The translations under genes were made by a program, and so were the position numbers. Shown here piece after piece: positions 1-64,000 of a stretch of DNA of 64,000 nt. The DNA comes from Minisyncoccota bacterium (lineage in GTDB: Bacteria; Patescibacteriota; Minisyncoccia; Phycocordibacterales; Phycocordibacteraceae). How positions within the stretch are numbered: position 1 is the stretch's first letter; the number at the start of each line of letters is the position of its first letter. The notes below the pieces were generated by a model, which did no database searches, was not told the DNA's origin, and was given only the letters and a program-made list of their open reading frames with translations. The DNA lies in the NCBI GenBank assembly GCA_035627655.1, contig DASPLI010000001.1, forward strand, positions 601,605-665,604, read 5' to 3'.

Positions 1-228
1 GTCATACGTCGACTGTCGGAGGATCGTGAGCATCTCGTATTTATTCTCTGGGGAAACTACGCGAAGGCGAAAGGCGCGCATATCGATCGAACCAAGCACT
101 GCGTCATAGAGTCCGCACACCCTTCGCCGTTTTCTGCAGCAAATGGCTTCTTTGGCTCCCGACCATTCTCGAAAGCAAATAGATATCTTATGGAGCACGG
201 CAACGAGCCGATTGATTGGCTTTCCTAA
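1..228 (+). CDS. ung: 3' fragment of uracil-DNA glycosylase (runs off the window start)
   Basis: Frame 1 translates to ...LVFILWGNYAKAKGAHIDRTKHCVIESAHPSPFSAANGFFGSRPFSKANRYLMEHGNEPIDWLS*. This matches the Ung C-terminus (HPSPLSA..GFFG..FS.AN motifs). TAA at 226-228. Confidence 0.6.
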   Translation, partial: VIRRLSEDREHLVFILWGNYAKAKGAHIDRTKHCVIESAHPSPFSAANGFFGSRPFSKANRYLMEHGNEPIDWLS

Positions 229-284
229 ACGCGCGATGAAGCGGCGCGCTGGAATATCGCGCCGTTGCTTGGTATCTTGTCCGG

Positions 285-1562
285 ATGAAAACCGAAGTTC
301 CCGGCATCGAATTTGTACGGCAGGTGGGGGAACTGAAGGAGTACAAACTCCTTAAAAACGGCCTCACGATTTTGCTTGCCTCAGATCTCGAGTCCCCGGT
401 TGCGGGACTCATGGTGACGTACCATGTCGGGTCGCGACATGAAGGCATCGGGTACACTGGCGCAACGCATCTGCTTGAGCACCTGATGTTCAAGGGATCC
501 CAGAAGTTTCCACGCGAGAAAGGAGCGGACCTGCTTGAAGCACGCGGTGCCATTCTTAACGCAACGACGTGGATGGATCGCACAAACTACTATGAAATCG
601 TTCCGGTAACGCTTCTGCCGTTTGCTGCAGAGTTTGAGGCGAGCCGCATGCGTGGCGCAGTGATTTCAGAAAAAGACCGCGTCTCCGAGATGCCGATCGT
701 CTGGAACGAGTTTGAGCGCGGCGAGAACCATCCGATCGAGGCGCTCGATAAACTGATTTGGTCAACGGCATTTCAAGCACATCCGTACCATCACAGCACG
801 ATCGGCTGGAGAAGCGATATTGAGAATGTGTCGATCGAACGACTTCAGCAATTTTATAACGATTTCTACTGGCCTAATAACGCGACTGTTTCGATTGTGG
901 GTGGCATAGATGAGGTTTCAGCGCTGAAACTCATCAAGGAGCATTTTGGCGAGATTCCGCACTCTCCAAACCCTATTCCGCGTCCGTATACCACTGAGCC
1001 GGTGCAGGAGGGCGAGCGTCGCGTGATTGTTTCGAGAACCGGTCCCAACATGGTGGGTATGGGACACAAAATCCCGAACGCACACCACCCGGATATGGCC
1101 GCTATCGGCATGCTCGGCACGCTCCTTGCCGGACATAAGCGCAGCCGCCTATACCGTCGATTTATAGATACGGCCATGGCCACTTCGGTGAGCGCCTACG
1201 GCCTCCCACTCCATGATCCGGGACTCTTTACAACCTACGTCACTCTTGCAGACGGGGTGTCTCACGCGGATATAGAAAAAGGACTCAAAGAAGAATTTGC
1301 GCTGCTTGCAAAGAAAGGGCCGACGAAGGCGGAGCTTGCGCAGGCACGACGCTACCTCCGCGCCTATACCGCGGAAAAACGCGACGGGGCGTACGCATTC
1401 CTCTCAGCACTCAACGAAGACATTGCAACCGGAGACTGGACTCGCTTTGTCCGTTTCCCTGAAGCAATGCTTCGCGCTACCGAGGCTGACATTGCAAAGG
1501 TCGCTAAGCGCTACTTGGTCGACGATCAGGCGACCGTCGGCTGGTTCGTCGGCAAACCCTAA
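285..1562 (+). CDS. M16 family zinc peptidase, active subunit
   Basis: Contains HLLEHLMFKG, the inverted HxxEH zinc motif of pitrilysin/M16. 425 aa with coherent composition. Followed 2 nt later by a second M16 paralog. Confidence 0.85.
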   Translation: MKTEVPGIEFVRQVGELKEYKLLKNGLTILLASDLESPVAGLMVTYHVGSRHEGIGYTGATHLLEHLMFKGSQKFPREKGADLLEARGAILNATTWMDRTNYYEIVPVTLLPFAAEFEASRMRGAVISEKDRVSEMPIVWNEFERGENHPIEALDKLIWSTAFQAHPYHHSTIGWRSDIENVSIERLQQFYNDFYWPNNATVSIVGGIDEVSALKLIKEHFGEIPHSPNPIPRPYTTEPVQEGERRVIVSRTGPNMVGMGHKIPNAHHPDMAAIGMLGTLLAGHKRSRLYRRFIDTAMATSVSAYGLPLHDPGLFTTYVTLADGVSHADIEKGLKEEFALLAKKGPTKAELAQARRYLRAYTAEKRDGAYAFLSALNEDIATGDWTRFVRFPEAMLRATEADIAKVAKRYLVDDQATVGWFVGKP

Positions 1563-1564
1563 AC

Positions 1565-2839
1565 ATGAAGCACGCTATGCAACTCCCACAGATCCACGAA
1601 GTACGAACAGACGGCATGCGTTTGCTCGCTGTGCGCACGCACACGAAGGACGTTGTTGTGATCGTCGGCAGCATTCTCGGCGGCAGCCACATGCAGCCAG
1701 TCTCAAAGCGCGCGGTTGCGTGGACGATGGAAGACCTGCTCGATGCAGGCACCAAGAAGCACACGAAGGAGGAGCTTCGCGATCAGCTCTCGTCTCTAGG
1801 TGCGTCCCTCTCATTCTCCTGCGGCGGAGACCGCCTCTTCTTCGAAGCAACCTGTCTTCCAGAAGATATCGATACGGTACTCGGCATCGTCGTTGAATGT
1901 CTTACCGAAGCAACATTCCCGAAGAAAGAGATCGAGCTGTCGATCAAGCGCCAAATCGCTGGACGAACGGAAAGCAAGAGCGATACCGGTCGGGAAGCGG
2001 TTCGAGCGCTTGAGCGGACGCTCTACGAGAAATCGCATCCAGGCTACACCATGACAGCGGACGAAGGCATCGTCTCGCTTCGAAAAGTGACGCGCAAAGA
2101 TATTGTCGATATGTATCGAAAGCTTGGGCGGACAGGCCTCACGTTCGCTATCGGCGGCGACATTGATCCGGAGAAGTGTTTACGGCTTGCCGAGCGCAAA
2201 CTCAAAGCGCTGCCGGAAGGAAAATTCGCTCCAACGGTTATGCCAGTCCCCAAACGACAGCCGAAGAAAGAGGTGCTGGTGAAGATCAAGGATAAGGCAA
2301 ACGTTGACGTGATGCTTGGCGTTCGCGCGCTCATCAACCGGGATCATCCGCAATTCCTCGCGTTTCGCGTCCTGCTGTCGCTCCTTGGCGGTGGTGGTAT
2401 TTCTACGGGACACCTCATGCGCACGGTGCGGGAGCGTGACGGCCTGACATATGGCATTCGTGCATTTGCTGCGGAGTTTGCGGACCGGGCAGACGGCTAT
2501 ATGGCTATCTGGGCGACCTTCGCACCGAAGGTATATGAGAAAGGTGTCGAGACGATCCGAAAAGAAGTGCGCTCCTTCTTCCGCAATGGCATCACGAAAG
2601 AATTGCTCGAAGCAAAGAAGGAAGAGATGCTCGGCAAGTACCTGGTTGGTCTTTCAACCACGAGCGGATTAGTCTCCACACTCCATGGCAATGCGATTGA
2701 AGACAAAGAGACCGCATATCTCTTGGAGTATCCAAAGGAGCTGCAGAAGCTGACCTTGGACGATATTCATAACGCACGAAAGCTGGTGCCACTGACCGAG
2801 CTCTCGCTTGCCGCTGCGGGCACCTTTGCCAAACCATGA
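1565..2839 (+). CDS. M16 family peptidase, partner/non-catalytic-type subunit
   Basis: 424 aa with an M16-like fold signature and no HxxEH motif. Tightly coupled to the upstream M16 gene. Confidence 0.75.
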   Translation: MKHAMQLPQIHEVRTDGMRLLAVRTHTKDVVVIVGSILGGSHMQPVSKRAVAWTMEDLLDAGTKKHTKEELRDQLSSLGASLSFSCGGDRLFFEATCLPEDIDTVLGIVVECLTEATFPKKEIELSIKRQIAGRTESKSDTGREAVRALERTLYEKSHPGYTMTADEGIVSLRKVTRKDIVDMYRKLGRTGLTFAIGGDIDPEKCLRLAERKLKALPEGKFAPTVMPVPKRQPKKEVLVKIKDKANVDVMLGVRALINRDHPQFLAFRVLLSLLGGGGISTGHLMRTVRERDGLTYGIRAFAAEFADRADGYMAIWATFAPKVYEKGVETIRKEVRSFFRNGITKELLEAKKEEMLGKYLVGLSTTSGLVSTLHGNAIEDKETAYLLEYPKELQKLTLDDIHNARKLVPLTELSLAAAGTFAKP

Positions 2840-3090
2840 AAAAGCTCTGGTTCAAACGAAAGGTATTTGGGTGGGGTTGGTATCCCGTTTCGTGGGAAGG
2901 ATGGGCGGTAACCATTGGGTATGCGATCTTGGTACTGCTTGCAGTCTCAACGATCGACGAGCAATCGTCGATGCGTGAGATCATGTTCACTGCCGTTCTC
3001 CCGATCGCACTTCTTACGATAGCGCTTATCCGCATTTGCTACCGGACTGGCGAGGCGCCCAAGTGGCAATGGGGCAAATCGGAAGAATAG
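2836..3090 (+). CDS. small membrane protein (2 predicted TM)
   Basis: Its ATG overlaps the stop of the upstream M16 gene (ATGA). Two hydrophobic helices (AVTIGYAILVLLAV, FTAVLPIALLTIALI). Confidence 0.4.
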   Translation: MKKLWFKRKVFGWGWYPVSWEGWAVTIGYAILVLLAVSTIDEQSSMREIMFTAVLPIALLTIALIRICYRTGEAPKWQWGKSEE

Positions 3091-3124
3091 ATCGAGTGCT
3101 CCAAGTCATGGTATCTTCTCTTGC

Positions 3125-5047
3125 ATGACTGTTCGGGAAGTGCGCGACCGGTATCTAGCCTTCTTTAAAAGCCGCACCCATACGGTTATTCCGTCTGCGC
3201 CAATCGTTCCCGGAAACGATCCGACGACCCTCTTTACCTCTTCCGGCATGCAGCCGTTGGTTCCATACCTGCTCGGGAAGGACCATCCGGAAGGCGTGCG
3301 GCTCGTCAATTCGCAGCTAAGCTTCCGCGCGGGAGACATTGAAGAAGTGGGCGACAACCGCCACACCACCTTCTTTGAGATGCTTGGAAACTGGTCGCTC
3401 GGAGATTACTTCAAACAAGAGCAGCTGCCGTGGGTATTTGAATTCCTCACTTCCAAAGAAGAAGGACTGGGGCTGAATCCGGAGAATCTCTATGTCACCG
3501 TATTTGCCGGAGACGCAGAGAGCGGCATGGCTCCCGATACCGAATCAATCGGTATCTGGCAGGAACTTTTTAAAGGGAAGGGTATCGACGCTCCCTTTGT
3601 GGAGCTTGGCAGCGAGGCAGGCGGATACGAGAAGGGCATGCAGGGCGGCCGTATCTTCTCCTACGATGCAAAGAAGAATTGGTGGAGTCGCGCCGGTGTT
3701 CCAACAAAGATGCCGGCTGGCGAGCCGGGCGGACCGGACTCTGAAGTCTTCTACGACTTCGGCCTTCCACATGATCCTAAGTGGGGCGAGCACTGCCACC
3801 CGAATTGTGACTGCGGCCGATTCATCGAGATTGGAAACTCGGTGTTCATGCAGTTTATTAAGAATCAGGATGGTTCGTTCTCTGAGCTTCCCAAGAAGAA
3901 CGTGGACTTCGGTGGTGGCCTAGAGCGCCTGACAGCCGCCACCCTTGGCGACCCAGATGTCTTTAATATTGATGTGTTTGCTCCGGCACGCGCACTTCTT
4001 GAAGAGCGAAGCGGAAAAGGGTATGGCGAGAGTGAGAGCGTGACCCGCTCCTATCGCATCATTCTTGACCATATTCGTGCAGCAACCTTCATGCTTGCCG
4101 AAGGCGTTCTTCCATCCAATACCGAAGCGGGATATGTGCTTCGCCGCCTTATCCGCCGCGCAATTCGAGAAGCGGATCGGCTCGGCGTGCACGAGACCCT
4201 ACTTGCAGACGTGGTTGCTGGTTTTGCCGCTGCCTACGGAGATCACTACCCGCACATCGCACAGAATGTCGAGAAGATCCGCGAAGGACTCAAGGCGGAA
4301 GAAGACAAATTCAGGAAGACGCTAGAACAAGGATTGAAGGAGCTCAATAAACTTCCTTTGGGACCTGGTTACGTTGTAGGAGGAGATACAACCACGATGT
4401 TTGTAACGACATATGGATTTCCCGCAGAACTTATCTCAGAAATTGCTCAAGAAAGAGGAGCGAGTGTCGATCTTGAAACGCACGAGCGAAATATGGAAGA
4501 GCATAGAGCTAAGTCTCGTGAAGGAGCAGCGCAGAAGTTTGCCGGTGGTCTTGCGGATCACTCGGAGCAGACCGTGCGCTATCACACCACGCACCACATT
4601 CTGCTCAAAGCACTCCAGACGGTGCTTGGCGGGGAGGTAAAGCAGCGCGGATCGAACATCACGGCAGAGCGCCTTCGCATCGACTTCTCGTACGGATCAA
4701 AAATGACGGACGAGCAGAAGGCGCAGGTAGAAAAGATCGTAAATGAAGTGATCTATCAGGATCTTCCGGTTACCCGCACCGTCATGCCAAAGACTGAGGC
4801 AGAACAGCTTGGCGCACAGATGGAGTTCGGCGTGAAGTATCCGGACATGGTGTCCGTGTATTCAGTCGGACCAGCACATGCAACCGAAGATGCTCCAGAT
4901 ATTCCAAACGCATTCTCGCTTGAATTTTGTGGCGGACCGCATGTTTCAAATACCCGCGACATACACGAAGGAGGGAAGAAGTTTCGTATTCAAAAGGAGG
5001 AGGCAGTCGCCGCTGGCGTTCGTCGCATCAAAGGCGTGCTCGATTAA
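3125..5047 (+). CDS. alaS: alanyl-tRNA synthetase, short form (catalytic + editing domains, no C-Ala domain)
   Basis: N-terminus FTSSGMQP..., the HCHPNCDCGRFIEIGNSVFMQF core, the editing-domain HTTHHILLKAL motif and a CGGPHV zinc motif. 640 aa. Confidence 0.85.
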   Translation: MTVREVRDRYLAFFKSRTHTVIPSAPIVPGNDPTTLFTSSGMQPLVPYLLGKDHPEGVRLVNSQLSFRAGDIEEVGDNRHTTFFEMLGNWSLGDYFKQEQLPWVFEFLTSKEEGLGLNPENLYVTVFAGDAESGMAPDTESIGIWQELFKGKGIDAPFVELGSEAGGYEKGMQGGRIFSYDAKKNWWSRAGVPTKMPAGEPGGPDSEVFYDFGLPHDPKWGEHCHPNCDCGRFIEIGNSVFMQFIKNQDGSFSELPKKNVDFGGGLERLTAATLGDPDVFNIDVFAPARALLEERSGKGYGESESVTRSYRIILDHIRAATFMLAEGVLPSNTEAGYVLRRLIRRAIREADRLGVHETLLADVVAGFAAAYGDHYPHIAQNVEKIREGLKAEEDKFRKTLEQGLKELNKLPLGPGYVVGGDTTTMFVTTYGFPAELISEIAQERGASVDLETHERNMEEHRAKSREGAAQKFAGGLADHSEQTVRYHTTHHILLKALQTVLGGEVKQRGSNITAERLRIDFSYGSKMTDEQKAQVEKIVNEVIYQDLPVTRTVMPKTEAEQLGAQMEFGVKYPDMVSVYSVGPAHATEDAPDIPNAFSLEFCGGPHVSNTRDIHEGGKKFRIQKEEAVAAGVRRIKGVLD

Positions 5048-5094
5048 ACGATCAACCGCCCCAGACCTAGAGGCCTGAGGCGGCCGAAAGAGCT

Positions 5095-5421
5095 TTAAGA
5101 AGCAAGCAGGTGCGGCACCGATGTGATCAGATGGTACGCACCGAACGCGGTGATCGCGAGCGTGATGGCCCAGGGGAAGATTTGCTTGCGCAGGTCAGTG
5201 CGCAAGAACCCCATGATTGTCATCATGGCGACGCCGAGAGCGATCTGGCCGGAGCCGAGAACGACGTCTTGTGCGTGCTGTTCGATCGGAGTATCGCCGG
5301 TGAAGACGAAGAAGCTTCCGAACAGGAACAACACGCCGACGGCGGTCAGGGCGGTCACGAGCCATTTCAGGATCGGTTCGTCCGCAAATTGCTTTTGTTC
5401 AACAGCAGTGGCTTTCGCCAT
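5095..5421 (-). CDS. small integral membrane protein (3-4 TM)
   Basis: 108 aa and strongly hydrophobic. An AT-rich promoter-like region lies upstream at 5422-5500. Confidence 0.45.
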   Translation of the reverse strand: MAKATAVEQKQFADEPILKWLVTALTAVGVLFLFGSFFVFTGDTPIEQHAQDVVLGSGQIALGVAMMTIMGFLRTDLRKQIFPWAITLAITAFGAYHLITSVPHLLAS

Positions 5422-5538
5422 GTGTGGAGCTCCTTAGGACCCCTATGGTCCCGATGGGTAAATAATATCATAAATATAAGATATTGTCAATGGTATGAAA
5501 ATGAATACGGGACGACGTGAGTCGTCCCGTACGGGTAG

Positions 5539-5814
5539 TTATGCAGCCGGAGATGCGGCCTGCGCCTTAAGGGGACACCAGGATGGTGAATCGCCCTCTT
5601 TGCGCAGGTTATATGGCCGGATCGCGGGCATAACGATGCGATACTCCGACCGCTGCGAAAGGTACTCGGAGTTCACGTCTTGCTCGGGATTCTTCACGTC
5701 CGTGCAAACGATCGCCTTATCGTCGTCATTGAACGAGTCGTGCGGGTCGTCGTCCCGAATCACGCGATGCTTGGGACAATCCATGCAGTTCTCGTAGGTT
5801 TTGACGTTGGTCAC
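5539..5814 (-). CDS. small Cys-containing hypothetical protein
   Basis: An AAGGAGG Shine-Dalgarno (SD) site sits 8 nt upstream of a GTG start (minus-strand 5814). The product contains CMDCPKH...IVCTD. Start choice is uncertain. Confidence 0.3.
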   Translation of the reverse strand: MTNVKTYENCMDCPKHRVIRDDDPHDSFNDDDKAIVCTDVKNPEQDVNSEYLSQRSEYRIVMPAIRPYNLRKEGDSPSWCPLKAQAASPAA

Positions 5815-5893
5815 AACACTATCCTCCTTTCCTGCTTTGAAGGTACTGAAAAGCGACTGACTCGTCAAACAATGCCGTATACTGGAGGACAAT

Positions 5894-6997
5894 ATGGGGT
5901 TGTTTGGTCCTTCGCGTCCATCGCACTATGCGGTCGTTGATATCGGCTCTTCGTCGATTGGTGCTGCGTATGTATCTATACACGAGAAAGATGCGCCGCT
6001 GGTTGTGTACGCGGTTCGTACCCCGTACGAAGGACGCTCTGCAGGACCCACTGACATGCTCCGAACGCTTGATGCAACGCTTCGGGACCTCACCACTAAT
6101 GGCGGACCCATTTTGAAGAAAGTAACCGGACACGCACAAGTAGAAGGTTCCTACGTGTATGTGGGTGCCCCGTGGCAGGTGAGTGAGCTGACCGCCAAAC
6201 GAGTCGAGAAGGAGAAGCCGTTCCAATTCACCAAGGAAATGCTCGCCGAGGCGCTTCGAACAGCTCCCGGAGGCCGAAGCACCATCGTGGCAAGCCTCAT
6301 GAACGGATACGAGACCGTCAACCCTATCGGCAAGCGGGTAAAGCGAGCAGATACCATCGTGCTGGCTTCCCATATCGAGCCACAGCTGCAGTCTCTTATT
6401 TATCGAGCGGTCCGCGGAGCTACCGGATCTTCCAAATTACAGCTCTACTCCTTCGGCGAGCTTGCTCCGCCCGCTATTTCAGCAGTCGCAGGCGGTGAAG
6501 AAGAGTTCTTGGTGCTGCGGGTAACGAAAAATGCGACCAGTTTCGCGTTTATTAAGCGCGGACTTTTGGCCGGCACGCGTTCGCTTGCTGTTGGCACGCG
6601 ACTGTTTATAGAAGCTGCACGAGAGCGCGGCGTGTCGTCTCTCCGTTCAATCACGGAAGGAAAGGGGCTCATCGATAAATCGAAAAGCGGGCGGCTGGCG
6701 TCTCGCCTTGAAGAAGCGCAGCGTTCCTGGCTCCTCCAAGTGCGTGAAGGATTGCGCGAGCTTGCCGCAGGCAGAGCGCTCCCGCGCGCCGTCTTTCTCT
6801 TTGCCGAAGGACCAGACGCGCATTTTGTCTCGAGACTCCTCAACGCTCCCGAGATTCATGATCTCTGGCTCTCCGATGAGCCACTGACGGTGGTGCCCAT
6901 AACGTCGCACCACTTTGATCCGTTCCTGCACCGGGTGGAAGGATCGGTTGAAGACCCCTTCCTTGACGCACTTGCGCTTGTGGCGTCCCGTGGATAG
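5894..6997 (+). CDS. actin-fold (ASKHA) ATPase-like protein, FtsA/PilM-like
   Basis: The N-terminal VVDIGSSSIGAAYV matches the phosphate-1 motif of actin-like ATPases (FtsA/MreB/PilM). 367 aa. Confidence 0.45.
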   Translation: MGLFGPSRPSHYAVVDIGSSSIGAAYVSIHEKDAPLVVYAVRTPYEGRSAGPTDMLRTLDATLRDLTTNGGPILKKVTGHAQVEGSYVYVGAPWQVSELTAKRVEKEKPFQFTKEMLAEALRTAPGGRSTIVASLMNGYETVNPIGKRVKRADTIVLASHIEPQLQSLIYRAVRGATGSSKLQLYSFGELAPPAISAVAGGEEEFLVLRVTKNATSFAFIKRGLLAGTRSLAVGTRLFIEAARERGVSSLRSITEGKGLIDKSKSGRLASRLEEAQRSWLLQVREGLRELAAGRALPRAVFLFAEGPDAHFVSRLLNAPEIHDLWLSDEPLTVVPITSHHFDPFLHRVEGSVEDPFLDALALVASRG

Positions 6998-7063
6998 GGG
7001 TGGTCGCTCAGGTCTGCGGCTTGTATACTTTCTGGGTACTACTTATTCGGCAATCTGTAATCT

Positions 7064-8287
7064 ATGCCTCGATCAATCACCGACATCGTCCCGCCGTCCC
7101 GCCGCCGCTCCATGGAGGGTGCTGAGACCCCGCCGCCGTATGTCCCGCCGTCTGCGCCTCGTCGCGGAAAGGGCGGCTTCCCCTGGAAGTGGGTGATTGC
7201 AACGATTGTCGTTATTGCTGCCTGTGTGGCAGTGCTGTTTGCCTTTGGAGGCACGAAGGTAGAAGCAACCCCAGTTATGAAGAGTGCGACGGTGTCTGGC
7301 GAATTTGCTGCAACGCCGTCTGCAGGCGATCTGCCGTACCAGGTGATTTCCGTTGAGAAGGTTGGTGCGAAGGAGATAAAGGCAGAAGGAACGGAGACTG
7401 CAAATGTCCCGGCCCAGGGCACTGTCACTATCTATAACGCCCAGGATAAGACGCAGGAGCTCATCAAGAACACCCGCTTTGAGACGCCGGAAGGCCTCAT
7501 CTTCCGCATCCATGAACCAGTCAAGATTCCTCCCGGCACCACGGCAAACCCTGGTGAGGTGAAAGCAACCGTTTATGCAGACGCAGGCGGCGAACGCTAC
7601 AACATCGGCCCGTCCACCTTCACGCTTCCCGGCCTTGCAAACTCCGCTACCTTTGACCTGGTATACGCCCGCTCGACCGAGGCAATGTCTGGCGGCTTCA
7701 CGGGCGAGCGTCCGTCTATCCCGCAGACGACCCGCGAGAGCACCTATGCTGCTATGCAGGGCAACCTCCAGGCCGAGCTTGATGCTGACCTCGCGTCTCG
7801 CATTCCTGAAGGCTACGCACTCCTCTCTGGCGCAACCTTCTACACCTACACGCCGCAGCCAGACGGTGCGGGTAAGAGTGACGCGGTAAACCTCCAGCTC
7901 AAGGGAACGGCAAACGCCTACGTCTTCCCGAAGGATGCGCTTGCGCGCGCAATCGCGTTCCGCTCGCTTGGCGTTTATGGCGGCCAGCCGGTCACCGTAC
8001 CTGCAACTGATGGACTGACGCTGACTCCGGTCAACGGCACGCCAGCAGGGGATACGGAGACCTTCGCCTTCACCCTCGCCGGTAGCACCAATATCGTCTG
8101 GGTTGTAGATCCTGTTGAGCTTGCAGGCGCTATTGCCGGCAAGAGCCGGGACGCAGCCCGCACCATCCTTGCTGGCTTTAGCGAGCTGGCAGAGGCAAAG
8201 TTGGTGGTCCGCCCGTTCTGGGCAGGCACCCTTCCTGCAGACCCCGCAAAGATCACGGTCGAGATCATGCAGCCGAAAGCCGAATAG
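7064..8287 (+). CDS. membrane-anchored hypothetical protein (Pro-rich N-terminus, single TM, large extracytoplasmic domain)
   Basis: TM helix WVIATIVVIAACVAVLFAF with coherent composition. The antisense 463-aa ORF was rejected (see noticed_but_rejected). Confidence 0.5.
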   Translation: MPRSITDIVPPSRRRSMEGAETPPPYVPPSAPRRGKGGFPWKWVIATIVVIAACVAVLFAFGGTKVEATPVMKSATVSGEFAATPSAGDLPYQVISVEKVGAKEIKAEGTETANVPAQGTVTIYNAQDKTQELIKNTRFETPEGLIFRIHEPVKIPPGTTANPGEVKATVYADAGGERYNIGPSTFTLPGLANSATFDLVYARSTEAMSGGFTGERPSIPQTTRESTYAAMQGNLQAELDADLASRIPEGYALLSGATFYTYTPQPDGAGKSDAVNLQLKGTANAYVFPKDALARAIAFRSLGVYGGQPVTVPATDGLTLTPVNGTPAGDTETFAFTLAGSTNIVWVVDPVELAGAIAGKSRDAARTILAGFSELAEAKLVVRPFWAGTLPADPAKITVEIMQPKAE

Positions 8288-8332
8288 GTTTGACGCGGTT
8301 ATACGGGTCTGATAGGATACGACGGCATCACG

Positions 8333-8551
8333 ATGGCAGATGAGCAAGCGGGCACAACGGTAACCGGCACCGTCGAAGAGGTGTTGCCGAATTCTCTGTT
8401 TCGGGTCCGATTGGAATCCGGAGATCTCCTGCTTGCGTATCTGGCTGGGAAAATGCGGCTCCACAGGATCCGCGTCCTAGTCGGGGATTCTGTTGAGCTG
8501 GTGACCGATCCATATGGCGGTCGCGCTCGCATCGTGAGGCGCCTTTCCTAA
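8333..8551 (+). CDS. infA: translation initiation factor IF-1
   Basis: 72 aa, [31 protein letters not shown]... (S1-like OB fold). Confidence 0.9.
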
Positions 8552-8559
8552 TAACAACG

Positions 8560-8676
8560 ATGAAAGTACGAGCATCCATTAAGAAGCAGCAGCCGGGGGA
8601 CATTATCGTCCGCCGTCGTGGACGCTTGTACCGCATCAATAAGCTCAAGCCCCGCCGCAAGGCTCGCCAGGGCTAA
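8560..8676 (+). CDS. rpmJ: 50S ribosomal protein L36
   Basis: Not in the ORF track (<60 aa). ATG at 8560, [41 protein letters not shown] at 8674-8676. Confidence 0.85.
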
Positions 8677-8692
8677 TATTTTTCGTACTGTT

Positions 8693-9073
8693 ATGCGTAT
8701 TGCCGGTGTAACCATTCCTGACAACAAGCAGCTCCTCTACGCGCTGCCACTTATCTATGGCATTGGTCCTGCTCGCGCACGCGACATTCTTGAGAAGGCA
8801 AAGGTGCCGACCACCAAGAAGGGTTCCGAACTCTCTTCTGATGAGGAGCAGACGGTTCGCTCACTTGCCGAGTCCTATTTGATCGAAGGTGAGCTTCGCC
8901 GCGAGATCGCGCAGAACATCAAGCGCCTTAAGGATATTGGTGCAGACCGCGGTGTTCGCCATGCTCGCCGCCTTCCGGTTCGCCACCAGCGCACGAAGAC
9001 CAATTCTCGTACGGTGCGCGGCAACACCCGCAAGACGATGGGTTCTGGTCGCCGTACCCTTGAAAAGACATAG
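8693..9073 (+). CDS. rpsM: 30S ribosomal protein S13
   Basis: MRIAGVTIPDNKQ... starts at the internal ATG at 8693 of ORF 8618..9073. Confidence 0.9.
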   Translation: MRIAGVTIPDNKQLLYALPLIYGIGPARARDILEKAKVPTTKKGSELSSDEEQTVRSLAESYLIEGELRREIAQNIKRLKDIGADRGVRHARRLPVRHQRTKTNSRTVRGNTRKTMGSGRRTLEKT

Positions 9074-9076
9074 CCT

Positions 9077-9511
9077 ATGGGAAAGAAACGAATCATCAAA
9101 AAGAGTGGTAAGGGATTGGATCAGGGCCGCAAGGAGCGCGCGCTTTCCAAGATCGCCAAGCGCAAGCTCGAGAAGGGCGTGCTGCATGTTGAAGCTACCT
9201 TCAACAACACCAAGGTCGTCCTCACGGACGAAAAGGGTAATGCGGTTATGTCCTCTTCTGCAGGCGCCCTTGGTTTCTCTGGTGCTCGCAAGTCAACGCC
9301 GTATGCTGCCGCTAAGGTCGGCGAGCTTCTCGGCGAGAAGGCTATGGCGATCGGCCTCAAGGAAGCATCCGTGGTCATTCGCGGTATCGGTGCTGGCCGC
9401 GAGTCTGCACTCCGCGGTTTTGCCGGCAAGGGCATCGCTATCCGCGCTATCAAGGACGCAACCCCGGTTCCGCACAACGGTCCGCGCCCACCTAAGCCTC
9501 GTCGCGTATAA
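9077..9511 (+). CDS. rpsK: 30S ribosomal protein S11
   Basis: 144 aa with conserved S11 sequence (VLHVEATFNNTKVVLTD...). Confidence 0.9.
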   Translation: MGKKRIIKKSGKGLDQGRKERALSKIAKRKLEKGVLHVEATFNNTKVVLTDEKGNAVMSSSAGALGFSGARKSTPYAAAKVGELLGEKAMAIGLKEASVVIRGIGAGRESALRGFAGKGIAIRAIKDATPVPHNGPRPPKPRRV

Positions 9512-9514
9512 CCT

Positions 9515-10123
9515 ATGAAAACTGTCTCTAAGTACAAGCTCGCAAAGCGCCTTGGTGCCTCGATCTTCGAGAAGACCCAGTCGCAGAAGTTCGCGCTCGC
9601 CGCTGAGCGTTCTGCAAAGAACAAGAAGCGCGGCCGCGGTGCAACCGAATTCGGCAAGCAGCTGCTTGAGAAGCAGAAGGTGCGCGTTACCTATGGCATT
9701 TCTGAGCGCCAGTTCGTCAACTACGTAAAGGAGGCTATGGCCACCAAAGGCCAGAACCCTGCTGAGGTGCTTCATCGTCTCCTCGAGCTTCGTCTGGATA
9801 ATGTTGTGTATCGCATCGGTCTTGCACCGACCCGCCGTGCCGCACGCCAGATGGTGTCGCACGGTCATATCACCGTAAACGGTGTAAAGACCACGATCCC
9901 GTCCCGCCGCATGCGGATCGGGGATCAGTTTGCGGTACGCGACGGCTCGAAGAGCGCAACGCTCTTTGCTACCTTCGCGGACAAGTTCGCGGAGCGTCCG
10001 CTTTCCTCATGGCTTTCCTTTGAGGCAAAGGGCATGAAGGGAACCATCGAGGCGCTGCCACCGGTAGATACCGCTGATGCGGCCGGTGACCTCGTCTCGG
10101 TGCTTTCGTTCTACAGCCGCTAG
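9515..10123 (+). CDS. rpsD: 30S ribosomal protein S4
   Basis: 202 aa with an S4 domain (VVYRIGLAPTRRAARQMVSHGHITVNG). Confidence 0.9.
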   Translation: MKTVSKYKLAKRLGASIFEKTQSQKFALAAERSAKNKKRGRGATEFGKQLLEKQKVRVTYGISERQFVNYVKEAMATKGQNPAEVLHRLLELRLDNVVYRIGLAPTRRAARQMVSHGHITVNGVKTTIPSRRMRIGDQFAVRDGSKSATLFATFADKFAERPLSSWLSFEAKGMKGTIEALPPVDTADAAGDLVSVLSFYSR

Positions 10124-10152
10124 TTTTTATTCACGGTAATTACGATTGAGTT

Positions 10153-11106
10153 ATGGAATACCACATCACACTTCCGTCTAAGCCGCGCGTTGTTACTGAA
10201 GAAGGCGTGCAGGGCGTTTACGAGATCGACTCCCTCTACCCAGGGTACGGCCACACGCTTGGCAACTCGCTTCGCCGCATTATTCTTTCCTCGCTTCCGG
10301 GCGCCGCTATCACCGCGGTCAAGATCGAGGACGTTCCGCACGAGTTTGCAACTATGGAAGGCGTGCGCGAATCAGTCATGGAGCTTCTTTTGAACCTCCG
10401 CCGCGTGCATTTTGTGCTGCATGGCGATGAGCCGCAGACCGTCAAGCTCTCGGTAAAGGGTCCGAAGACCGTTACGGCAGGCGATATTACGCTTCCAAGC
10501 CAGGTAACGATCGCAAATCCGGACGCCTACCTCTGCGAGATTTCCGGCAAGAACAACCTCGAGCTTGAGGCAACCATCGAGCGCGGCCTCGGCTACGTGC
10601 CGCGCGAGGTGCTTACCAAGGAGAAGGTAGACATCGGCACGATTGCGCTTGATGCAACCTTCACCCCGATCCGCCGCGTGAACTACGAAGTAGAAAACAT
10701 GCGCGTTGGCGATCGCACCGACTTCAACCGCCTGCGCATCCTTATCGAAACCAACGGTACGGTTTCTCCACGCGAGGCACTTGAACGCTCTATCGAGATC
10801 ATGATCCACCAGCTGAAGGCTGTTGTCGGCTTCCAGGAGGAAACTGAGACTGCTTCAGTCGAAGCTCCGTCTATGGACATGAGCGATGCTGGCGAGGCAA
10901 AGGATGCTTCCAAGCTCAAGATTGACGAGCTTGGTCTTTCCACCCGCACCGCGTCTGCGCTTGCCGAAGGCGGCGTCAAGACCGTTGCTGGCCTGCTTCG
11001 CAAGACCGCAAGCTCTCTCAAGGAGCTTGATGGCGTCGGCGACAAGGCGATCGATGAGATCACCGAGGCGCTTTCGAAGCTTGGTCTTGAATTGAAGGGC
11101 GAATAA
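10153..11106 (+). CDS. rpoA: DNA-directed RNA polymerase alpha subunit
   Basis: 317 aa, [29 protein letters not shown]. Confidence 0.9.
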   Translation: [317 protein letters not shown]

Positions 11107-11114
11107 TCACACGT

Positions 11115-11465
11115 ATGCGACACCACAAGAAAGGACGAACACTTGGACGGCCCCGCGACCAGCGGACTGCACTCATGAAGTCGCTCATGAGGTCTTTGAT
11201 CGTGCACGAGCGCATTTCTACGACCGAGGCGAAAGCCAAGGAGATGCGCCCGATGATCGAGAAGCTCGTGACCCGCGCACGCGTGGACACGGTTGCAAAC
11301 CGCCGCGTGGTCGCATCCCGTCTTGGGGATGATGCCGCTACGAAGAAGCTCTTCACGGCCATTGCGCCTCGTTATAAGGATCGTTCCGGCGGCTACGTGC
11401 GCATCGTCAAGCGCGCCCCGAAGGCCGATGGTAAGAAAACGGCATACATTGCCTTCGTCTCTTAG
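11115..11465 (+). CDS. rplQ: 50S ribosomal protein L17
   Basis: 116 aa with an L17 signature. Completes the alpha-operon order rpsM-rpsK-rpsD-rpoA-rplQ. Confidence 0.9.
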   Translation: MRHHKKGRTLGRPRDQRTALMKSLMRSLIVHERISTTEAKAKEMRPMIEKLVTRARVDTVANRRVVASRLGDDAATKKLFTAIAPRYKDRSGGYVRIVKRAPKADGKKTAYIAFVS

Positions 11466-11467
11466 GT

Positions 11468-11875
11468 ATGGCAACGTCTACTCGCATGCACAAAGATACC
11501 CGTAACCGTATCGACCACTCAGTCGCTCCGATTGAGTACACGATTGACGCCAAGGGCCGTCCGTTCGGACGCGTCGCCTCTGAGGCTGCATCTGCGCTTC
11601 TGGGAAAGAAGTCGGTGCACTACGTCAAGAACAAGGTCCTTCCGGTGAAGGTCACTATCACGAATGCTTCGAAGGTTGCTATCTCTGAGAAGAAGATGGA
11701 CGCGAACAAGTACCTACGCTACACCGGCTACCCAGGCGGACTCAAGACCCTCACCATGAAGCAGTTTATTGAGAAGAAGGGTGTTGCCGCCGTGCTTCAC
11801 AAGACGGTCGACGGCATGATTCCGCGCAACAAGCTTCGCAAGGAGCGTATGAAGCGCCTTACCATAACCGACTAA
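11468..11875 (+). CDS. rplM: 50S ribosomal protein L13
   Basis: 135 aa, L13. Confidence 0.85.
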   Translation: MATSTRMHKDTRNRIDHSVAPIEYTIDAKGRPFGRVASEAASALLGKKSVHYVKNKVLPVKVTITNASKVAISEKKMDANKYLRYTGYPGGLKTLTMKQFIEKKGVAAVLHKTVDGMIPRNKLRKERMKRLTITD

Positions 11876-11876
11876 T

Positions 11877-12275
11877 ATGCCTGATCTCGCTTACACCACC
11901 GCCGTTGGACGCCGCAAGACCGCGACTGCTCGCGTAAAGCTCACCCCTGCAGGGAAGATGAGCGTAACCGTCAATGGCAAGCCGGGCGACGAGTACTTCA
12001 AGACGCGCGAGCGTCAGCAGGTCACTCGCGACGCTTTCCACGTTGAAGGCGTTGAAGGCACCTACGAAGTCGTTGCCCGCGTTTCTGGTGGCGGTCCGTC
12101 TGCACAGGCTGAGGCAGTCCGCATGGCGATTGCCCGCGCCCTTGAGAAGCGCGATGCAAACCTTCGCAAGGTCCTCAAGACTGCCGGCTACCTCAAGCGC
12201 GACCCTCGTTCTGTTGAGCGCAAGAAGCCGGGTCTGTTGAAGGCTCGCAAGCGACCATCCTGGTCCAAGCGTTAG
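11877..12275 (+). CDS. rpsI: 30S ribosomal protein S9
   Basis: 132 aa with the S9 C-terminal KKPGLLKARKRPSWSKR. Confidence 0.9.
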   Translation: MPDLAYTTAVGRRKTATARVKLTPAGKMSVTVNGKPGDEYFKTRERQQVTRDAFHVEGVEGTYEVVARVSGGGPSAQAEAVRMAIARALEKRDANLRKVLKTAGYLKRDPRSVERKKPGLLKARKRPSWSKR

Positions 12276-12280
12276 TAACG

Positions 12281-12310
12281 AAACCCGCTGTATTGGCGGG
12301 TTTTGTTTGA
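12281..12310 (+). terminator. rho-independent terminator after rpsI
   Basis: AAACCCGCTGTATTGGCGGGTTTTGTTTG: a 7-bp GC stem followed by a T-run. Confidence 0.6.
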
Positions 12311-12320
12311 TAATAAAAAT

Positions 12321-13034
12321 ATGGAAGCAACGACTACAGTTTCAACAGCAGTGATATTTCAATTTGCGCAAGAAATGGCCAGTTTAAACCTTGGCTATCT
12401 TGGAGTTTGCGTGACTATTATTCTATTTGCTGGCGGTTTTTTCTATCTCTTCAATCTAAATCCGATGCAGAAGAAAATAGAAAAATACGAAGAAAAATTG
12501 GATGATCTTGAGACTGAAGTTAATGAAAAGGTTGAGGCCTTTGAACAGCAGTTCCAAAAGATCTCGGAAACTCAATCTGAGGAGTTTAAAGCACTGTTAG
12601 AAGAAACACAGGTTGAGATTCTCAACTCTGAAGAAGATATTCGGAAAAAATATAATGAACTCGAGAGGAAAGTTGAAAATCTTATTACCTCTGGACAAGC
12701 AGATTTGGATGAGATTAAGGGGAAAATTAAAGATTCTGAACTTAATCAAATGTGGTCAGATCATTATATGTGGGGCGCTAGAAAAATAACTGCAAACGTA
12801 ATATTTGTATTGATTCTGCTCATAGACAAGATTCTGGAATACAAAAGACAGGAGTGGAAGATTCGCATGGCCCTCGACAATCTTCTTTCTGCATTGGATG
12901 ACGCTGAAAAGGAAAAACTAAAAGATCAAGAAATGTACAACCATGCCATAATCACATTAGACCAGATTAAGGACCCAGAGGTGGAAGATCTCACAAAGAA
13001 GGTTAGAGACAGGTTCGAAGTAATAAAGGAATGA
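12321..13034 (+). CDS. coiled-coil membrane protein encoded in a low-GC island (hypothetical)
   Basis: ~237 aa from the ATG at 12321 (the track ORF begins at a TTG at 12303). Two TM segments plus long Glu/Lys-rich heptad-like stretches. Local GC is roughly 35-40% against ~60% in the flanks. Confidence 0.55.
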   Translation: MEATTTVSTAVIFQFAQEMASLNLGYLGVCVTIILFAGGFFYLFNLNPMQKKIEKYEEKLDDLETEVNEKVEAFEQQFQKISETQSEEFKALLEETQVEILNSEEDIRKKYNELERKVENLITSGQADLDEIKGKIKDSELNQMWSDHYMWGARKITANVIFVLILLIDKILEYKRQEWKIRMALDNLLSALDDAEKEKLKDQEMYNHAIITLDQIKDPEVEDLTKKVRDRFEVIKE

Positions 13035-13039
13035 TAATT

Positions 13040-13068
13040 TTGACTCCCTCCGTCACTTCAGGCATATT
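13040..13068 (+). promoter_or_regulatory. putative sigma70-like promoter of grpE (near-leaderless)
   Basis: TTGACT, a 17-nt spacer, then CATATT ending ~6 nt before the grpE ATG. No SD. Confidence 0.3.
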
Positions 13069-13074
13069 TTATGC

Positions 13075-13596
13075 ATGGATAACGACGATGTCGTCATTGA
13101 ATCTGACGGTTCCGAAGAGCTCGGGACTGATGTAAAGGATAAGTCCGCCAAGCTGAAGGCGGATATCGAGCAGCTTCGCAAAGAAAAGCAGGAGTATCTT
13201 GATGGCTGGCAACGTGCCAAGGCTGATTACGTCAACGCACTGAAGCGCTTTGAGGAAGAGAAGAAGGGGGCGCTTGAGCTTGGAAAGATCCTTTCCGTAC
13301 AGTCCTTCCTTCCGGCTATGGATTCCTTAGATCGCGCAGAAGCAGCGGGGGAGATTCCGGAAGCCTTCCAGGGTATCGCTAAGCAGCTCCATACTGCTGC
13401 AAAGGAACTTGGTCTTGAGAAGTTCGGTGCAGCAGGCGATACGTTCGATCCCGCACTCCACGAAGCGCTCGGCCAGGATCCGACCGATGACAAGAACAAG
13501 GACGACACTATCACCGTCGTTCTAGAGCCAGGCTGGAAGTCCAAGGAATTGGTCGTCCGTCCCGCGAAGGTGCGCGTCGCGCATTTTGAAGGCTAA
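13075..13596 (+). CDS. grpE: nucleotide exchange factor GrpE
   Basis: 173 aa. Coiled-coil N-terminus and the C-terminal GrpE core (LRKEKQEYLDGWQRAKADYVNALKR...). Confidence 0.85.
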   Translation: MDNDDVVIESDGSEELGTDVKDKSAKLKADIEQLRKEKQEYLDGWQRAKADYVNALKRFEEEKKGALELGKILSVQSFLPAMDSLDRAEAAGEIPEAFQGIAKQLHTAAKELGLEKFGAAGDTFDPALHEALGQDPTDDKNKDDTITVVLEPGWKSKELVVRPAKVRVAHFEG

Positions 13597-13654
13597 GGCT
13601 ATCCACTTGAAAGCGAGAATGGGAGGTATATAGTGCCTTCCGGAGGAGTAGGAA

Positions 13655-13948
13655 ATGAGCAAAGTATTGCTTTTGCTTCTTGCCATCTGGCTAACCATTT
13701 CGCTCATGCAGGTCGCACGAACGCGAGTTCGGGACTGGCGGCATTCCCGCTATGTCATAGCGAGCGTTCCGCGCGGACGTCGCATGAACCCCGAACAGAT
13801 CTGCGATCTCGTGCTGCGCCGCTACCCGCGCGCGCAAACGTTCCTCATCCGCCGAGCCATCAAACGGCTCTGCGAGAAAGGACGATTCACGAGCGAGGAG
13901 TTCAGCCAGTTTGGACTGCCGCGCGGACCCTATATCCGCATCGGCTAA
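13655..13948 (+). CDS. small hypothetical protein, N-terminal TM plus basic winged-helix-like C-terminus
   Basis: 97 aa. LVLRRYPRAQTFLIRRAIKRLCEKGRFTSEE resembles a wHTH recognition region. TAA at 13946-13948 overlaps the hairpin element. Confidence 0.35.
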   Translation: MSKVLLLLLAIWLTISLMQVARTRVRDWRHSRYVIASVPRGRRMNPEQICDLVLRRYPRAQTFLIRRAIKRLCEKGRFTSEEFSQFGLPRGPYIRIG

Positions 13949-13980
13949 AGACAACGGCCCGCATCTGCGCGGGCCGTTCG
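13947..13980. repeat. stop-codon-abutting hairpin element / intrinsic terminator (family A, copy 1)
   Basis: AAGACAACGGCCCGCATCTGCGCGGGCCGTTCG. It is near-identical to the 14877-14909 copy. Confidence 0.6.
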
Positions 13981-14044
13981 TTGTACACAACAGTTTTAGA
14001 TTCACCTATGCCGCTGCCAGTACAATCGGAAATGGAGGAGTGCG

Positions 14045-14362
14045 GTGATGATTCCTAAAATCACGCTGCCATTCCTGGCACGGTTGCTCTGCGCAACCAT
14101 GCTTGGCGTGGGGTTGGGTCTATTGGCGGTGGAATTCGATGTGCGAACGCATCGCAAAGACATGCACCAACGGCTACGGACAGGCGTGGTAAGTGATACG
14201 CCTGAAATGCATTACTTTCATAAAGAAGTGCCAGGAATCGGTGCAACAATGTACCTATTTCCGGCCGCAAAGGAGCTACCTCCGGTCTGCCGGGACGGAC
14301 TCTACGCAGATATGGGAACGGGACGTGATGGGCGACATCTGTACGCCTGCACCAGTCCCTAG
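14045..14362 (+). CDS. hypothetical small membrane protein (weak call)
   Basis: 105-aa ORF with one TM-like segment between the two hairpin copies. No clear RBS. Confidence 0.2.
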   Translation: MMIPKITLPFLARLLCATMLGVGLGLLAVEFDVRTHRKDMHQRLRTGVVSDTPEMHYFHKEVPGIGATMYLFPAAKELPPVCRDGLYADMGTGRDGRHLYACTSP

Positions 14363-14464
14363 CATGCCCATGGCCGCCGGATACCTATTCGGCGGCTTTG
14401 CGTTGGTTGCCAGATTACAGAAAGCAGGTAGTATGCCCACCGGAACACAGAGAAAGGGAAACCC

Positions 14465-14878
14465 ATGGCTGATTCATGGTCCTGTTTGTACGTTGAGAAC
14501 GGACCCGGAATGATCGATGACAACGTTCGCTGCGCGATCAAGATGGCCGCCTGCCGGCTGTTCTTGAAAAAGCAGGAGTATCTGTTGTTTGAGACCGATA
14601 CGTGCGGCGGCGTGATCCAGACTACGTGGGAGCACAAACGACTCTTTGCCGTCGCGGGCTTTCTGTTTCGGACGGAAGTTACGTTTGAGGACTACGTCGA
14701 CTACAAGGTCAACTTCCTGATTAGCGAAGGAGACCTGCAACGCGGCGCCAAGCTCCTTGAGCGTAACGAAGAAGAGGGCATGGACGCCTATGTCGGCGTC
14801 AATGTCCCGTTCCGTCTCCCACTTGCTGATGTCTATCAGTTTAAGGATCTGTCCTTTCGTGGCCAGCACCTCAACTAA
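14465..14878 (+). CDS. hypothetical protein
   Basis: 137 aa with a weak AGGGAAA SD. TAA at 14876-14878 overlaps hairpin copy 2. Confidence 0.4.
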   Translation: MADSWSCLYVENGPGMIDDNVRCAIKMAACRLFLKKQEYLLFETDTCGGVIQTTWEHKRLFAVAGFLFRTEVTFEDYVDYKVNFLISEGDLQRGAKLLERNEEEGMDAYVGVNVPFRLPLADVYQFKDLSFRGQHLN

Positions 14879-14909
14879 GACGACGGCCCGCGCTTGCGCG
14901 GGCCGTTTT
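14877..14909. repeat. stop-codon-abutting hairpin element / intrinsic terminator (family A, copy 2)
   Basis: AAGACGACGGCCCGCGCTTGCGCGGGCCGTTTT. Confidence 0.6.
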
Positions 14910-14918
14910 CCGTCACAC

Positions 14919-14946
14919 TTGAAAGTCATCTTTCCGTGCGTACAAT
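14919..14946 (+). promoter_or_regulatory. putative sigma70-like promoter of dnaK
   Basis: TTGAAA, a 16-nt spacer, then TACAAT, ~60 nt upstream of the dnaK ATG. No CIRCE inverted repeat was found. Confidence 0.35.
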
Positions 14947-15005
14947 AGGGGGTAACGGGCTTTGGGCCATTTTTTACTAGACAGTAACTACTCAGGCTTT
15001 TCTCT

Positions 15006-16889
15006 ATGGCAAAGATACTCGGTATCGATCTTGGAACGACCAACTCCGCCATGGCCATCATGGAGGGCGGTGAGCCGCGCGTCCTTGAAAACGCAGAAGG
15101 CGGACGCACCACACCATCGGTCGTAGCTATCGCAAAGAACGGCGAGCGACTCGTCGGCACACTCGCAAAGCGTCAGGCGGTCACAAACCCTAAGAACACC
15201 ATCTACGGCATCAAGCGCTTCATGGGTCACCGCTTCAAGGATGATGCGGTGCAGCGCGATAAAGGCATTGTTCCGTACGAAGTGAAGGAAGGGCCAGATG
15301 GCGGCGTTACCGTACACCTGGGAGACAAGGACTATCGTCCGGAAGAAATCTCCGCGATGATCCTCGGCAAGCTCAAGGCTGATGCCGAGAAGAAGCTTGG
15401 TGAGACGATCACCGAAGCCATCATCACGGTGCCGGCATACTTCGATGACGCGCAGCGTGCAGCAACCAAGGCTGCCGGACAGATTGCCGGTCTTGAGGTG
15501 AAGCGCATCATCAACGAGCCGACCGCAGCCGCGCTTGCCTACGGTTTCAACAAGAAGAAGGATGAGAAGATCGTCGTATTCGACTTCGGCGGCGGCACCT
15601 TCGACGTCTCTGTGCTTGAAGTAGGGGACGACGTCATTGAAGTGAAGTCGACTGACGGCGACTCGCATATGGGCGGCCGCGATATCGACCAGAAGATCGT
15701 CCGCTGGCTTGCGGATGAGTTTAAGAAACAGAGTGGTCTTGATGTGACCAAAGATCCGCTTGCGCTCCAGCGCCTGGATGAGGCAGCAGAGAAAGCGAAG
15801 CACGAGCTCTCGTCAGCAACGGAGACAGAAGCAAACATTCCGTTCATCACCGTTGGCGCAGACGGCACGCCGCAGCACCTCTTGATCAAGATTTCCCGCG
15901 CAACGCTTGAGTCGCTTGCGGAGGAGTATGTTACGCGCTCGATTGATATCACCAAGCGCGCGCTTGAGGCAGCCGGCATGAAGGCAAGCGATATCAACGA
16001 AGTCATTCTCGTTGGCGGCCAGACGCGCATGCCGATGATTCAGGACCAGGTAAAGACGCTCTTTGGTAAAGAACCGCACCGCGACGTGAACCCAGACGAA
16101 GTAGTCGCTATTGGTGCGGCGATCCAGGCCGGTATTCTCCAGGGCGACGTCAAAGACATTCTTCTTGTGGACGTTATTCCGCTCTCGCTCTCCATTGAGA
16201 CGATGGGCGGCGTTGCAACGAAGCTCATCGAGCGCAACACGGCCGTGCCAACGTCGCGCAGCCAGACATTCTCGACAGCATCGGATAACCAAACTTCGGT
16301 AGAGATCCATGTCACACAGGGCGAACGTGCTATGGCGACAGACAACAAGTCGCTTGGACGCTTCAACCTTGATGGCATTCCGCCAGCGCCGCGCGGCATG
16401 CCGCAGATTGAGGTGACCTTCGACGTCGACTCAAACGGCATCCTGACCGTGAAAGCGAAAGAGAAGACGACCGGCAAAGAACAGTCCATCCGCATTGAGG
16501 GATCGACGGGCCTTTCTGAAGCAGATATCGAGCGCATGAAGAAGGATGCGGAAGCGCATGCTGCAGAAGATGCAAAGCGCAAGGAGCTCGTCGACACCAA
16601 GAATATTGCCGAGCAGCTCATCTACACTGCGGAGAAGGCGCTCAAGGATAACGGCGACAAGATCGGAGATGACATCAAGAAGGATGTCGAAGATAAGATC
16701 GGCGACCTGCGAAAAGCCCGGGAAGGGGAGGACGTCGGGACTATTAAGGCTGCAGCCGAAGCACTTTCGGCGTCCACGCAGAAGATCGGCGAGACCATGG
16801 CTCAGGCGCAAAACCAGGGAGAGCAACCGCCTCCGCCGCCAGATTCTGGAGCGGCCGATGCGGAGTTTACCGAGAAGCCAAAAGAGTAA
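15006..16889 (+). CDS. dnaK: molecular chaperone DnaK (Hsp70)
   Basis: 627 aa with canonical Hsp70 motifs: [24 protein letters not shown] and a C-terminal acidic tail. Confidence 0.95.
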
Positions 16890-16900
16890 GGAAATACGCC

Positions 16901-16935
16901 AAATTCCCGCCACGAAACACTGCTGGCGGGAATTT
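16901..16935 (+). terminator. rho-independent terminator after dnaK
   Basis: AAATTCCCGCCACGAAACACTGCTGGCGGGAATTT (11-bp stem). Confidence 0.6.
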
Positions 16936-16962
16936 GACTTTTGTCAACTTTCATAGCAATAT
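16934..16962 (+). promoter_or_regulatory. putative promoter of the Ubl-conjugation cassette
   Basis: TTGACT, a 17-nt spacer, then CAATAT immediately after the dnaK terminator. Confidence 0.3.
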
Positions 16963-17030
16963 CACTCCCAGACGACGGCCACAAACTGTCGGCTAGTTAC
17001 GAGTTCTCTGACAATGAAAGGAGCTACGTA

Positions 17031-18419
17031 ATGGGTTTATTCGGACCCGGAAAACGTGAGCGAGCAATCCAGCGAGAGATGGAAGACGACCTGCTCTATA
17101 TGCGGGCCGCCTCGGAAACGAGGAAAGTCATTCTCGACAAGCTCGTCAGCTACACCGACCTCGTGACGCAGGGCATCGCTGTCTTGCACACGCAAACGGT
17201 GCAGTCGGTACAAACAGCACTAACGACTTGGTTCCAAGACCGGCTTCAACCACTGAAGTCGGCGATTGCGGGCCGAGTCCAAGCACGTCTACAAGCGGCG
17301 CAGGACAAAAACCTGCGTACCTTGATGTCCAAACGCGCTGATGCCTATCGTCAGCAGGTCATCAAGCAGATCGGCGCGGAGGGAGCGGAAATCTTCCATA
17401 AGCACGTCATGTCGCGTATGGCAGATCTGCTCTACAGCATCCGCACTGAATACGAAGCGAAGCGCTTCGGGCTTACGACGGGAACGGAAGCACTTCCTCC
17501 GGGAACGCGCTTTCTTTTCCAACGGCCCGGCCATCGACGCCACTACATCATTGAACAGGCGCCGACGGTTCGCGCAGTTCGCTTCGGTCAAAGCGGATAC
17601 GAAAGTTCGTATCGGTACCACTCACTGGCATTCCCGTATGTGGTGTTTCTGGTCATCATCAGTGAAAACGACTTTGAGGCGATGTACGTGTTTTTCCGTA
17701 CAAAGCCGCTGTCGACGATCAACGATGACCTATACATCCCGGCACTGCCAAACCTGAGCAGTTCATCGCTTGGGGTGTGCACCGGCACCATGCTTGAAGG
17801 TGTGGATCAGCCAGGACCCTGCGGTCTCCGCGTCATGCGGGCGATCGAAGCGTTCTGGAACAGTGGTTTCAATGACCACTGGACCCACTTCCTGCGCAAC
17901 TACAATGTGCAAGAACCCCGTCTCGCATCGCTTGCGGAGTGGGAGCGGCAAAGTAAGAAAGATCCTAACTTTGTCCTCTCTGTTCCGTGGATACCGGCGG
18001 GCAAGACGCTTGCTGGACATGTCCATCATCTTCTCCAAGGCACCGAAACCGGCAACGGCGTGGTGATGACTGGGGAAGAAGCAGACGTACGAGTGCGAGC
18101 AATCAGCGAACGAGTCGCAAAAGACGCAATGGAAACGGCCGCTGGCCTGATCCCGCGTCTCCCGGTCGATATGATCGGCGACGAAGTGCTCGTTGATATA
18201 CTCTCGACTGCGATTCGAGAGAGTGTCGCGGAGGTCAATACATGCCTTTCTGAAAGCATGGATGGACTCTTCGCCGATCCTCCCTCGTTCGAACTGGTCA
18301 ACGAGCAGGCAGGAGCCCTTCGGGCCCAACTGCTTGCTGAAGCTGACAAAAAAGTCGGCTGGACTGGCATCATTGCGCCACCCGGCTATCAACAATCCCA
18401 AAGCCGCCGCGCGGCCTAA
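17031..18419 (+). CDS. multi-domain E2/UBC-like protein (ubiquitin-conjugating enzyme-like core between extra N- and C-terminal regions)
   Basis: GAAAGGAG SD 7 nt before the ATG at 17031 (the track ORF starts in frame at 16941). Mid-protein ...YIPALPNLSSSSLGVCTGTML fits the UBC active-site pattern [H/L]PN-x(4-6)-G-x-[IV]-C with the Cys codon at 17778-17780. A beta-meander-like stretch (YIIEQAPTVRAVRF...FPYVVFLVIIS) precedes it. Confidence 0.55.
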   Translation: MGLFGPGKRERAIQREMEDDLLYMRAASETRKVILDKLVSYTDLVTQGIAVLHTQTVQSVQTALTTWFQDRLQPLKSAIAGRVQARLQAAQDKNLRTLMSKRADAYRQQVIKQIGAEGAEIFHKHVMSRMADLLYSIRTEYEAKRFGLTTGTEALPPGTRFLFQRPGHRRHYIIEQAPTVRAVRFGQSGYESSYRYHSLAFPYVVFLVIISENDFEAMYVFFRTKPLSTINDDLYIPALPNLSSSSLGVCTGTMLEGVDQPGPCGLRVMRAIEAFWNSGFNDHWTHFLRNYNVQEPRLASLAEWERQSKKDPNFVLSVPWIPAGKTLAGHVHHLLQGTETGNGVVMTGEEADVRVRAISERVAKDAMETAAGLIPRLPVDMIGDEVLVDILSTAIRESVAEVNTCLSESMDGLFADPPSFELVNEQAGALRAQLLAEADKKVGWTGIIAPPGYQQSQSRRAA

Positions 18420-18430
18420 GGAGGACTGGA

Positions 18431-26726: not shown

Positions 26727-27740
26727 GTGAAATTAAGACCATTGCCTGTAGTCAGCGACTTTGTTGTTGACCAGATGCCGGGCCTCCTTGAAGACGAGGA
26801 CCCTCAGTGGTTCAGGCGGCGTGTGACCCACGTCGCCGAAGAGGCTGACTGGTATCTGTCGCACGCCGCGTTTGACGGTCAGGACCGTCGAGTGCTTCTC
26901 TTGGATCTCTTGATGATCCAGGCGGCAATGCACACGAAGAAGCAGACGTGTCCGCGTGAGCTTTCGAGCGCAATCGCTCGCTTGCTCGGCAGAAACGAAG
27001 CGCCGATTATCACGTACGAGCTGCTGGTGCTCGATAATCCTGAAACGGATATGCGCGCATTTACGCGCGGCCCGGTCGGGGAAACGGAAAAGGCATTCTA
27101 TAATGCCCACCGTACTATCGAGCATGCGCTCACACCCGTGATCGCGAGCGTCGACACGCTTCTCTCATGGCTTGAAGGCAGCGCCGACGGCGCCGTCTTG
27201 TCGCCCGACGTTCTGATTGGCATCTTGAAACCGATCTGCGGATCGTTTGAGAGTCCGGCACTCCGGCTGATGCCGGGTGGCAACACGGACACCGGGCATT
27301 TCGCCCAGTTCCGTCCGTACTTCATGAGTATGGAAGTCGGAGGTAAAAAAATCCGCGGACCAAGTGGAGCTTTCTCCGGCCAGATGCCGCTTCTGGAGAT
27401 CCTCTTCAGAGGTGACTCGCCGTCCAAGAACTCGCAGGTCTACGTCGACCTTTGCTCGGAGTATTTCCCAGTACGTCACCGGGAACGACTCCATGAGGCA
27501 ATCATGCGAGCCAAAGACGGACGGATTCTCACGAACTTTGCCGCACGCGACAAGCTTGCAGCACAGTACGTGAACATTCTCGACCGGTTTTTCTACGACT
27601 TCCGACTCAACCACCTGCGTGCGGTCTATTCACAGATCCGCAACCAAGTGCGCGACAAGGAAGAAGGTACCGGCGGGTTTGAAGACATCCGTACATTCCT
27701 CAAAGACCGGCTTGGCGAAGAGCCAGACTGGAATTGGTAG
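26727..27740 (+). CDS. hypothetical protein, possibly indoleamine 2,3-dioxygenase-like (heme dioxygenase fold)
   Basis: GTG start with an AGGAGG SD. GPSGAFSGQ and FRLNHLRAV weakly resemble the IDO GGSAGQSS and FRSYHLQIV motifs. This is a weak call. Confidence 0.35.
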   Translation: MKLRPLPVVSDFVVDQMPGLLEDEDPQWFRRRVTHVAEEADWYLSHAAFDGQDRRVLLLDLLMIQAAMHTKKQTCPRELSSAIARLLGRNEAPIITYELLVLDNPETDMRAFTRGPVGETEKAFYNAHRTIEHALTPVIASVDTLLSWLEGSADGAVLSPDVLIGILKPICGSFESPALRLMPGGNTDTGHFAQFRPYFMSMEVGGKKIRGPSGAFSGQMPLLEILFRGDSPSKNSQVYVDLCSEYFPVRHRERLHEAIMRAKDGRILTNFAARDKLAAQYVNILDRFFYDFRLNHLRAVYSQIRNQVRDKEEGTGGFEDIRTFLKDRLGEEPDWNW

Positions 27741-27752
27741 GAATAAGACTTG

Positions 27753-27785
27753 AAGGGGAGGCTTGGCGCCTCCTCTTCTTCTTTA
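27753..27785 (+). terminator. terminator-like hairpin
   Basis: GGGGAGGC, loop TTGG, then GCCTCCTC followed by TTCTTCTTT. Confidence 0.45.
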
Positions 27786-27789
27786 CTTG

Positions 27790-28080
27790 ACTCCGTCCTC
27801 AGCATTCGCTACCGTACACGCTAGACAGCGTCTTGGACTCCGGTCCCGCCATAAGCGGGATTGGGCCGGAGTCGCCCGCTAGGGCAAGACGGCTTCTGCG
27901 CTAGTGGAAGCCCGGCATCCTCCGTAATCACGGGATAACCGATCGCCAAACGGCTGTCGGTGAAAGGCTTCAGTAGTGAAGCGAAGTAAGGTGGCACCGC
28001 GGAAATCCGCCCTTACGATAGGAGTTTCGACTCGTATCGCAAGGGCGGCTTTGCGTTTATGCAACAGCTCGCACGTTCTT
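27790..28080 (+). ncRNA. highly structured ~290-nt intergenic region (candidate ncRNA or cis-regulatory leader, unclassified)
   Basis: Nested long inverted repeats: GGACTCCGGTCCCGC...GCGGGATTGGGCCGGAGTC; GCTTCA, loop GTAG, then TGAAGC; and a 14-bp stem CCGCCCTTACGATA...TATCGCAAGGGCGG. No ORF. Confidence 0.25.
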
Positions 28081-28097
28081 TCACAAGGAGAATTCCC

Positions 28098-28919
28098 ATG
28101 AACGGACTTGAAGCTTTCAAGTCACAATTCCGCTTCAACCCGGCCATGGCATTTTTGGTCGGTGTCGAGCGTGAATGCTTCACGGCAGACGAACACGGAA
28201 CCATCGTCCCCGCCGCGCCCGCGGTTCTCGAGCACATCCGTGTAAACGGATGGCAGAATCCGAGCGGCCCTATGCACGGGACGCTCGTCGATCCCGGCAA
28301 GCAGGTCGGATACGAGCTGTCTGCATGCCAGGTTGAGACGCGAACCAATCCGGTTCGTCTTGAAAACCTGGAGGCTGAACTCTCGTACCAACAGCAGGAG
28401 CTTGAACGCTCCATGCTCTCCTGCGGGTTTCGCGCCCTCTATGTTGAGGTCGCGCCAGACACCATGCCGCTTGATGTCTATCCGGACCCGAGCGGACGGT
28501 ATGCGACCGTTACCGCTTCCATGCCGCGCGAAGTGCTACTCGCCGCCTGTCAGGTTGCTGGTACGCACATTCACGTTGGCATGCCTGATCACGAGACGGC
28601 GCTTCGCGTCTACAACTCGGTGATCGGCGAGACGGAACGACTGTCGCGACTGGGCGACCACACCAACGGCAAGCGGCTTGCGATCTATCGCGTCGTTGCG
28701 CCGCAGTGTGATCCGAAACCCTACCAAAGCTGGGATGAGTACCACGCCCTCGCGAAAGCGAAGGGGTTCGAGAACGATCCTCGGTCGTGCTGGACTCTGA
28801 TCCGTATCGCCGTGCACGGGACGATTGAATTTCGCATGTTCGGGGTCACCCGATCTGCAAAAGAAATCGTCGGCTGGGCGAACGAATGCCGAGACCTATG
28901 CCTTGAGGCTGCAGGATGA
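28098..28919 (+). CDS. carboxylate-amine ligase, glutamate-cysteine ligase family 2 (GCS2/YbdK-like)
   Basis: AGGAG SD. Contains VGVERECFT, ELSACQVETRTNP, AGTHIHVGMPD and TIEFRMFG, which are GCS2 hallmarks. Confidence 0.65.
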   Translation: MNGLEAFKSQFRFNPAMAFLVGVERECFTADEHGTIVPAAPAVLEHIRVNGWQNPSGPMHGTLVDPGKQVGYELSACQVETRTNPVRLENLEAELSYQQQELERSMLSCGFRALYVEVAPDTMPLDVYPDPSGRYATVTASMPREVLLAACQVAGTHIHVGMPDHETALRVYNSVIGETERLSRLGDHTNGKRLAIYRVVAPQCDPKPYQSWDEYHALAKAKGFENDPRSCWTLIRIAVHGTIEFRMFGVTRSAKEIVGWANECRDLCLEAAG

Positions 28920-28972
28920 AGCACAAGCAGGGAGCCATGCGCTCCCTGCTTTTTCGTATATAGTAACTACCA

Positions 28973-29914
28973 ATGCAAGATCTGGAGCGAATTGTCGAAG
29001 AGCTTGCCGCGAAGACGCACGAAGGCGTTGCGGGCGTTGTGCATCTTGATAGCGGAGTGCCAGGACCTACCGTTGGCATTACGGTAGCGACTCACGGAAA
29101 TGAGCCGGCTGGTCTTGCGGCGGCGCAGTTTCTATTAGCACCTGAAACCAAGCTCCTTAAAGGATCCGTTTATCTGGTATTGAACAACATTGAAGCGGCT
29201 CGTGCGTACCTCAAAGCGACAACGGACGAAGAAAAACGTCGCGCCCGATTTATTGACATCAACCTCAATCGTCTCCCGCAATCGCTTTTTGAGCGAGAAG
29301 GGGAGACGCGATATGAAATGTTGCGTGCACAAGAACTCCTCCTAATCTGGAGCCGGTTTGAAATTGCGCTTGATATCCATAGCACCTCGCAAGACTCGGA
29401 CCCGATGCTCATCGGTCTTGGCGAGCGTCTACCTGCCGAATTGATTGATGGTTTTCCGATACAAAAAGTCATCACCGGCATCGACACAGTCATGCGCGAT
29501 CGTTCTGCGGCAGATTTTTACGGGACATCTGAACGCCCCTGCCGTTCCTTCGGGATTGAATGTGGCGGCCATGAGCACAGTGAGTCCTATGACCGAGCTG
29601 TCGTGTGCGTTCGCTCGTTACTCCAAAACCTCCAGATGCTGGCGGGAACTCCAGAAAGCACGACTATTTCGCATGATGAATACGCGGTGTTCACTTCCAT
29701 TTATTTCCCGAACGAGTCATACGAGCTAACGAAAGTCTTTGAGAACTTTGAACCAATAAAAGCCGGCACTATTCTCGCGCGCGGCAATGGAGCAGATATT
29801 CTCGCACCGGAAGACGGGCACGTACTCTTTGCTCCAAAGACCACAAAGCCAACACACCTAACAGAAGAAGTGCTTTTCCTCACGAAACCGGTTCGACCCT
29901 ACAAAAGCGTCTGA
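28973..29914 (+). CDS. AstE/AspA-family zinc deacylase (succinylglutamate desuccinylase/aspartoacylase-like)
   Basis: VATHGNEPAG (the HGNE zinc-binding motif), 313 aa. Confidence 0.65.
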   Translation: MQDLERIVEELAAKTHEGVAGVVHLDSGVPGPTVGITVATHGNEPAGLAAAQFLLAPETKLLKGSVYLVLNNIEAARAYLKATTDEEKRRARFIDINLNRLPQSLFEREGETRYEMLRAQELLLIWSRFEIALDIHSTSQDSDPMLIGLGERLPAELIDGFPIQKVITGIDTVMRDRSAADFYGTSERPCRSFGIECGGHEHSESYDRAVVCVRSLLQNLQMLAGTPESTTISHDEYAVFTSIYFPNESYELTKVFENFEPIKAGTILARGNGADILAPEDGHVLFAPKTTKPTHLTEEVLFLTKPVRPYKSV

Positions 29915-29980
29915 CCTTGCCATACATACTGAGACGTCCTATAGTCCAACCGGGTGTTCCAAAAGGAAAGGAGGTGCACC

Positions 29981-30934
29981 ATGCTAGCCGCTGTACCGAA
30001 TTGGCTTGCTCCTGCGCTCACGCGCGAGGGACAACGACTGTTCTGGGACCATCAAGCAGAGGATTACGACGAAGCATCGCTCACTAGCAATGCGTCCGAG
30101 CTGGCGCTTGTTCGCGTTCTCTGCGACTTATTCTGCGAAGCAGAGTGGGCGGCGCAGGACTTGATCGCGCTTGGCTGCGGTACCGGATCTCGCGATCCGG
30201 AAACGCTGCTTGCGTGTCTGCAGGTCCACGGAAACTTGCCACTCCATGTGTATCTGAACGATTTGTCAGAGCACATGGTGAAGCGGGCCGTTCGTCGAAC
30301 AACGAGCGATCCGCGATGGGGAGTGTGCAAGGCGCGCGGCTATACGGGGGCTGCAGCAGAGGCACTTCGCCGATGCGTCACCCCTCGTCCGCGGCGCGTC
30401 ATTCTCGGCGTGTATCGGATCGAATCATTTGTACGCGCGTTCCCGCACTACGGGCATCCGCGTTCGGGCTTCGATGAGTATATGGAAAACAGCGACCGTC
30501 TCGGTCCTTACTTCCAGATCAACGATATGCACCTGCAAGGAACGGAGGAGCGGTTTCTGGCCGAAATGCGTTTTGTTGCCGATGGTGACGAACGTCGTTA
30601 CGACCAGATTCGCGATTCGATCCGTAGCCTCCCGACGCTCCCAGGACTCGACGTCACGCGCGTCATGTCGTGGGCGCACCACGGAGACGAAGCGTTCTTT
30701 CTTTCGCACTGGTTTACGGAAGCCGGCATTCGCCGACTGATCGCAACCCAGATGGGGGAAGAGCAGGAAGCGAAGATGTCCTTGGTGCCCTGCGCCAAGT
30801 CATTCGTCATCTGCCTCGACCCTCCGGAAGAGCCACGCGGCATCGTGACCATGCTCAACAATTCGTTTGGCAATATGCTGCCATCGGATTGGAGCGACAC
30901 GCTTGCTCAACTCAAAGAGACCTGCTGTCTCTAA
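29981..30934 (+). CDS. SAM-dependent methyltransferase (class I)
   Basis: A strong GGAAAGGAGGTG SD before the ATG at 29981. LIALGCGTGS matches motif I. Confidence 0.55.
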   Translation: MLAAVPNWLAPALTREGQRLFWDHQAEDYDEASLTSNASELALVRVLCDLFCEAEWAAQDLIALGCGTGSRDPETLLACLQVHGNLPLHVYLNDLSEHMVKRAVRRTTSDPRWGVCKARGYTGAAAEALRRCVTPRPRRVILGVYRIESFVRAFPHYGHPRSGFDEYMENSDRLGPYFQINDMHLQGTEERFLAEMRFVADGDERRYDQIRDSIRSLPTLPGLDVTRVMSWAHHGDEAFFLSHWFTEAGIRRLIATQMGEEQEAKMSLVPCAKSFVICLDPPEEPRGIVTMLNNSFGNMLPSDWSDTLAQLKETCCL

Positions 30935-30940
30935 AATAAC

Positions 30941-30975
30941 GAAGGCCCGTTTGCATCACTGCAGACGGGCCTTTC
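30941..30975. repeat. hairpin element / terminator (family B, copy 1)
   Basis: GAAGGCCCGTTTGCATCACTGCAGACGGGCCTTTC. Near-identical to the 31666-31700 copy. Confidence 0.6.
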
Positions 30976-31033
30976 ATATACTTGCCGAAGCGTTACGGGA
31001 GCGGTAGCCTGCCACGCAGGAAGGAGTCCTTTC

Positions 31034-31663
31034 ATGGATGTATGGGTATTTGATAACGACGGCACGCTCTATGACGACCGCGAGGCGTATGATCAATTCC
31101 TTGTTCTGGTAGGGGAATACCTGCGCAGAAAAGGCTTTGACGTTACCAATTCGCGCGAAGCTATACAGATGGCAAAAGCGCGGACTGGCATGCGCAGCAG
31201 CGCGCTCGCGCTCAGGCAGGTCTACGATCTGCCGTACGACGAACTCGTCAATGAAACGTTTATGCGGATCAAACTTGAAGAGTGCAAATATCTCCGAGCG
31301 GATCCGAAACGCGCAAGCGCGCTTTCAGCGCTCTCAGCGCCGGCAGTCGTGTTTACGAACAATCCTTCGGTGTTTGCCGAACGCGTGCTTTCGGCGGTGA
31401 AGCTGCTTGAGCATTTCTCCGACGTGTTCGGAATCGAACGGACCGATTTCTCGGCAAAGCCAAGCGATCAGGCATTCCGTTCGGTGGAAACTCGGTTTCC
31501 GCTCGGCACGCGCTTTATCCTAGTCGATGACACGCCTGCAAATCTGCATGCGGCTAAGGCTCGAGGATGGCGCACGCTACTGTTCGATCCGCAGGGCAAC
31601 CATGCGGACAACCAGGCGCACTCCGTGCTGCGTTCGTTCTCGGAGCTAGCATCCCACACATAG
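31034..31663 (+). CDS. HAD-superfamily hydrolase
   Basis: VFDNDGTLYDD (the DxDGT motif I), 209 aa. Confidence 0.7.
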   Translation: MDVWVFDNDGTLYDDREAYDQFLVLVGEYLRRKGFDVTNSREAIQMAKARTGMRSSALALRQVYDLPYDELVNETFMRIKLEECKYLRADPKRASALSALSAPAVVFTNNPSVFAERVLSAVKLLEHFSDVFGIERTDFSAKPSDQAFRSVETRFPLGTRFILVDDTPANLHAAKARGWRTLLFDPQGNHADNQAHSVLRSFSELASHT

Positions 31664-31665
31664 AA

Positions 31666-31700
31666 GAAGGCCCGTTTGCATCTCTGCAAACGGGCCTTTC
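31666..31700. repeat. hairpin element / bidirectional terminator (family B, copy 2)
   Basis: GAAGGCCCGTTTGCATCTCTGCAAACGGGCCTTTC. Sits between the convergent HAD gene and trpS. Confidence 0.6.
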
Positions 31701-31702
31701 GC

Positions 31703-32689
31703 TTAGTAGCGCTCGAGTCCCATCTTCACGCGGACGGTGTCAACCGTCTGCTGGAAGATTTCACGCGCCTTGCGGCCGCCTTCGGCAAGCACGTCGCGCA
31801 CGAGTTCGTCTTTGTCGGCAAACTCGCGCCGGCGTTCCTGAAATGGCTTGAGATTCTTCGAGAGATTCTCAGCCATGAGCGACTTGCAGTCGACGCAGGA
31901 AATGTCGGCCGAGCGGCACCGATTAGCGATCGTGCGGTGCGTCGTTTCGCCGGGCGTTACTAGCTCATGCATCGGATAGATGGTGAGGCAGTTTTTCGGC
32001 GTGCCAGGATCGTCTCGACGCACACGACCAGGATCGGTCGGCGCGCGGCGATACGCTTCGCGGATCTCGTCGGGCGTGGCGTTAAGGTCAAAGCCGTTGC
32101 CGTCGGACTTGCCCATCTTCTTGCCGTCAGTGCCGGGAACCCGGATCATCTGCGGCAACATTTTGGGCAGTGTGAAGGTCTCGCCGAAACGCCGATTGAA
32201 TTGGTCGGCAAGATCGCGCGCCAGCTCGACGTTCGGGACCTGGTCTTGGCCGACCGGCACCAGATCCGCTTGCGGGCCGAGAATATCGGCCGCCATAAGA
32301 ACCGGGTAGCTGATGAGACCCAGTGTCACGCGATCCGGATGTTTGCGGACCATATCCTTGAACGTTGGAACTCGCTGCAGGTGTCCAAGTGGTTGCAGCA
32401 TGGACAACAGCAGGCACAGTTCAGCGATCTGCGGCACGCTCGACTGCGTATAGAGAATCGAGCGTTCCGGATCAAGGCCGGCCGCCAGATAATCCTTCAC
32501 GATCTCCGGAATGTTCTTCCGAAGTTCTTCTGGATCATCGAGCGTCGTGAGGGTATGCCAATCGGCCACGAAGAACATGAGCCGATTTTCTGAGTTCTGG
32601 AACTCCACAAAGTGCCGCATGGCACCGAAGTAGTTTCCAGGATGGAGGCGTCCGGTCGCCCGGATGCCTGAGAGCACTGTCAGTGCCAT
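31703..32689 (-). CDS. trpS: tryptophanyl-tRNA synthetase, variant with C-terminal Cys4 (putative Fe-S) motif
   Basis: TrpRS core: GRLHPGNYFG (the HIGH-class TIGN variant) and KMGKS. The C-terminus carries CLTIY...ANRCRSADISCVDCK, i.e. C-x23-C-x6-C-x2-C. Confidence 0.8.
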   Translation of the reverse strand: MALTVLSGIRATGRLHPGNYFGAMRHFVEFQNSENRLMFFVADWHTLTTLDDPEELRKNIPEIVKDYLAAGLDPERSILYTQSSVPQIAELCLLLSMLQPLGHLQRVPTFKDMVRKHPDRVTLGLISYPVLMAADILGPQADLVPVGQDQVPNVELARDLADQFNRRFGETFTLPKMLPQMIRVPGTDGKKMGKSDGNGFDLNATPDEIREAYRRAPTDPGRVRRDDPGTPKNCLTIYPMHELVTPGETTHRTIANRCRSADISCVDCKSLMAENLSKNLKPFQERRREFADKDELVRDVLAEGGRKAREIFQQTVDTVRVKMGLERY

Positions 32690-32782
32690 GGGCGTACTCC
32701 TTTTCTCCTAGGTACAATTCCCGTCCGTACAGTACGTACTTTTTTAGAGGTAGTCAAACCGTTCGAATTATCGGCTATACTA

Positions 32783-34006
32783 GTGCGCATGACTCTTGCA
32801 GATGAACTCAAAGCACGCGGATACGGCAGGGAAGCATCTGCGCCGCTCGAAACCATCCTTAGCGCCAAGCGCGGGGTATACCTTGGTATTGATCCCACGG
32901 CAGATTCCATGCATGTCGGAAACTTGGTGCCGATTATACTTATGCGCCGTCTTGCACAAGCCGGGCACCGGGCGGTCTTTCTGGTCGGCGGCGGCACCGG
33001 TATGATCGGAGACCCACGTGATTCGGGAGAACGCTCGCTTCTTGATAAGCGGACGCTCGAACATAACAAGCGCGCCCTGCGTTCCCAGTTACAGAAAATT
33101 GTCGGGCGGCGAATCGAGCTCGTTGATAACGCCACTTGGCTCTCAAAGGTTGGCCTCCTTGAATTCTTGCGCGACATCGGCAAGCACTTCACAGTCAACG
33201 AGCTCACGAAGCGCGAACTCATCAAGCGCCGGCTTGAGACGCCGAACGAGTCTATTTCCTTTACGGAGTTTTCGTACGCGCTTTTGCAGGGATACGACTT
33301 CCTCACCCTCTATCGTAAGAAGGGAATCGACGTCCAAATCGGCGCGTCTGACCAATGGACCAATATGCTCTCTGGCGTTGAGCTTATTCGCCGCAAGTTT
33401 AGCCAGGAGGCGCATTGTTTTACCTGTCCGCTCGTGACGGACGCTACAGGGAAGAAGTTTGGGAAGTCAGAAGGGAACGCAATCTGGCTTGATGCGCGCA
33501 AGACGTCACCGTATGACCTCTACCAATTCTGGATCCGACTGCCTGATGCAAAGCTCGACGAGTACCTCAAGCTCTATACCTTCCTCTCTCTTGAAGAAAT
33601 CGAGGGTCATATGCAAGAGCATGCAAAGAATCCGGGAGCCCGGCATGCGCAAAAGCTGCTTGCCGCGGAAGTCACACGTATTGTGCATGGAGAAAAGGCG
33701 CTTCGAAGCGCAATCGCGGCAAGCGAGGCTGCGCATGGCGCGACAAAAGATGTTGCCGAGCTCAAGAAGCATCTTGCAGAGGTAGTTACCGTCCGCATCG
33801 GCGATGAGATGAAAGTTGTAGACGCGCTTGTTGCCTCCGGGCTCGCTACTTCCAAGAACGAAGCACGCCGTCTAATTGAAGGGAAGGGAGTGAAGGTAAA
33901 CGATGTGGCGGTACTCGATATTCACGCGAAACTCGACACGTCCGCAGTGGGAGATATGCTTCTTGTGCGAGGAACTAAGAGCTCGGTCGTCTCGATTGTC
34001 AAATAG
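32783..34006 (+). CDS. tyrS: tyrosyl-tRNA synthetase with C-terminal S4 domain
   Basis: HVGNLVPI, KFGKSEGN (KMSKS) and a C-terminal S4-like KVVDALVASGLATSKNEARRLIEGKGVKVN. Confidence 0.9.
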   Translation: MRMTLADELKARGYGREASAPLETILSAKRGVYLGIDPTADSMHVGNLVPIILMRRLAQAGHRAVFLVGGGTGMIGDPRDSGERSLLDKRTLEHNKRALRSQLQKIVGRRIELVDNATWLSKVGLLEFLRDIGKHFTVNELTKRELIKRRLETPNESISFTEFSYALLQGYDFLTLYRKKGIDVQIGASDQWTNMLSGVELIRRKFSQEAHCFTCPLVTDATGKKFGKSEGNAIWLDARKTSPYDLYQFWIRLPDAKLDEYLKLYTFLSLEEIEGHMQEHAKNPGARHAQKLLAAEVTRIVHGEKALRSAIAASEAAHGATKDVAELKKHLAEVVTVRIGDEMKVVDALVASGLATSKNEARRLIEGKGVKVNDVAVLDIHAKLDTSAVGDMLLVRGTKSSVVSIVK

Positions 34007-34033
34007 GGCAAAACGGCTATACTTGGCCGTATT

Positions 34034-34116
34034 GCGTCGGTGGCAGAGTGGTCAATTGCACTTGGCTGTAAACCAAGCGGATTTATCCTACGGAGGTTCG
34101 AATCCTCCCCGGCGCA
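34034..34116 (+). tRNA. tRNA-Tyr (anticodon GTA), type II with long variable arm; CCA not encoded
   Basis: Hand-folded. Acceptor GCGTCGG/CCGGCGC (one G-U pair). D-arm GCAG-AGTGGTCAA-TTGC. Anticodon arm CTTGG-CTGTAAA-CCAAG. Variable arm of 14 nt. T-arm GGAGG-TTCGAAT-CCTCC. Discriminator A. Confidence 0.7.
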
Positions 34117-34119
34117 CAA

Positions 34120-34165
34120 AGAAAAATCGCCGTGGCCAAAGTGAGGCCACGGCGATTTCACAAAG
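34120..34165. terminator. bidirectional terminator hairpin
   Basis: AAAAATCGCCGTGGCC, loop AAAGTGA, then GGCCACGGCGATTT. A perfect 12-bp stem between the tRNA and a convergent minus-strand gene. Confidence 0.6.
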
Positions 34166-34173
34166 CGAGTGTC

Positions 34174-34431
34174 TTAGTTGTCGCACCGGTTGGTGTAGTA
34201 GGCGCCTTCTGGCGTTTCCACGACGCGGCAGAGTGGGATGGCATTTTCCATCGCCATGCGCCGATCTTCTTCGTTCATCACGTCGACGATCGGATCAATG
34301 CCCACGGTGTTGGCCTGAACCGGAGTTGAATCCGGCTCCTGACCATCACGCGCAGACGCGCCCATCGTGGCAACCGCAAAGGCGGCGCCCGCTGCAGCAA
34401 TAACCAGCAGAGCAAATCGACTTTTCGACAT
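34174..34431 (-). CDS. small secreted protein (signal peptide; hypothetical)
   Basis: 85 aa. N-terminus MSKSRFALLVIAAAGAAFAVATMGASA. Confidence 0.4.
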   Translation of the reverse strand: MSKSRFALLVIAAAGAAFAVATMGASARDGQEPDSTPVQANTVGIDPIVDVMNEEDRRMAMENAIPLCRVVETPEGAYYTNRCDN

Positions 34432-34539
34432 TGGGTGTCTTTCTCCTTCGTGTTAGCCCGCGTTACCGCAGTCTAAGGTGACCATACTATATATATTGAT
34501 ATATGTCAATTGCTGCCAACGGCTGGTATACTGTCGCGC

Positions 34540-35478
34540 ATGAAGAAGCAAACGCTGCTCACGGGACTCCAGTCTTCGGGCAATCTCCACATCGGGAACT
34601 ACTTCGGCGCGCTCAAGCCATTCGTCGATATTTACGAGCAGTACGACAGCTACCTGATGGTGGCGGACTATCACGCTCTGACCTCACTTCGAGACCCACA
34701 CGTGCTTCGCACCAGTATTGCAAACGCAGTGCGCGACTATCTTGCGGTTGGCGTTGACCCGACGAAGGCAGTGATCTTCAAGCAGTCTGAGGTGCCGGCA
34801 CACTCTGAGCTTGCCTGGGTATTTGATTGTTTGGTGACCGTGCCATTCCTCATGCAGGCACATGCATATAAGGACAAGGTCGCCAAAGGCCTTGAGGCGA
34901 ACGCCGGCCTCTTTACGTATCCCATGCTCATGGCTGCAGATATTCTCCTCTACAACACGGATGTCGTACCAGTTGGAGAAGACCAACGGCAGCATATTGA
35001 GTACGCCCGGGAAGCGGCAGCGAAATTCAATAATGCGTACGGCGAGCTCTTTAAGGAGCCGAAAGAAATGATTCTCTCGGGTGTCGGCGTGGTTCCAGGG
35101 ACCGACGGCAAGAAGATGTCGAAGAGCTATGGCAACACCATTCCGCTGTTTGGTACCAAGGATGAAATCGCGAAAGCGGTCATGGGTATCGTGACCGACT
35201 CCGGCACGGGACGCCCTGAAAACGTTTACGCTATCCATAAGCTGCTTCGAAGTGAGGAGGATTTGGACACGCTGTACGCGGAAAAGGCCGGGAAGTATAA
35301 GGATCTTAAGGAAGCGTTAATCGAGGATTTGGAGATAATGATCGCTCCGCTTCGGGAAAAGCGCGAGAGTATTACCGACGCTATGGTACGCGACGTACTT
35401 GACGCAGGCGGCGAAAAAGCTCGAGCGGTTTCCGAAGCGAAAATGCAAGCTGTGCGAACGGCAGTCGGAGTTGCCTAG
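34540..35478 (+). CDS. trpS: tryptophanyl-tRNA synthetase (canonical paralog)
   Basis: GNLHIGNYFG and canonical KMSKSYGN with no Cys cluster. Starts at the ATG at 34540. A TATACT -10 sits 7 nt upstream, so the mRNA may be leaderless. Confidence 0.85.
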   Translation: MKKQTLLTGLQSSGNLHIGNYFGALKPFVDIYEQYDSYLMVADYHALTSLRDPHVLRTSIANAVRDYLAVGVDPTKAVIFKQSEVPAHSELAWVFDCLVTVPFLMQAHAYKDKVAKGLEANAGLFTYPMLMAADILLYNTDVVPVGEDQRQHIEYAREAAAKFNNAYGELFKEPKEMILSGVGVVPGTDGKKMSKSYGNTIPLFGTKDEIAKAVMGIVTDSGTGRPENVYAIHKLLRSEEDLDTLYAEKAGKYKDLKEALIEDLEIMIAPLREKRESITDAMVRDVLDAGGEKARAVSEAKMQAVRTAVGVA

Positions 35479-35521
35479 ACTCCTCTGGAGGAGTAGGGTG
35501 ACCCGTTAGAGGAGGTGCCCC

Positions 35522-35683
35522 ATGAAAATCAAAACCTTCCATGGTGAAAAGCGGTGGGAGGAATTCGAAGAGTGGGAACAGACGCATACTGCGCAATTCG
35601 AGATCTGCACCATCGGGTGCTGGCCTTCGGAGCGCGGCGAGCCCATGCTCTATATTGAATATTCTGAGCGCGCCCGGGTATAG
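35522..35683 (+). CDS. small hypothetical protein (53 aa, weak call)
   Basis: A strong GAGGAGGTG SD 5 nt before the ATG. MKIKTFHGEKRWEEFEEWEQ.... Followed by the hairpin GCGCCCGGGTATAGACCCGGGCGC. Confidence 0.3.
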   Translation: MKIKTFHGEKRWEEFEEWEQTHTAQFEICTIGCWPSERGEPMLYIEYSERARV

Positions 35684-35742
35684 ACCCGGGCGCTAGCTTT
35701 TCCTGCTTGCTCTGGCATAGTCTTCCGCAGAAGGAGAGAGAA

Positions 35743-36021
35743 ATGGATAGCGTGACTATCATTCGACTTGTTCTGTTTGGCATTGTCGGGTTGTGCATAT
35801 GGCGAGCGTTTGTCCTTGGCACACGCTTCGATCGACAAACCGATGCCCTCTGGGCACGACTCGATGACCAAACCACACCCGACTCGCTTCCGCCGGACGA
35901 ACAAATCGCCATGATCATGGAGAGCTTGAAACTTGAGAAGGAATCCGAAAGGGTCTGGTACTCTTACGCACTTGCCGCCACCTTCTTCGGCGCCCTCGGG
36001 CTTCTCACGTTTACGAACTAA
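35743..36021 (+). CDS. small membrane protein (hypothetical)
   Basis: AAGGAG SD before the ATG at 35743. Two hydrophobic segments. Confidence 0.4.
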   Translation: MDSVTIIRLVLFGIVGLCIWRAFVLGTRFDRQTDALWARLDDQTTPDSLPPDEQIAMIMESLKLEKESERVWYSYALAATFFGALGLLTFTN

Positions 36022-36025
36022 TACC

Positions 36026-36060
36026 AGCGCCCGCGCAAATCCTGCGCGGGCGTGCTATTT
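36026..36060 (+). terminator. rho-independent terminator
   Basis: GCGCCCGCGCAAATCCTGCGCGGGCGTGCTATTTT. Confidence 0.55.
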
Positions 36061-36061
36061 T

Positions 36062-37402
36062 ATGGACACTATGAAAGACCGGATATTGCTTGGGGAACTT
36101 GGGAGCCATGTGGGCGAGACCGTAACGATTGCGGGCATCGTTGATGTTCGTCGCGATCAGGGCAAGATGGTGTTTTTTGATTTTCGGGATCGCACCGGTA
36201 TCGTCCAGGGCGTCACACTTCCCGGAAGCGACGCGCTTGAAACAGCAAAGACCGTCACCGTTGAATCTCCAGTTAAAGTCACGGGTGTCGTCAACAAGCG
36301 TCCGGAGAAGAATGTGCAGGCAGATAAGCAAAACGGGGATATCGAGCTTGAGGTGAAGGGTATTGTAATCCTGGCTCCTGCCGAGGTCCTTCCGTTTGAA
36401 CCAGATGCGGAACTCAACCTCGATACCTATCTTGATCACTTGCCGCTCACGCTTCGCACCAAGCGTTCACGCGCGATCTTCAAGGTGCAGTCTGAGATCT
36501 TGAAAGCGTATCGTGCCTTTTTGAACAGCCAGGGCTTCACGGAGTTTCAGGCACCCAAGTTGATCGGAGATGATGCGGAAGGCAGCGGGGAAGTGTTTGA
36601 GGTGCCGTACTTCAACAACAAGACCGCACACCTTGCAACCTCACCCCAGCTCTACAAGCAGATCATGGTCGGCGTTCACGAGCGCGTCTTCTGCTCCGGA
36701 ATCGTCTTCCGCGCCGAGAAGCATTCAACCACTCGACACCTAAACGAGTACACCTCGCTTGATATGGAGATGGGCTTTATTGAAAGCCATCAGGACCTCA
36801 TGGACATGGAGACCCGTCTTATGCGCTCCATTACGGATCACCTACGCGAGACGTGTGCAGCAGAGTTTGCGCTGCTTGGCGCAGACATTCCGAACGTGCC
36901 GGAGAAGATTCCGACCATGAAGCTCCGAGAAGCACAGGCACTTATCTTGAAGGAGACTGGGAAGGATAAGACGTCCGAACCGGACCTTGAACCGGAAGAC
37001 GAGCGATGGCTGTGTGAGTGGGCCGCTAAGGAGCATGGTTCGGATTTCGTCTTCGTGACGCACTACCCGGTCTCTAAGCGCCCCATGTACACCATGGAAG
37101 ATAGCGAGGATCCGGGATTTACCAAGAGTTTCGACCTCTTGTTCCGCGGCGTGGAGATTACAACCGGCGGCCAGCGACGGCATGACTTTGAGAACTTGAT
37201 CGACGGCATCAAGATGAAAGGCCTCGACCCAGATCAGTTCTCCTATTACCTTATGGCCTTCAAGTACGGCATGCCGCCGCATGGCGGGTGGGGTATGGGT
37301 CTTGAGCGTCTTACTGCCAAGTTCCTCAATCTTGCCAACGTTAAGGAGGCAACGCTCTTCCCGCGCGACATCAACCGCATCGACACGCGACTTGCTGAAT
37401 AG
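36062..37402 (+). CDS. class IIb aminoacyl-tRNA synthetase, archaeal/eukaryal-type AspRS or AsnRS
   Basis: OB-fold N-terminus, FRAEKHSTTRHLNEYTSLDMEMGF (motif 2) and GGWGMGLERL (motif 3). Aspartate versus asparagine specificity is not decidable by eye. Confidence 0.8.
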   Translation: MDTMKDRILLGELGSHVGETVTIAGIVDVRRDQGKMVFFDFRDRTGIVQGVTLPGSDALETAKTVTVESPVKVTGVVNKRPEKNVQADKQNGDIELEVKGIVILAPAEVLPFEPDAELNLDTYLDHLPLTLRTKRSRAIFKVQSEILKAYRAFLNSQGFTEFQAPKLIGDDAEGSGEVFEVPYFNNKTAHLATSPQLYKQIMVGVHERVFCSGIVFRAEKHSTTRHLNEYTSLDMEMGFIESHQDLMDMETRLMRSITDHLRETCAAEFALLGADIPNVPEKIPTMKLREAQALILKETGKDKTSEPDLEPEDERWLCEWAAKEHGSDFVFVTHYPVSKRPMYTMEDSEDPGFTKSFDLLFRGVEITTGGQRRHDFENLIDGIKMKGLDPDQFSYYLMAFKYGMPPHGGWGMGLERLTAKFLNLANVKEATLFPRDINRIDTRLAE

Positions 37403-37404
37403 CT

Positions 37405-38142
37405 ATGGACGTCATCCCGCTTCGTTCCACCTATACGATTCGAACGAGCGCGTACGAAGGTCCGTTTGACCTTCTCTTGGAGCTTATCGAAAAACGAAAG
37501 CTCTCAGTCAACGAGCTCTCGCTCGCGCAGGTAACGGATGACTTCATTCAGCACGTTAAGAATCAGGCGGACTTTCCGATGGAAGACGCGACCGAATTCA
37601 TTTCGGTTGCCGCGACGCTTCTTTTAGTAAAGTCAAAGTCTCTTATTCCGGAACTTGAACTCTCCGGAGAAGAAGAGCAGGACGTTGACGACCTCAAGCG
37701 ACGCCTGCTTGCATACGAAAAAACTCGCGAGGTTTCGCGGACGTTGGGGCAATTGTTTGGCCGCTCCGTCATGATCTCAGCAGGGGAGCGAGCACCCGAC
37801 GTTATGTTCGCTCCGTCAAAGGACCTTTCCGTTGCCGCGCTTGAAACAGCGCTCCGAGAGGCGCTCAGAGCACTTGAGAAGGAAGAGGTTCTACCGGAGG
37901 CGCGCGTCCGTCCGATGGTCACTATCGAGGAAATGATGGATCGACTCATGGGTCGCGTGCAAAAAGCGCTCACCATGTCGTTTAAAGAGTTCTCAGGAGA
38001 CGCGAAAGAGAAGGTGGAGGTGATTGTCTCCTTCCTTGCCATGCTTGAACTCGTGAAGCAGGGCGCAATTGCCGCAGACCAGCACGGAACATTTGCAGAC
38101 ATCCATATACGAAATACCTCCACTGACGTGCCGCGCTATTAG
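37405..38142 (+). CDS. scpA: segregation and condensation protein A
   Basis: YEGPFDLLLELIEKRKLSVNELSLAQVTDDF. Confidence 0.8.
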   Translation: MDVIPLRSTYTIRTSAYEGPFDLLLELIEKRKLSVNELSLAQVTDDFIQHVKNQADFPMEDATEFISVAATLLLVKSKSLIPELELSGEEEQDVDDLKRRLLAYEKTREVSRTLGQLFGRSVMISAGERAPDVMFAPSKDLSVAALETALREALRALEKEEVLPEARVRPMVTIEEMMDRLMGRVQKALTMSFKEFSGDAKEKVEVIVSFLAMLELVKQGAIAADQHGTFADIHIRNTSTDVPRY

Positions 38143-38224
38143 TGCGAAAACGGTATTCTTGACTTAGTGGAATTTCGATGGTATTTCCGTATTCGGGAAA
38201 CCTGTACGAAAGGAGTACCCGCAT

Positions 38225-38719
38225 ATGGGACTGTTTGTGGCGTACGCGGCATACCTCTTCTATGAGGCATTCCGCACGATTCAGAGTGGCGAGAGGATAG
38301 CTGACACTATCATCGGCGCGCTCATGCTGCTTGTACTTGGCCTCGTGGTGCTCATACTGCTTGGCACCTTTATCGGAGGATTCATTCCGAAAAAGTGGAA
38401 GGTGGTTCGCAAAGTCTCGCTCGTCGCTCTGCGCGATGAGACGACGCTTGGCGGAGCCTTCTTCCTCGGCTGCGGCGGAATCACGAGCGAAACCAACTAC
38501 GTGTTCTTCGAGCGCGTTGACGATAACTGCTTCCGACAGCAGCGACTCGCCAGCAACGAGGTCTACATCTATGAAGAAGATGAAGACGACGGCGTCCTTG
38601 AAGAATACGAATATGTCTTTGCTCATCCGCTCTTCTGGTTGATCGCCATCAACCCGGGGAAGAGCCGGTACGAATTCCATATTCCGCGAGGAAGCGTGCG
38701 CCAAGAGTTTCGGCTCTAG
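38225..38719 (+). CDS. membrane protein (hypothetical)
   Basis: AAAGGAG SD. Two N-terminal TM helices and an acidic patch (YIYEEDEDDGVLEEYEY). Confidence 0.45.
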   Translation: MGLFVAYAAYLFYEAFRTIQSGERIADTIIGALMLLVLGLVVLILLGTFIGGFIPKKWKVVRKVSLVALRDETTLGGAFFLGCGGITSETNYVFFERVDDNCFRQQRLASNEVYIYEEDEDDGVLEEYEYVFAHPLFWLIAINPGKSRYEFHIPRGSVRQEFRL

Positions 38720-38741
38720 GCACCGCTCCCAAGACCAGGAG

Positions 38742-38772
38742 AGCGCCCGCAGTGATGCGGGCGCTTTTGTCA
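38742..38772 (+). terminator. rho-independent terminator
   Basis: AGCGCCCGCAGTGATGCGGGCGCTTTTGTC. Confidence 0.55.
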
Positions 38773-38808
38773 TGTTTTATACATGCGTCAAGGTTGGCCA
38801 TGGCCTAG

Positions 38809-39378
38809 ATGGAGGGTATTATCTGTGTTATGGCCCTTACTCCTCCGGCCCAGCTGGAAGCACTTCTCTTTGCCGCAGGCGAAGCGATGCCGAAGAAACG
38901 TCTTGCCTCGGTAATCGGGGTTTCGCCGGCACTTCTTGATAAAGCCATCGAAGCACTGCGTACGGAGCTTTCCGGTCGCGGATTGGCGCTAATTGAGACA
39001 GAGGACGCGGTTGAGCTTCGCACGCATGCGGACGCATCCGATTTGGTACGCAAGCTTCGCGAGAACGAACTGTCGCGCGACCTTGGAAAGGCCGGGCTTG
39101 AGACTCTGGCGCTTATTTTGTACCGAGGCAGCGCAACCCGAAGCGAGATCGACTGGGTGCGCGGCGTAAATTCCTCCCAAACGCTCCGCTCGCTTTTAAT
39201 TCGAGGACTTGTTGAACGCATGGAAGACCCCGAGGACAAGCGCAAGCTTCGCTATAAAGCAACCGTTGATGCGCTTGCGCACCTTGGCGTTACCCGAAAG
39301 GAAGAGTTGCCTGGCTATGATGAGCTCAACGCCTTGTTTACGGAACGCCAGACCGCAGCTACCGCTGAAGACGTATGA
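38809..39378 (+). CDS. scpB: segregation and condensation protein B
   Basis: LEALLFAAGEAMPKKRLASVIGVSPALLDKAIEALRTEL... The start may instead be the ATG at 38830 (MALTPP). Confidence 0.8.
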   Translation: MEGIICVMALTPPAQLEALLFAAGEAMPKKRLASVIGVSPALLDKAIEALRTELSGRGLALIETEDAVELRTHADASDLVRKLRENELSRDLGKAGLETLALILYRGSATRSEIDWVRGVNSSQTLRSLLIRGLVERMEDPEDKRKLRYKATVDALAHLGVTRKEELPGYDELNALFTERQTAATAEDV

Positions 39379-40334
39379 CCAATCTGAAAACACTCGTTTC
39401 TGAATACGAAAAACAGCGCCGCGCGCGCGAACGCTATCAAATGGCAGTCGCGCTCATTGCTGGCGTATGTGTACTTGGCGGACTCACGCTTGCTGCGTTT
39501 CGCATGCAGGAGCCCAAAGAGACGCCGCCCGTTGCCAAAGCGCCTACGCCAAGCGCCTTTGATACGGTCGAGCTCTCCGCAAAAGCAGCGATCGTCCTTG
39601 ATCTGACGACCGGGGAAGTGCTCTATGCCAAGAACGCCGAGGCACAGCTACCGCTTGCATCACTCACCAAGCTCCTGACGCTCTATGCAGCGTCGCAGAC
39701 ACTTTCTGAAAATACCGTTATTACAATGTCTGCGGATGCGCTTGCAGCAGATGGTGATACCGGCTTTACACAAGGAGAGCGCTTCACCTTCCGCGAGCTT
39801 GCCCGCATGGCTATCACTGCAAGCTCAAACGACGCGGCAGCAGCAATTGCAGAAGCAGCCGCTGACGCTGGTCATGCATCAAACGGCACGGCACTCCTTG
39901 CAAACGTTGCCTCCGCGCTTGGACTGACACAAACCTACGCGCTCAACGGCACCGGACTTGATGAGAACGGCACGATCTCCGGCGCCTATGGCTCTGCCCG
40001 CGATATCGCCGTCCTTGCCGGAGAACTACTCAAGCGCGCACCAGGAATTGCACGCGCCTCCATTGATCCGACTATTACCGCAAACTCGCTTGCTGGCCGC
40101 TCCTATACGCTTACGAATACAAATCCGGGCGTCGACCATATTCCCGGCCTTCTTCTCTCAAAGACGGGGTACACCGATCTGGCCGGCGGCAATCTCGCGA
40201 TCGTATTTGACGCGGGCATCGAGCACCCGGTCGCGATTGTCGTACTTGGCTCAACACGTGACGAGCGGTTTGTTGATGTCAATGAGTTGGTCGCCGCAAC
40301 AACCGCCGAGTTTGCCGGTCTGACACTGCCATGA
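39375..40334 (+). CDS. D-alanyl-D-alanine carboxypeptidase (S11, PBP5-like)
   Basis: SLTK (SxxK), SSND (SxN) and KTGYT (KTG) motifs with an N-terminal TM anchor. Confidence 0.75.
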   Translation: MTNLKTLVSEYEKQRRARERYQMAVALIAGVCVLGGLTLAAFRMQEPKETPPVAKAPTPSAFDTVELSAKAAIVLDLTTGEVLYAKNAEAQLPLASLTKLLTLYAASQTLSENTVITMSADALAADGDTGFTQGERFTFRELARMAITASSNDAAAAIAEAAADAGHASNGTALLANVASALGLTQTYALNGTGLDENGTISGAYGSARDIAVLAGELLKRAPGIARASIDPTITANSLAGRSYTLTNTNPGVDHIPGLLLSKTGYTDLAGGNLAIVFDAGIEHPVAIVVLGSTRDERFVDVNELVAATTAEFAGLTLP

Positions 40335-41389
40335 GTCTTGTTGATGCAGCGCGTGTACTGATTCCATTTGTCGCGACCTTCGCCGTCGGTATTGCGCTTG
40401 CACCACTTCTTACTAACTATCTTTACAAGCACCAGGTCTGGAAGAAGAAGGGAGGGAAGCAGGCGATAGACGGCACGGTTGCCGTTGAGTTCAACAAGCT
40501 TCACGAAGCTCGCGAATCGCACACCCCGCGCATGGGCGGCATTCTTATTTGGGGATCAGTTGTTGTCGTTGCTCTGTTGTTTGCTGTACTCGCGCTCATC
40601 AATAGCACTTTTTCTGATCTCGACTTCGTCAACCGCGGACAAACCTGGCTTCCGCTCTTTGCGCTTCTCTTTGGCGCCGGACTTGGCTTTATCAATGACG
40701 TGCTTGATGTCACGACGCCTGACGCCCGCGGACTTCCGCTTCGCATCCGCCTTTCCGCAATTGCCCTTGCTGCGGCAGCCGTCGCTTGGTGGTTCTATGA
40801 CAAGCTTGAAGTTTCTTCAGTCGGTATTCCATTCTTCGGTCCGCTTGAGCTTGGCATACTCTTTATTCCATTTTTCATCTTTGTCACCCTTGCCATCTAC
40901 GCTAGCGGTGTTATTGATGGCATTGACGGGCTTGCCGGCGGCGTCTTCGCAATCATTTTCATGACCTATGCCGGAATTGCGTTTGCCCAGGAACAGGTTG
41001 CGCTCTCAGCGTTTGCTGCAGCGGTCTCTGGCGGCATCTTTGCCTTCCTCTGGTTCAACGTCCCGCCAGCGCGCTTCTGGATGACGGAGACTGGCTCCAT
41101 GGCGCTCACGCTTGCGCTTACCGTGACGGCGTTCTCTGCAGACGTGCTTGGCGACGGGGTAGGAGTGGGCGTGCTCCCGATCATTGCGCTCCCGCTTACC
41201 GTGACGGTGGCGACCGTTGTTCTCCAGATTCTTTGGAAGAAGATCTTCAAGAAGAAGCTGTTTCGTATCGCGCCGGTCCATCACCACTTTGAAGCGATCG
41301 GCTGGCCGTCCTACAAGGTCACCATGCGCTACTGGATCATCACTATCATCGCGGGTGTGTTTGGCCTTGCGATCGCCCTGCTAAAATAA
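40331..41389 (+). CDS. mraY: phospho-N-acetylmuramoyl-pentapeptide transferase
   Basis: GVIDGIDGLAGG and ten TM helices. Overlaps the dacA-like stop. Confidence 0.9.
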   Translation: MSLVDAARVLIPFVATFAVGIALAPLLTNYLYKHQVWKKKGGKQAIDGTVAVEFNKLHEARESHTPRMGGILIWGSVVVVALLFAVLALINSTFSDLDFVNRGQTWLPLFALLFGAGLGFINDVLDVTTPDARGLPLRIRLSAIALAAAAVAWWFYDKLEVSSVGIPFFGPLELGILFIPFFIFVTLAIYASGVIDGIDGLAGGVFAIIFMTYAGIAFAQEQVALSAFAAAVSGGIFAFLWFNVPPARFWMTETGSMALTLALTVTAFSADVLGDGVGVGVLPIIALPLTVTVATVVLQILWKKIFKKKLFRIAPVHHHFEAIGWPSYKVTMRYWIITIIAGVFGLAIALLK

Positions 41390-41393
41390 GGGC

Positions 41394-42500
41394 ATGCGGC
41401 TTGGATTCTCCGGCGATCGTCTCTTTTTCCTGATCGTGCTCGTGCTCGTCGTTGGCGGAATCGCCATGTTTGCCTCTGCATCCCTTGGTCTTCTTGCGCG
41501 TGCAGATGGTGCGCCCTGGCGGCTTGCGCTCACGCAACTTCTGCTTGGCCTTATCCCGGGCACGCTCGGGCTGCTTGCGCTTCGCTTTGCACCGCCGGCA
41601 TGGATCCAGAAGATGGTTGTGCCGGTCTATCTGGGAGCGATCATCCTGACGCTCCTCGTGTTCGTGCCGGGTATCGGTATGACTATCAACGGCGCAACCC
41701 GTTGGATTGATATCGGCTTTACGACCGTGCAGCCAGGCGAATTCTTGAAGATCGGTACGATTCTCATGCTTGCCTGGTGGCTCTCACGCGTGAAAGGAAA
41801 GCTGACTGACCTGACGAAAGGTCTTATCCCGTTTGGCGTCATTGTCGGATTGCCGTGTCTGATTCTGCTACTGCAGCCGAACACTTCGACCGTCATTATT
41901 ATTGGCCTGACATCAGTCGCGTTGTATTTCCTTGCCGGTGCACCACTCCGAGATTTGTTCTTGCTTGCGCTCATTGCGGTCGTGCTTGCTGCCGGCCTCG
42001 TGATGGCCCGTCCATATCTCTTAGATCGCGTAAAAACGTTTATGGATCCGTCTCGCGACCCACTTTCTTCCGGCTACCAGATCCAGCAGTCGTTGATCGC
42101 GATTGGTTCAGGCGGATTGGTGGGACGCGGATTTGGTCAGAGCGTGCAGAAGTTCAACTATCTGCCTGAAGCGCACGGCGACTCCGTGTTTGCCGTCTAC
42201 GGAGAGGAGTTTGGGTTTGTTGGAACTATGCTCTTGCTCGGACTGTTTGTCGCGTTTGCGACGCGTGGATTTGCGATAGCTGCAGGCGCCGCAACACTCT
42301 TTGGGTCCTTGGCCGCCACCGGTCTCACCCTTCTCATATCCTTAGCCGCATTTCTAAATATTGGCGCGATGCTTGCCATCCTGCCGCTTACCGGCCTTCC
42401 GCTGCCGTTTGTGTCCCACGGCGGTACGGCACTCTTTACGGCGCTGCTGTGCGTCGGCATCATTCTAAACGTGGCTGCACACCGCAAACGACGAACATGA
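41394..42500 (+). CDS. ftsW: SEDS-family peptidoglycan glycosyltransferase (FtsW/RodA)
   Basis: 368 aa with a polytopic SEDS signature (GFGQSVQKFNYLPEAHGDSVFAV). Confidence 0.85.
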   Translation: MRLGFSGDRLFFLIVLVLVVGGIAMFASASLGLLARADGAPWRLALTQLLLGLIPGTLGLLALRFAPPAWIQKMVVPVYLGAIILTLLVFVPGIGMTINGATRWIDIGFTTVQPGEFLKIGTILMLAWWLSRVKGKLTDLTKGLIPFGVIVGLPCLILLLQPNTSTVIIIGLTSVALYFLAGAPLRDLFLLALIAVVLAAGLVMARPYLLDRVKTFMDPSRDPLSSGYQIQQSLIAIGSGGLVGRGFGQSVQKFNYLPEAHGDSVFAVYGEEFGFVGTMLLLGLFVAFATRGFAIAAGAATLFGSLAATGLTLLISLAAFLNIGAMLAILPLTGLPLPFVSHGGTALFTALLCVGIILNVAAHRKRRT

Positions 42501-42889
42501 AAACCGTACGCAAAGCCGCAGCAATCATTCGAGACGGAGACCGCGTACTCTTGGTGAAAGAACGTGCTCCGTGGATGTACGGGTGCTGGAATTGGTCGCA
42601 GGGATCTATGGAGGAAGGGGAGGCGCCAGAGGAGACTGCGGTTCGTGAAGCGAAAGAGGAGACTGGTCTTGATACGCAGATCGTGCGCAAACTTGCCATG
42701 CTGACCGACACATTCCCAGATACGAGTGAGCTCCATGTATATGAGGTCGCTGTCACTGGCGGCGAACTTGCATTTCCGGAATGGGAAATTATGGAGTTGC
42801 GGTGGTATACGCTTGAGGAGCTTGCGGGTATGGAAAAAGAGTTCGCGGGTCCTTGGGTGGCTGAGGTGCTGCGAACTTTTGTGTTATAA
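42497..42889 (+). CDS. Nudix hydrolase
   Basis: Nudix box GSMEEGEAPEETAVREAKEETGL. Its ATG overlaps the ftsW stop (ATGA). Confidence 0.7.
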   Translation: MKTVRKAAAIIRDGDRVLLVKERAPWMYGCWNWSQGSMEEGEAPEETAVREAKEETGLDTQIVRKLAMLTDTFPDTSELHVYEVAVTGGELAFPEWEIMELRWYTLEELAGMEKEFAGPWVAEVLRTFVL

Positions 42890-42899
42890 TCCAAAAATC

Positions 42900-44045
42900 A
42901 TGAAGGTTGTATTTGCGGGCGGGGGAACCGGCGGACATTTCTATCCCATCATTGCCGTTGCCGAGGAGATCCGAGCTATCGCTCGCGAACGCCGACTCCT
43001 GATGCCGAAGCTCTACTACTTGGCACCCGCAGCGTTTGATCAAGAAGCATTGTTTGAAAATGAGATTCAGTTTGAAGCCTGCCCGGCAGGAAAGTGGCGC
43101 CGCTACTTCTCGCTCAAGAACTATGCGGACCTCCTCGTAACCGCAACTGGCTTTATCTGTGCCCTTACCGCGCTCTTCCGTATCTATCCGGACCTCGTGT
43201 TCTCCAAGGGCGGATATGCAAGTGTGCCGGTCGTACTCGCAGCCCGCGTTCTTGGCATTCCGGTCATGATTCATGAATCGGATGCAAAGCCGGGACGGGC
43301 AAACCTGATGGCCTCGAAGTTTGCGTTTCGTATCGGCGTTGCCTTTGATAGCGCAATTCCATTCTTCCCGAAAGCGGTGCACAGCAAGATCGCACGAACC
43401 GGCGTTCCGATCCGCCGCGCAATTGCAACACCAGAATCGGAAGGCGCTCGCCAGGAACTCGGTCTTGATAGCAGCGTCCCAACCGTCCTTGTCCTTGGCG
43501 GCTCTTCAGGCGCTACCGCTATAAATGACGTGGTCGTTGCTGCGCTTCCGGAACTTCTCCAGACTGCAAACGTTATTCACCAGACCGGAAAAGACAATAT
43601 TGAAGCGGTCGAGCGTCTCGCCAAAGTTGTGATAGAGAAGTCCCCGCATGCCGACCGCTATCATCCATTTCCATATCTCAATACGCTTGCCATGCGGCGT
43701 TCGGCAGGCGCTGCCGACCTCATCATTTCTCGTGCTGGCATCACGACGATTGCGGAGATCGCTCTCTGGCGCAAACCATCCATCCTTATTCCGATTCCGG
43801 AGTCGGTGAGCCATGACCAGCGCACAAACGCGTATGCCTATGCGCACACTGGCGCAGCAGTTGTCCTTGAGCAGGGAAATCTCACGCAGAACCTGCTCGT
43901 GTCTGAAGTACGCCGCATTCTCTCAGACGAGGCGCTTCGAAAAGAGATGGCGGAGAAGAGCGCAGCATTTGCCTCAACCGATGCAGCAAAAATCATTGCC
44001 GAGGAAATTGTTTCGATCGGCCTTTCGCACGAATCACAGTCATGA
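42900..44045 (+). CDS. murG: UDP-N-acetylglucosamine--N-acetylmuramyl-(pentapeptide) pyrophosphoryl-undecaprenol N-acetylglucosamine transferase
   Basis: MKVVFAGGGTGGHFYP... Starts at the ATG at 42900. Confidence 0.85.
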   Translation: MKVVFAGGGTGGHFYPIIAVAEEIRAIARERRLLMPKLYYLAPAAFDQEALFENEIQFEACPAGKWRRYFSLKNYADLLVTATGFICALTALFRIYPDLVFSKGGYASVPVVLAARVLGIPVMIHESDAKPGRANLMASKFAFRIGVAFDSAIPFFPKAVHSKIARTGVPIRRAIATPESEGARQELGLDSSVPTVLVLGGSSGATAINDVVVAALPELLQTANVIHQTGKDNIEAVERLAKVVIEKSPHADRYHPFPYLNTLAMRRSAGAADLIISRAGITTIAEIALWRKPSILIPIPESVSHDQRTNAYAYAHTGAAVVLEQGNLTQNLLVSEVRRILSDEALRKEMAEKSAAFASTDAAKIIAEEIVSIGLSHESQS

Positions 44046-45349
44046 ACGTCGTAACGCGTATCCCACCAAGCCCGACCGGGCACTTGCATATTGGAACGGT
44101 GCGAACCGCGCTCTTTAACTATCTCTTTGCGCGCCACCATGACGGCAAATTCATCTTCCGTAGCGAAGATACGGACAAGGCGCGCAGCACCCGACAGTTC
44201 GAAGAGGAAATCATCGAAGGCCTTGAGTGGCTCGGACTGACGCATGACGAGTTCTCGCGCCAAAGCGAAAACCTCATTCGACACCAGGAACTGCTGAAGC
44301 GACTTATCGACGAAGATACGGCCTACGTCTCGAAAGAAGAGAAGAAGGACGGATCAGGAGAAATGGTAGAAGTGGTACGACTTCGAAACCCCGGAAAGAC
44401 GGTTACCTTTGAAGACGTTATCCGCGGAGAAATTTCTTTCGATACGGCAGAGCTCGGCGATTTCGTCATCGCGCGCGCTATTGACGATCCGCTCTACCAC
44501 TTTGCTGTTGTTGCCGACGACATGGACGGCGGCGTCACGCATGTCATTCGTGGTGAAGATCATATCTCAAACACCCCGCGCCAAATTCTTATTCAGGAAG
44601 CGCTTGGTGCACCGCGTCCGGTGTACGCGCACCTGCCGCTTATTCTTGCGCCTGATCGCTCAAAGATGAGCAAGCGTCATGGTGCTGTCTCGCTCCTGGA
44701 GTACCGCGCAGAAGGATTTCTTCCGGAAGCGATCATCAACTATCTTGCGCTCTTGGGTTGGAGTCCGAAGAGTGACCGAGAAGACTTTACACTCCATGAG
44801 CTGGTTGAATCGTTTGATCTTGAGCACGTGCAAAAGTCTGGCGCCGTCTTTGATCGCACGAAATTCCTCTCGGTAAACCAGCGTTGGATGCGTAAACTTT
44901 CGACTGAAGACTTCCTCAAGCGCGGCGACTTTGGCGACCTAGACCAGGAACGCCTTGCGGCGGCTGCGCCACTTATGCAGGAACGAGCGCATACGTTTGG
45001 AGAAGCAAAAGCCCTCCTTGCCGGAGAGCTTGCCTGCCTGTTTTCAACCCCCAATCTGGACCGGGAGACCTTGCTAGAGAAGGAGCCGGCAGATGCTCCC
45101 GGATCTACCAAAGAGGCTCTGGGAGCCCTTATAGGGCTTATAGAAGGGCTTCCTGAGGGCGCTTCGGCCGATGAGGCGAAGGCCGTTCTCATGCCCTATG
45201 CGGACGAGCGGGGTAGGGGGGCGGTCCTCTGGCCGCTTCGCTATGCGCTCTCTGGAGCCCGTCAGTCACCGGATCCCTTCACGCTCGTCTCCATTCTTGG
45301 CATGAAGGAAAGCGTCAGTCGTCTTCATACAGCCCTTGGTATACTTTGA
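44042..45349 (+). CDS. gltX: glutamyl-tRNA synthetase
   Basis: HIGTVRTALFNY (HIGH) and KMSKRHG (KMSKS). 435 aa. Confidence 0.9.
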   Translation: MNVVTRIPPSPTGHLHIGTVRTALFNYLFARHHDGKFIFRSEDTDKARSTRQFEEEIIEGLEWLGLTHDEFSRQSENLIRHQELLKRLIDEDTAYVSKEEKKDGSGEMVEVVRLRNPGKTVTFEDVIRGEISFDTAELGDFVIARAIDDPLYHFAVVADDMDGGVTHVIRGEDHISNTPRQILIQEALGAPRPVYAHLPLILAPDRSKMSKRHGAVSLLEYRAEGFLPEAIINYLALLGWSPKSDREDFTLHELVESFDLEHVQKSGAVFDRTKFLSVNQRWMRKLSTEDFLKRGDFGDLDQERLAAAAPLMQERAHTFGEAKALLAGELACLFSTPNLDRETLLEKEPADAPGSTKEALGALIGLIEGLPEGASADEAKAVLMPYADERGRGAVLWPLRYALSGARQSPDPFTLVSILGMKESVSRLHTALGIL

Positions 45350-45352
45350 GCA

Positions 45353-46603
45353 ATGAAACGCTTTGTTCTTGCGCTGTTGCTCCTTTTGGCAGTTGTAAGC
45401 ATACTGCCGGCTCCTACACACGCAGACACCGTTGCTGAAATCAAAGAGCAGATCGAAGAGATTAATCAGCAGCGCGCGGCGCTAAACGCAGAGATTGCGG
45501 AATATCAGCGGCAGCTTGGCGTTATTTCCGGACAGAAGCAAACATTGCAGTCTGCAATCCAAACAATCGACGTATCTCGCAACAAGACGTCTGCGCAGAT
45601 CAGGGATATTCAAGCAAAGATCTCTGCTGCAACTCTCAAGCTTTCGCAGCTTGCACTTGAGATCAACAACAAGGAAGACTCCATAGCACTTGATCAGGCT
45701 GCGGTCGCTTCTTCGCTCCGTAACATTCACGCATCTGACGATGTATCGCTCATTGAGCAGTTGTTTGCCGCCGACGACCTGGCGGACGCGTGGGTATCCG
45801 TCGACAACCTCGGCGCACTCAACCAAGCGCTCCAGTCGCATGCAAACGCGCTCTCAGAAGCAAAAACGCAGCTTGCCATGCAGCAGGAGGCGGTTGCTTC
45901 AACCAAGAACGAGCTTTCGTCGGCCAACGTTGATTTGAATAACCAAAAGAAGGCGCTCGACGTGCAGAAGGCGGAGAAGTCTACGCTTCTTTCGCAGACT
46001 CAGTCGCAGGAAGCGCAGTATCAGGCGCTTATTGCGCAGAAGCGCGCTGAAGAAGCAACATTCGAGGCAGCACTCTTCGAGTTGTCGTCGCAACTCAAGG
46101 CGGCGGACAATACGCTTGTGTCCGCACCAGGAAAAGGAGTGCTCGCCTGGCCGCTCGACTCTATCCGTATCACGCAGTATTTCGGTCGGACCAGTGACTC
46201 CGGCCGCCTCTATGCATCTGGTACGCATGACGGTGTCGACTTCGGCGTTGGGTCTGGCACACCGGTCAAGGCCGCACTCTCCGGTACGGTCATGCAGATC
46301 AATACCGGCGCAGTACAAAACTGTCAGTACGGGAAGTGGGTACTCATTCGGCACGATAACGGTCTTGCGACCCTCTACGCGCACCTCTCATCCATTTCCG
46401 TTTCTTCCGGAGAAACCGTTTCTACCGGCCAGGTCGTCGGCTACTCAGGCATGACCGGATATGCAACCGGTCCGCACCTCCACTTCACCGTCTATAACGC
46501 AAGCTCGGTCGCCTTCAAGCAGTACACGTGTAAGAGTGGTTACACCGTGACCGTGCCGATTGCACCACCAAACGGTTACCTTGACCCGATGTCTTATCTC
46601 TAA
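45353..46603 (+). CDS. M23/LytM peptidase with N-terminal coiled coil (EnvC-like)
   Basis: Signal peptide, ~250 aa of coiled coil, then HDGVDFGVGSGTPVKAALSGTV...HLHF (M23 core). Confidence 0.8.
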   Translation: MKRFVLALLLLLAVVSILPAPTHADTVAEIKEQIEEINQQRAALNAEIAEYQRQLGVISGQKQTLQSAIQTIDVSRNKTSAQIRDIQAKISAATLKLSQLALEINNKEDSIALDQAAVASSLRNIHASDDVSLIEQLFAADDLADAWVSVDNLGALNQALQSHANALSEAKTQLAMQQEAVASTKNELSSANVDLNNQKKALDVQKAEKSTLLSQTQSQEAQYQALIAQKRAEEATFEAALFELSSQLKAADNTLVSAPGKGVLAWPLDSIRITQYFGRTSDSGRLYASGTHDGVDFGVGSGTPVKAALSGTVMQINTGAVQNCQYGKWVLIRHDNGLATLYAHLSSISVSSGETVSTGQVVGYSGMTGYATGPHLHFTVYNASSVAFKQYTCKSGYTVTVPIAPPNGYLDPMSYL

Positions 46604-46605
46604 GT

Positions 46606-47085
46606 ATGGAAACGTACTCTGACATGAAAGAAGCTCCGTCCGCTGAGCGGTTGGAACTCGCCGCGCTTGAAGCTTCGGGCGAGTACGTCTTCCACGGATC
46701 AGGTGATGACCTAATTGCACTTGAGCCGCGGCAAGCTATTGATACAAAAAAAGGACCGGATGGCCCGCCGGCGGTATTCGCTTCAAATAAGGCAGATTAC
46801 GCTATTTTCATGGCTATTGTGAACAAAGAGAATTGCCCGCACGGGTCCCGTTCTCGGGCTGGCGCGCGTAGCGGGGTGCTTAGTTTTGGCATGACGCCCG
46901 AGACCGCTAAGCAACTGACGGACGAAGCAGGCGGTTATGTATACGTATTTGATAAGGCGCAGTTTACGCCGCGAGAGCGCGGCGGCGTAGAGTATGTGAG
47001 CTATGAGCGCGTGGAGCCGGTACGCAAGATCCGAGTCGGAAAGCGCGACCTGCCAGACAACATCACGCTCTTTGAGGGCGAATAA
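46606..47085 (+). CDS. hypothetical protein
   Basis: 159 aa with coherent composition and no recognised motif. Confidence 0.4.
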   Translation: METYSDMKEAPSAERLELAALEASGEYVFHGSGDDLIALEPRQAIDTKKGPDGPPAVFASNKADYAIFMAIVNKENCPHGSRSRAGARSGVLSFGMTPETAKQLTDEAGGYVYVFDKAQFTPRERGGVEYVSYERVEPVRKIRVGKRDLPDNITLFEGE

Positions 47086-47162
47086 TTTTCCACACTTGAC
47101 CCTGCTGATATAACGCGCGACAGTACTAGAGCCACGGTCCAACTAGAAAGAAAGGAACCGTA

Positions 47163-47453
47163 ATGACTCCTAGTGCGATTGTGCGGATCATCGAAGGGTA
47201 CGAGGCGCAGCTCCTGGCTGCGAGCGTTCCCAAACAGAGGATGGATCCTTCACGAGCATTTTCCTCGCTCACGAAGGATGAAATCCTCGCACACGCTCAT
47301 TACCTGTGTGACGGCGCGAAAGTATTTGCCGGAACCGAAGGAAAGTTCGGTAAGGCAAATCGGCACCTCACCGCCATCCAGATGTGTCTTAGCTTTGCAG
47401 GCTGGTATACGCTTGCGGATCTTATGGAGCACAACCGCTCAACCCCTGATTGA
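47163..47453 (+). CDS. hypothetical protein
   Basis: 96 aa. Confidence 0.35.
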   Translation: MTPSAIVRIIEGYEAQLLAASVPKQRMDPSRAFSSLTKDEILAHAHYLCDGAKVFAGTEGKFGKANRHLTAIQMCLSFAGWYTLADLMEHNRSTPD

Positions 47454-47457
47454 GCAA

Positions 47458-47486
47458 AAGCCGCCCCAGATAGGTCGGGGCGGCTT
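47458..47486. terminator. bidirectional terminator hairpin
   Basis: AAGCCGCCCC, loop AGATAGGTC, then GGGGCGGCTT between convergent genes. Confidence 0.55.
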
Positions 47487-47504
47487 CGTTGTGCGCTACA
47501 TCTC

Positions 47505-47852
47505 TTAGACCGAACGCCGCACGAAGAAGCGTCCGATAACGTAGAAGAGCAGAGCGCCGATCGCGCCGTAGGTAACGGCGACACGCAGGAACTCGAGCGG
47601 CCATGGACAGATCCAAAGGCCCCAGACTGCCACCGGGATGGTGGCAAGTTCAAGCGTGATGCGAGCGGCATCGTTTCTGATGGGCGCGGTCTGACCGTGC
47701 GGAAGCACGCGTTCGCGGATCACGACTAGCAGGACGAATCCAGCAAGTCCGATCCACCAATACGGCGTAAACAGCAGGGCAAGCAGCCCGCCGATCCGCA
47801 CGGTCGGAAGAATCGCCAAAAGTAGGACATTGAGCACCGGGAACCTCCTCAC
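47505..47852 (-). CDS. small membrane protein (hypothetical)
   Basis: 115 aa, 3-4 TM helices. Confidence 0.4.
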   Translation of the reverse strand: MRRFPVLNVLLLAILPTVRIGGLLALLFTPYWWIGLAGFVLLVVIRERVLPHGQTAPIRNDAARITLELATIPVAVWGLWICPWPLEFLRVAVTYGAIGALLFYVIGRFFVRRSV

Positions 47853-47896
47853 ATTGCTCTAAAAGCAGTATGCCATCAGATTTTACTTATGTCAAA

Positions 47897-48508
47897 CTAT
47901 GCGCCATCTCTGGTCCGCCAGAGTATGCGACATGCAACCGACCGATGTGGCGACCAACAACCGGCAATACGCTCAAGCTTTGCGCGTGGAGGATTTCGCT
48001 TCAAGCCATAGAGCATTTCCATGGCACGTACGAGGCCTAAGTCTCCAGGAGAAAAAATATCTGGATGCCCAAGCCCGAACATAAGGAACATTTCTGCGGT
48101 CCATGGGCCGATACCCCACACAACCGTAAGGCGTTCAGTGGCTTCTTCCGGGGTTGCGCGCCGTAGCGCAGGGAGGTCGAGTCCGTTTCGAATCGCTTTT
48201 GCAAGCTCCTTCAACGTCTTAGCTTTTGCAGCTGAAAGACCGCAGGCACGCATGCGGGGGAGTGAGATGCGGGAAATTGACTCTGGTGTCACCTTGCCGC
48301 CACACGCCTCCTTGAGGCGCCCCCAAATGGTGTCGGAAGCTTTGACGGACAATTGCTGGCTCACGATCGATTCGCACAGGGAAGCGAAAAGCTGGTCTCT
48401 GTTCTTTCTGGTATGCGGACGCAGGACATGCCGGTGCTTCAGGGCTGCCTGGTACAGGATGGGGTCAGCCTGCTTGAAATGGCGAAGGGCCTTGTCAAGG
48501 TCGGTCAT
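47897..48508 (-). CDS. HhH-GPD base-excision repair glycosylase (AlkA/3-methyladenine glycosylase II-like)
   Basis: VWGIGPWTAEMFLMFGLGHPDIFSPGDLGL, the HhH-GPD motif with the catalytic Asp. Confidence 0.7.
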   Translation of the reverse strand: MTDLDKALRHFKQADPILYQAALKHRHVLRPHTRKNRDQLFASLCESIVSQQLSVKASDTIWGRLKEACGGKVTPESISRISLPRMRACGLSAAKAKTLKELAKAIRNGLDLPALRRATPEEATERLTVVWGIGPWTAEMFLMFGLGHPDIFSPGDLGLVRAMEMLYGLKRNPPRAKLERIAGCWSPHRSVACRILWRTRDGA

Positions 48509-48547
48509 ATTGCCTCATTCTACCTGCCCGCTATACTTTAGGTACAT

Positions 48548-48742
48548 ATGATACGACTTGTCATTTGGATCGTTGTCGGGCTTCTCGCCCTTTCCTTTTT
48601 CGGTGTCTCGCTTCGCGCGCTCGTTGAGAATCCGACAAACCAGGACAATCTTTCCTTCCTTTCCGATATGGTAGAGATGGGCTGGGACTACATCGTTGCG
48701 TGGTTTACGAGTATCTGGGAAGCAGCAACCTGGTGGTCATAG
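48548..48742 (+). CDS. small membrane protein (hypothetical)
   Basis: 64 aa with an N-terminal TM helix. Confidence 0.35.
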   Translation: MIRLVIWIVVGLLALSFFGVSLRALVENPTNQDNLSFLSDMVEMGWDYIVAWFTSIWEAATWWS

Positions 48743-48745
48743 ATC

Positions 48746-48991
48746 ATGGCTGACTCCAAGCAGATCGCGCTTCGTGTTTCTCCTGATTCTACTCCCGTTT
48801 TCGCAAACATCGCCCAAGTGAGCGTCTCTGATGAAGCGGTTGTGCTTCAGTTTGCGTATATCCGTCCCCATGAACCGGAAGGTCAGCTCTTGAGCGAGGT
48901 CGTGCTATCTCCAAAACACGCTATCGCATTTGGACGATCTCTCGACGCCACGATCAAAAAACACTTTACGCGCCATCTGACAGATAAGTGA
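48746..48991 (+). CDS. small hypothetical protein (DUF3467-like?)
   Basis: 81 aa. RVSPDSTPVFANIAQVSVSDEAVVLQF resembles the DUF3467 family from memory. Confidence 0.35.
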   Translation: MADSKQIALRVSPDSTPVFANIAQVSVSDEAVVLQFAYIRPHEPEGQLLSEVVLSPKHAIAFGRSLDATIKKHFTRHLTDK

Positions 48992-49104
48992 CAGTTAGTG
49001 ACCGGTGGGTGACCATATGAACTTCTTCATAAACCTTTCAGGAGGCCCGGTATACCCTCGAACGTGTTAGCGGCTTTGCGCTAACGCTCATAACCTTCAC
49101 GATC

Positions 49105-49341
49105 ATGACTAAGCTTCTTCTTGGAGCGCTTGCCGTCGCAGCGGCTACAGCGCTACCGACGTCTGCATTTGCGCAGGTCTTCGCCTACGTAAATACGACG
49201 GGTGAGGTGATGACTATGGACGCTAACTCGGCAAACGAGGCGCTTCTAACCGCACCGAACCTCCATGTGCGTAGTGGTGTGATGCTTGTCGACGATGCAG
49301 CAGATAATGCGGTCGTTGGCGACGACGTCCCAGGTACGTAA
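49105..49341 (+). CDS. small secreted protein (weak)
   Basis: 78 aa with a signal-peptide-like N-terminus MTKLLLGALAVAAATALPTSAFA. Confidence 0.3.
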   Translation: MTKLLLGALAVAAATALPTSAFAQVFAYVNTTGEVMTMDANSANEALLTAPNLHVRSGVMLVDDAADNAVVGDDVPGT

Positions 49342-49459
49342 TCCTCCGTCCCGTCAGTCGTCTGAACTCCCGAGAACCTCTTCTCGGGAGTTCATTCGTT
49401 CCTTCATGAAGGATCCAGCCCGAGTCGCTCATAATTACTTTTTCCTCTACACTTTCTCT

Positions 49460-50263
49460 ATGACTACTTTTCGCACAGGAGCACTCGCGCTTCTTATCGG
49501 ACTTATTATGGCGATGCCTGGTATGGCATTTGCTGCAGATGGATCGTTTGATGACTCGTCGCTTTCCGGCGTAACTCGCAAGGTAACGCTCACGGGCGAG
49601 ACCGATGCAACAAAAGTTCGCATTGTGGTTGAAAACGAAGACGGCAAGAAGGTGTACACGAGCCGCACTATCAAAGTCAGGGACGGGGAGTGGCGCGCCC
49701 GCATTTCCAAGAACCTCAAACCTGGAGACTACGAAGTAACTCTCTACGACGACAGCGGCAAGAAACGCGTTGAGCTTGATACGGCAACGCTGACCGTCAC
49801 GTCAAAGAACGGCTCGTCTAAAAGCTCGTCCAAGGGCGGCGAGCTCGCCGTTTCCGGCGTACCGCTTCTTATGGGTGGAACCGCAAACGCAAACACCTCA
49901 GTTCCGGTAGCCTACATAAAAGTGACAAACAAAGGGAAGTCGGATACATCCATTTCTGGCTTCAATCTCGTTGAAACTGGATCGGCGCCAGATAGTGTCG
50001 TGACTGGATTTAGCACAAGCGACGATAAGGGCGGCTCTCGATCTACGGTCTCCGCAACGTTCAACAAAAAGGGTCAGGCGTTTGTTCCGCTTGCCGCAAC
50101 ACTTGCGCCAGGTCAGTTCCGAATCTACACGATCAAAGCAGTGATCGGCAGCAACACCTCATTCGGCTCGCAGCTTCGTATCAATGTCGCTGGCATTGAA
50201 ACGGGTGCAAAGACAACCGCCGCATTCCCAATCATCGGTACGACCTTTACGCTTGGTATATAA
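49460..50263 (+). CDS. exported protein (signal peptide; hypothetical)
   Basis: Internal ATG at 49460 gives the signal peptide MTTFRTGALALLIGLIMAMPGMAFA. The rest is a beta-rich Ser/Thr/Gly domain. Followed by the hairpin GCCGCCTTCACTGTGGAAGGCGGGC. Confidence 0.5.
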   Translation: MTTFRTGALALLIGLIMAMPGMAFAADGSFDDSSLSGVTRKVTLTGETDATKVRIVVENEDGKKVYTSRTIKVRDGEWRARISKNLKPGDYEVTLYDDSGKKRVELDTATLTVTSKNGSSKSSSKGGELAVSGVPLLMGGTANANTSVPVAYIKVTNKGKSDTSISGFNLVETGSAPDSVVTGFSTSDDKGGSRSTVSATFNKKGQAFVPLAATLAPGQFRIYTIKAVIGSNTSFGSQLRINVAGIETGAKTTAAFPIIGTTFTLGI

Positions 50264-51021
50264 AAAGAAGCCGCCTTCACTGTGGAAGGCGGGCGACGGG
50301 AGATCTCTAAGGGGACAGTCAGATTCGTTTTTGCTCGAGCCGGGAGGGAACCAGCGAGCACGAATTCCAGACCGAAGATCCCCCGTCTGTTGAAATTGTG
50401 CGCCTGTGGGTTAGGGAAGTCAAGGATGAGAAAAACACCTCCATTTTCTGGAGGCGTTTGTGCGACACATGGCCAGGCGCTATCCAGGGGCTTAGGTTGG
50501 ATAGCAACCGGGGCTGAGGTTTTCTGACCACGTGCCGCACCCCTATGGTAGGTCGAATGCTGTGGGCCGTATATGAAGAATGAAGCTGTACCTAAGCCAA
50601 ATCTCGGATGGCCGAGAACTAGGGAAGAGGCCTTTCAGTTCCTCGTCTCCTCTTTCCTCGCGCATTCTTCACCTCCTCGGACTATCCACACCCAAGCTCC
50701 TCTGACTAAACCTATACAGATACGCCTCGTATACGGCCTTTTAGAGCCCTTCTAGTATCCCTAATGACCCGAGACCCCTCGAGACCAATACCTATACCTC
50801 TTCTCCTACGTATAGTTCGCAAAAGATATATTGTGCGAAGTCTATAGTTTTCTCTAAGGCTATGGAATCTAGCCCTGCACTAAATACAACTCCCTGCCCG
50901 ATCACCAGATCTCACGAAATTTTTTCCGCGACTCAACATTCTTACGTACTCTTTTTATTTCAAAAACTATTCTTCGCTCCGTCTCTTCCCTAGTGCGGGG
51001 AAGCGGGTGGGCGGGGAGGGG

Positions 51022-51840
51022 TCAGAGATTCTTGAATTGGTCTTTAATGTCCTCCTGCTCCCCTGCCCCTCCAGGCAAATCGAGATTGACGGTCTCGTTG
51101 GTTGTTTGTTCGTAGAAATCTTTAAGATCCCGAAGCGCATCAATCGTACTGTCTGAAAGTTTCGAAACATTATCCTTGTTTCGTATCCAAGCGGCAGCAT
51201 CTTGCCAGAGTTGTCGGAGCTCGGGCGGCAAGTGCGTCTGTGCGCGATCTGCTGAGTCCGCAAGCGCATAGCGCATAAAATAGGAGAAACCTTCTTTTCG
51301 GCGCTGCTGCATACGTGGATCATTCTCTTTTTTCTCGTCAGAGAAAAGTTCGTCTTCTCGATTGATGAGTTCTTCAACGAAAGCCTGTACTGCTTTGTCG
51401 TACGTCTCACGCTCACTCTCCGACATGTGTTCAATGCCAGCGGCTCTTCCGAGGAAACTCCTGTACTGGTCGAACACAGCGGACTTCACCGACGTGCGAA
51501 GTCGCTCCTCACCCATGGCGGCATTACCTGCTCCATCCAAGTGCTTTGCCGTTGAGATGTAACTCATGGCGCGGTCAACGGTTTTCGTAAAATACGGATC
51601 TTGTTCGTACTGCTCTGCCCGATGCCATGACACATCCTGGTTTGGCGCAAGCTTCGCAAGATGCAGCGCTGCCTGCTTGCGGAGTTCCGGATACCGGAGC
51701 AACACAGCGTCAAAAATATAAAACTGCAGCTCGGGCATGCCCTGCGACATTTGAAACGACCAGAATATGATGTTGGCAAACTTTTTCTCGACGTCCTCCT
51801 GCCCTTCCCTGGTTTCTGTTTTCGGAGGAAATTCAGACAT
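51022..51840 (-). CDS. hypothetical cytoplasmic helical protein
   Basis: The ATG (minus 51840) lies 2 nt after the LOG stop, which suggests translational coupling. The track's in-frame GTG is at 51849. No TM helices. Confidence 0.5.
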   Translation of the reverse strand: MSEFPPKTETREGQEDVEKKFANIIFWSFQMSQGMPELQFYIFDAVLLRYPELRKQAALHLAKLAPNQDVSWHRAEQYEQDPYFTKTVDRAMSYISTAKHLDGAGNAAMGEERLRTSVKSAVFDQYRSFLGRAAGIEHMSESERETYDKAVQAFVEELINREDELFSDEKKENDPRMQQRRKEGFSYFMRYALADSADRAQTHLPPELRQLWQDAAAWIRNKDNVSKLSDSTIDALRDLKDFYEQTTNETVNLDLPGGAGEQEDIKDQFKNL

Positions 51841-51842
51841 AC

Positions 51843-52622
51843 CTAGCACTTCGTATTGGCAACAATGTAGTCGAATGCTTCGTCGACTGAATCAACGATG
51901 TGGAAGATCTCCATGTCTTCTGGATCAATCGCGCTGTACTTCTCGAGAAGCGTCTTGCGGAAGCCTTCGATAGCTGGCGTCCAGAATTCTTTTCCATAGA
52001 GAACGACCGGGATGCGCTTGATCTTCTGTGTCTGGATCAGTGTGACGATTTCGAAGAATTCGTCGAGCGTACCAAAACCACCGGGGAAATAGATATAGAC
52101 TTCGGATGCAAACGTGAGCATCACCTTTCGTACGAAAAAGTGGCTGAAGTAAATTTCTTCAGTTACGTACTTATTCATGGCCTGGCTCTCGTTGAGGTGG
52201 ATGTTGAGACCAACCGAAGCACCGCCCGCCTCATATGCGCCTTTGTTGGCAGCCTCCATGATGCCTGCCGATCCGCCGGTAATAACTGCAAACCCGCGCT
52301 TAGCGAGCCGTCCGGCAAGTTCCGTTGCCGACTGATAGTAGTGGTGTTCAAAGCCAACGCGGTTTGAGCCAAAGAAGGTGGCAGCGAGCGCATATTTCTG
52401 AATAAGCTCGAAGCCTTCCACAAACTCGGACATGATCTTAAAGACGCGCCATGGCTCAAGCTCGCGCGGCTTGCAGACAAGCGGTTCAGGAATAGTCGGC
52501 ACCTTCCCCTTGCCTTCCTCAATATGACGCGAGAGTTTCGCGCCCATCATGTGATGATCGGCGGGATCCGTCACCGGATGCGACAACGGAAGGTTGCTTG
52601 GGCTTAGGATTTCGTCTGCCAT
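51843..52622 (-). CDS. LOG-family protein (TIGR00730; cytokinin riboside 5'-monophosphate phosphoribohydrolase-like)
   Basis: GGSAGIMEA and PGGFGTLDEFFE signature motifs. Confidence 0.8.
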   Translation of the reverse strand: MADEILSPSNLPLSHPVTDPADHHMMGAKLSRHIEEGKGKVPTIPEPLVCKPRELEPWRVFKIMSEFVEGFELIQKYALAATFFGSNRVGFEHHYYQSATELAGRLAKRGFAVITGGSAGIMEAANKGAYEAGGASVGLNIHLNESQAMNKYVTEEIYFSHFFVRKVMLTFASEVYIYFPGGFGTLDEFFEIVTLIQTQKIKRIPVVLYGKEFWTPAIEGFRKTLLEKYSAIDPEDMEIFHIVDSVDEAFDYIVANTKC

Positions 52623-53203
52623 GGTATTGGAAAAGATGAAAAGTCCGGAATGACGTTCTTATTATACGCCATTCGCGCGATAACTTCTGCATGCCAGAGC
52701 GCTCCCGTTAGCGCATTGTGTGGATGTGTTTCTTCCGGAAGGCCGCAGTACTCAAGCACGGTCTTTGAATTGATTGCTGAGTGATTGCGGATCTGCGGCA
52801 CTTCTTTTCCATGAAGCGTCATGTGAAGCCACGTAAGGCTGTGGAGATCAAGGGTGCGGTGTGCAAACGGACATTCGATATGCGCGCGGCGCGCGGCAGC
52901 TTCGAGAAAGGCGCGATCGAACGCAACATTCTGTGCGGCAAGCGTCCGATCCTTGGGTCGATCGGTCGCCCACGCAAAGAAAGCGGCAATGAGTTCCGCT
53001 TCGGTCTTCTTCTCCGAATCTTTTGCATCCTCCTCGCTGAAGCCGTTTATCTCGCAAGCCTCCTTCTCTATCTTCGCCCCGCCCCAGATTCGACACTCGT
53101 CGTAAAACTGGTTGGTGGGCTCGTCCAGATCAAGCGCTCCAATCGAGAGAATGGAGTGCTGATCCGGATTGGTGCCGCTGGATTCAACGTCGAGAACAAT
53201 CAT
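52604..53203 (-). CDS. DEDD-family 3'-5' exonuclease (DnaQ/RNase T-like)
   Basis: MIVLDVESSG (Exo I) ...H..NVAFDRAFL (Exo II)...HNALTGALWHAE (Exo III, DEDDh). Confidence 0.75.
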   Translation of the reverse strand: MIVLDVESSGTNPDQHSILSIGALDLDEPTNQFYDECRIWGGAKIEKEACEINGFSEEDAKDSEKKTEAELIAAFFAWATDRPKDRTLAAQNVAFDRAFLEAAARRAHIECPFAHRTLDLHSLTWLHMTLHGKEVPQIRNHSAINSKTVLEYCGLPEETHPHNALTGALWHAEVIARMAYNKNVIPDFSSFPIPWQTKS

Positions 53204-53296
53204 TTGACTCTAGTGTACCAGGTACAGATTCCTCCTTGACTAGAAAAGGATAATTCTGCATAGTGTGACTCGCTTGGTTAGCGAAAGGAGGAATCT

Positions 53297-53539
53297 GTGC
53301 TGACGTTTCTGCTGACCTGGTTATCGTACTTTCTCATCATCACCCTCGCACTCGTGATCGTCTTTGGGATTTGGATGAAAACCGCCAATCCCGCTGGCAT
53401 TGCGTATGCGATGGCATTCTTCCTGCCCGGACCCCTGCTACCATTCGTTCTTATCGGTCTGCCACTTCTATTGGCGATCATTGGGAGCGTGGACCCACTC
53501 GGTTGGTTCTGGACAGGCGTTGTTGGAATCGACTCATAA
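53297..53539 (+). CDS. small 3-TM membrane protein (hypothetical)
   Basis: GTG start with an AAAGGAGG SD. Confidence 0.4.
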   Translation: MLTFLLTWLSYFLIITLALVIVFGIWMKTANPAGIAYAMAFFLPGPLLPFVLIGLPLLLAIIGSVDPLGWFWTGVVGIDS

Positions 53540-53585
53540 CTTGAGTCGATCCTAGGAGGCCGCTTCACACCCGAAGCGGCTTCTT

Positions 53586-53996
53586 CTATATCCCCTTACA
53601 GTTTGCTGCTGGCGTATACCCTGCCGCCTCTGCATCTGCTTTCGTTGAAAACCACACCTTATTTTCTTCCTTGATGTTCTTCACTCCCCCGCACCACGGA
53701 AGGTAGTACCGAGTTCCGTTTTTAGAAGCGACATATTGCCCGCCTGCGTTCATGGCAGGCTCTGGGTCTGGAGCTACCTCCACTGCTGAAGCGCTTGCGG
53801 CAGGCAACGAATGCTCAAGCGGCAGCTGCTCGATATAGACCTGCCCTACCCCACCCTCCTGGGAAGCCAGGTACCCGAGCCCGAAGCTTGCAGAACAGGA
53901 AAAAACGAGCACCAGAGCCATGAGGGCGCCCTCAGGGATGCGCGCGAGGAGGCGTTTGCCAGACGCCGAAAGCTGCGCTATAATAGGCATATTCAC
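53586..53996 (-). CDS. membrane-anchored protein with C-terminal Cys-containing domain (hypothetical)
   Basis: N-terminal TM helix. The C-terminus YYLPWCGGVKNIKEENKVWFSTKADAEAAGYTPAANCKG looks like a putative metal-binding motif. Confidence 0.4.
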   Translation of the reverse strand: MNMPIIAQLSASGKRLLARIPEGALMALVLVFSCSASFGLGYLASQEGGVGQVYIEQLPLEHSLPAASASAVEVAPDPEPAMNAGGQYVASKNGTRYYLPWCGGVKNIKEENKVWFSTKADAEAAGYTPAANCKGI

Positions 53997-54012
53997 GTTT
54001 TAGTATACCAGT

Positions 54013-54285
54013 ATGGCATCAACCAAAGCCGGTGGCTCAACCCAAAATGTACGCGACTCAAACCCGAAGTATCTCGGGGTAAAGCTTGCTGACGGCCAGA
54101 AGGCCAAGGCCGGCCAGGTCATCGTCCGCCAGCGCGGCACCAAGATCGAGGCAGGTCAGAACGTCCGCGTCGGTAAGGATCACACCCTCTACGCTTCCAC
54201 CGACGGAAAGGTCTCCTTCACCGAACGCCGGAAGACCAAGTACGACGGTCGCGTCGTTCGAAAGAAAGTCGCCAACGTGCTCTAA
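54013..54285 (+). CDS. rpmA: 50S ribosomal protein L27
   Basis: [18 protein letters not shown]...[24 protein letters not shown]. Confidence 0.85.
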
Positions 54286-54286
54286 A

Positions 54287-54316
54287 GAAAGCCCCTTCCG
54301 GGGCTTTCTTCTTGAC
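54287..54316 (+). terminator. rho-independent terminator after rpmA
   Basis: AAAGCCCCTTCCGGGGCTTTCTTCTT. Confidence 0.55.
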
Positions 54317-54369
54317 ATTTGCATCCAGTAAGGCAAAGTGATTTTCGGACTAACCGTGGAGGTATTTTC

Positions 54370-54678
54370 ATGTCCACACCACACAAGATCCTGCTTCGTA
54401 TCCCAACGTCGAAGGAGCTTGATCTGATCTGCACGCAGGCCGTCAAGCCTGGGTTCGGTATGATGCTCGCCGGCTTTTTGATCCTCATTGTTGCTGCGCT
54501 GTTGGCCGTAATGACTCAATCGTGGCAAATAGCGACCATCGGCGGCGTGCTCGGCGGCGGCATCGCCGTTCTTGGCGTTGTTTATGTGCTCGTTGCAGAC
54601 GCCGCCGTTCGCTCGGTCATCATCGCGGCCGACAGCGAGGCAGAAACCCGGATCTTGAACGTCGAAGTTCCTACCTGA
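54370..54678 (+). CDS. small membrane protein (hypothetical)
   Basis: GGAGG SD before the ATG at 54370. Two TM helices. Confidence 0.4.
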   Translation: MSTPHKILLRIPTSKELDLICTQAVKPGFGMMLAGFLILIVAALLAVMTQSWQIATIGGVLGGGIAVLGVVYVLVADAAVRSVIIAADSEAETRILNVEVPT

Positions 54679-54682
54679 ACAA

Positions 54683-54722
54683 AACAGATGGCCGCCCATT
54701 CCGGGCGGCCATCTTCTGTTTC
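54683..54722. terminator. bidirectional terminator hairpin
   Basis: AGATGGCCGCCC, loop ATTCC, then GGGCGGCCATCT followed by TCTGTTTC. Confidence 0.55.
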
Positions 54723-54728
54723 TCTTTC

Positions 54729-55154
54729 TTACTCAGCGACGACTTCGATTGAAAACTTGCCGAACTGGTCTCCGTAGGAAACCGGAACCTCGAAGGTACC
54801 AAGCTCCTTGAACGGGCGCTCGATGCGGACACTATCGGCAGGAATGCCAGCAGCCTCTGCAATCTCCTTAGCATCTACCCCATCATAGAGATGACCCTGC
54901 TCATTCGCCTTCTTGGTAAAGGTGAGCTTGGTGTCTGCAAGCGCTGCGAGGCGGTCCTCCACAAGCTTAGCGGCAATCGCACGCTCCTGCTCTGCCTGCT
55001 TGGCACGTACCTCTACCTGCTTGAGCGTTGCCGGAGTTGCCGGAACCGCAAGCCCGCGAGGAATAAGAAGGTTCAAAGCGTGGCCGTCTTTTACGTCAAC
55101 GGCGGTATATGCCTTGCCCGTTCCCTTGATGTCTTTCAGTAAAACGACTTTCAT
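54729..55154 (-). CDS. rplI: 50S ribosomal protein L9
   Basis: MKVVLLKDIKGTGKAYTAVDVKDGHALNLLIPRGLA. Confidence 0.85.
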   Translation of the reverse strand: MKVVLLKDIKGTGKAYTAVDVKDGHALNLLIPRGLAVPATPATLKQVEVRAKQAEQERAIAAKLVEDRLAALADTKLTFTKKANEQGHLYDGVDAKEIAEAAGIPADSVRIERPFKELGTFEVPVSYGDQFGKFSIEVVAE

Positions 55155-55199
55155 GATTTGGCCATCCTACCGTCCCAACGAACCTTATGCAAATGACCC

Positions 55200-56198
55200 C
55201 TAGAAAGCCGAGTGGACGCTTGCCGCCTGACCGTCGGTCGGAACCTCAAGCGCTGGGCCGCCAATGGTGTTGAAGGCCATAAGGCCTACCACGATCACCA
55301 GGAGTGCGAAGGTGCCGCCGAGTGCTTCAACATACGGCGCCCGCAGGTGAGCAGCGATCGAAAGGATGAGGAGAATGCCAACCGCTCCCGCGAGAATTGA
55401 GAAGACGATCGTCATGGTGTGGTCAGGAGAAGCGGCCGCTTCCGCCACAAACGCAGGCACCTGCGGCGAAGAAATTACGGGCGCAGCCTCGCCAAGCACC
55501 GTCGTTTCAGCTGGCTCTTCGGTCACCACTTCCGATACGATCGGAGTTGGTTCTGGCTCAGGTATAACCTCCGGTTCAGAAATGACCGGAGTCGGTTCTG
55601 GCGCAACGACAGCAACTGTTCGCGGAGACGCAAAGTACTGCACCACAAATGTTACTTCTTCTCCCTTGTATATGCCGCGAGCAGTCGCAATGCCAATCTC
55701 CGTATACACAGGCTTTACGATATTCGCCCGATGCGTCGGCGAGTTCATCCACGCTTCTTCTACTTCAGCAGAGTCTTCAAAATTCACCGCGAGATTCTCC
55801 CCAGCATACTCGTAATCGTAGCCAGCTTCGGCAATCCAGTACCACGGCTCACGACCATCAGGCGTTACATGGGAGAAGTAGCCCTTCGCGGCCATATCGT
55901 TTGCCTTGAGCTGCGCAGCTTTCATCAAGAGCGCATTTTCGGTTACCTGCCCAACCCCGTGTTCTTCGCGGTCCGCGTTGGTAAGCGAGATCAGAACGCC
56001 CGGCAGCACAGACGCAAGAAAGCCTTCACTCTTGAACGCGACCTCCTTCCCGACAACATAGATGCCCTGTATGAGGAGCACAGCGAGCAGCAATCCGACA
56101 ATAACTTCGGTTGCAAGAATCTTTGGACGGTAGTCGTTCCCCTGATGCGGGACGAGATGATCCTTCACGTGCTCATGCCAGCGCTTCTGAGGATTCAT
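55200..56198 (-). CDS. membrane-anchored CAP/SCP/PR-1 domain protein (YkwD-like) with Pro/Glu-rich linker
   Basis: GYFSHVTPDG...GENLA...EAWMNSPTHRANI. Has N-terminal and C-terminal TM helices. Confidence 0.65.
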   Translation of the reverse strand: MNPQKRWHEHVKDHLVPHQGNDYRPKILATEVIVGLLLAVLLIQGIYVVGKEVAFKSEGFLASVLPGVLISLTNADREEHGVGQVTENALLMKAAQLKANDMAAKGYFSHVTPDGREPWYWIAEAGYDYEYAGENLAVNFEDSAEVEEAWMNSPTHRANIVKPVYTEIGIATARGIYKGEEVTFVVQYFASPRTVAVVAPEPTPVISEPEVIPEPEPTPIVSEVVTEEPAETTVLGEAAPVISSPQVPAFVAEAAASPDHTMTIVFSILAGAVGILLILSIAAHLRAPYVEALGGTFALLVIVVGLMAFNTIGGPALEVPTDGQAASVHSAF

Positions 56199-56273
56199 TG
56201 GATAATATAATCACACATATATTGGATAAACGCAAACCGCCACCCTGTGGGTGGCGGTTTAGCGAGGTGTGCG

Positions 56274-58712
56274 CTACGGAAGCGCAGGAACCGGAAGCAC
56301 TGCTGGGGCGCAGTGGAGCGAGTTGATCTTCCACTGAGTCAGCTTGTAGACCGTGCCGGTCGGGGTGTGGTCGGTCGCAAGACCAAACGGCACCCATGGG
56401 GCGAGCACTTCCTCCCAGTACTTGATCTGGAAGACGTTCACCGCCTCCACCGTTGCAGCGTCGTAGATACCATTCACTTCAAGCGAGAGGGACAGTTCTC
56501 CGTTAAGGAACTCCTGGAGAAGCTTCACCTGCTCTGGAAGGTTGTTGGCACTACCCTGGTACAGATAGCTCGTGAGGAGCGGTACGCAGGCATCCGGGCC
56601 GGTTTCGGCACCGAGAACTTCGCCGCCATCGTCATCGTTGTCGGCGCGATCGCGCGGATCGTTGCGTCCGCCGCCATCACGGTTACCCTGCTCTTCCTCT
56701 GGAGTCTCTGCGACACAGAGATCGCCAGCGTCATTCACTTCCATGCCGTCCGGACACTCCGTCGGCGGGAACGGTACGAACACACACATCGGTGCGTCCC
56801 CTTCCATGACGAGGTCATAGTGATCGGGACAGACCGGGCGGGTCGAGTCAGCGACGCACATGCCGCTCTCCTCGTCGTAGCCGTAGTTTTCTGGACAATC
56901 AAACGGAACGTCATCAGCCACACACATGAACTCATCGTTCATGCTCGTGCCTTCAGGACATTCTGCCGGAGTACCAGGCTCCTCGCCTTCGCCAGGACAC
57001 ATGCCGTCTACCGGAGATGCCTCGTTCGGGCAGGTCGGCGCTTCAGGCGTAGTGTCCTCGCACAGACCAGTGTCTGAGTTGAGGCTCATGCCTTCTGGGC
57101 AAGACGGCTCAACTGGTTCTGCTTCACAGAGGCCAGTCTGGCTGTTGTATGAGCCGATAGGACATGGGTTTGGTGAGCCTTCCGACTCAGGAACGCACAT
57201 ACCCTGTTCGATGTAGTACCCCTCCGGGCAGGTCGGAGTCACCGGATCAACCGTCTCCGTATCAACGGTGACAGTAACGTCCTGCGAATCCGTATCCTCG
57301 CCATCAGAGACGATCACCGAGAAGGTGTGCGTGCCAAGATCGCTCTCATCCATAAGCCACGAGAAGAGACCTGTGCCGCTGTCGATGCTTGCACCCTCTG
57401 GCTCTCCGGAGAGGCTGAAGGTAAGCGTATCCTCGTCAGCGTCCGTTGCGTCTGCGTCAAACGATGCAGTCTCGCCCGGAATAACGAAGAGGTCAGCGAT
57501 GAAGTCGAGCACCGGTGCGTTGTTGCCTTCTACGATAATAAGATCGTAGGAGACCGTACAGGTGTATGCCTCGCCCGCATCTGCCGTACCGCTACAGGTA
57601 CCCGTAAGATCGCTCGTGTAACCGCTCACTGCGTCGGCAGTTACCGCGAAGGTATCGCCGTCGTTGAGGGTTACCTGACCGCTGTAATCACCTGCAGCGC
57701 CGCCGTTGATGCTGACGTTTGCGCCAGCACCGGTCGGGCTGCCAGGAACAACGACATCAAGGGTTGCGGTAGTGACTGGGAACAAGAAGGTCACCGTGTT
57801 GTCCGTTGCTGTTGACGCGGTGTTTCCGTTACCTGCACCATCCTGAGCCTTGTTAGCACCAATAGAGGCCGTCACGGTGCCCGGACCGGTCATGCCAGTG
57901 ACGGTAACCGTGTAGGTCGTGCCGCTACCAGAGACGAGCGCAGTGTTTGCACCAGCCGTACCGCCAAGCATTACGTCACCAGCTGCAAAGCCGGTTACTG
58001 ACTCGCTGAAGACAACCGTGAACTCAATCGTTGGATCGAGGGTCGGATCATCCTGACCAGCTGCCTGGTTGATGGTTACGGTAGGAGCGGTGGTGTCTGG
58101 AAGAGACCCATCTACCGACACGCCGTCGACGCGGAAGAATTCGTTTTCATCGAATCCGTCGTCTGACGCGCTTCGGAAGCGAATTGAGAAGTTGTTGCTA
58201 TTGATGCCTCCCGGAATGCTTACCGTCTGAAGGCTGCTCCAGCCTTCATGCACGTTATTGTTTCCGTCGTCGAGTTCATGAGAAGCAAGCTGCGTCCAGC
58301 CAGACGCGGTACATGAGCTACCGTTTCTAACTTCTACGTATGCATTCTCATTGTTTTCTGCATCAGCGTCTCCGCGCCAGTAATAGCTTAGAGAGAGCGA
58401 GGTGTAACCCGCTGCGCTGATGTTTTCACAAATCCATTCGCCATCTGCAATCTTGGCGAAGCGTCCGCCGTTTGGACTTGCTGTGTCCTCACCGCTGCCG
58501 CTTGGATTCTGTGCTCTGGTGGAACTGTCATCATCGTCACCTTCTTCGTCCCAGCCAGAAATGTTGTCTGTGCTTGAGCCGGAACCGAAACCATCCGAGA
58601 AGATGGTTGCGGCGGTCGCCGATGAGAATGTTCCCCCGAGAAGGAGGGCGGCAATCATTGCGACAGCAACAATGCCAAGCCCCGCCTTCCGAAGAACGGA
58701 GTTCATAGTCAT
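56274..58712 (-). CDS. large secreted/cell-surface protein: Ig-like domains, eight tandem Cys-pair mini-repeats, C-terminal peptidoglycan-binding domain
   Basis: Signal peptide and Ig-like regions. There are eight CPxG..x(5-8)..G.C repeats (CPEGYYIEQGMCVPE ... CPDGMEVNDAGDLCVA). The C-terminus YQGSANNLPEQVKLLQEFLN...GIYDAATVEAVNVFQ matches PG_binding_1. Confidence 0.75.
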   Translation of the reverse strand: MTMNSVLRKAGLGIVAVAMIAALLLGGTFSSATAATIFSDGFGSGSSTDNISGWDEEGDDDDSSTRAQNPSGSGEDTASPNGGRFAKIADGEWICENISAAGYTSLSLSYYWRGDADAENNENAYVEVRNGSSCTASGWTQLASHELDDGNNNVHEGWSSLQTVSIPGGINSNNFSIRFRSASDDGFDENEFFRVDGVSVDGSLPDTTAPTVTINQAAGQDDPTLDPTIEFTVVFSESVTGFAAGDVMLGGTAGANTALVSGSGTTYTVTVTGMTGPGTVTASIGANKAQDGAGNGNTASTATDNTVTFLFPVTTATLDVVVPGSPTGAGANVSINGGAAGDYSGQVTLNDGDTFAVTADAVSGYTSDLTGTCSGTADAGEAYTCTVSYDLIIVEGNNAPVLDFIADLFVIPGETASFDADATDADEDTLTFSLSGEPEGASIDSGTGLFSWLMDESDLGTHTFSVIVSDGEDTDSQDVTVTVDTETVDPVTPTCPEGYYIEQGMCVPESEGSPNPCPIGSYNSQTGLCEAEPVEPSCPEGMSLNSDTGLCEDTTPEAPTCPNEASPVDGMCPGEGEEPGTPAECPEGTSMNDEFMCVADDVPFDCPENYGYDEESGMCVADSTRPVCPDHYDLVMEGDAPMCVFVPFPPTECPDGMEVNDAGDLCVAETPEEEQGNRDGGGRNDPRDRADNDDDGGEVLGAETGPDACVPLLTSYLYQGSANNLPEQVKLLQEFLNGELSLSLEVNGIYDAATVEAVNVFQIKYWEEVLAPWVPFGLATDHTPTGTVYKLTQWKINSLHCAPAVLPVPALP

Positions 58713-58983
58713 GGTTATGTTCTAACGTAAATAAGTAAACGAACCGGTCTATAGCATTTGCCCTGCTATAAAGCGCACTATGCCTGGGTACAGACCAGAG
58801 TCAAGCGGTGCCTACATGTGGATATGACAGAAGATGACGCTGTCACCTGTCCCGCCCTCCCCTCTGAACTGTCGAGAGCTTTGTAGAAGCTTATAAATAG
58901 TGCCTTCCTATAGGACAACAGTCTCAAGGACATATCGGACATACAAAAACACCCCATGGTCGGGGTGTTTTTGCCTGTGGATA

Positions 58984-60222
58984 CTATTCCCCGTTGAGGA
59001 GGAACTGGACCGCTCGATCCATCTGCGGATCCTTGCCCGCAACAACATCATCCTGGGTGCGATCCACCTCAATATCCGGGAGTAAGCCGCCTGCGGCGAT
59101 TGAGCGGCCGGACGGCGTAAGCCAGCGCGCAACCGTGATCTTGAGCGAGCCGCCAGCAATATCGACGAGCTCTTGCACCGATCCTTTACCAAATGAGTGC
59201 GTACCGATGAGCGTCGCCTTATCCGTATCCTGGAGTGCGCCAGCCACAATCTCACTTGCAGAGGCAGAACCCTGGTTCATAAGCACGACAACGCGCGCAC
59301 CCTCTGAAATACCACCGGTGCCGCGTGAACGGTGCACGATATTGTCCTGATGACCTGCGTAGTCTTCGGTAACGATCACTGAACCTTCTGGAAGGAAGTG
59401 GCTTGCAACCGAGACGGCAGACTCAAGGTAGCCGCCCGGGTTTCCGCGAAGATCGATAATGAGCATCTTGGAGCCGGAGTTCCTAAACTCGGCAAGTGCG
59501 CGGTTGAAGAGCGAGCCGGAGTTTGCGCTAAAGCTGTAGAAGGAGATCACGAAGACGCCGTCGGGGCGAAGCGCCGTTTCAATGGTCGGCACCTGGATAA
59601 CGTCGCGCACAACCGGAATCGTGAGCGATTCCTCGTCTCGAACAACGTTGAAGGTAACCGTTGTTCCCTTCGGGCCACGGATGATCTTTACTGCCTCGTC
59701 GGTCGACATGCCTTCCGTCGACTGATCATCGATTCGCGTGATCTGATCTCCGATCAAGAGGCCGGCACGCTCTGCCGGCGTACCCTTCATAGGCGCAATG
59801 ACGGTCAAAATGCCGTCTTTCACCCCGATCTCCATGCCGACGCCGCTAAAACTGCCACTGATGTCTTCGGCGAAGACTTTGGCGTCTTCAGGACGCATGA
59901 AGAGCGTGTATGGGTCGCCATAGCTCTCGGCAAGCCCTTCCATAGCGCCCCAAATACGCTCTTTTGCCGACGGCTCGGTCGAGCTTGCATGCGTGGAAAC
60001 AAAGCGAGATTCAAGAACGTTCCAGGTTTTCCAGAAGCCGGAGAGGTCGACGGAGCTGTCCGGAGTCGCATCAAGACTTCCGGAGAAGAGCGGGATGCTG
60101 CCGCCGCGCTCGCCAAACGAGACGCCGCCAATGAATGAGAGGCCGGCAACCAGCGCAAATAGTACGCCGAGCCGCACGAGGCCCTTTCCTGCCTTTTCAT
60201 TCTGCCCGGAACTATCAATCAT
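58984..60222 (-). CDS. carboxy-terminal processing protease (S41, Ctp/Prc) with PDZ domain
   Basis: Signal anchor, a PDZ domain (GDQITRIDD...) and LIIDLRGNPGGYLESAV (S41 catalytic region). Start taken at MIDSS (minus 60222), with alternatives at 60261 and 60354. Confidence 0.75.
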   Translation of the reverse strand: MIDSSGQNEKAGKGLVRLGVLFALVAGLSFIGGVSFGERGGSIPLFSGSLDATPDSSVDLSGFWKTWNVLESRFVSTHASSTEPSAKERIWGAMEGLAESYGDPYTLFMRPEDAKVFAEDISGSFSGVGMEIGVKDGILTVIAPMKGTPAERAGLLIGDQITRIDDQSTEGMSTDEAVKIIRGPKGTTVTFNVVRDEESLTIPVVRDVIQVPTIETALRPDGVFVISFYSFSANSGSLFNRALAEFRNSGSKMLIIDLRGNPGGYLESAVSVASHFLPEGSVIVTEDYAGHQDNIVHRSRGTGGISEGARVVVLMNQGSASASEIVAGALQDTDKATLIGTHSFGKGSVQELVDIAGGSLKITVARWLTPSGRSIAAGGLLPDIEVDRTQDDVVAGKDPQMDRAVQFLLNGE

Positions 60223-60259
60223 TCCGCAAGTATAGCATGCAGGGGGTATACTGGATCGC

Positions 60260-61174
60260 ATGATCACGAGACATGAACGTTCCGGGATGACCTGGATAGA
60301 CCTAGAAGCACCGTCGCGCGAAGAATTGCGATCCGTTGTCGAAGAATTCGGCATCGATCCGGAAATTGAAGGAGAAATTATCGCTCCGACACCCTATCCG
60401 CTCTTCGTTACTTCTCCGGAACACCACTATCTCATTCTCCACTTCCCGACAACTGATGCTGCCGGCGGCGCACGCAATCAGGAAATCGACATTATTCTCG
60501 GCAAGCACTACCTCATTACGGTTCGGTACGAAGTCGTTTCCACAATTCAGACACTCCATCGCGCCTTTGAAGCAGAAGAGCTGCTTGGCATTCCAAAGGA
60601 GAATGCTGGTCCGGTCCTCGTTGAGCGCGTGCTTCGACGCCTCTACGCCGCCATGGGCGAAGAGATCGAGCGCATCGCGCGCCAACTCGACCGCATTGAG
60701 GCAGACATTTTCGCCGGCAAAGAAAAGAAGACGGTCCGCTCCATTTCGGAAGCCGGTCGCGTCCTCCTTCGCTTCGATACCACCCTTGCCCGCCACGAAG
60801 AGCCGCTCAAGACCTTCCTTGGAGAGCTACAGACCTCGTCCTTCTTCGGCAAGGGGTTTGCGGCAGCTGCCTCCCGCATCGAGGCGGAGCGGGCACATAC
60901 CGCTTCGCTCGTCACTGCCTATCGGGCCGTTGCGCGCGAGCTTCGCACCACGAACGATTCGCTACTTTCCTCCTCTCAAAACGACGTCATGAAGGTGTTT
61001 ACGGTCATCACAGTCGCCTTCCTTCCCCTCACCCTTATTGCCGGACTGTTCGGCATGCACACGGTCCATGAACCGATCCTTGGAAGCGCGAACGACTTCT
61101 GGATCGTGATCGGCCTTATGGTGCTTGTTGAGTTCGTGCTGATGCTCTTCCTTAAGTGGAAGCGCTGGATATAA
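60260..61174 (+). CDS. CorA-like divalent cation transporter (GMH variant of the GMN motif)
   Basis: Cytoplasmic N-domain plus two C-terminal TM helices with LFGMHTVHEP at the TM1 end. Confidence 0.65.
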   Translation: MITRHERSGMTWIDLEAPSREELRSVVEEFGIDPEIEGEIIAPTPYPLFVTSPEHHYLILHFPTTDAAGGARNQEIDIILGKHYLITVRYEVVSTIQTLHRAFEAEELLGIPKENAGPVLVERVLRRLYAAMGEEIERIARQLDRIEADIFAGKEKKTVRSISEAGRVLLRFDTTLARHEEPLKTFLGELQTSSFFGKGFAAAASRIEAERAHTASLVTAYRAVARELRTTNDSLLSSSQNDVMKVFTVITVAFLPLTLIAGLFGMHTVHEPILGSANDFWIVIGLMVLVEFVLMLFLKWKRWI

Positions 61175-61177
61175 GGC

Positions 61178-62596
61178 ATGTGGCCGTTTGGTAGCAAGAC
61201 CAAAGAACTTTTCTTCACCAACTCCCTGACGGGTAAGAAGGAGTTATTTGTGCCGCTTCGTCGCGGCCGTGCACTGCTCTACTCCTGCGGCCCGACCGTC
61301 TATGGCCCTGTGCAGATCGGCAACCTGCGCTCCTTTATCCTTGCCGACCTTGCCGCACGCGCACTCACGCAAGCTGGGTATCGCGTACAGCGCGTCATGA
61401 ACGTTACCGACGTTGGCCACCTGGTTGGCGACGGGGACGAGGGCGAAGACAAAATGGCAGTCGGTGCCAAGCGCGAGGCGACGACGCCTGAAGCCATTGC
61501 GGATCGGTATACGAAGCAGTTTCTTGAGGATATTGCCGCACTCAATATAGAGACGCCACAGATCCGCTTCCCGCGTGCAAGCGAATACATCGCCGAAGAT
61601 ATCGAGATGATCGAACTCCTCTCGAAGAAGGGCTACACCTACACCACGGCAGATGGCGTTTACTTTGATACCTCGAAGTTCCCGTCCTACGGAGAGCTGG
61701 GCGGCCTCAAACATGCAGAACTCCAGGCCGGTGCGCGCGTTGCGGTTGGTGAGAAGCGCTCCCCGCACGATTTCGTACTCTGGCGCGCTGCAAAGCAAAA
61801 CGATCTGCAGCAGTGGGATTCCCCGTGGGGCAAAGGAAACCCAGGCTGGTCTATTGAATGCTCTGCCATGGCAACCGAGCTACTTGGTTCGCAAATTGAC
61901 ATCCATACGGGCGGTGAAGACCTCGCAGCGATCCATCACAACAATGAGATCGCGCAGTCCGAGTGCTCATCTGGAAAGACTCCGTTCGTGAAGTACTGGC
62001 TGCATGGCGCGTTTCTAAACGCAAACGGCGAGAAGCTCTCTAAGTCGCTCGGGAACTCCTTTACGCTTGGCGAGCTCAGAGAAAAGGGATTCCACCCGCT
62101 TTCGCTTCGCTATCTTTTCTTGCAGGCGCATTACCGCTCCCCTCTTTCCTTCACCCTTGAAGCGCTTACTGCTTCGCAAGAAGCGTTGACCCGCCTCTGG
62201 CGCATAGCAACTGACCTTGGAGCGGGAGCGACAAAAGAGTCTGCAGCCTCTCGCCGCCTTGCTGCTGCGCTCCGCGATGACCTGGGAACTCCGCAAGCGC
62301 TTGCACTCCTCTGGGAAGCGCTCCAGAACCACACCCTCTCTGCTGACGAGAAGCGCGGGGTGCTTACATGCGCCGAAGCCGTCTTTGGCCTCTCCCTCCT
62401 CCACCCCCCAAAGCTCTCCTTTACACTTGCTGAACTACCCGAGGATATACAGACCATCGCTAAGGAGCGCGAGAGTGCCCGGGCTGCCAAGGACTACGCC
62501 CGCTCGGACGAGCTGCGTATCCACCTCCAAAACCGGGGATATGCTGTGGAAGACACGGCTTCCGGACCCCTCTTCACCTCGAGCGAAAAAGAGTAG
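61178..62596 (+). CDS. cysS: cysteinyl-tRNA synthetase
   Basis: YSCGPTVYGPVQIGNLRS (CysRS N-terminus with QIGN in the HIGH position), KLSKSLGN (KMSKS) and zinc ligands (C..C..H). Confidence 0.85.
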   Translation: MWPFGSKTKELFFTNSLTGKKELFVPLRRGRALLYSCGPTVYGPVQIGNLRSFILADLAARALTQAGYRVQRVMNVTDVGHLVGDGDEGEDKMAVGAKREATTPEAIADRYTKQFLEDIAALNIETPQIRFPRASEYIAEDIEMIELLSKKGYTYTTADGVYFDTSKFPSYGELGGLKHAELQAGARVAVGEKRSPHDFVLWRAAKQNDLQQWDSPWGKGNPGWSIECSAMATELLGSQIDIHTGGEDLAAIHHNNEIAQSECSSGKTPFVKYWLHGAFLNANGEKLSKSLGNSFTLGELREKGFHPLSLRYLFLQAHYRSPLSFTLEALTASQEALTRLWRIATDLGAGATKESAASRRLAAALRDDLGTPQALALLWEALQNHTLSADEKRGVLTCAEAVFGLSLLHPPKLSFTLAELPEDIQTIAKERESARAAKDYARSDELRIHLQNRGYAVEDTASGPLFTSSEKE

Positions 62597-62608
62597 AATG
62601 GTCGAGTA

Positions 62609-63967
62609 ATGGCCAGCTCCGCACTTCGCATACCACCGCAAAGCCTTGAATCAGAGCGTGCGCTTCTGGGTGCACTTCTGTTGAAGCCAGACGCTATTCA
62701 CGATGTCGCAGATATCGTGAAGGGTGATTCGTTCTACGCGGAGAAGCATAAGCTTATTTACGAAGCGATGCGTGAGCTAACGGATCGCGGCGAACCGGTC
62801 GACCTCCTTTCCCTTTCCGAGAAACTGCAAAATAACGGCAACCTCGAGCGTATTGGCGGACGAGCCTATCTGGCCGAACTCTCCAACGCCGCTCCGGCTC
62901 CCGGCAACTATGCCCACTACGCGGACTTGGTCTCCCGCAAGCATCTAATGCGCTCCTTGATTGATGTAGCGCACGAAATCACTGAAAACTGCTACGACGA
63001 GGCGCGCGACACGCACCTTGTGCTTGATGAGGCGGAAAAAGCAGTGATGGCGATCGGCAACAACGTTGCTGCGCATAAGTTCGTTGGCATCAGCGAAAAA
63101 CTCCATAGCACTTGGGAGCGCATTGAAACCCTTTCAAAGAAAGAAGATGGTATCCGCGGGGTGCCGACCGGCCTCTCGGGACTTGATAACCTTCTCTCCG
63201 GTCTTCATCCGTCCGACCTCATCATTCTTGCTGCTCGCCCATCCGTCGGTAAGTCCTCTCTCATGCTCGACATTGCTCGCAACGCCGCAAAGAGCGGCTT
63301 CCCGGTCGGCATCTTCTCCTTGGAAATGAGTTCCGAGCAGCTCATCGACCGTATGCTTGCCGCCGAGTCATACGTCGACTCCTGGAAGATCCGCACGGGC
63401 GCCGTGCGCGAAGAAGAAGATTTCGCCAAGATTCGCGACGCGCTTGAGAACCTCTCGAAGATGCCGATCTATATCGACGACAAGCCGGGCAATAACATTC
63501 TTTCCATGCGCGCAGTGGCCCGCCGCCTGAAGCGCGAGCAAGGCATTGGCCTTATCGTGGTCGACTATCTCCAGCTCATGACCCCAGTCGGAAGCAAGGC
63601 ATCAGATTCCCTGGTACAGCAGGTCACGGAAATCTCCCGCTCCCTCAAGTCGCTTGCGCGCGAGATTGAAGTGCCGGTCCTCGCACTCTCCCAGCTGTCT
63701 CGCGCCGTGGAGCAGCGTGGCGGCAAGCCGCGACTCTCTGACTTGCGCGACTCTGGCTCTATTGAACAGGACGCCGACGTCGTGATGTTCATCCATCGCG
63801 AAGACCGCACCAATCCCGACAGCGACCGGCAGAACATCGCCGAAATTCTCGTTGAAAAGCACCGTAACGGTCCGACCGGGCGCGTCGAACTCTTCTTCGA
63901 CGACAAGCGCACGAGCTTCATGTCGCTTGATACCAAGGGCTACGGTGATCTTGCAAACGAATTCTAG
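62609..63967 (+). CDS. dnaB: replicative DNA helicase
   Basis: 452 aa. Walker A ARPSVGKSS, then the H2, H3 and H4 helicase motifs. Confidence 0.9.
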   Translation: MASSALRIPPQSLESERALLGALLLKPDAIHDVADIVKGDSFYAEKHKLIYEAMRELTDRGEPVDLLSLSEKLQNNGNLERIGGRAYLAELSNAAPAPGNYAHYADLVSRKHLMRSLIDVAHEITENCYDEARDTHLVLDEAEKAVMAIGNNVAAHKFVGISEKLHSTWERIETLSKKEDGIRGVPTGLSGLDNLLSGLHPSDLIILAARPSVGKSSLMLDIARNAAKSGFPVGIFSLEMSSEQLIDRMLAAESYVDSWKIRTGAVREEEDFAKIRDALENLSKMPIYIDDKPGNNILSMRAVARRLKREQGIGLIVVDYLQLMTPVGSKASDSLVQQVTEISRSLKSLAREIEVPVLALSQLSRAVEQRGGKPRLSDLRDSGSIEQDADVVMFIHREDRTNPDSDRQNIAEILVEKHRNGPTGRVELFFDDKRTSFMSLDTKGYGDLANEF

Positions 63968-64000
63968 ATATGGGAGACCGCGTCGAAGATCTTGCGCGCG

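Follow-up and report, generated by a model that had tools for sequence, protein, structure and literature searches.

What is the AT-rich stretch that separates rpsI from grpE in this Paceibacteria (Patescibacteria/CPR) MAG, how did it come to lie there and what might its single gene do? The window, by which we mean the whole 64,000-nt stretch of DNA that was analysed, has a GC content of 0.553, which falls to 0.372 at 12276–13074. The sharp drop that the initial annotation had described for 12281–13074 is therefore real, the genome having about 55% GC instead of the roughly 60% given there. The gene, here called gene X (12321–13034; like all features below on the forward strand), has a GC content of 0.371 between rpsI with 0.614 and grpE with 0.542, and its ORF is the global GC minimum of the 64 kb (z = −7.4). 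Across the rest of the window 714-bp segments have a mean GC of 0.553 (sd 0.025) and never fall below 0.47. As had been proposed, codon usage is atypical as well: gene X has a GC3 of 0.376 where 64 ORFs average 0.619 (sd 0.063), and it is the sole real outlier. Recoding it with the codon usage of the host gives an expected GC of 0.467 and an expected GC3 of 0.626, and about half of the dip is due to amino acid composition (rich in Glu, Lys, Leu and Ile) and about half to synonymous codon choice.

To place the gene in its context we compared the locus with about 70 related species, in which the order rplM-rpsI-[60–3153 bp]-grpE-dnaK is kept (tblastn synteny) and the content of the rpsI-grpE spacer is hypervariable, with unrelated cargo in different lineages. 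On the left the slot is bordered by rpsI (ribosomal protein S9, 11877–12275), identified from the ORF list, from synteny and from 80% nucleotide homology up to 12274 with L106, the closest available relative; it ends the rpoA-rplQ-rplM-rpsI block. It is followed by a terminator hairpin at 12277–12307, the inverted repeat AACGAAACCCGC-7 nt-GCGGGTTTTGTT (RNA fold −18.9 kcal/mol, z −5.6), and analogous hairpins occur at the equivalent position in L106 and in L011. The right border is a grpE promoter-like site found in a promoter scan (TTGACT-17-CATATT, 13040–13068), located 6 nt 5' of the grpE ATG; a TTTTGAC-N17-CATATT element lies 6–8 nt 5' of the ATG also in L106, L011, L010 and L026. Next come grpE itself (13075–13596; ORF, synteny and the Pfam GrpE domain of P0155, an identical protein) and, after a second variable spacer 3' of grpE, dnaK (15006–16889; ORF list and synteny). 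In a blastn comparison with L106 homology is lost after the rpsI stop codon (12274) and returns at the grpE promoter (13035), which together with the GC profile delimits a lineage-specific variable segment at 12275–13034 with a GC of about 0.37. The 40 nt that had been described as separating the end of the insert from the grpE promoter in fact separate the stop codon of gene X (13034) from the grpE ATG, and the −35 box follows this stop after just 5 nt.

L106, whose GrpE is 85% identical, carries two unrelated genes in the slot, one of them with 37% GC, and in L011 (RpsI 92%) the spacer has just 297 bp and gene X is absent. No gene of the X family was found in the rpsI-grpE spacers of the 70 related species, the search with a family HMM included, which agrees with the earlier description of a discrete single-gene insert outside the core of the lineage. 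Excision of about 12315–13037 would leave a spacer of 76 nt, comparable to the minimal spacers of 60–80 nt in L033, L068, L073 and L074. As the slot content is hypervariable and homology to L106 breaks at both borders, we regard gene X as an accessory insert in a hot spot of gene turnover. Around the insert neither an integrase nor significant flanking repeats were found, and the 20 kb on either side contain no tRNA; the search for a target-site duplication or att repeat gave only the 7-mer TGATAAT, which is within chance, and scanning the neighbourhood for Rfam families and tRNAs returned nothing relevant. Neither a donor nor a near-identical copy of gene X was found elsewhere, the nearest homologues being 34–37% identical. 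An integron gene cassette was considered and rejected, because the region 13020–13080 folds no better than shuffled sequences (z 0.18), the stop codon lies directly before the grpE −35 box and the homologue loci share no conserved border motif. Genomic islets in core-gene hot spots, among them the CIME-like remnants that are att-flanked and integrase-less, resemble the insert in their atypical composition, in their absence from relatives and in a slot with varied cargo, but the insert differs from them as it consists of one gene of about 0.73 kb with neither tRNA nor integrase nor significant repeat and as its borders coincide exactly with a terminator and a promoter.

Searches with the protein yielded an X family, which comprises 187 proteins at a threshold of E ≤ 1e-3 and 123 clusters when this is tightened to E ≤ 1e-10. 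Judged by these sequences the family is real but unnamed, with no Pfam entry. The X protein gave only sub-threshold matches in Pfam, NCBIfam, PHROGs and PADLOC, and 73 aligned members gave only sub-threshold Pfam matches scattered over many 'transmembrane plus helix' families. PDB profile searches with the whole family or with its C-terminal head found generic helical proteins or nothing, and a profile of the head alone had no match in a set of 5.8 billion proteins. A scan of GTDB genomes with family patterns, which reach close relatives only, found no relatives, and the sequence divergence within the alignments A2 and A3 prevented their use for such scans.

The homologues are found in unrelated housekeeping contexts (purM/X/purC, ndk/X, X/tig-clpP, nrdB/X and tRNA-Gln/X), and no gene recurs beside X across 13 of them. 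Homologue P0022 (locus L102) forms a 781-bp islet with 31% GC that in four assemblies lies between 19–20-nt copies of the 3' end of tRNA-Gln, as in CIME-type islets bracketed by duplicated, att-like tRNA 3' ends. At two nrdB/X loci, L008 and L098, nrdB is 91% identical at the nucleotide level and X just 37% at the amino acid level, with identity collapsing at the nrdB stop codon; downstream, synteny extends to a DUF5680 gene with 42% identity. Hypervariable low-GC loci between conserved genes are well known, for example the O-antigen wzx/wzy clusters between galF and gnd, and X shares with them divergent alleles at a conserved position, a persistently lower GC and these highly identical flanks. 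Unlike such loci, X is a single protein facing the cytoplasm and not a surface-polysaccharide pathway, and recombination through the flanks would be a putative route of its exchange.

The initial annotation had suggested a recent horizontal acquisition. Absence of the gene from the relatives speaks for the insertion, but its low GC does not establish that this was recent, as the AT bias is family-wide and follows the host. In nine of ten genomes the homologue is richer in AT than its host, and the GC3 of the homologues tracks that of the host (rho 0.83–0.88, slope 0.41), so low GC is a trait of the family and not a clock. The reading that we favour, and which we consider probable, is that an intact accessory gene was gained horizontally into a rpsI-grpE hot spot and that its product is a membrane-tethered scaffold or sensor. 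In this reading one intact and selectively maintained gene fills the stretch from the terminator of rpsI to the promoter of grpE, which is a hot spot of gene turnover throughout the Paceibacteria, and the lineage gained the gene by horizontal exchange. We take this gain as shown by the absence from all sampled relatives, by the exact borders and by the one homologue that sits on an att-flanked islet. The most likely route would be the uptake of DNA from other Patescibacteria, among which horizontal transfer, with islands often beside translation genes, is documented (PMC12455944).

The main competing history, which we judge unlikely, is that X is an old resident of the rpsI-grpE slot of the clade and that most relatives have since lost it or exchanged it for other genes. 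Its low GC would then be a gene-specific steady state caused for example by weak selection or little GC-biased gene conversion, as in an accessory gene that rarely recombines, or by selection for rare codons that limit the amount of a membrane protein. In its favour the 29% identical homologue P0012 occupies the rpsI-grpE slot of another genome, and here the idea that relatives might carry the gene at the same place is partly borne out. This host is distant, however, as its GrpE is not among the best 120 matches (at least about 62% identity), while the gene is missing in the 70 related species and in the two closest relatives, whose slots have other cargo or none. The recurrence of nrdB/X with its downstream synteny, the AT deficit that follows the host and GC borders that are gene-exact, with no foreign flanks and no mobility genes at the locus, would all suit a long residence, whereas the att-flanked islet does not. 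Co-located homologues are also not sisters in a neighbour-joining tree of the family (bootstrap 2% for the window protein with P0012 and 15% for P0005 with P0016), though this tree is poorly resolved, and its star-like shape and low bootstraps make vertical and horizontal histories inseparable by it. That a low-GC fragment of another organism was mis-joined into the MAG is extremely improbable, since the abrupt change of composition within a contig assembled from a metagenome, which might raise that suspicion, coincides exactly with a terminator and a promoter conserved in relatives, the 743-kb contig bearing the gene is present in three sources (possibly from the same reads) and the gene-exact dip is repeated in a dozen independent homologue contigs.

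Gene X encodes 237 amino acids plus stop (HYD93524.1, VEB18_03700, 'hypothetical protein'; supported as a gene by the ORF, the family and cluster members). The ATG at 12321 chosen earlier as start is supported, as homologues have matching N-termini and NCBI likewise annotates 237 amino acids, while the GTG start used by JGI/Logan (V31, 207 amino acids) cuts into the transmembrane helix. All residues conserved in the family are kept in the protein (N23, Y26, L27, Y42, P48, W151 and N159). A consensus scan found no full sigma-70-like promoter for the gene; inspection of the sequence revealed a candidate −10 box GATAAT at 12309–12314, 6 nt 5' of the ATG, a geometry equal to that of grpE (CATATT, 6 nt, ATG). 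No Shine-Dalgarno sequence was seen upstream of X in any homologue and no promoter motif is shared among the homologue loci. Transcription may begin at this AT-rich box and give a leaderless mRNA, or it may reach the gene from rpsI by passing through the terminator. RNA folding found no hairpin between the stop codon of gene X and the grpE promoter-like site; the gene lacks its own terminator, so that transcription is expected to continue into grpE.

Four regions can be distinguished in the protein. A Thr/Ser-rich acidic tail (aa 1–22, 12321–12386), predicted to be extracytoplasmic from positive-inside statistics, is followed by a near-invariant transmembrane helix with a juxtamembrane motif (aa 23–50, 12387–12470; alignments and hydropathy), by a putative cytoplasmic stalk of one continuous helix (aa 51–137, 12471–12731; AF2 model and periodicity) and by a Trp-rich helical head that resembles a small alpha-alpha solenoid or TPR-like bundle (aa 138–237, 12732–13031; AF2 helices). 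In the family alignments the transmembrane and juxtamembrane part reads N-x2-YL-x3-V-x-IIL-x2-GG-x-FY-x-FN-x2-P-x-Q and the head L-x3-W-x2-HY-x-W ... V-x2-N-x-L. Synonymous sites between homologues are saturated in the transmembrane region (identical codons 0.2–0.5), and conservation of the helix therefore acts at the level of the protein, which also rules out a DNA-level recombination site as its cause. Lys and Arg average 0.55 on the N-terminal and 3.34 on the C-terminal side of the helix, and N-out/C-in is predicted for 71 of the 73 members; in addition a signal-peptide-like segment precedes the N-terminal tail in 20 of 27 N-extended members, which forces the same orientation. A single-pass N-out/C-in topology with a cytoplasmic stalk is in this way shown statistically from the sequences. 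Two transmembrane segments had been proposed, but only aa 23–45 are conserved as such: the second stretch (aa 156–174) is hydrophobic in this protein alone, and the residues aligned with it in homologues form an amphipathic helix that is part of the C-terminal bundle.

The AF2 monomer model has an overall pLDDT of 93, with a helix from 9 to 153 at pLDDT 95–98 and head helices at 157–174, 179–194, 203–214 and 219–236. The stretches previously called heptad-like have a hydrophobic periodicity of 3.65 residues in the stalk, which is hendecad-like instead. Throughout the family the spacing from P48 to W151 varies between 88 and 128 residues and is quantised at 3.65–3.7 (R 0.74, P < 2e-4); the stalk thus changes its length by whole helical turns, which preserves the angular register of membrane helix and head. 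The best Foldseek matches of the head were Get4, Hop TPR2A and Sec72, over about 100 residues at about 3 Å with E values of 0.27–0.4, which are not significant. A helical head, putatively TPR-like and held in the cytoplasm, is predicted with high confidence. From this architecture we propose that the near-invariant helix anchors X and probably docks it to further copies of X or to some conserved partner in the membrane, and that a rigid and unbroken helix of hendecad type, about 90 residues and about 13 nm long, carries the Trp-rich TPR-like head into the cytoplasm. X would then most likely act as a scaffold or sensor tethered to the membrane, with a module for protein binding kept at constant distance and in constant orientation to it. 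As the family is patchy, fast-diverging, AT-rich and recurrent at a few hot-spot slots, we infer that the partner is more likely a variable or foreign protein, of conflict or phage-exclusion type, than part of the core housekeeping machinery.

An Abi-like or phage-exclusion protein had been suggested initially and could work if the head sensed a phage component and the transmembrane helix oligomerised, blocking DNA entry or depolarising the membrane. We see this as a tentative possibility, and what makes it one is the evolutionary pattern, in which the family is patchily distributed, is exchanged horizontally and has deeply diverged alleles at fixed loci. The invariant helix with its polar and small residues (N, Y, T, GG) would fit, as would the homologue locus (L097) whose island also contains Vsr, Bro-N and SHOCT genes; most X contexts are nevertheless plain housekeeping operons, and a defence-island location was rejected for the window gene, its neighbours being rpsI and grpE and its homologues having no recurrent partner. 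The suggestion found no significant match in PADLOC or PHROGs, and relatives of X were absent from IMG/VR viral contigs in four scans and from INPHARED phages and PLSDB plasmids (tblastn), with no significant match in BFVD either. The best PADLOC hits, RTasSLATT (E 0.0037) and JetC (E 0.0038), both fall on coiled-coil or transmembrane regions, and such weak matches, of which those to RTasSLATT and to an Rz-like spanin would lean towards the idea, span so many 'transmembrane plus helix' families that they look compositional. Two specific candidates were rejected. A SLATT effector has two transmembrane helices, whereas X has one that is conserved (SLATT_5 E 2.6, RTasSLATT as above), and an Rz-like i-spanin (PHROG 739, weak E 3e-5) is N-in/C-out with a periplasmic coiled coil and sits in a lysis cassette with o-spanin, holin and endolysin, whereas X has the opposite topology and no adjacent lysis genes. 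Prophage morons and superinfection-exclusion proteins, such as lactococcal Sie2009 and HK97 gp15, are likewise small, AT-rich, stand-alone genes for N-anchored membrane proteins that are retained after decay of their element, but X has no prophage context and no similarity in sequence or structure to the phage proteins searched, and its bulk is cytoplasmic.

A divergent b-type peripheral stalk of ATP synthase, or another housekeeping N-anchored stalk protein like EzrA, ZipA or YajC, is very unlikely. These proteins do share the N-out/C-in topology, the single N-terminal transmembrane helix and a juxtamembrane aromatic-x-x-K/R-P motif, and subunit b (PF00430) also has a long cytoplasmic helix with hendecad-type periodicity like that of the X stalk. 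The family profile matched E. coli subunit b residues 1–121 with E 6.5e-4 in the PDB profile search, a match that stands among generic helical proteins, and hhalign against E. coli AtpF gave a probability of 14%. PF00430 was matched by six of the 73 members at E ≤ 0.1 (two at E ≤ 1e-3), all below Pfam gathering thresholds, and this signal is generic because T2SSM (12 members) and YajC (8 members) were matched as often. X differs from all these proteins in having no significant homology to them, a distinct Trp-rich TPR-like head, an accessory status and no operon link, with an atp operon in none of the 13 contexts; an essential subunit could not be so patchily distributed and missing in close relatives. 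Still less credible is a surface adhesin or extracellular fibril on an N-terminal anchor, an adhesion protein having also been suggested, for even if a long helical stalk with a terminal head and fast evolution would suit a surface protein, the positive-inside rule and the signal peptides described above contradict it by placing the C-terminal part in the cytoplasm.

In summary, gene X, probably acquired by horizontal exchange and most likely encoding a membrane-tethered scaffold or sensor, is a clean, base-pair-resolved gene gain in a streamlined CPR genome and as such a fairly ordinary case that does not overturn current views; horizontal transfer in Patescibacteria and islands beside translation genes are already on record. 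It shows that low GC can mark a gene family and not the date of a transfer. Across the Paceibacteria the spacer between rpsI and grpE, and probably that between grpE and dnaK too, is a hot spot of gene turnover, which helps to find accessory genes, and the unannotated family defined here by an invariant transmembrane helix, a turn-quantised stalk and a TPR-like head is amenable to a family model. A more far-reaching and rather unlikely reading is that X genes are a hitherto unrecognised class of self-contained, AT-rich single-gene cassettes of Patescibacteria that move between genomes into a few preferred slots beside highly conserved genes (rpsI/grpE, nrdB, tRNA-Gln) and encode a new membrane-tethered cytoplasmic sensor, in which the transmembrane helix would be the effector and the fast-evolving stalk and head would recognise phage or host-cell factors. 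If this were true, X would represent a new stand-alone conflict or immunity system of ultra-small bacteria.

Between the rpsI stop codon (12275) and the grpE start codon (13075) the window carries a sharply bounded low-GC stretch, as the initial annotation had proposed: its GC content is 0.372 compared to 0.551 for the whole window, in which 714-bp windows elsewhere have a mean of 0.553 (sd 0.025, minimum 0.47). Its sole sizeable ORF, here gene X (12321-13034, + strand, 237 aa), is the global GC minimum with z = -7.4 against the 714-bp windows outside the region, and its GC3 of 0.376 makes it the one true outlier among 64 ORFs in the window (0.619 +/- 0.063). As recoding of X with host codon usage gave an expected GC of 0.467 and GC3 of 0.626, about half of the dip is due to a Glu/Lys/Leu/Ile-rich composition and half to synonymous codon choice. 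Elsewhere in the window, 40100-42400 and 22100-25500 show an AT skew of -0.25 to -0.35 on the + strand, the latter also with a somewhat lower GC (~0.50), and both probably encode Phe/Leu-rich membrane proteins.

GrpE relatives place the host in the Patescibacteria, as a bacterium of Paceibacteria/Kaiserbacteria type, and NCBI lists a protein identical to X (HYD93524.1) in a MAG of 'Candidatus Paceibacterota' whose contig has 743 kb. We compared the rpsI-grpE junction in 70 species having both genes on the stretch compared. The order rplM-rpsI-[spacer]-grpE-dnaK is conserved in them, and the spacer of 60 to 3153 bp holds zero to several unrelated genes, among them secreted Cys-rich proteins, purF, cupins, a LexA-like protein, membrane proteins and many unannotated ones. 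A search of these spacers with the family HMM in all six frames found no relative of X. In the closest relative found (L106, GrpE 85% identical) the slot is occupied by two other genes, one of them a TehB-like methyltransferase gene (2243-2791, GC 0.372 vs 0.554) immediately before the grpE promoter, and in L011 (RpsI 92%) the slot of 297 bp contains solely a Cys-rich ORF of 45 codons, zinc-ribbon-like in character, with a GC-rich terminator hairpin of its own behind it (3785-3955). In blastn the window aligns to L106 at 80% identity as far as 12274 and then once more from 13035 on, with no match between. On the left the insert is bordered by the hairpin of the rpsI terminator (-18.9 kcal/mol, z -5.6), also present in relatives, and on the right by TTGAC-N17-CATATT, located 6-8 nt before the grpE ATG and conserved in L106, L011 and two further stretches (L010, L026). 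Without the insert the spacer would be ~76 nt, matching the minimal spacers of other species. Absence from relatives' slots, exact borders and residual spacer together show that the stretch is an accessory insertion into a hot spot of gene turnover. The window locus has no tRNA, no integrase and no Rfam element, nor is it flanked by a significant repeat.

Single low-GC cargo genes also occur inside housekeeping blocks elsewhere: besides that of L106, a distantly related TehB-like gene (24% identical) lies between purL and purQ in L001 (3703-4314, GC 0.369 vs ~0.43). The TTGAC-N17-CATATT element (window 13040-13077, L106 2800-2838, L011 3957-3998) comes without a Shine-Dalgarno sequence, and its end only 6-8 nt from the grpE ATG together with this lack suggests a leaderless or near-leaderless grpE mRNA in the clade of the window; Shine-Dalgarno sequences are missing from the X-family genes as well. 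The grpE-dnaK spacer (13597-15005, 1.4 kb; ~20 bp to >2 kb in relatives) looks like a second variable slot, with small ORFs (13655-13948, 14045-14362, 14477-15061 on the minus strand) that have no Pfam match.

In a word-indexed search X retrieved only four distant relatives (33-35% identity); a full profile search identified 187 proteins at E<=1e-3 and 123 at E<=1e-10, mostly of 220-300 aa. Their genes were recovered in 13 contexts: rpsI|X|grpE (the window and the homologue P0012), purM|X|purC, ndk|X, X|tig-clpP-rny, nrdB|X (two cases), tRNA-Gln|X (two cases), MBL-fold|X|PAS, an island with Vsr and Bro-N genes, and a few short contigs, with no recurrent partner gene beside X across them. The gene of the homologue P0022 lies in a 781-bp, 31%-GC segment with a direct repeat of 19-20 nt from the 3' end of tRNA-Gln on each side in four independent assemblies (L102 4835-5741, with the tRNA-Gln(ttg) 3'-end repeats at 4920-4939 and 5722-5741; also L103, L104 and L105). 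Such repeats are the classical signature of integrase-type insertion and the segment contains no integrase; it is an integrase-less, att-flanked mini-islet. L102 also shows a partial copy of the tRNA 5' part (4835-4856) and a ~960-bp gap without called gene between Dus and RuvB (1746-2708), and in L094 another homologue begins 40 nt after tRNA-Gln(ctg).

In 9 of 10 genomes X is richer in AT than its host (GC3 deficit 0.06-0.29), and its GC3 tracks that of the host (Spearman 0.83-0.88, slope 0.41). This matches neither very recent transfers from one low-GC donor nor an old resident that has fully ameliorated. The pattern suggests repeated exchange among related genomes, along with the kind of systematic AT offset that weakly selected accessory genes typically show. 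Of the recent horizontal acquisition originally proposed, accessory gain in a hot spot is supported, as X is absent from relatives' slots, but its being recent is not demonstrable from an AT bias that is family-wide and follows host GC3. As the GrpE of the P0012 host is outside the best 120 matches to the window GrpE (at least about 62% identity), this host is distant, and the star-like neighbour-joining tree of the family gave no support for co-located proteins as sisters. Two slot coincidences among 13 contexts are unlikely by chance, and we infer a hot-spot preference or slot-faithful exchange via conserved flanks. Between the two nrdB cases, L008 (1140-2911) and L098 (4944-6708), nrdB is 91% identical in nucleotides (99.7% in protein) and identity collapses at its stop codon, the following genes being only 37% (X, in protein) and 42% (DUF5680-like) identical; nrdAB has either been homogenised or transferred, or else the DNA beyond nrdB is hypervariable.

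In an alignment of 73 sequences the protein divides into four parts: a short tail at the N-terminus, a hydrophobic helix that is nearly invariant (N-x2-YL...IIL-x2-GG-x-FY-x-FN-x2-P-x-Q), a weakly conserved helical region of varying length, and a conserved C-terminal block (L-x3-W-x2-HY-x-W-x4-V-x2-N-x-L...EK-x3-Y) followed by more helices. The NCBI call (ATG 12321) matches the N-termini of homologues; the JGI and Logan/ENA calls (P0001, P0153; 12411-13034, 207 aa) start at GTG (Val31), halving the transmembrane helix. Synonymous sites in its codons are saturated between homologues, so the conservation acts on the protein, which rules out a DNA site. Instead of the two transmembrane segments initially annotated there is only one, since aa 156-174 are hydrophobic in X alone and align, in the C-terminal bundle of homologues, with a helix that is amphipathic. 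Lys+Arg average 3.34 in the 15 residues after the helix vs 0.55 before it (pattern in 71 of 73 members), and 20 of 27 N-terminally extended members have a signal-peptide-like segment forcing the same orientation. The family is thus predicted with high confidence to be N-out/C-in, with long helix and head in the cytoplasm.

The AlphaFold model from this alignment (pLDDT 93, pTM 0.62) has a single continuous helix from 9 to 153, then helices 157-174, 179-194, 203-214 and 219-236. The supposed heptad-like stretches gave no heptad signal in periodicity analysis; the stalk has a hendecad-like hydrophobic period of 3.65 residues. Across the family 88 to 128 residues separate the invariant Pro behind the membrane from the conserved head Trp, a spacing quantised in steps of 3.65-3.7 (resultant 0.74 over all members and 0.61 over the 19 distinct lengths; reached by 0 of 5000 random sets). 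Stalk indels are therefore whole helical turns, which speaks for a rigid continuous helix and for the importance of the angular register between membrane helix and head. The head has no sequence relatives in the PDB and resembles the small alpha-alpha solenoids Get4, Hop TPR2A and Sec72 over ~100 residues at ~3 A, not significantly (E 0.27-0.4).

Regarding function, an adhesin, as once considered, is contradicted by the topology. ATP synthase subunit b shares topology and hendecad helix (PDB profile E 6.5e-4), but the profile-profile test fails (probability 14%) and the patchy distribution of the family does not fit. The scattered sub-threshold matches to T2SSM (12 members), YajC (8), ATP-synt_B (6), DivIC and others are generic 'transmembrane plus helix' proteins. 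Neither X nor its family, no member of which reaches a Pfam model, has a significant match in Pfam, NCBIfam, PHROGs, PADLOC, PDB or BFVD, and searches of IMG/VR, INPHARED and PLSDB gave no relative. The Abi or exclusion role of the initial annotation is suggested by the evolutionary pattern only. For binding partner and biological role we infer, as best-supported working model, a cytoplasmic scaffold or sensor tethered to the membrane, in which the invariant transmembrane helix would dock or oligomerise in the membrane, the rigid stalk would fix distance and orientation, and the TPR-like head would bind a partner, probably a variable or foreign protein.

Horizontal gene transfer among Patescibacteria and islands adjoining translation genes have already been described (PMC12455944). 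The stretch is a single-gene islet, its cargo a hypothetical protein of an unannotated family, and what deserves attention in this family is its AT bias throughout, the recurrence of slots, the att-flanked mini-islet and a stalk quantised in helical turns.

Follow-up and report, generated by a model that had tools for sequence, protein, structure and literature searches.

Two tryptophan-tRNA ligases in a Paceibacteria bacterium, one of the Thermotoga maritima Fe-S type and located in a tryptophan-related enzyme block

The 64,000-nucleotide stretch of DNA analysed here, referred to as the window, belongs to a small-genome Paceibacteria (CPR) bacterium with two intact tryptophan-tRNA ligases (TrpRS). 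One of them, copy A, is by its sequence a member of the T. maritima-type Fe-S TrpRS subfamily and lies in a block of other enzyme genes, and the other, copy B, lies in a conserved gene array. We put at about even the chance that both copies charge tRNA-Trp and that copy A is an isoenzyme tied to a tryptophan-centred module. The features around the two copies are:

31667..31698, minus strand: terminator-like hairpin, 14 bp stem with 8 G-C pairs (consensus scan only)
31703..32689, minus strand: TrpRS copy A, 328 aa, T. maritima-type bacterial TrpRS, putative [4Fe-4S]
31886..31990, minus strand: C234-x23-C258-x6-C265-x2-C268 motif in the anticodon-binding domain of copy A
32783..34006, plus strand: TyrRS (TIGR00234, 333 bits; Pfam tRNA-synt_1b and S4 domain)
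34034..34117, plus strand: tRNA-Tyr (GTA) (ARAGORN; Rfam RF00005, 60.6 bits)
34540..35478, plus strand: TrpRS copy B, 312 aa, compact bacterial TrpRS without the Cys motif, with HIGN and KMSKS

An earlier note on this DNA had described duplicate TrpRS genes flanking TyrRS and tRNA-Tyr; this arrangement was confirmed, with both copies full-length and at the positions it gave. Copy A and TyrRS are divergent with a 93 bp spacer between them, and tRNA-Tyr, which is 97.6% identical to the copy in the relative L004, is the sole tRNA within the window. Copy B belongs to a conserved array of TyrRS, tRNA-Tyr, TrpRS-B, AspRS, ScpA, ScpB, MraY, and FtsW, and it occupies this position in L004 and L006 as well. 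The two copies are found on one contig in two organisms, that of the window and L006. The hairpin lies 5 bases past the copy A stop and 4 bases past the HAD gene on the opposite strand.

The two copies share 40% identity over their full length, and each scores 271 bits against the NCBIfam trpS model (TIGR00233), for which the cut-off is 176.75 bits. Copy A matches Pfam tRNA-synt_1b with an E-value of 1.9e-61, and the Pfam match of copy B has an E-value of 5.5e-56. Both copies retain 77 shared positions that are conserved at 90% or more, among them H16/G18/N19, H45, M132/D135, G147/D149/Q150, and K191/M192/K194/S195. The HPGN and KMGKS motifs of copy A correspond to residues 16-19 (DNA 32633..32644) and 191-195 (DNA 32105..32119), respectively, and the KMSKS of copy B is encoded at 35113..35127. 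Since the catalytic residues are kept in both copies, neither is a pseudo-paralogue, a possibility raised in the earlier note, and both would be expected to give an active TrpRS. Purifying selection on copy A is strong, with dN/dS of ~0.05-0.06 against L003 and L008 of the window clade, and copy B shows a value of 0.047.

Copy A has five Cys residues in total, four of which (C234, C258, C265, and C268) form the motif; the pattern C-x(21-24)-C-x6-C-x2-C appeared by chance in 2 of 200,000 shuffles of the copy A protein. In the PDB, copy A is matched best by T. maritima TrpRS (2G36, E 2.9e-81). The four motif Cys of copy A share columns with Cys236, Cys259, Cys266, and Cys269 of this structure, the alignment having a gap of one residue in the first spacer; the numbering of the cluster ligands is taken from Han et al. 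2010 (PMC2954223). The four-Cys tail and its near-identical spacing to the T. maritima motif, both pointed out previously, are thus real, and the RVRR segment ahead of the motif Cys is conserved between the two proteins. From this homology, copy A probably carries a [4Fe-4S] cluster on its anticodon-binding domain, beside the anticodon. The T. maritima enzyme, TM0492 (2G36; Han et al. 2010, PMC2954223), is the closest structural relative of copy A with ~43% identity, and the four-Cys motif, with the RVRR/DPG segment ahead of it, has the same location in the anticodon-binding domain of both. They differ in the first spacer (x23 in copy A, x22 in TM0492) and in the KMGKS and HPGN motifs of copy A, which are KMSKS and HIGH in TM0492. 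Moreover, copy A, from a mesophile-type CPR metagenome genome, lies in a conserved enzyme neighbourhood, whereas TM0492 comes from a thermophile and no such neighbourhood has been described for it. The Cys motif is described from anaerobic organisms and mostly from thermophiles or other extremophiles, and organisms with several TrpRS genes have it in only one of them (Han et al. 2010, PMC2954223); two TrpRS with the motif in one only is therefore a pattern previously reported.

The KMGKS motif, noted earlier as non-canonical, is not peculiar to copy A but common to all 120 of its closest A-type homologues, as is the Cys motif (x23 in 119, x22 in one), and the named members among these homologues are Paceibacteria. 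Copy B is without the entire Cys-bearing insert of copy A, and its single Cys is unrelated to the motif, in line with the absence of a Cys cluster noted before. The top PDB match of copy B is C. jejuni 3M5W (E 8.7e-74), and at least 120 clusters of homologues are found at 73-82% identity. A second divergent TrpRS beside a standard one is likewise present in Deinococcus radiodurans, of which the auxiliary TrpRS II (1YI8/2A4M) matches copy A with an E-value of ~1.5e-50 and copy B more weakly (~4e-41); unlike copy A, it is without the Fe-S motif. The known partner of this TrpRS II is nitric-oxide synthase (NOS), the gene for which is absent here.

The enzyme block that includes copy A consists of:

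26548..32773: whole block of X1, GCS2, AstE, X4, HAD, and TrpRS-A, 6.2 kb
26727..27740, plus strand: X1, IDO/PrnB/TDO-superfamily haem protein, 337 aa
28059..28919, plus strand: divergent GCS2-type carboxylate-amine ligase of the YbdK/EgtA family (Pfam GCS2, E 4.3e-9)
28973..29914, plus strand: AstE/aspartoacylase-type zinc amidohydrolase (Pfam AstE_AspA_cat, E 4.8e-10)
29954..30934, plus strand: X4, conserved, possibly an EgtD-like SAM methyltransferase (LGCGTGSRDP, YLNDLS)
31034..31663, plus strand: HAD-IA hydrolase (DNDGT), pyrimidine-5'-nucleotidase-like (Pfam Hydrolase, E 9.1e-12)

A Pfam search with X1 itself gave no match, and 23 of 47 X1 relatives match Pfam IDO. The X1 family profile matches human IDO1 over its full length (E 3.2e-14) and TDO (E 2.9e-8) in the PDB, and the AF2 model of X1 (pLDDT 78) has IDO1 and PrnB as its best Foldseek matches. 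On the basis of profile and model, X1 has a genuine IDO/PrnB fold, which upholds the description of this neighbour as IDO-like. H296 (the proximal His), R196, H128, and GTGG at 314-317 are invariant in the X1 family. Compared to the two-domain haem-dependent aromatic oxygenases IDO1, PrnB, and SO4414, X1 shows a full-length fold match (TM ~0.6) and shares the proximal His, the equivalent of IDO1 R231, and the GTGG loop, the latter two of which anchor free Trp by its carboxylate and amine in IDO1; however, the identity is 15-19%, X1 is under the Pfam thresholds, and the TDO distal position is occupied by a His in X1, as against Ser167 in IDO1.

The ligase, deacylase, and HAD genes named among the neighbours are also real, but the proposed methyltransferase fared less well. 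Pfam Methyltransf_33 is matched by two of five X4 homologues with an E-value of 0.0014, the X4 profile gives E-values of 0.046 (five sequences) and 0.95 (six sequences) against PDB EgtD, and the single-sequence AF2 model has a pLDDT of 36. The GCS2-type ligase, whose start is put at residue 14 by gene callers, matches the NCBIfam carboxylate-amine ligase with an E-value of 4e-12, far under the family cut-off. HGNE and DIHS motifs are seen in the AstE-type protein, and the HAD hydrolase, which is also present in L006, matches TIGR01993 with an E-value of 8.9e-18, under the cut-off. The block resembles the mycobacterial-type egtA-E genes for ergothioneine in logic only: the ligase is of the EgtA family, the amidohydrolase and an O2-using metalloenzyme would take the logical places of EgtC and EgtB, respectively, and the faint likeness of X4 to EgtD is not significant. 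Unlike egtA-E, the block has no EgtB or EgtE homologue, and X1 is predicted to bind a Trp-like amino acid rather than His. In a consensus scan, the block genes have their own terminator-like hairpins and copy A is convergent with them, so the block is not one operon. No riboswitch, T-box, or dedicated tRNA-Trp linking copy A with the block genes was found. Both results count against a tie of copy A to the module.

The suggested link of copy A to the ligase and deacylase genes is borne out by its conservation over several genomes. X1, GCS2, AstE, and X4 on one strand, followed by TrpRS-A on the other, are found in this order in the window, L006/L012, L007, and L008/L009/L011; L018 and L019 have GCS2-AstE-X4-TrpRS-A, L003 has X1...AstE-AstE-TrpRS-A, and L010 has X1 near a TrpRS-A. 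X1 is associated with only 6 of the 11 independent A-type loci examined, which also counts against the tie; tryptophan- or chorismate-type neighbours are found at all 11, varying by lineage between GCS2/AstE/X4 and CM-MTase/TrpD-like/BtpA. In contrast to these loci, L004 is without copy A and the entire block at this site, so the block is either there or missing as a whole; the site holds 0.9 kb with one GNAT gene between syntenic blastn matches (window 23406-26547 to L004 4158-7294, and window 32774-33600 to L004 8192-9018). Because L004 has copy B, copy A is a dispensable, island-borne copy in the window lineage.

In our proposed explanation, copy B would be the constitutive housekeeping TrpRS of the lineage, and copy A, a T. 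maritima-type TrpRS in its Paceibacteria form, with a [4Fe-4S] cluster by homology, would be retained as a second isoenzyme owing to its membership of a tryptophan-centred gene module. This module, comprising an O2-using IDO-like haem enzyme that may bind free Trp, an ATP-dependent carboxylate-amine ligase, a zinc amidohydrolase, X4, and a HAD hydrolase, would convert or derivatise Trp. The coupling that we infer is that copy A secures tRNA-Trp charging under module-running conditions, for which the candidates are depletion of the Trp pool, its contamination with Trp analogues, or a particular redox state sensed via the cluster.

It is also conceivable, but unlikely, that a displacement is in progress, in which A is the ancestral housekeeping TrpRS, made redundant by a compact B that the window clade acquired or evolved in the aaRS array, and is now being lost together with its neighbours; the adjacency of A to an old Trp-related neighbourhood would then be mechanistically meaningless. 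The loss of the whole block in L004 is consistent with this. A-type TrpRS is widespread in Paceibacteria (Giovannoni-, Kaiser-, and Liptonbacteria) and better conserved than GluRS across the deep split to L019 (64% vs 49%), which fits a sole essential aaRS and does not agree with the earlier suggestion of an auxiliary extra enzyme. The window-clade A-types, whose identity to other A-types averages 62% (background mean 70%), lie on a longer branch, which could also mean relaxed constraint, and the A-type copy of L010 has an in-frame TGA. The motif is also present in single-TrpRS organisms, not just in those with several (Han et al., PMC2954223). However, all B-clade genomes seen (the window, L003, L006, L007, and L008) have an intact A with its full set of catalytic and Cys residues, and the dN/dS of A, as low as that of B, is unexpected for a redundant gene. 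Moreover, neighbours that change in composition yet stay Trp- or chorismate-type at every locus go beyond frozen synteny.

Alternatively, the block could make a Trp-derived antimetabolite that inhibits ordinary TrpRS including B, with A as the insensitive protector of the producer. A second trpRS beside Trp-modifying enzymes is the signature that located the chuangxinmycin cluster, and the resistant enzymes Ind0 (indolmycin) and the chuangxinmycin trpRS (PMC5925218) are, like copy A, second trpRS physically linked to tryptophan-acting enzymes. The Trp-like ligand predicted for X1, the all-or-none occurrence of the block, and the purifying selection that acts on A as well as on B also point in this direction. 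Nevertheless, we judge this reading very unlikely: the neighbouring enzymes are dissimilar to those of the two clusters and depend on lineage, a transporter, a regulator, and any recognisable scaffold-forming enzyme are missing from the block, and A-type TrpRS, widespread rather than cluster-specific, is probably the main TrpRS in many Paceibacteria, a poor fit to a dedicated immunity gene. Secondary metabolism is, in addition, rare in CPR genomes. The least probable account, to which we give only a small chance, is a redox division of labour with irrelevant neighbours, where a [4Fe-4S] A works anoxically and the motif-less B substitutes for it once the cluster has been oxidised. The occurrence of the motif in anaerobes, in one copy among several (Han et al., PMC2954223), and the missing insert of B are in favour of it, but it leaves the travelling of A with an enzyme block unexplained, X1, if an oxygenase, needs O2 and is ill-suited to A as an anoxic enzyme, and no sign of an O2-labile or regulatory cluster is seen here.

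No published description of an Fe-S-type TrpRS in a tryptophan-related enzyme block was found; copy A itself is of a known enzyme type, and this negative result concerns its gene context. If A-type genomes outside the clade are without B, A would be no more than an ancestral housekeeping TrpRS, next to genes that may simply have been inherited in synteny.

The two tryptophanyl-tRNA synthetase (TrpRS) genes are present as intact open reading frames where the earlier note had placed them, and they do flank TyrRS and tRNA-Tyr(GTA), as it had said.

31703..32689, minus strand: TrpRS copy A, 328 aa
34540..35478, plus strand: TrpRS copy B, 312 aa

The two proteins are 40% identical over their entire length. 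Both match the NCBIfam equivalog TIGR00233 (trpS) at full length, with 271.2 bits for copy A and 271.4 bits for copy B against a curated cut-off of 176.75 bits, as well as Pfam tRNA-synt_1b (E 1.9e-61 and 5.5e-56, respectively). The ATP-binding signatures are HPGN and KMGKS in copy A and HIGN and KMSKS in copy B. In an alignment of the 120 best homologues of each copy, 77 positions are at least 90% conserved and identical between the two families, taking in HxGN, KMxKS, the His of ADxH, the MAADIL pocket, and GxDQ. H16, G18, N19, K191, M192, K194, and S195 are at least 90% conserved in both families, and M132, D135, G147, D149, and Q150 of the Trp pocket (MAADIL, with the indole-binding Asp) and of GxDQ (VPVGxDQ) are kept in both copies. 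Copy A differs from the consensus of its own family at just 11 highly conserved positions, and the sole non-conservative departure among them is F17P within HxGN (HFGN in the family, HPGN in copy A). A pseudo-paralogue is ruled out, since the conserved catalytic positions are all retained in both copies and the dN/dS of copy A is ~0.05. Judged by their sequences, both copies look catalytically competent, and both probably charge tRNA-Trp. Their start regions were also inspected. An AAGGAG lies 8 nt before the start of copy A, and the ATG of copy B (34540; 34503..34542) is without a Shine-Dalgarno sequence and has a TATACT -10-like box ending 7 nt upstream, so that its mRNA may be leaderless.

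Copy A contains five cysteines in all, four of which form the pattern C234-x23-C258-x6-C265-x2-C268 in the anticodon-binding domain. Its best match among all PDB sequences is the [4Fe-4S] TrpRS of T. maritima, 2G36 (E 2.9e-81), and the HMMER alignment to this structure places the four cysteines in the columns of the cluster ligands Cys236/259/266/269, directly preceded by a conserved RVRR-DPG segment; the ligand numbering and the motif C-x(21-24)-C-x6-C-x2-C are those of Han et al. (PMC2954223). A chance origin of the pattern is ruled out by this homologous alignment and by its appearance in only 2 of 200,000 shuffles of the copy A protein. The assignment of copy A to the Fe-S (TmTrpRS-type) subfamily is thus upheld as homology, with the [4Fe-4S] cluster itself putative. 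Its KMGKS and Cys tail had been presented as unusual, which was overstated: all 120 of the closest A-type homologues carry both (x23 in 119, x22 in one), so these are traits of the subfamily, not peculiarities of copy A, and KMGKS is rejected as a sign of altered function. Copy B, in contrast, is nearest to the C. jejuni TrpRS 3M5W (E 8.7e-74), lacks the insert in which the first Cys lies, and carries different residues at the remaining three Cys positions. Han et al. found the motif in organisms with one TrpRS or several and, where there are several, in one copy only (PMC2954223), so the core pattern of the pair is already in the literature. The pair is of a known kind; a description of the conserved neighbourhood of copy A was not found. 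The archaeal-type 'TrpRS-A' of CPR (Mukai et al., PMC5370408) belongs to a different protein family and is not applicable here.

The genes around the pair form a set ordinary for a small genome, comprising M16 peptidases, AlaRS, S4, RpoA, DnaK, DnaJ, TyrRS, AspRS, ScpA/B, MraY, FtsW, GluRS, CysRS, and DnaB. A close relative, L004 (copy B 82% and HisK 85% identical), is collinear with the window from DnaJ to past GluRS with one exception: 6.2 kb stand between the histidine kinase and TyrRS in the window, against 0.9 kb, with a single GNAT gene, in L004.

26548..32773: the extra 6.2 kb, carrying the IDO-like protein X1, a GCS2-type ligase, an AstE-type hydrolase, the conserved protein X4, a HAD hydrolase, and copy A

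The position of copy B, after TyrRS and tRNA-Tyr and before AspRS-ScpAB, is constant in L004 and in a further related locus, L006, which places it in a conserved housekeeping array. The block carrying copy A is either there as a whole or missing as a whole. B is thus the constant copy in this lineage, A comes and goes with the enzyme block, and copy B is likely to be the constitutive TrpRS. A recent foreign origin of the block is not indicated by base composition: its GC content (0.55-0.575) does not depart from that of its flanks (0.54-0.56), and GC is even across the window (0.51-0.59), with no distinct TrpRS region.

Several smaller features of this region were recorded. The L004 GNAT gene at the site of the block (Acetyltransf_3; 7343..7981, minus strand) is 47% identical to a GNAT gene directly downstream of the IDO-like gene in locus L010 (11233..11862, plus strand), and this likeness suggests that the gap between HisK and TyrRS may hold alternative versions of one variable module. 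Between tRNA-Tyr and copy B lies an 85-aa ORF (34174..34431, minus strand) that has a strong ribosome-binding site and an N-terminus resembling a signal peptide, and L004 has a 95-aa ORF at the same position. The aminoacyl-tRNA synthetases encoded in the 64 kb are AlaRS, TyrRS, the two TrpRS, AspRS, GluRS, and CysRS; in relatives, others cluster near the TrpRS pair (L006 15661..17121 and 20682..21113; L007 10912..14818), namely a second class IIb synthetase, LeuRS, and a GluRS-like gene inside the variable segment. Sizeable ORFs without a Pfam match at E <= 1e-4 lie at 5894..6997, 7064..8287, 8889..9518, 49286..50263, and 51022..51849.

The neighbourhood of copy A recurs in other genomes. The order X1, GCS2, AstE, X4, and a convergent A-type TrpRS was found again in L006/L012, L007, and L008/L009/L011, across which X1 is just 37-43% and X4 40-57% identical. 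L006 holds both TrpRS types within 5 kb, as does the window (A 68%, B 78% identical). L003, whose A-type gene is 86% identical, has TyrRS, TrpRS-A, a pair of AstE-type genes, and, at the end of the contig, a fragment of X1. L010 has X1, an AstE-type gene, a CM-MTase fusion, a TrpD-like gene, BtpA, and a TrpRS-A gene containing an in-frame TGA. Five further A-type genes (L017-L021), chosen by name from the list of copy A homologues, all have related neighbours. These are GCS2, AstE, X4, and a CM-MTase fusion in L018, a Kaiserbacteria genome, and GCS2, AstE, and X4 in L019. In L017, L020 (Liptonbacteria), and L021 (Giovannonibacteria), a CM-MTase fusion follows TrpRS-A by 16-26 bp on the same strand, with TrpD-like and BtpA genes also in L017 and L021 and a TrpG-like amidotransferase in L021. 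Trp- or chorismate-type neighbours are thus present at all 11 independent A-type loci, which demonstrates a recurrent association of the A-type TrpRS with Trp-related enzymes and bears out the proposed link of copy A to genes of tryptophan metabolism.

L017, 11022..12155: CM-MTase fusion, downstream of the A-type TrpRS
L020, 7576..8703: CM-MTase fusion, downstream of the A-type TrpRS
L021, 8818..9993: CM-MTase fusion, downstream of the A-type TrpRS
L018, 8734..9867: CM-MTase fusion, adjoining the A-type TrpRS
L010, 3832..4977: CM-MTase fusion, adjoining the A-type TrpRS

The fusion joins a CM_2 (chorismate-mutase-like) domain to a class I SAM methyltransferase and is often accompanied by the TrpD-like, BtpA, and TrpG-like genes. 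Two of the compared loci carry interrupted genes. In the L010 TrpRS-A (5113..6114), a single in-frame TGA at 5611-5613 replaces the CGA that encodes Arg in the FNRRFGETF of relatives. The rest of this gene keeps its reading frame and preserves both KMGKS and the Cys motif; recoding, a nonsense mutation, or an error of assembly may be the cause. The X4 homologue adjoining the A-type TrpRS of L019 (8640..9589, minus strand) is split into 228 aa and 98 aa by a frameshift or assembly error.

X1 (26727..27740) matches no Pfam and no NCBIfam family and has just four close homologues in 5.8 billion proteins. A profile search over 1.84 billion cluster representatives returned 405 relatives, and a profile of 47 sequences of this family gave a full-length match to human IDO1 (E 3.2e-14) and also matched TDO (2.9e-8) and PrnB (0.02). 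Pfam IDO is matched by 23 of the 47 relatives and TDO (Trp_dioxygenase) by eight, in each case more distant relatives only and with a best E of ~1e-6, so that X1 is a member of the superfamily, not of the curated IDO or Trp_dioxygenase families. The AF2 model of X1 is an all-helical IDO-type fold (pLDDT 78, pTM 0.79). In Foldseek its top 22 PDB matches are all IDO1, IDO2, PrnB, or SO4414 (E down to 1.4e-6, TM 0.53-0.63), and its significant matches are IDO1, PrnB, and SO4414 only. The invariant H296 is aligned with the His of the IDO1 segment LRSYHLQIV, the proximal haem ligand, and R196 with the Arg of VLRIYLSG, by which the Trp carboxylate is held. In addition, the GTGG of X1 is aligned with the GTGG loop of IDO1, and H128 stands at the position of the distal His of TDO. 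The label 'IDO-like' was right. Elsewhere in the family, a distant relative adjoins an AstE-type gene in L015; another, in L013 (7421..8515), has an aldo-keto reductase gene (8517..9560) 2 bp downstream and a TrpF-like (PRAI) gene nearby; and the IDO-like family member P0313 (690 aa) also matches the Pfam family of aldo-keto reductases, which suggests that the two are fused in it.

The remaining block genes had been described as a ligase/deacylase/methyltransferase/HAD cluster, of which the ligase, deacylase, and HAD parts are confirmed by Pfam and motifs. The ligase is a divergent member of the GCS2/YbdK/EgtA family; the 'deacylase', which has HGNE and DIHS motifs, is a zinc hydrolase of the AstE/aspartoacylase type; and the HAD protein carries DxDGT. 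For X4, the methyltransferase assignment is weak: the protein is conserved and has no match in NCBIfam, Pfam Methyltransf_33 was matched weakly by two of five homologues (E 0.0014), the match to EgtD in the PDB (E 0.046) worsened to 0.95 with a wider profile, and a single-sequence AF2 model (pLDDT 36) is unusable for the fold. X4 is a candidate EgtD-like methyltransferase. The block is not a single operon, with copy A convergent with the rest and followed by a strong hairpin (31667..31698), and with X1 and GCS2 each having a hairpin of its own. No riboswitch, T-box, or other Rfam element linking the genes was found, tRNA-Tyr being the sole tRNA and the sole Rfam match in the 64 kb, and neither A nor B has a neighbouring tRNA-Trp, whether in the window or in 12 related loci. 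Overall, the earlier reading is borne out on the Fe-S type of copy A, on its IDO-like neighbour, and on its link to tryptophan metabolism, and went too far on the rarity of KMGKS and the Cys tail.

The main rival explanation is that copy A is the ancestral housekeeping TrpRS of Paceibacteria, now being displaced by copy B in this clade, with its neighbours in place by inherited synteny; if so, the finding shrinks to one more case of an established pattern. Giovannonibacteria, Kaiserbacteria, Liptonbacteria, and 'Paceibacterota' are represented among the 120 closest relatives of copy A, which are 59-65% identical to it, bar one at 86%; for copy B, at least 120 relatives fall in the range of 73-82%. 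As to genome-wide distribution, the A1 scan of GTDB representatives gave one locus and the metagenome scan five. A neighbour-joining tree unites the window, L003, and L008 copies of A in one clade, whose sister group is the remaining 120 A-types; T. maritima falls outside both. Members of this clade have a mean identity of 62% to the other A-types, compared to 70% (sd 4.5) among the latter, so that their branch is longer than usual. The sequences show that purifying selection acts on copy A in genomes also holding B: dN/dS is ~0.05-0.06 for copy A (window vs L003 and L008) and 0.047 for copy B (window vs L004), values that are rough because synonymous sites are near saturation, though the constraint is clearly strong. 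Across the deep split between the window and L019, copy A is 64% identical and GluRS 49%.

A functional tie to the module is the probable reason why copy A is retained. In its simplest form, the module would consume or derivatise tryptophan; X1, which has the residues for binding free Trp, would use O2, and copy A would sustain charging while the module runs. Its fitness for these conditions might lie in tolerance of Trp analogues, a different affinity, or a redox response via the cluster. Two narrower versions of such coupling have weaknesses. One would give copy A a self-resistance role of the Ind0 type, by analogy with the trpRS used to find the chuangxinmycin cluster, and here a second copy of the target enzyme does lie inside a block of candidate biosynthetic genes, in a linkage conserved in several genomes. 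The other supposes a purely oxygen-based division of labour between A and B. A further proposal, which we consider improbable, is that the Fe-S TrpRS of Paceibacteria would be the dedicated partner (for supply, immunity, or sensing) of an undescribed CPR pathway derivatising tryptophan, in which an IDO-like haem oxygenase, an EgtA-family ligase, a zinc amidohydrolase, and an EgtD-like protein would apply an ergothioneine-like logic to Trp. If true, this would give the enigmatic [4Fe-4S] cluster of TrpRS a physiological role for the first time.

The function of this cluster has been open since the 2010 structure, for which Han et al. guessed at stability or recognition of a modified anticodon (PMC2954223), and the conserved neighbourhood offers a testable lead. 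In a large uncultured group of bacteria, the Fe-S form is consistently linked to enzymes that bind Trp and chorismate or look like proteins handling them, and some genomes keep it under strong selection beside a Cys-less TrpRS. Together, these provide a concrete comparative and biochemical handle, consisting of two natural isoenzymes from one cell and candidate partner enzymes. The analysis also defines a family of bacterial IDO-like haem proteins of ~400 sequence clusters, members of which mostly fail to match Pfam, and it flags a small conserved set of enzymes in organisms usually thought to be nearly without amino-acid metabolism.
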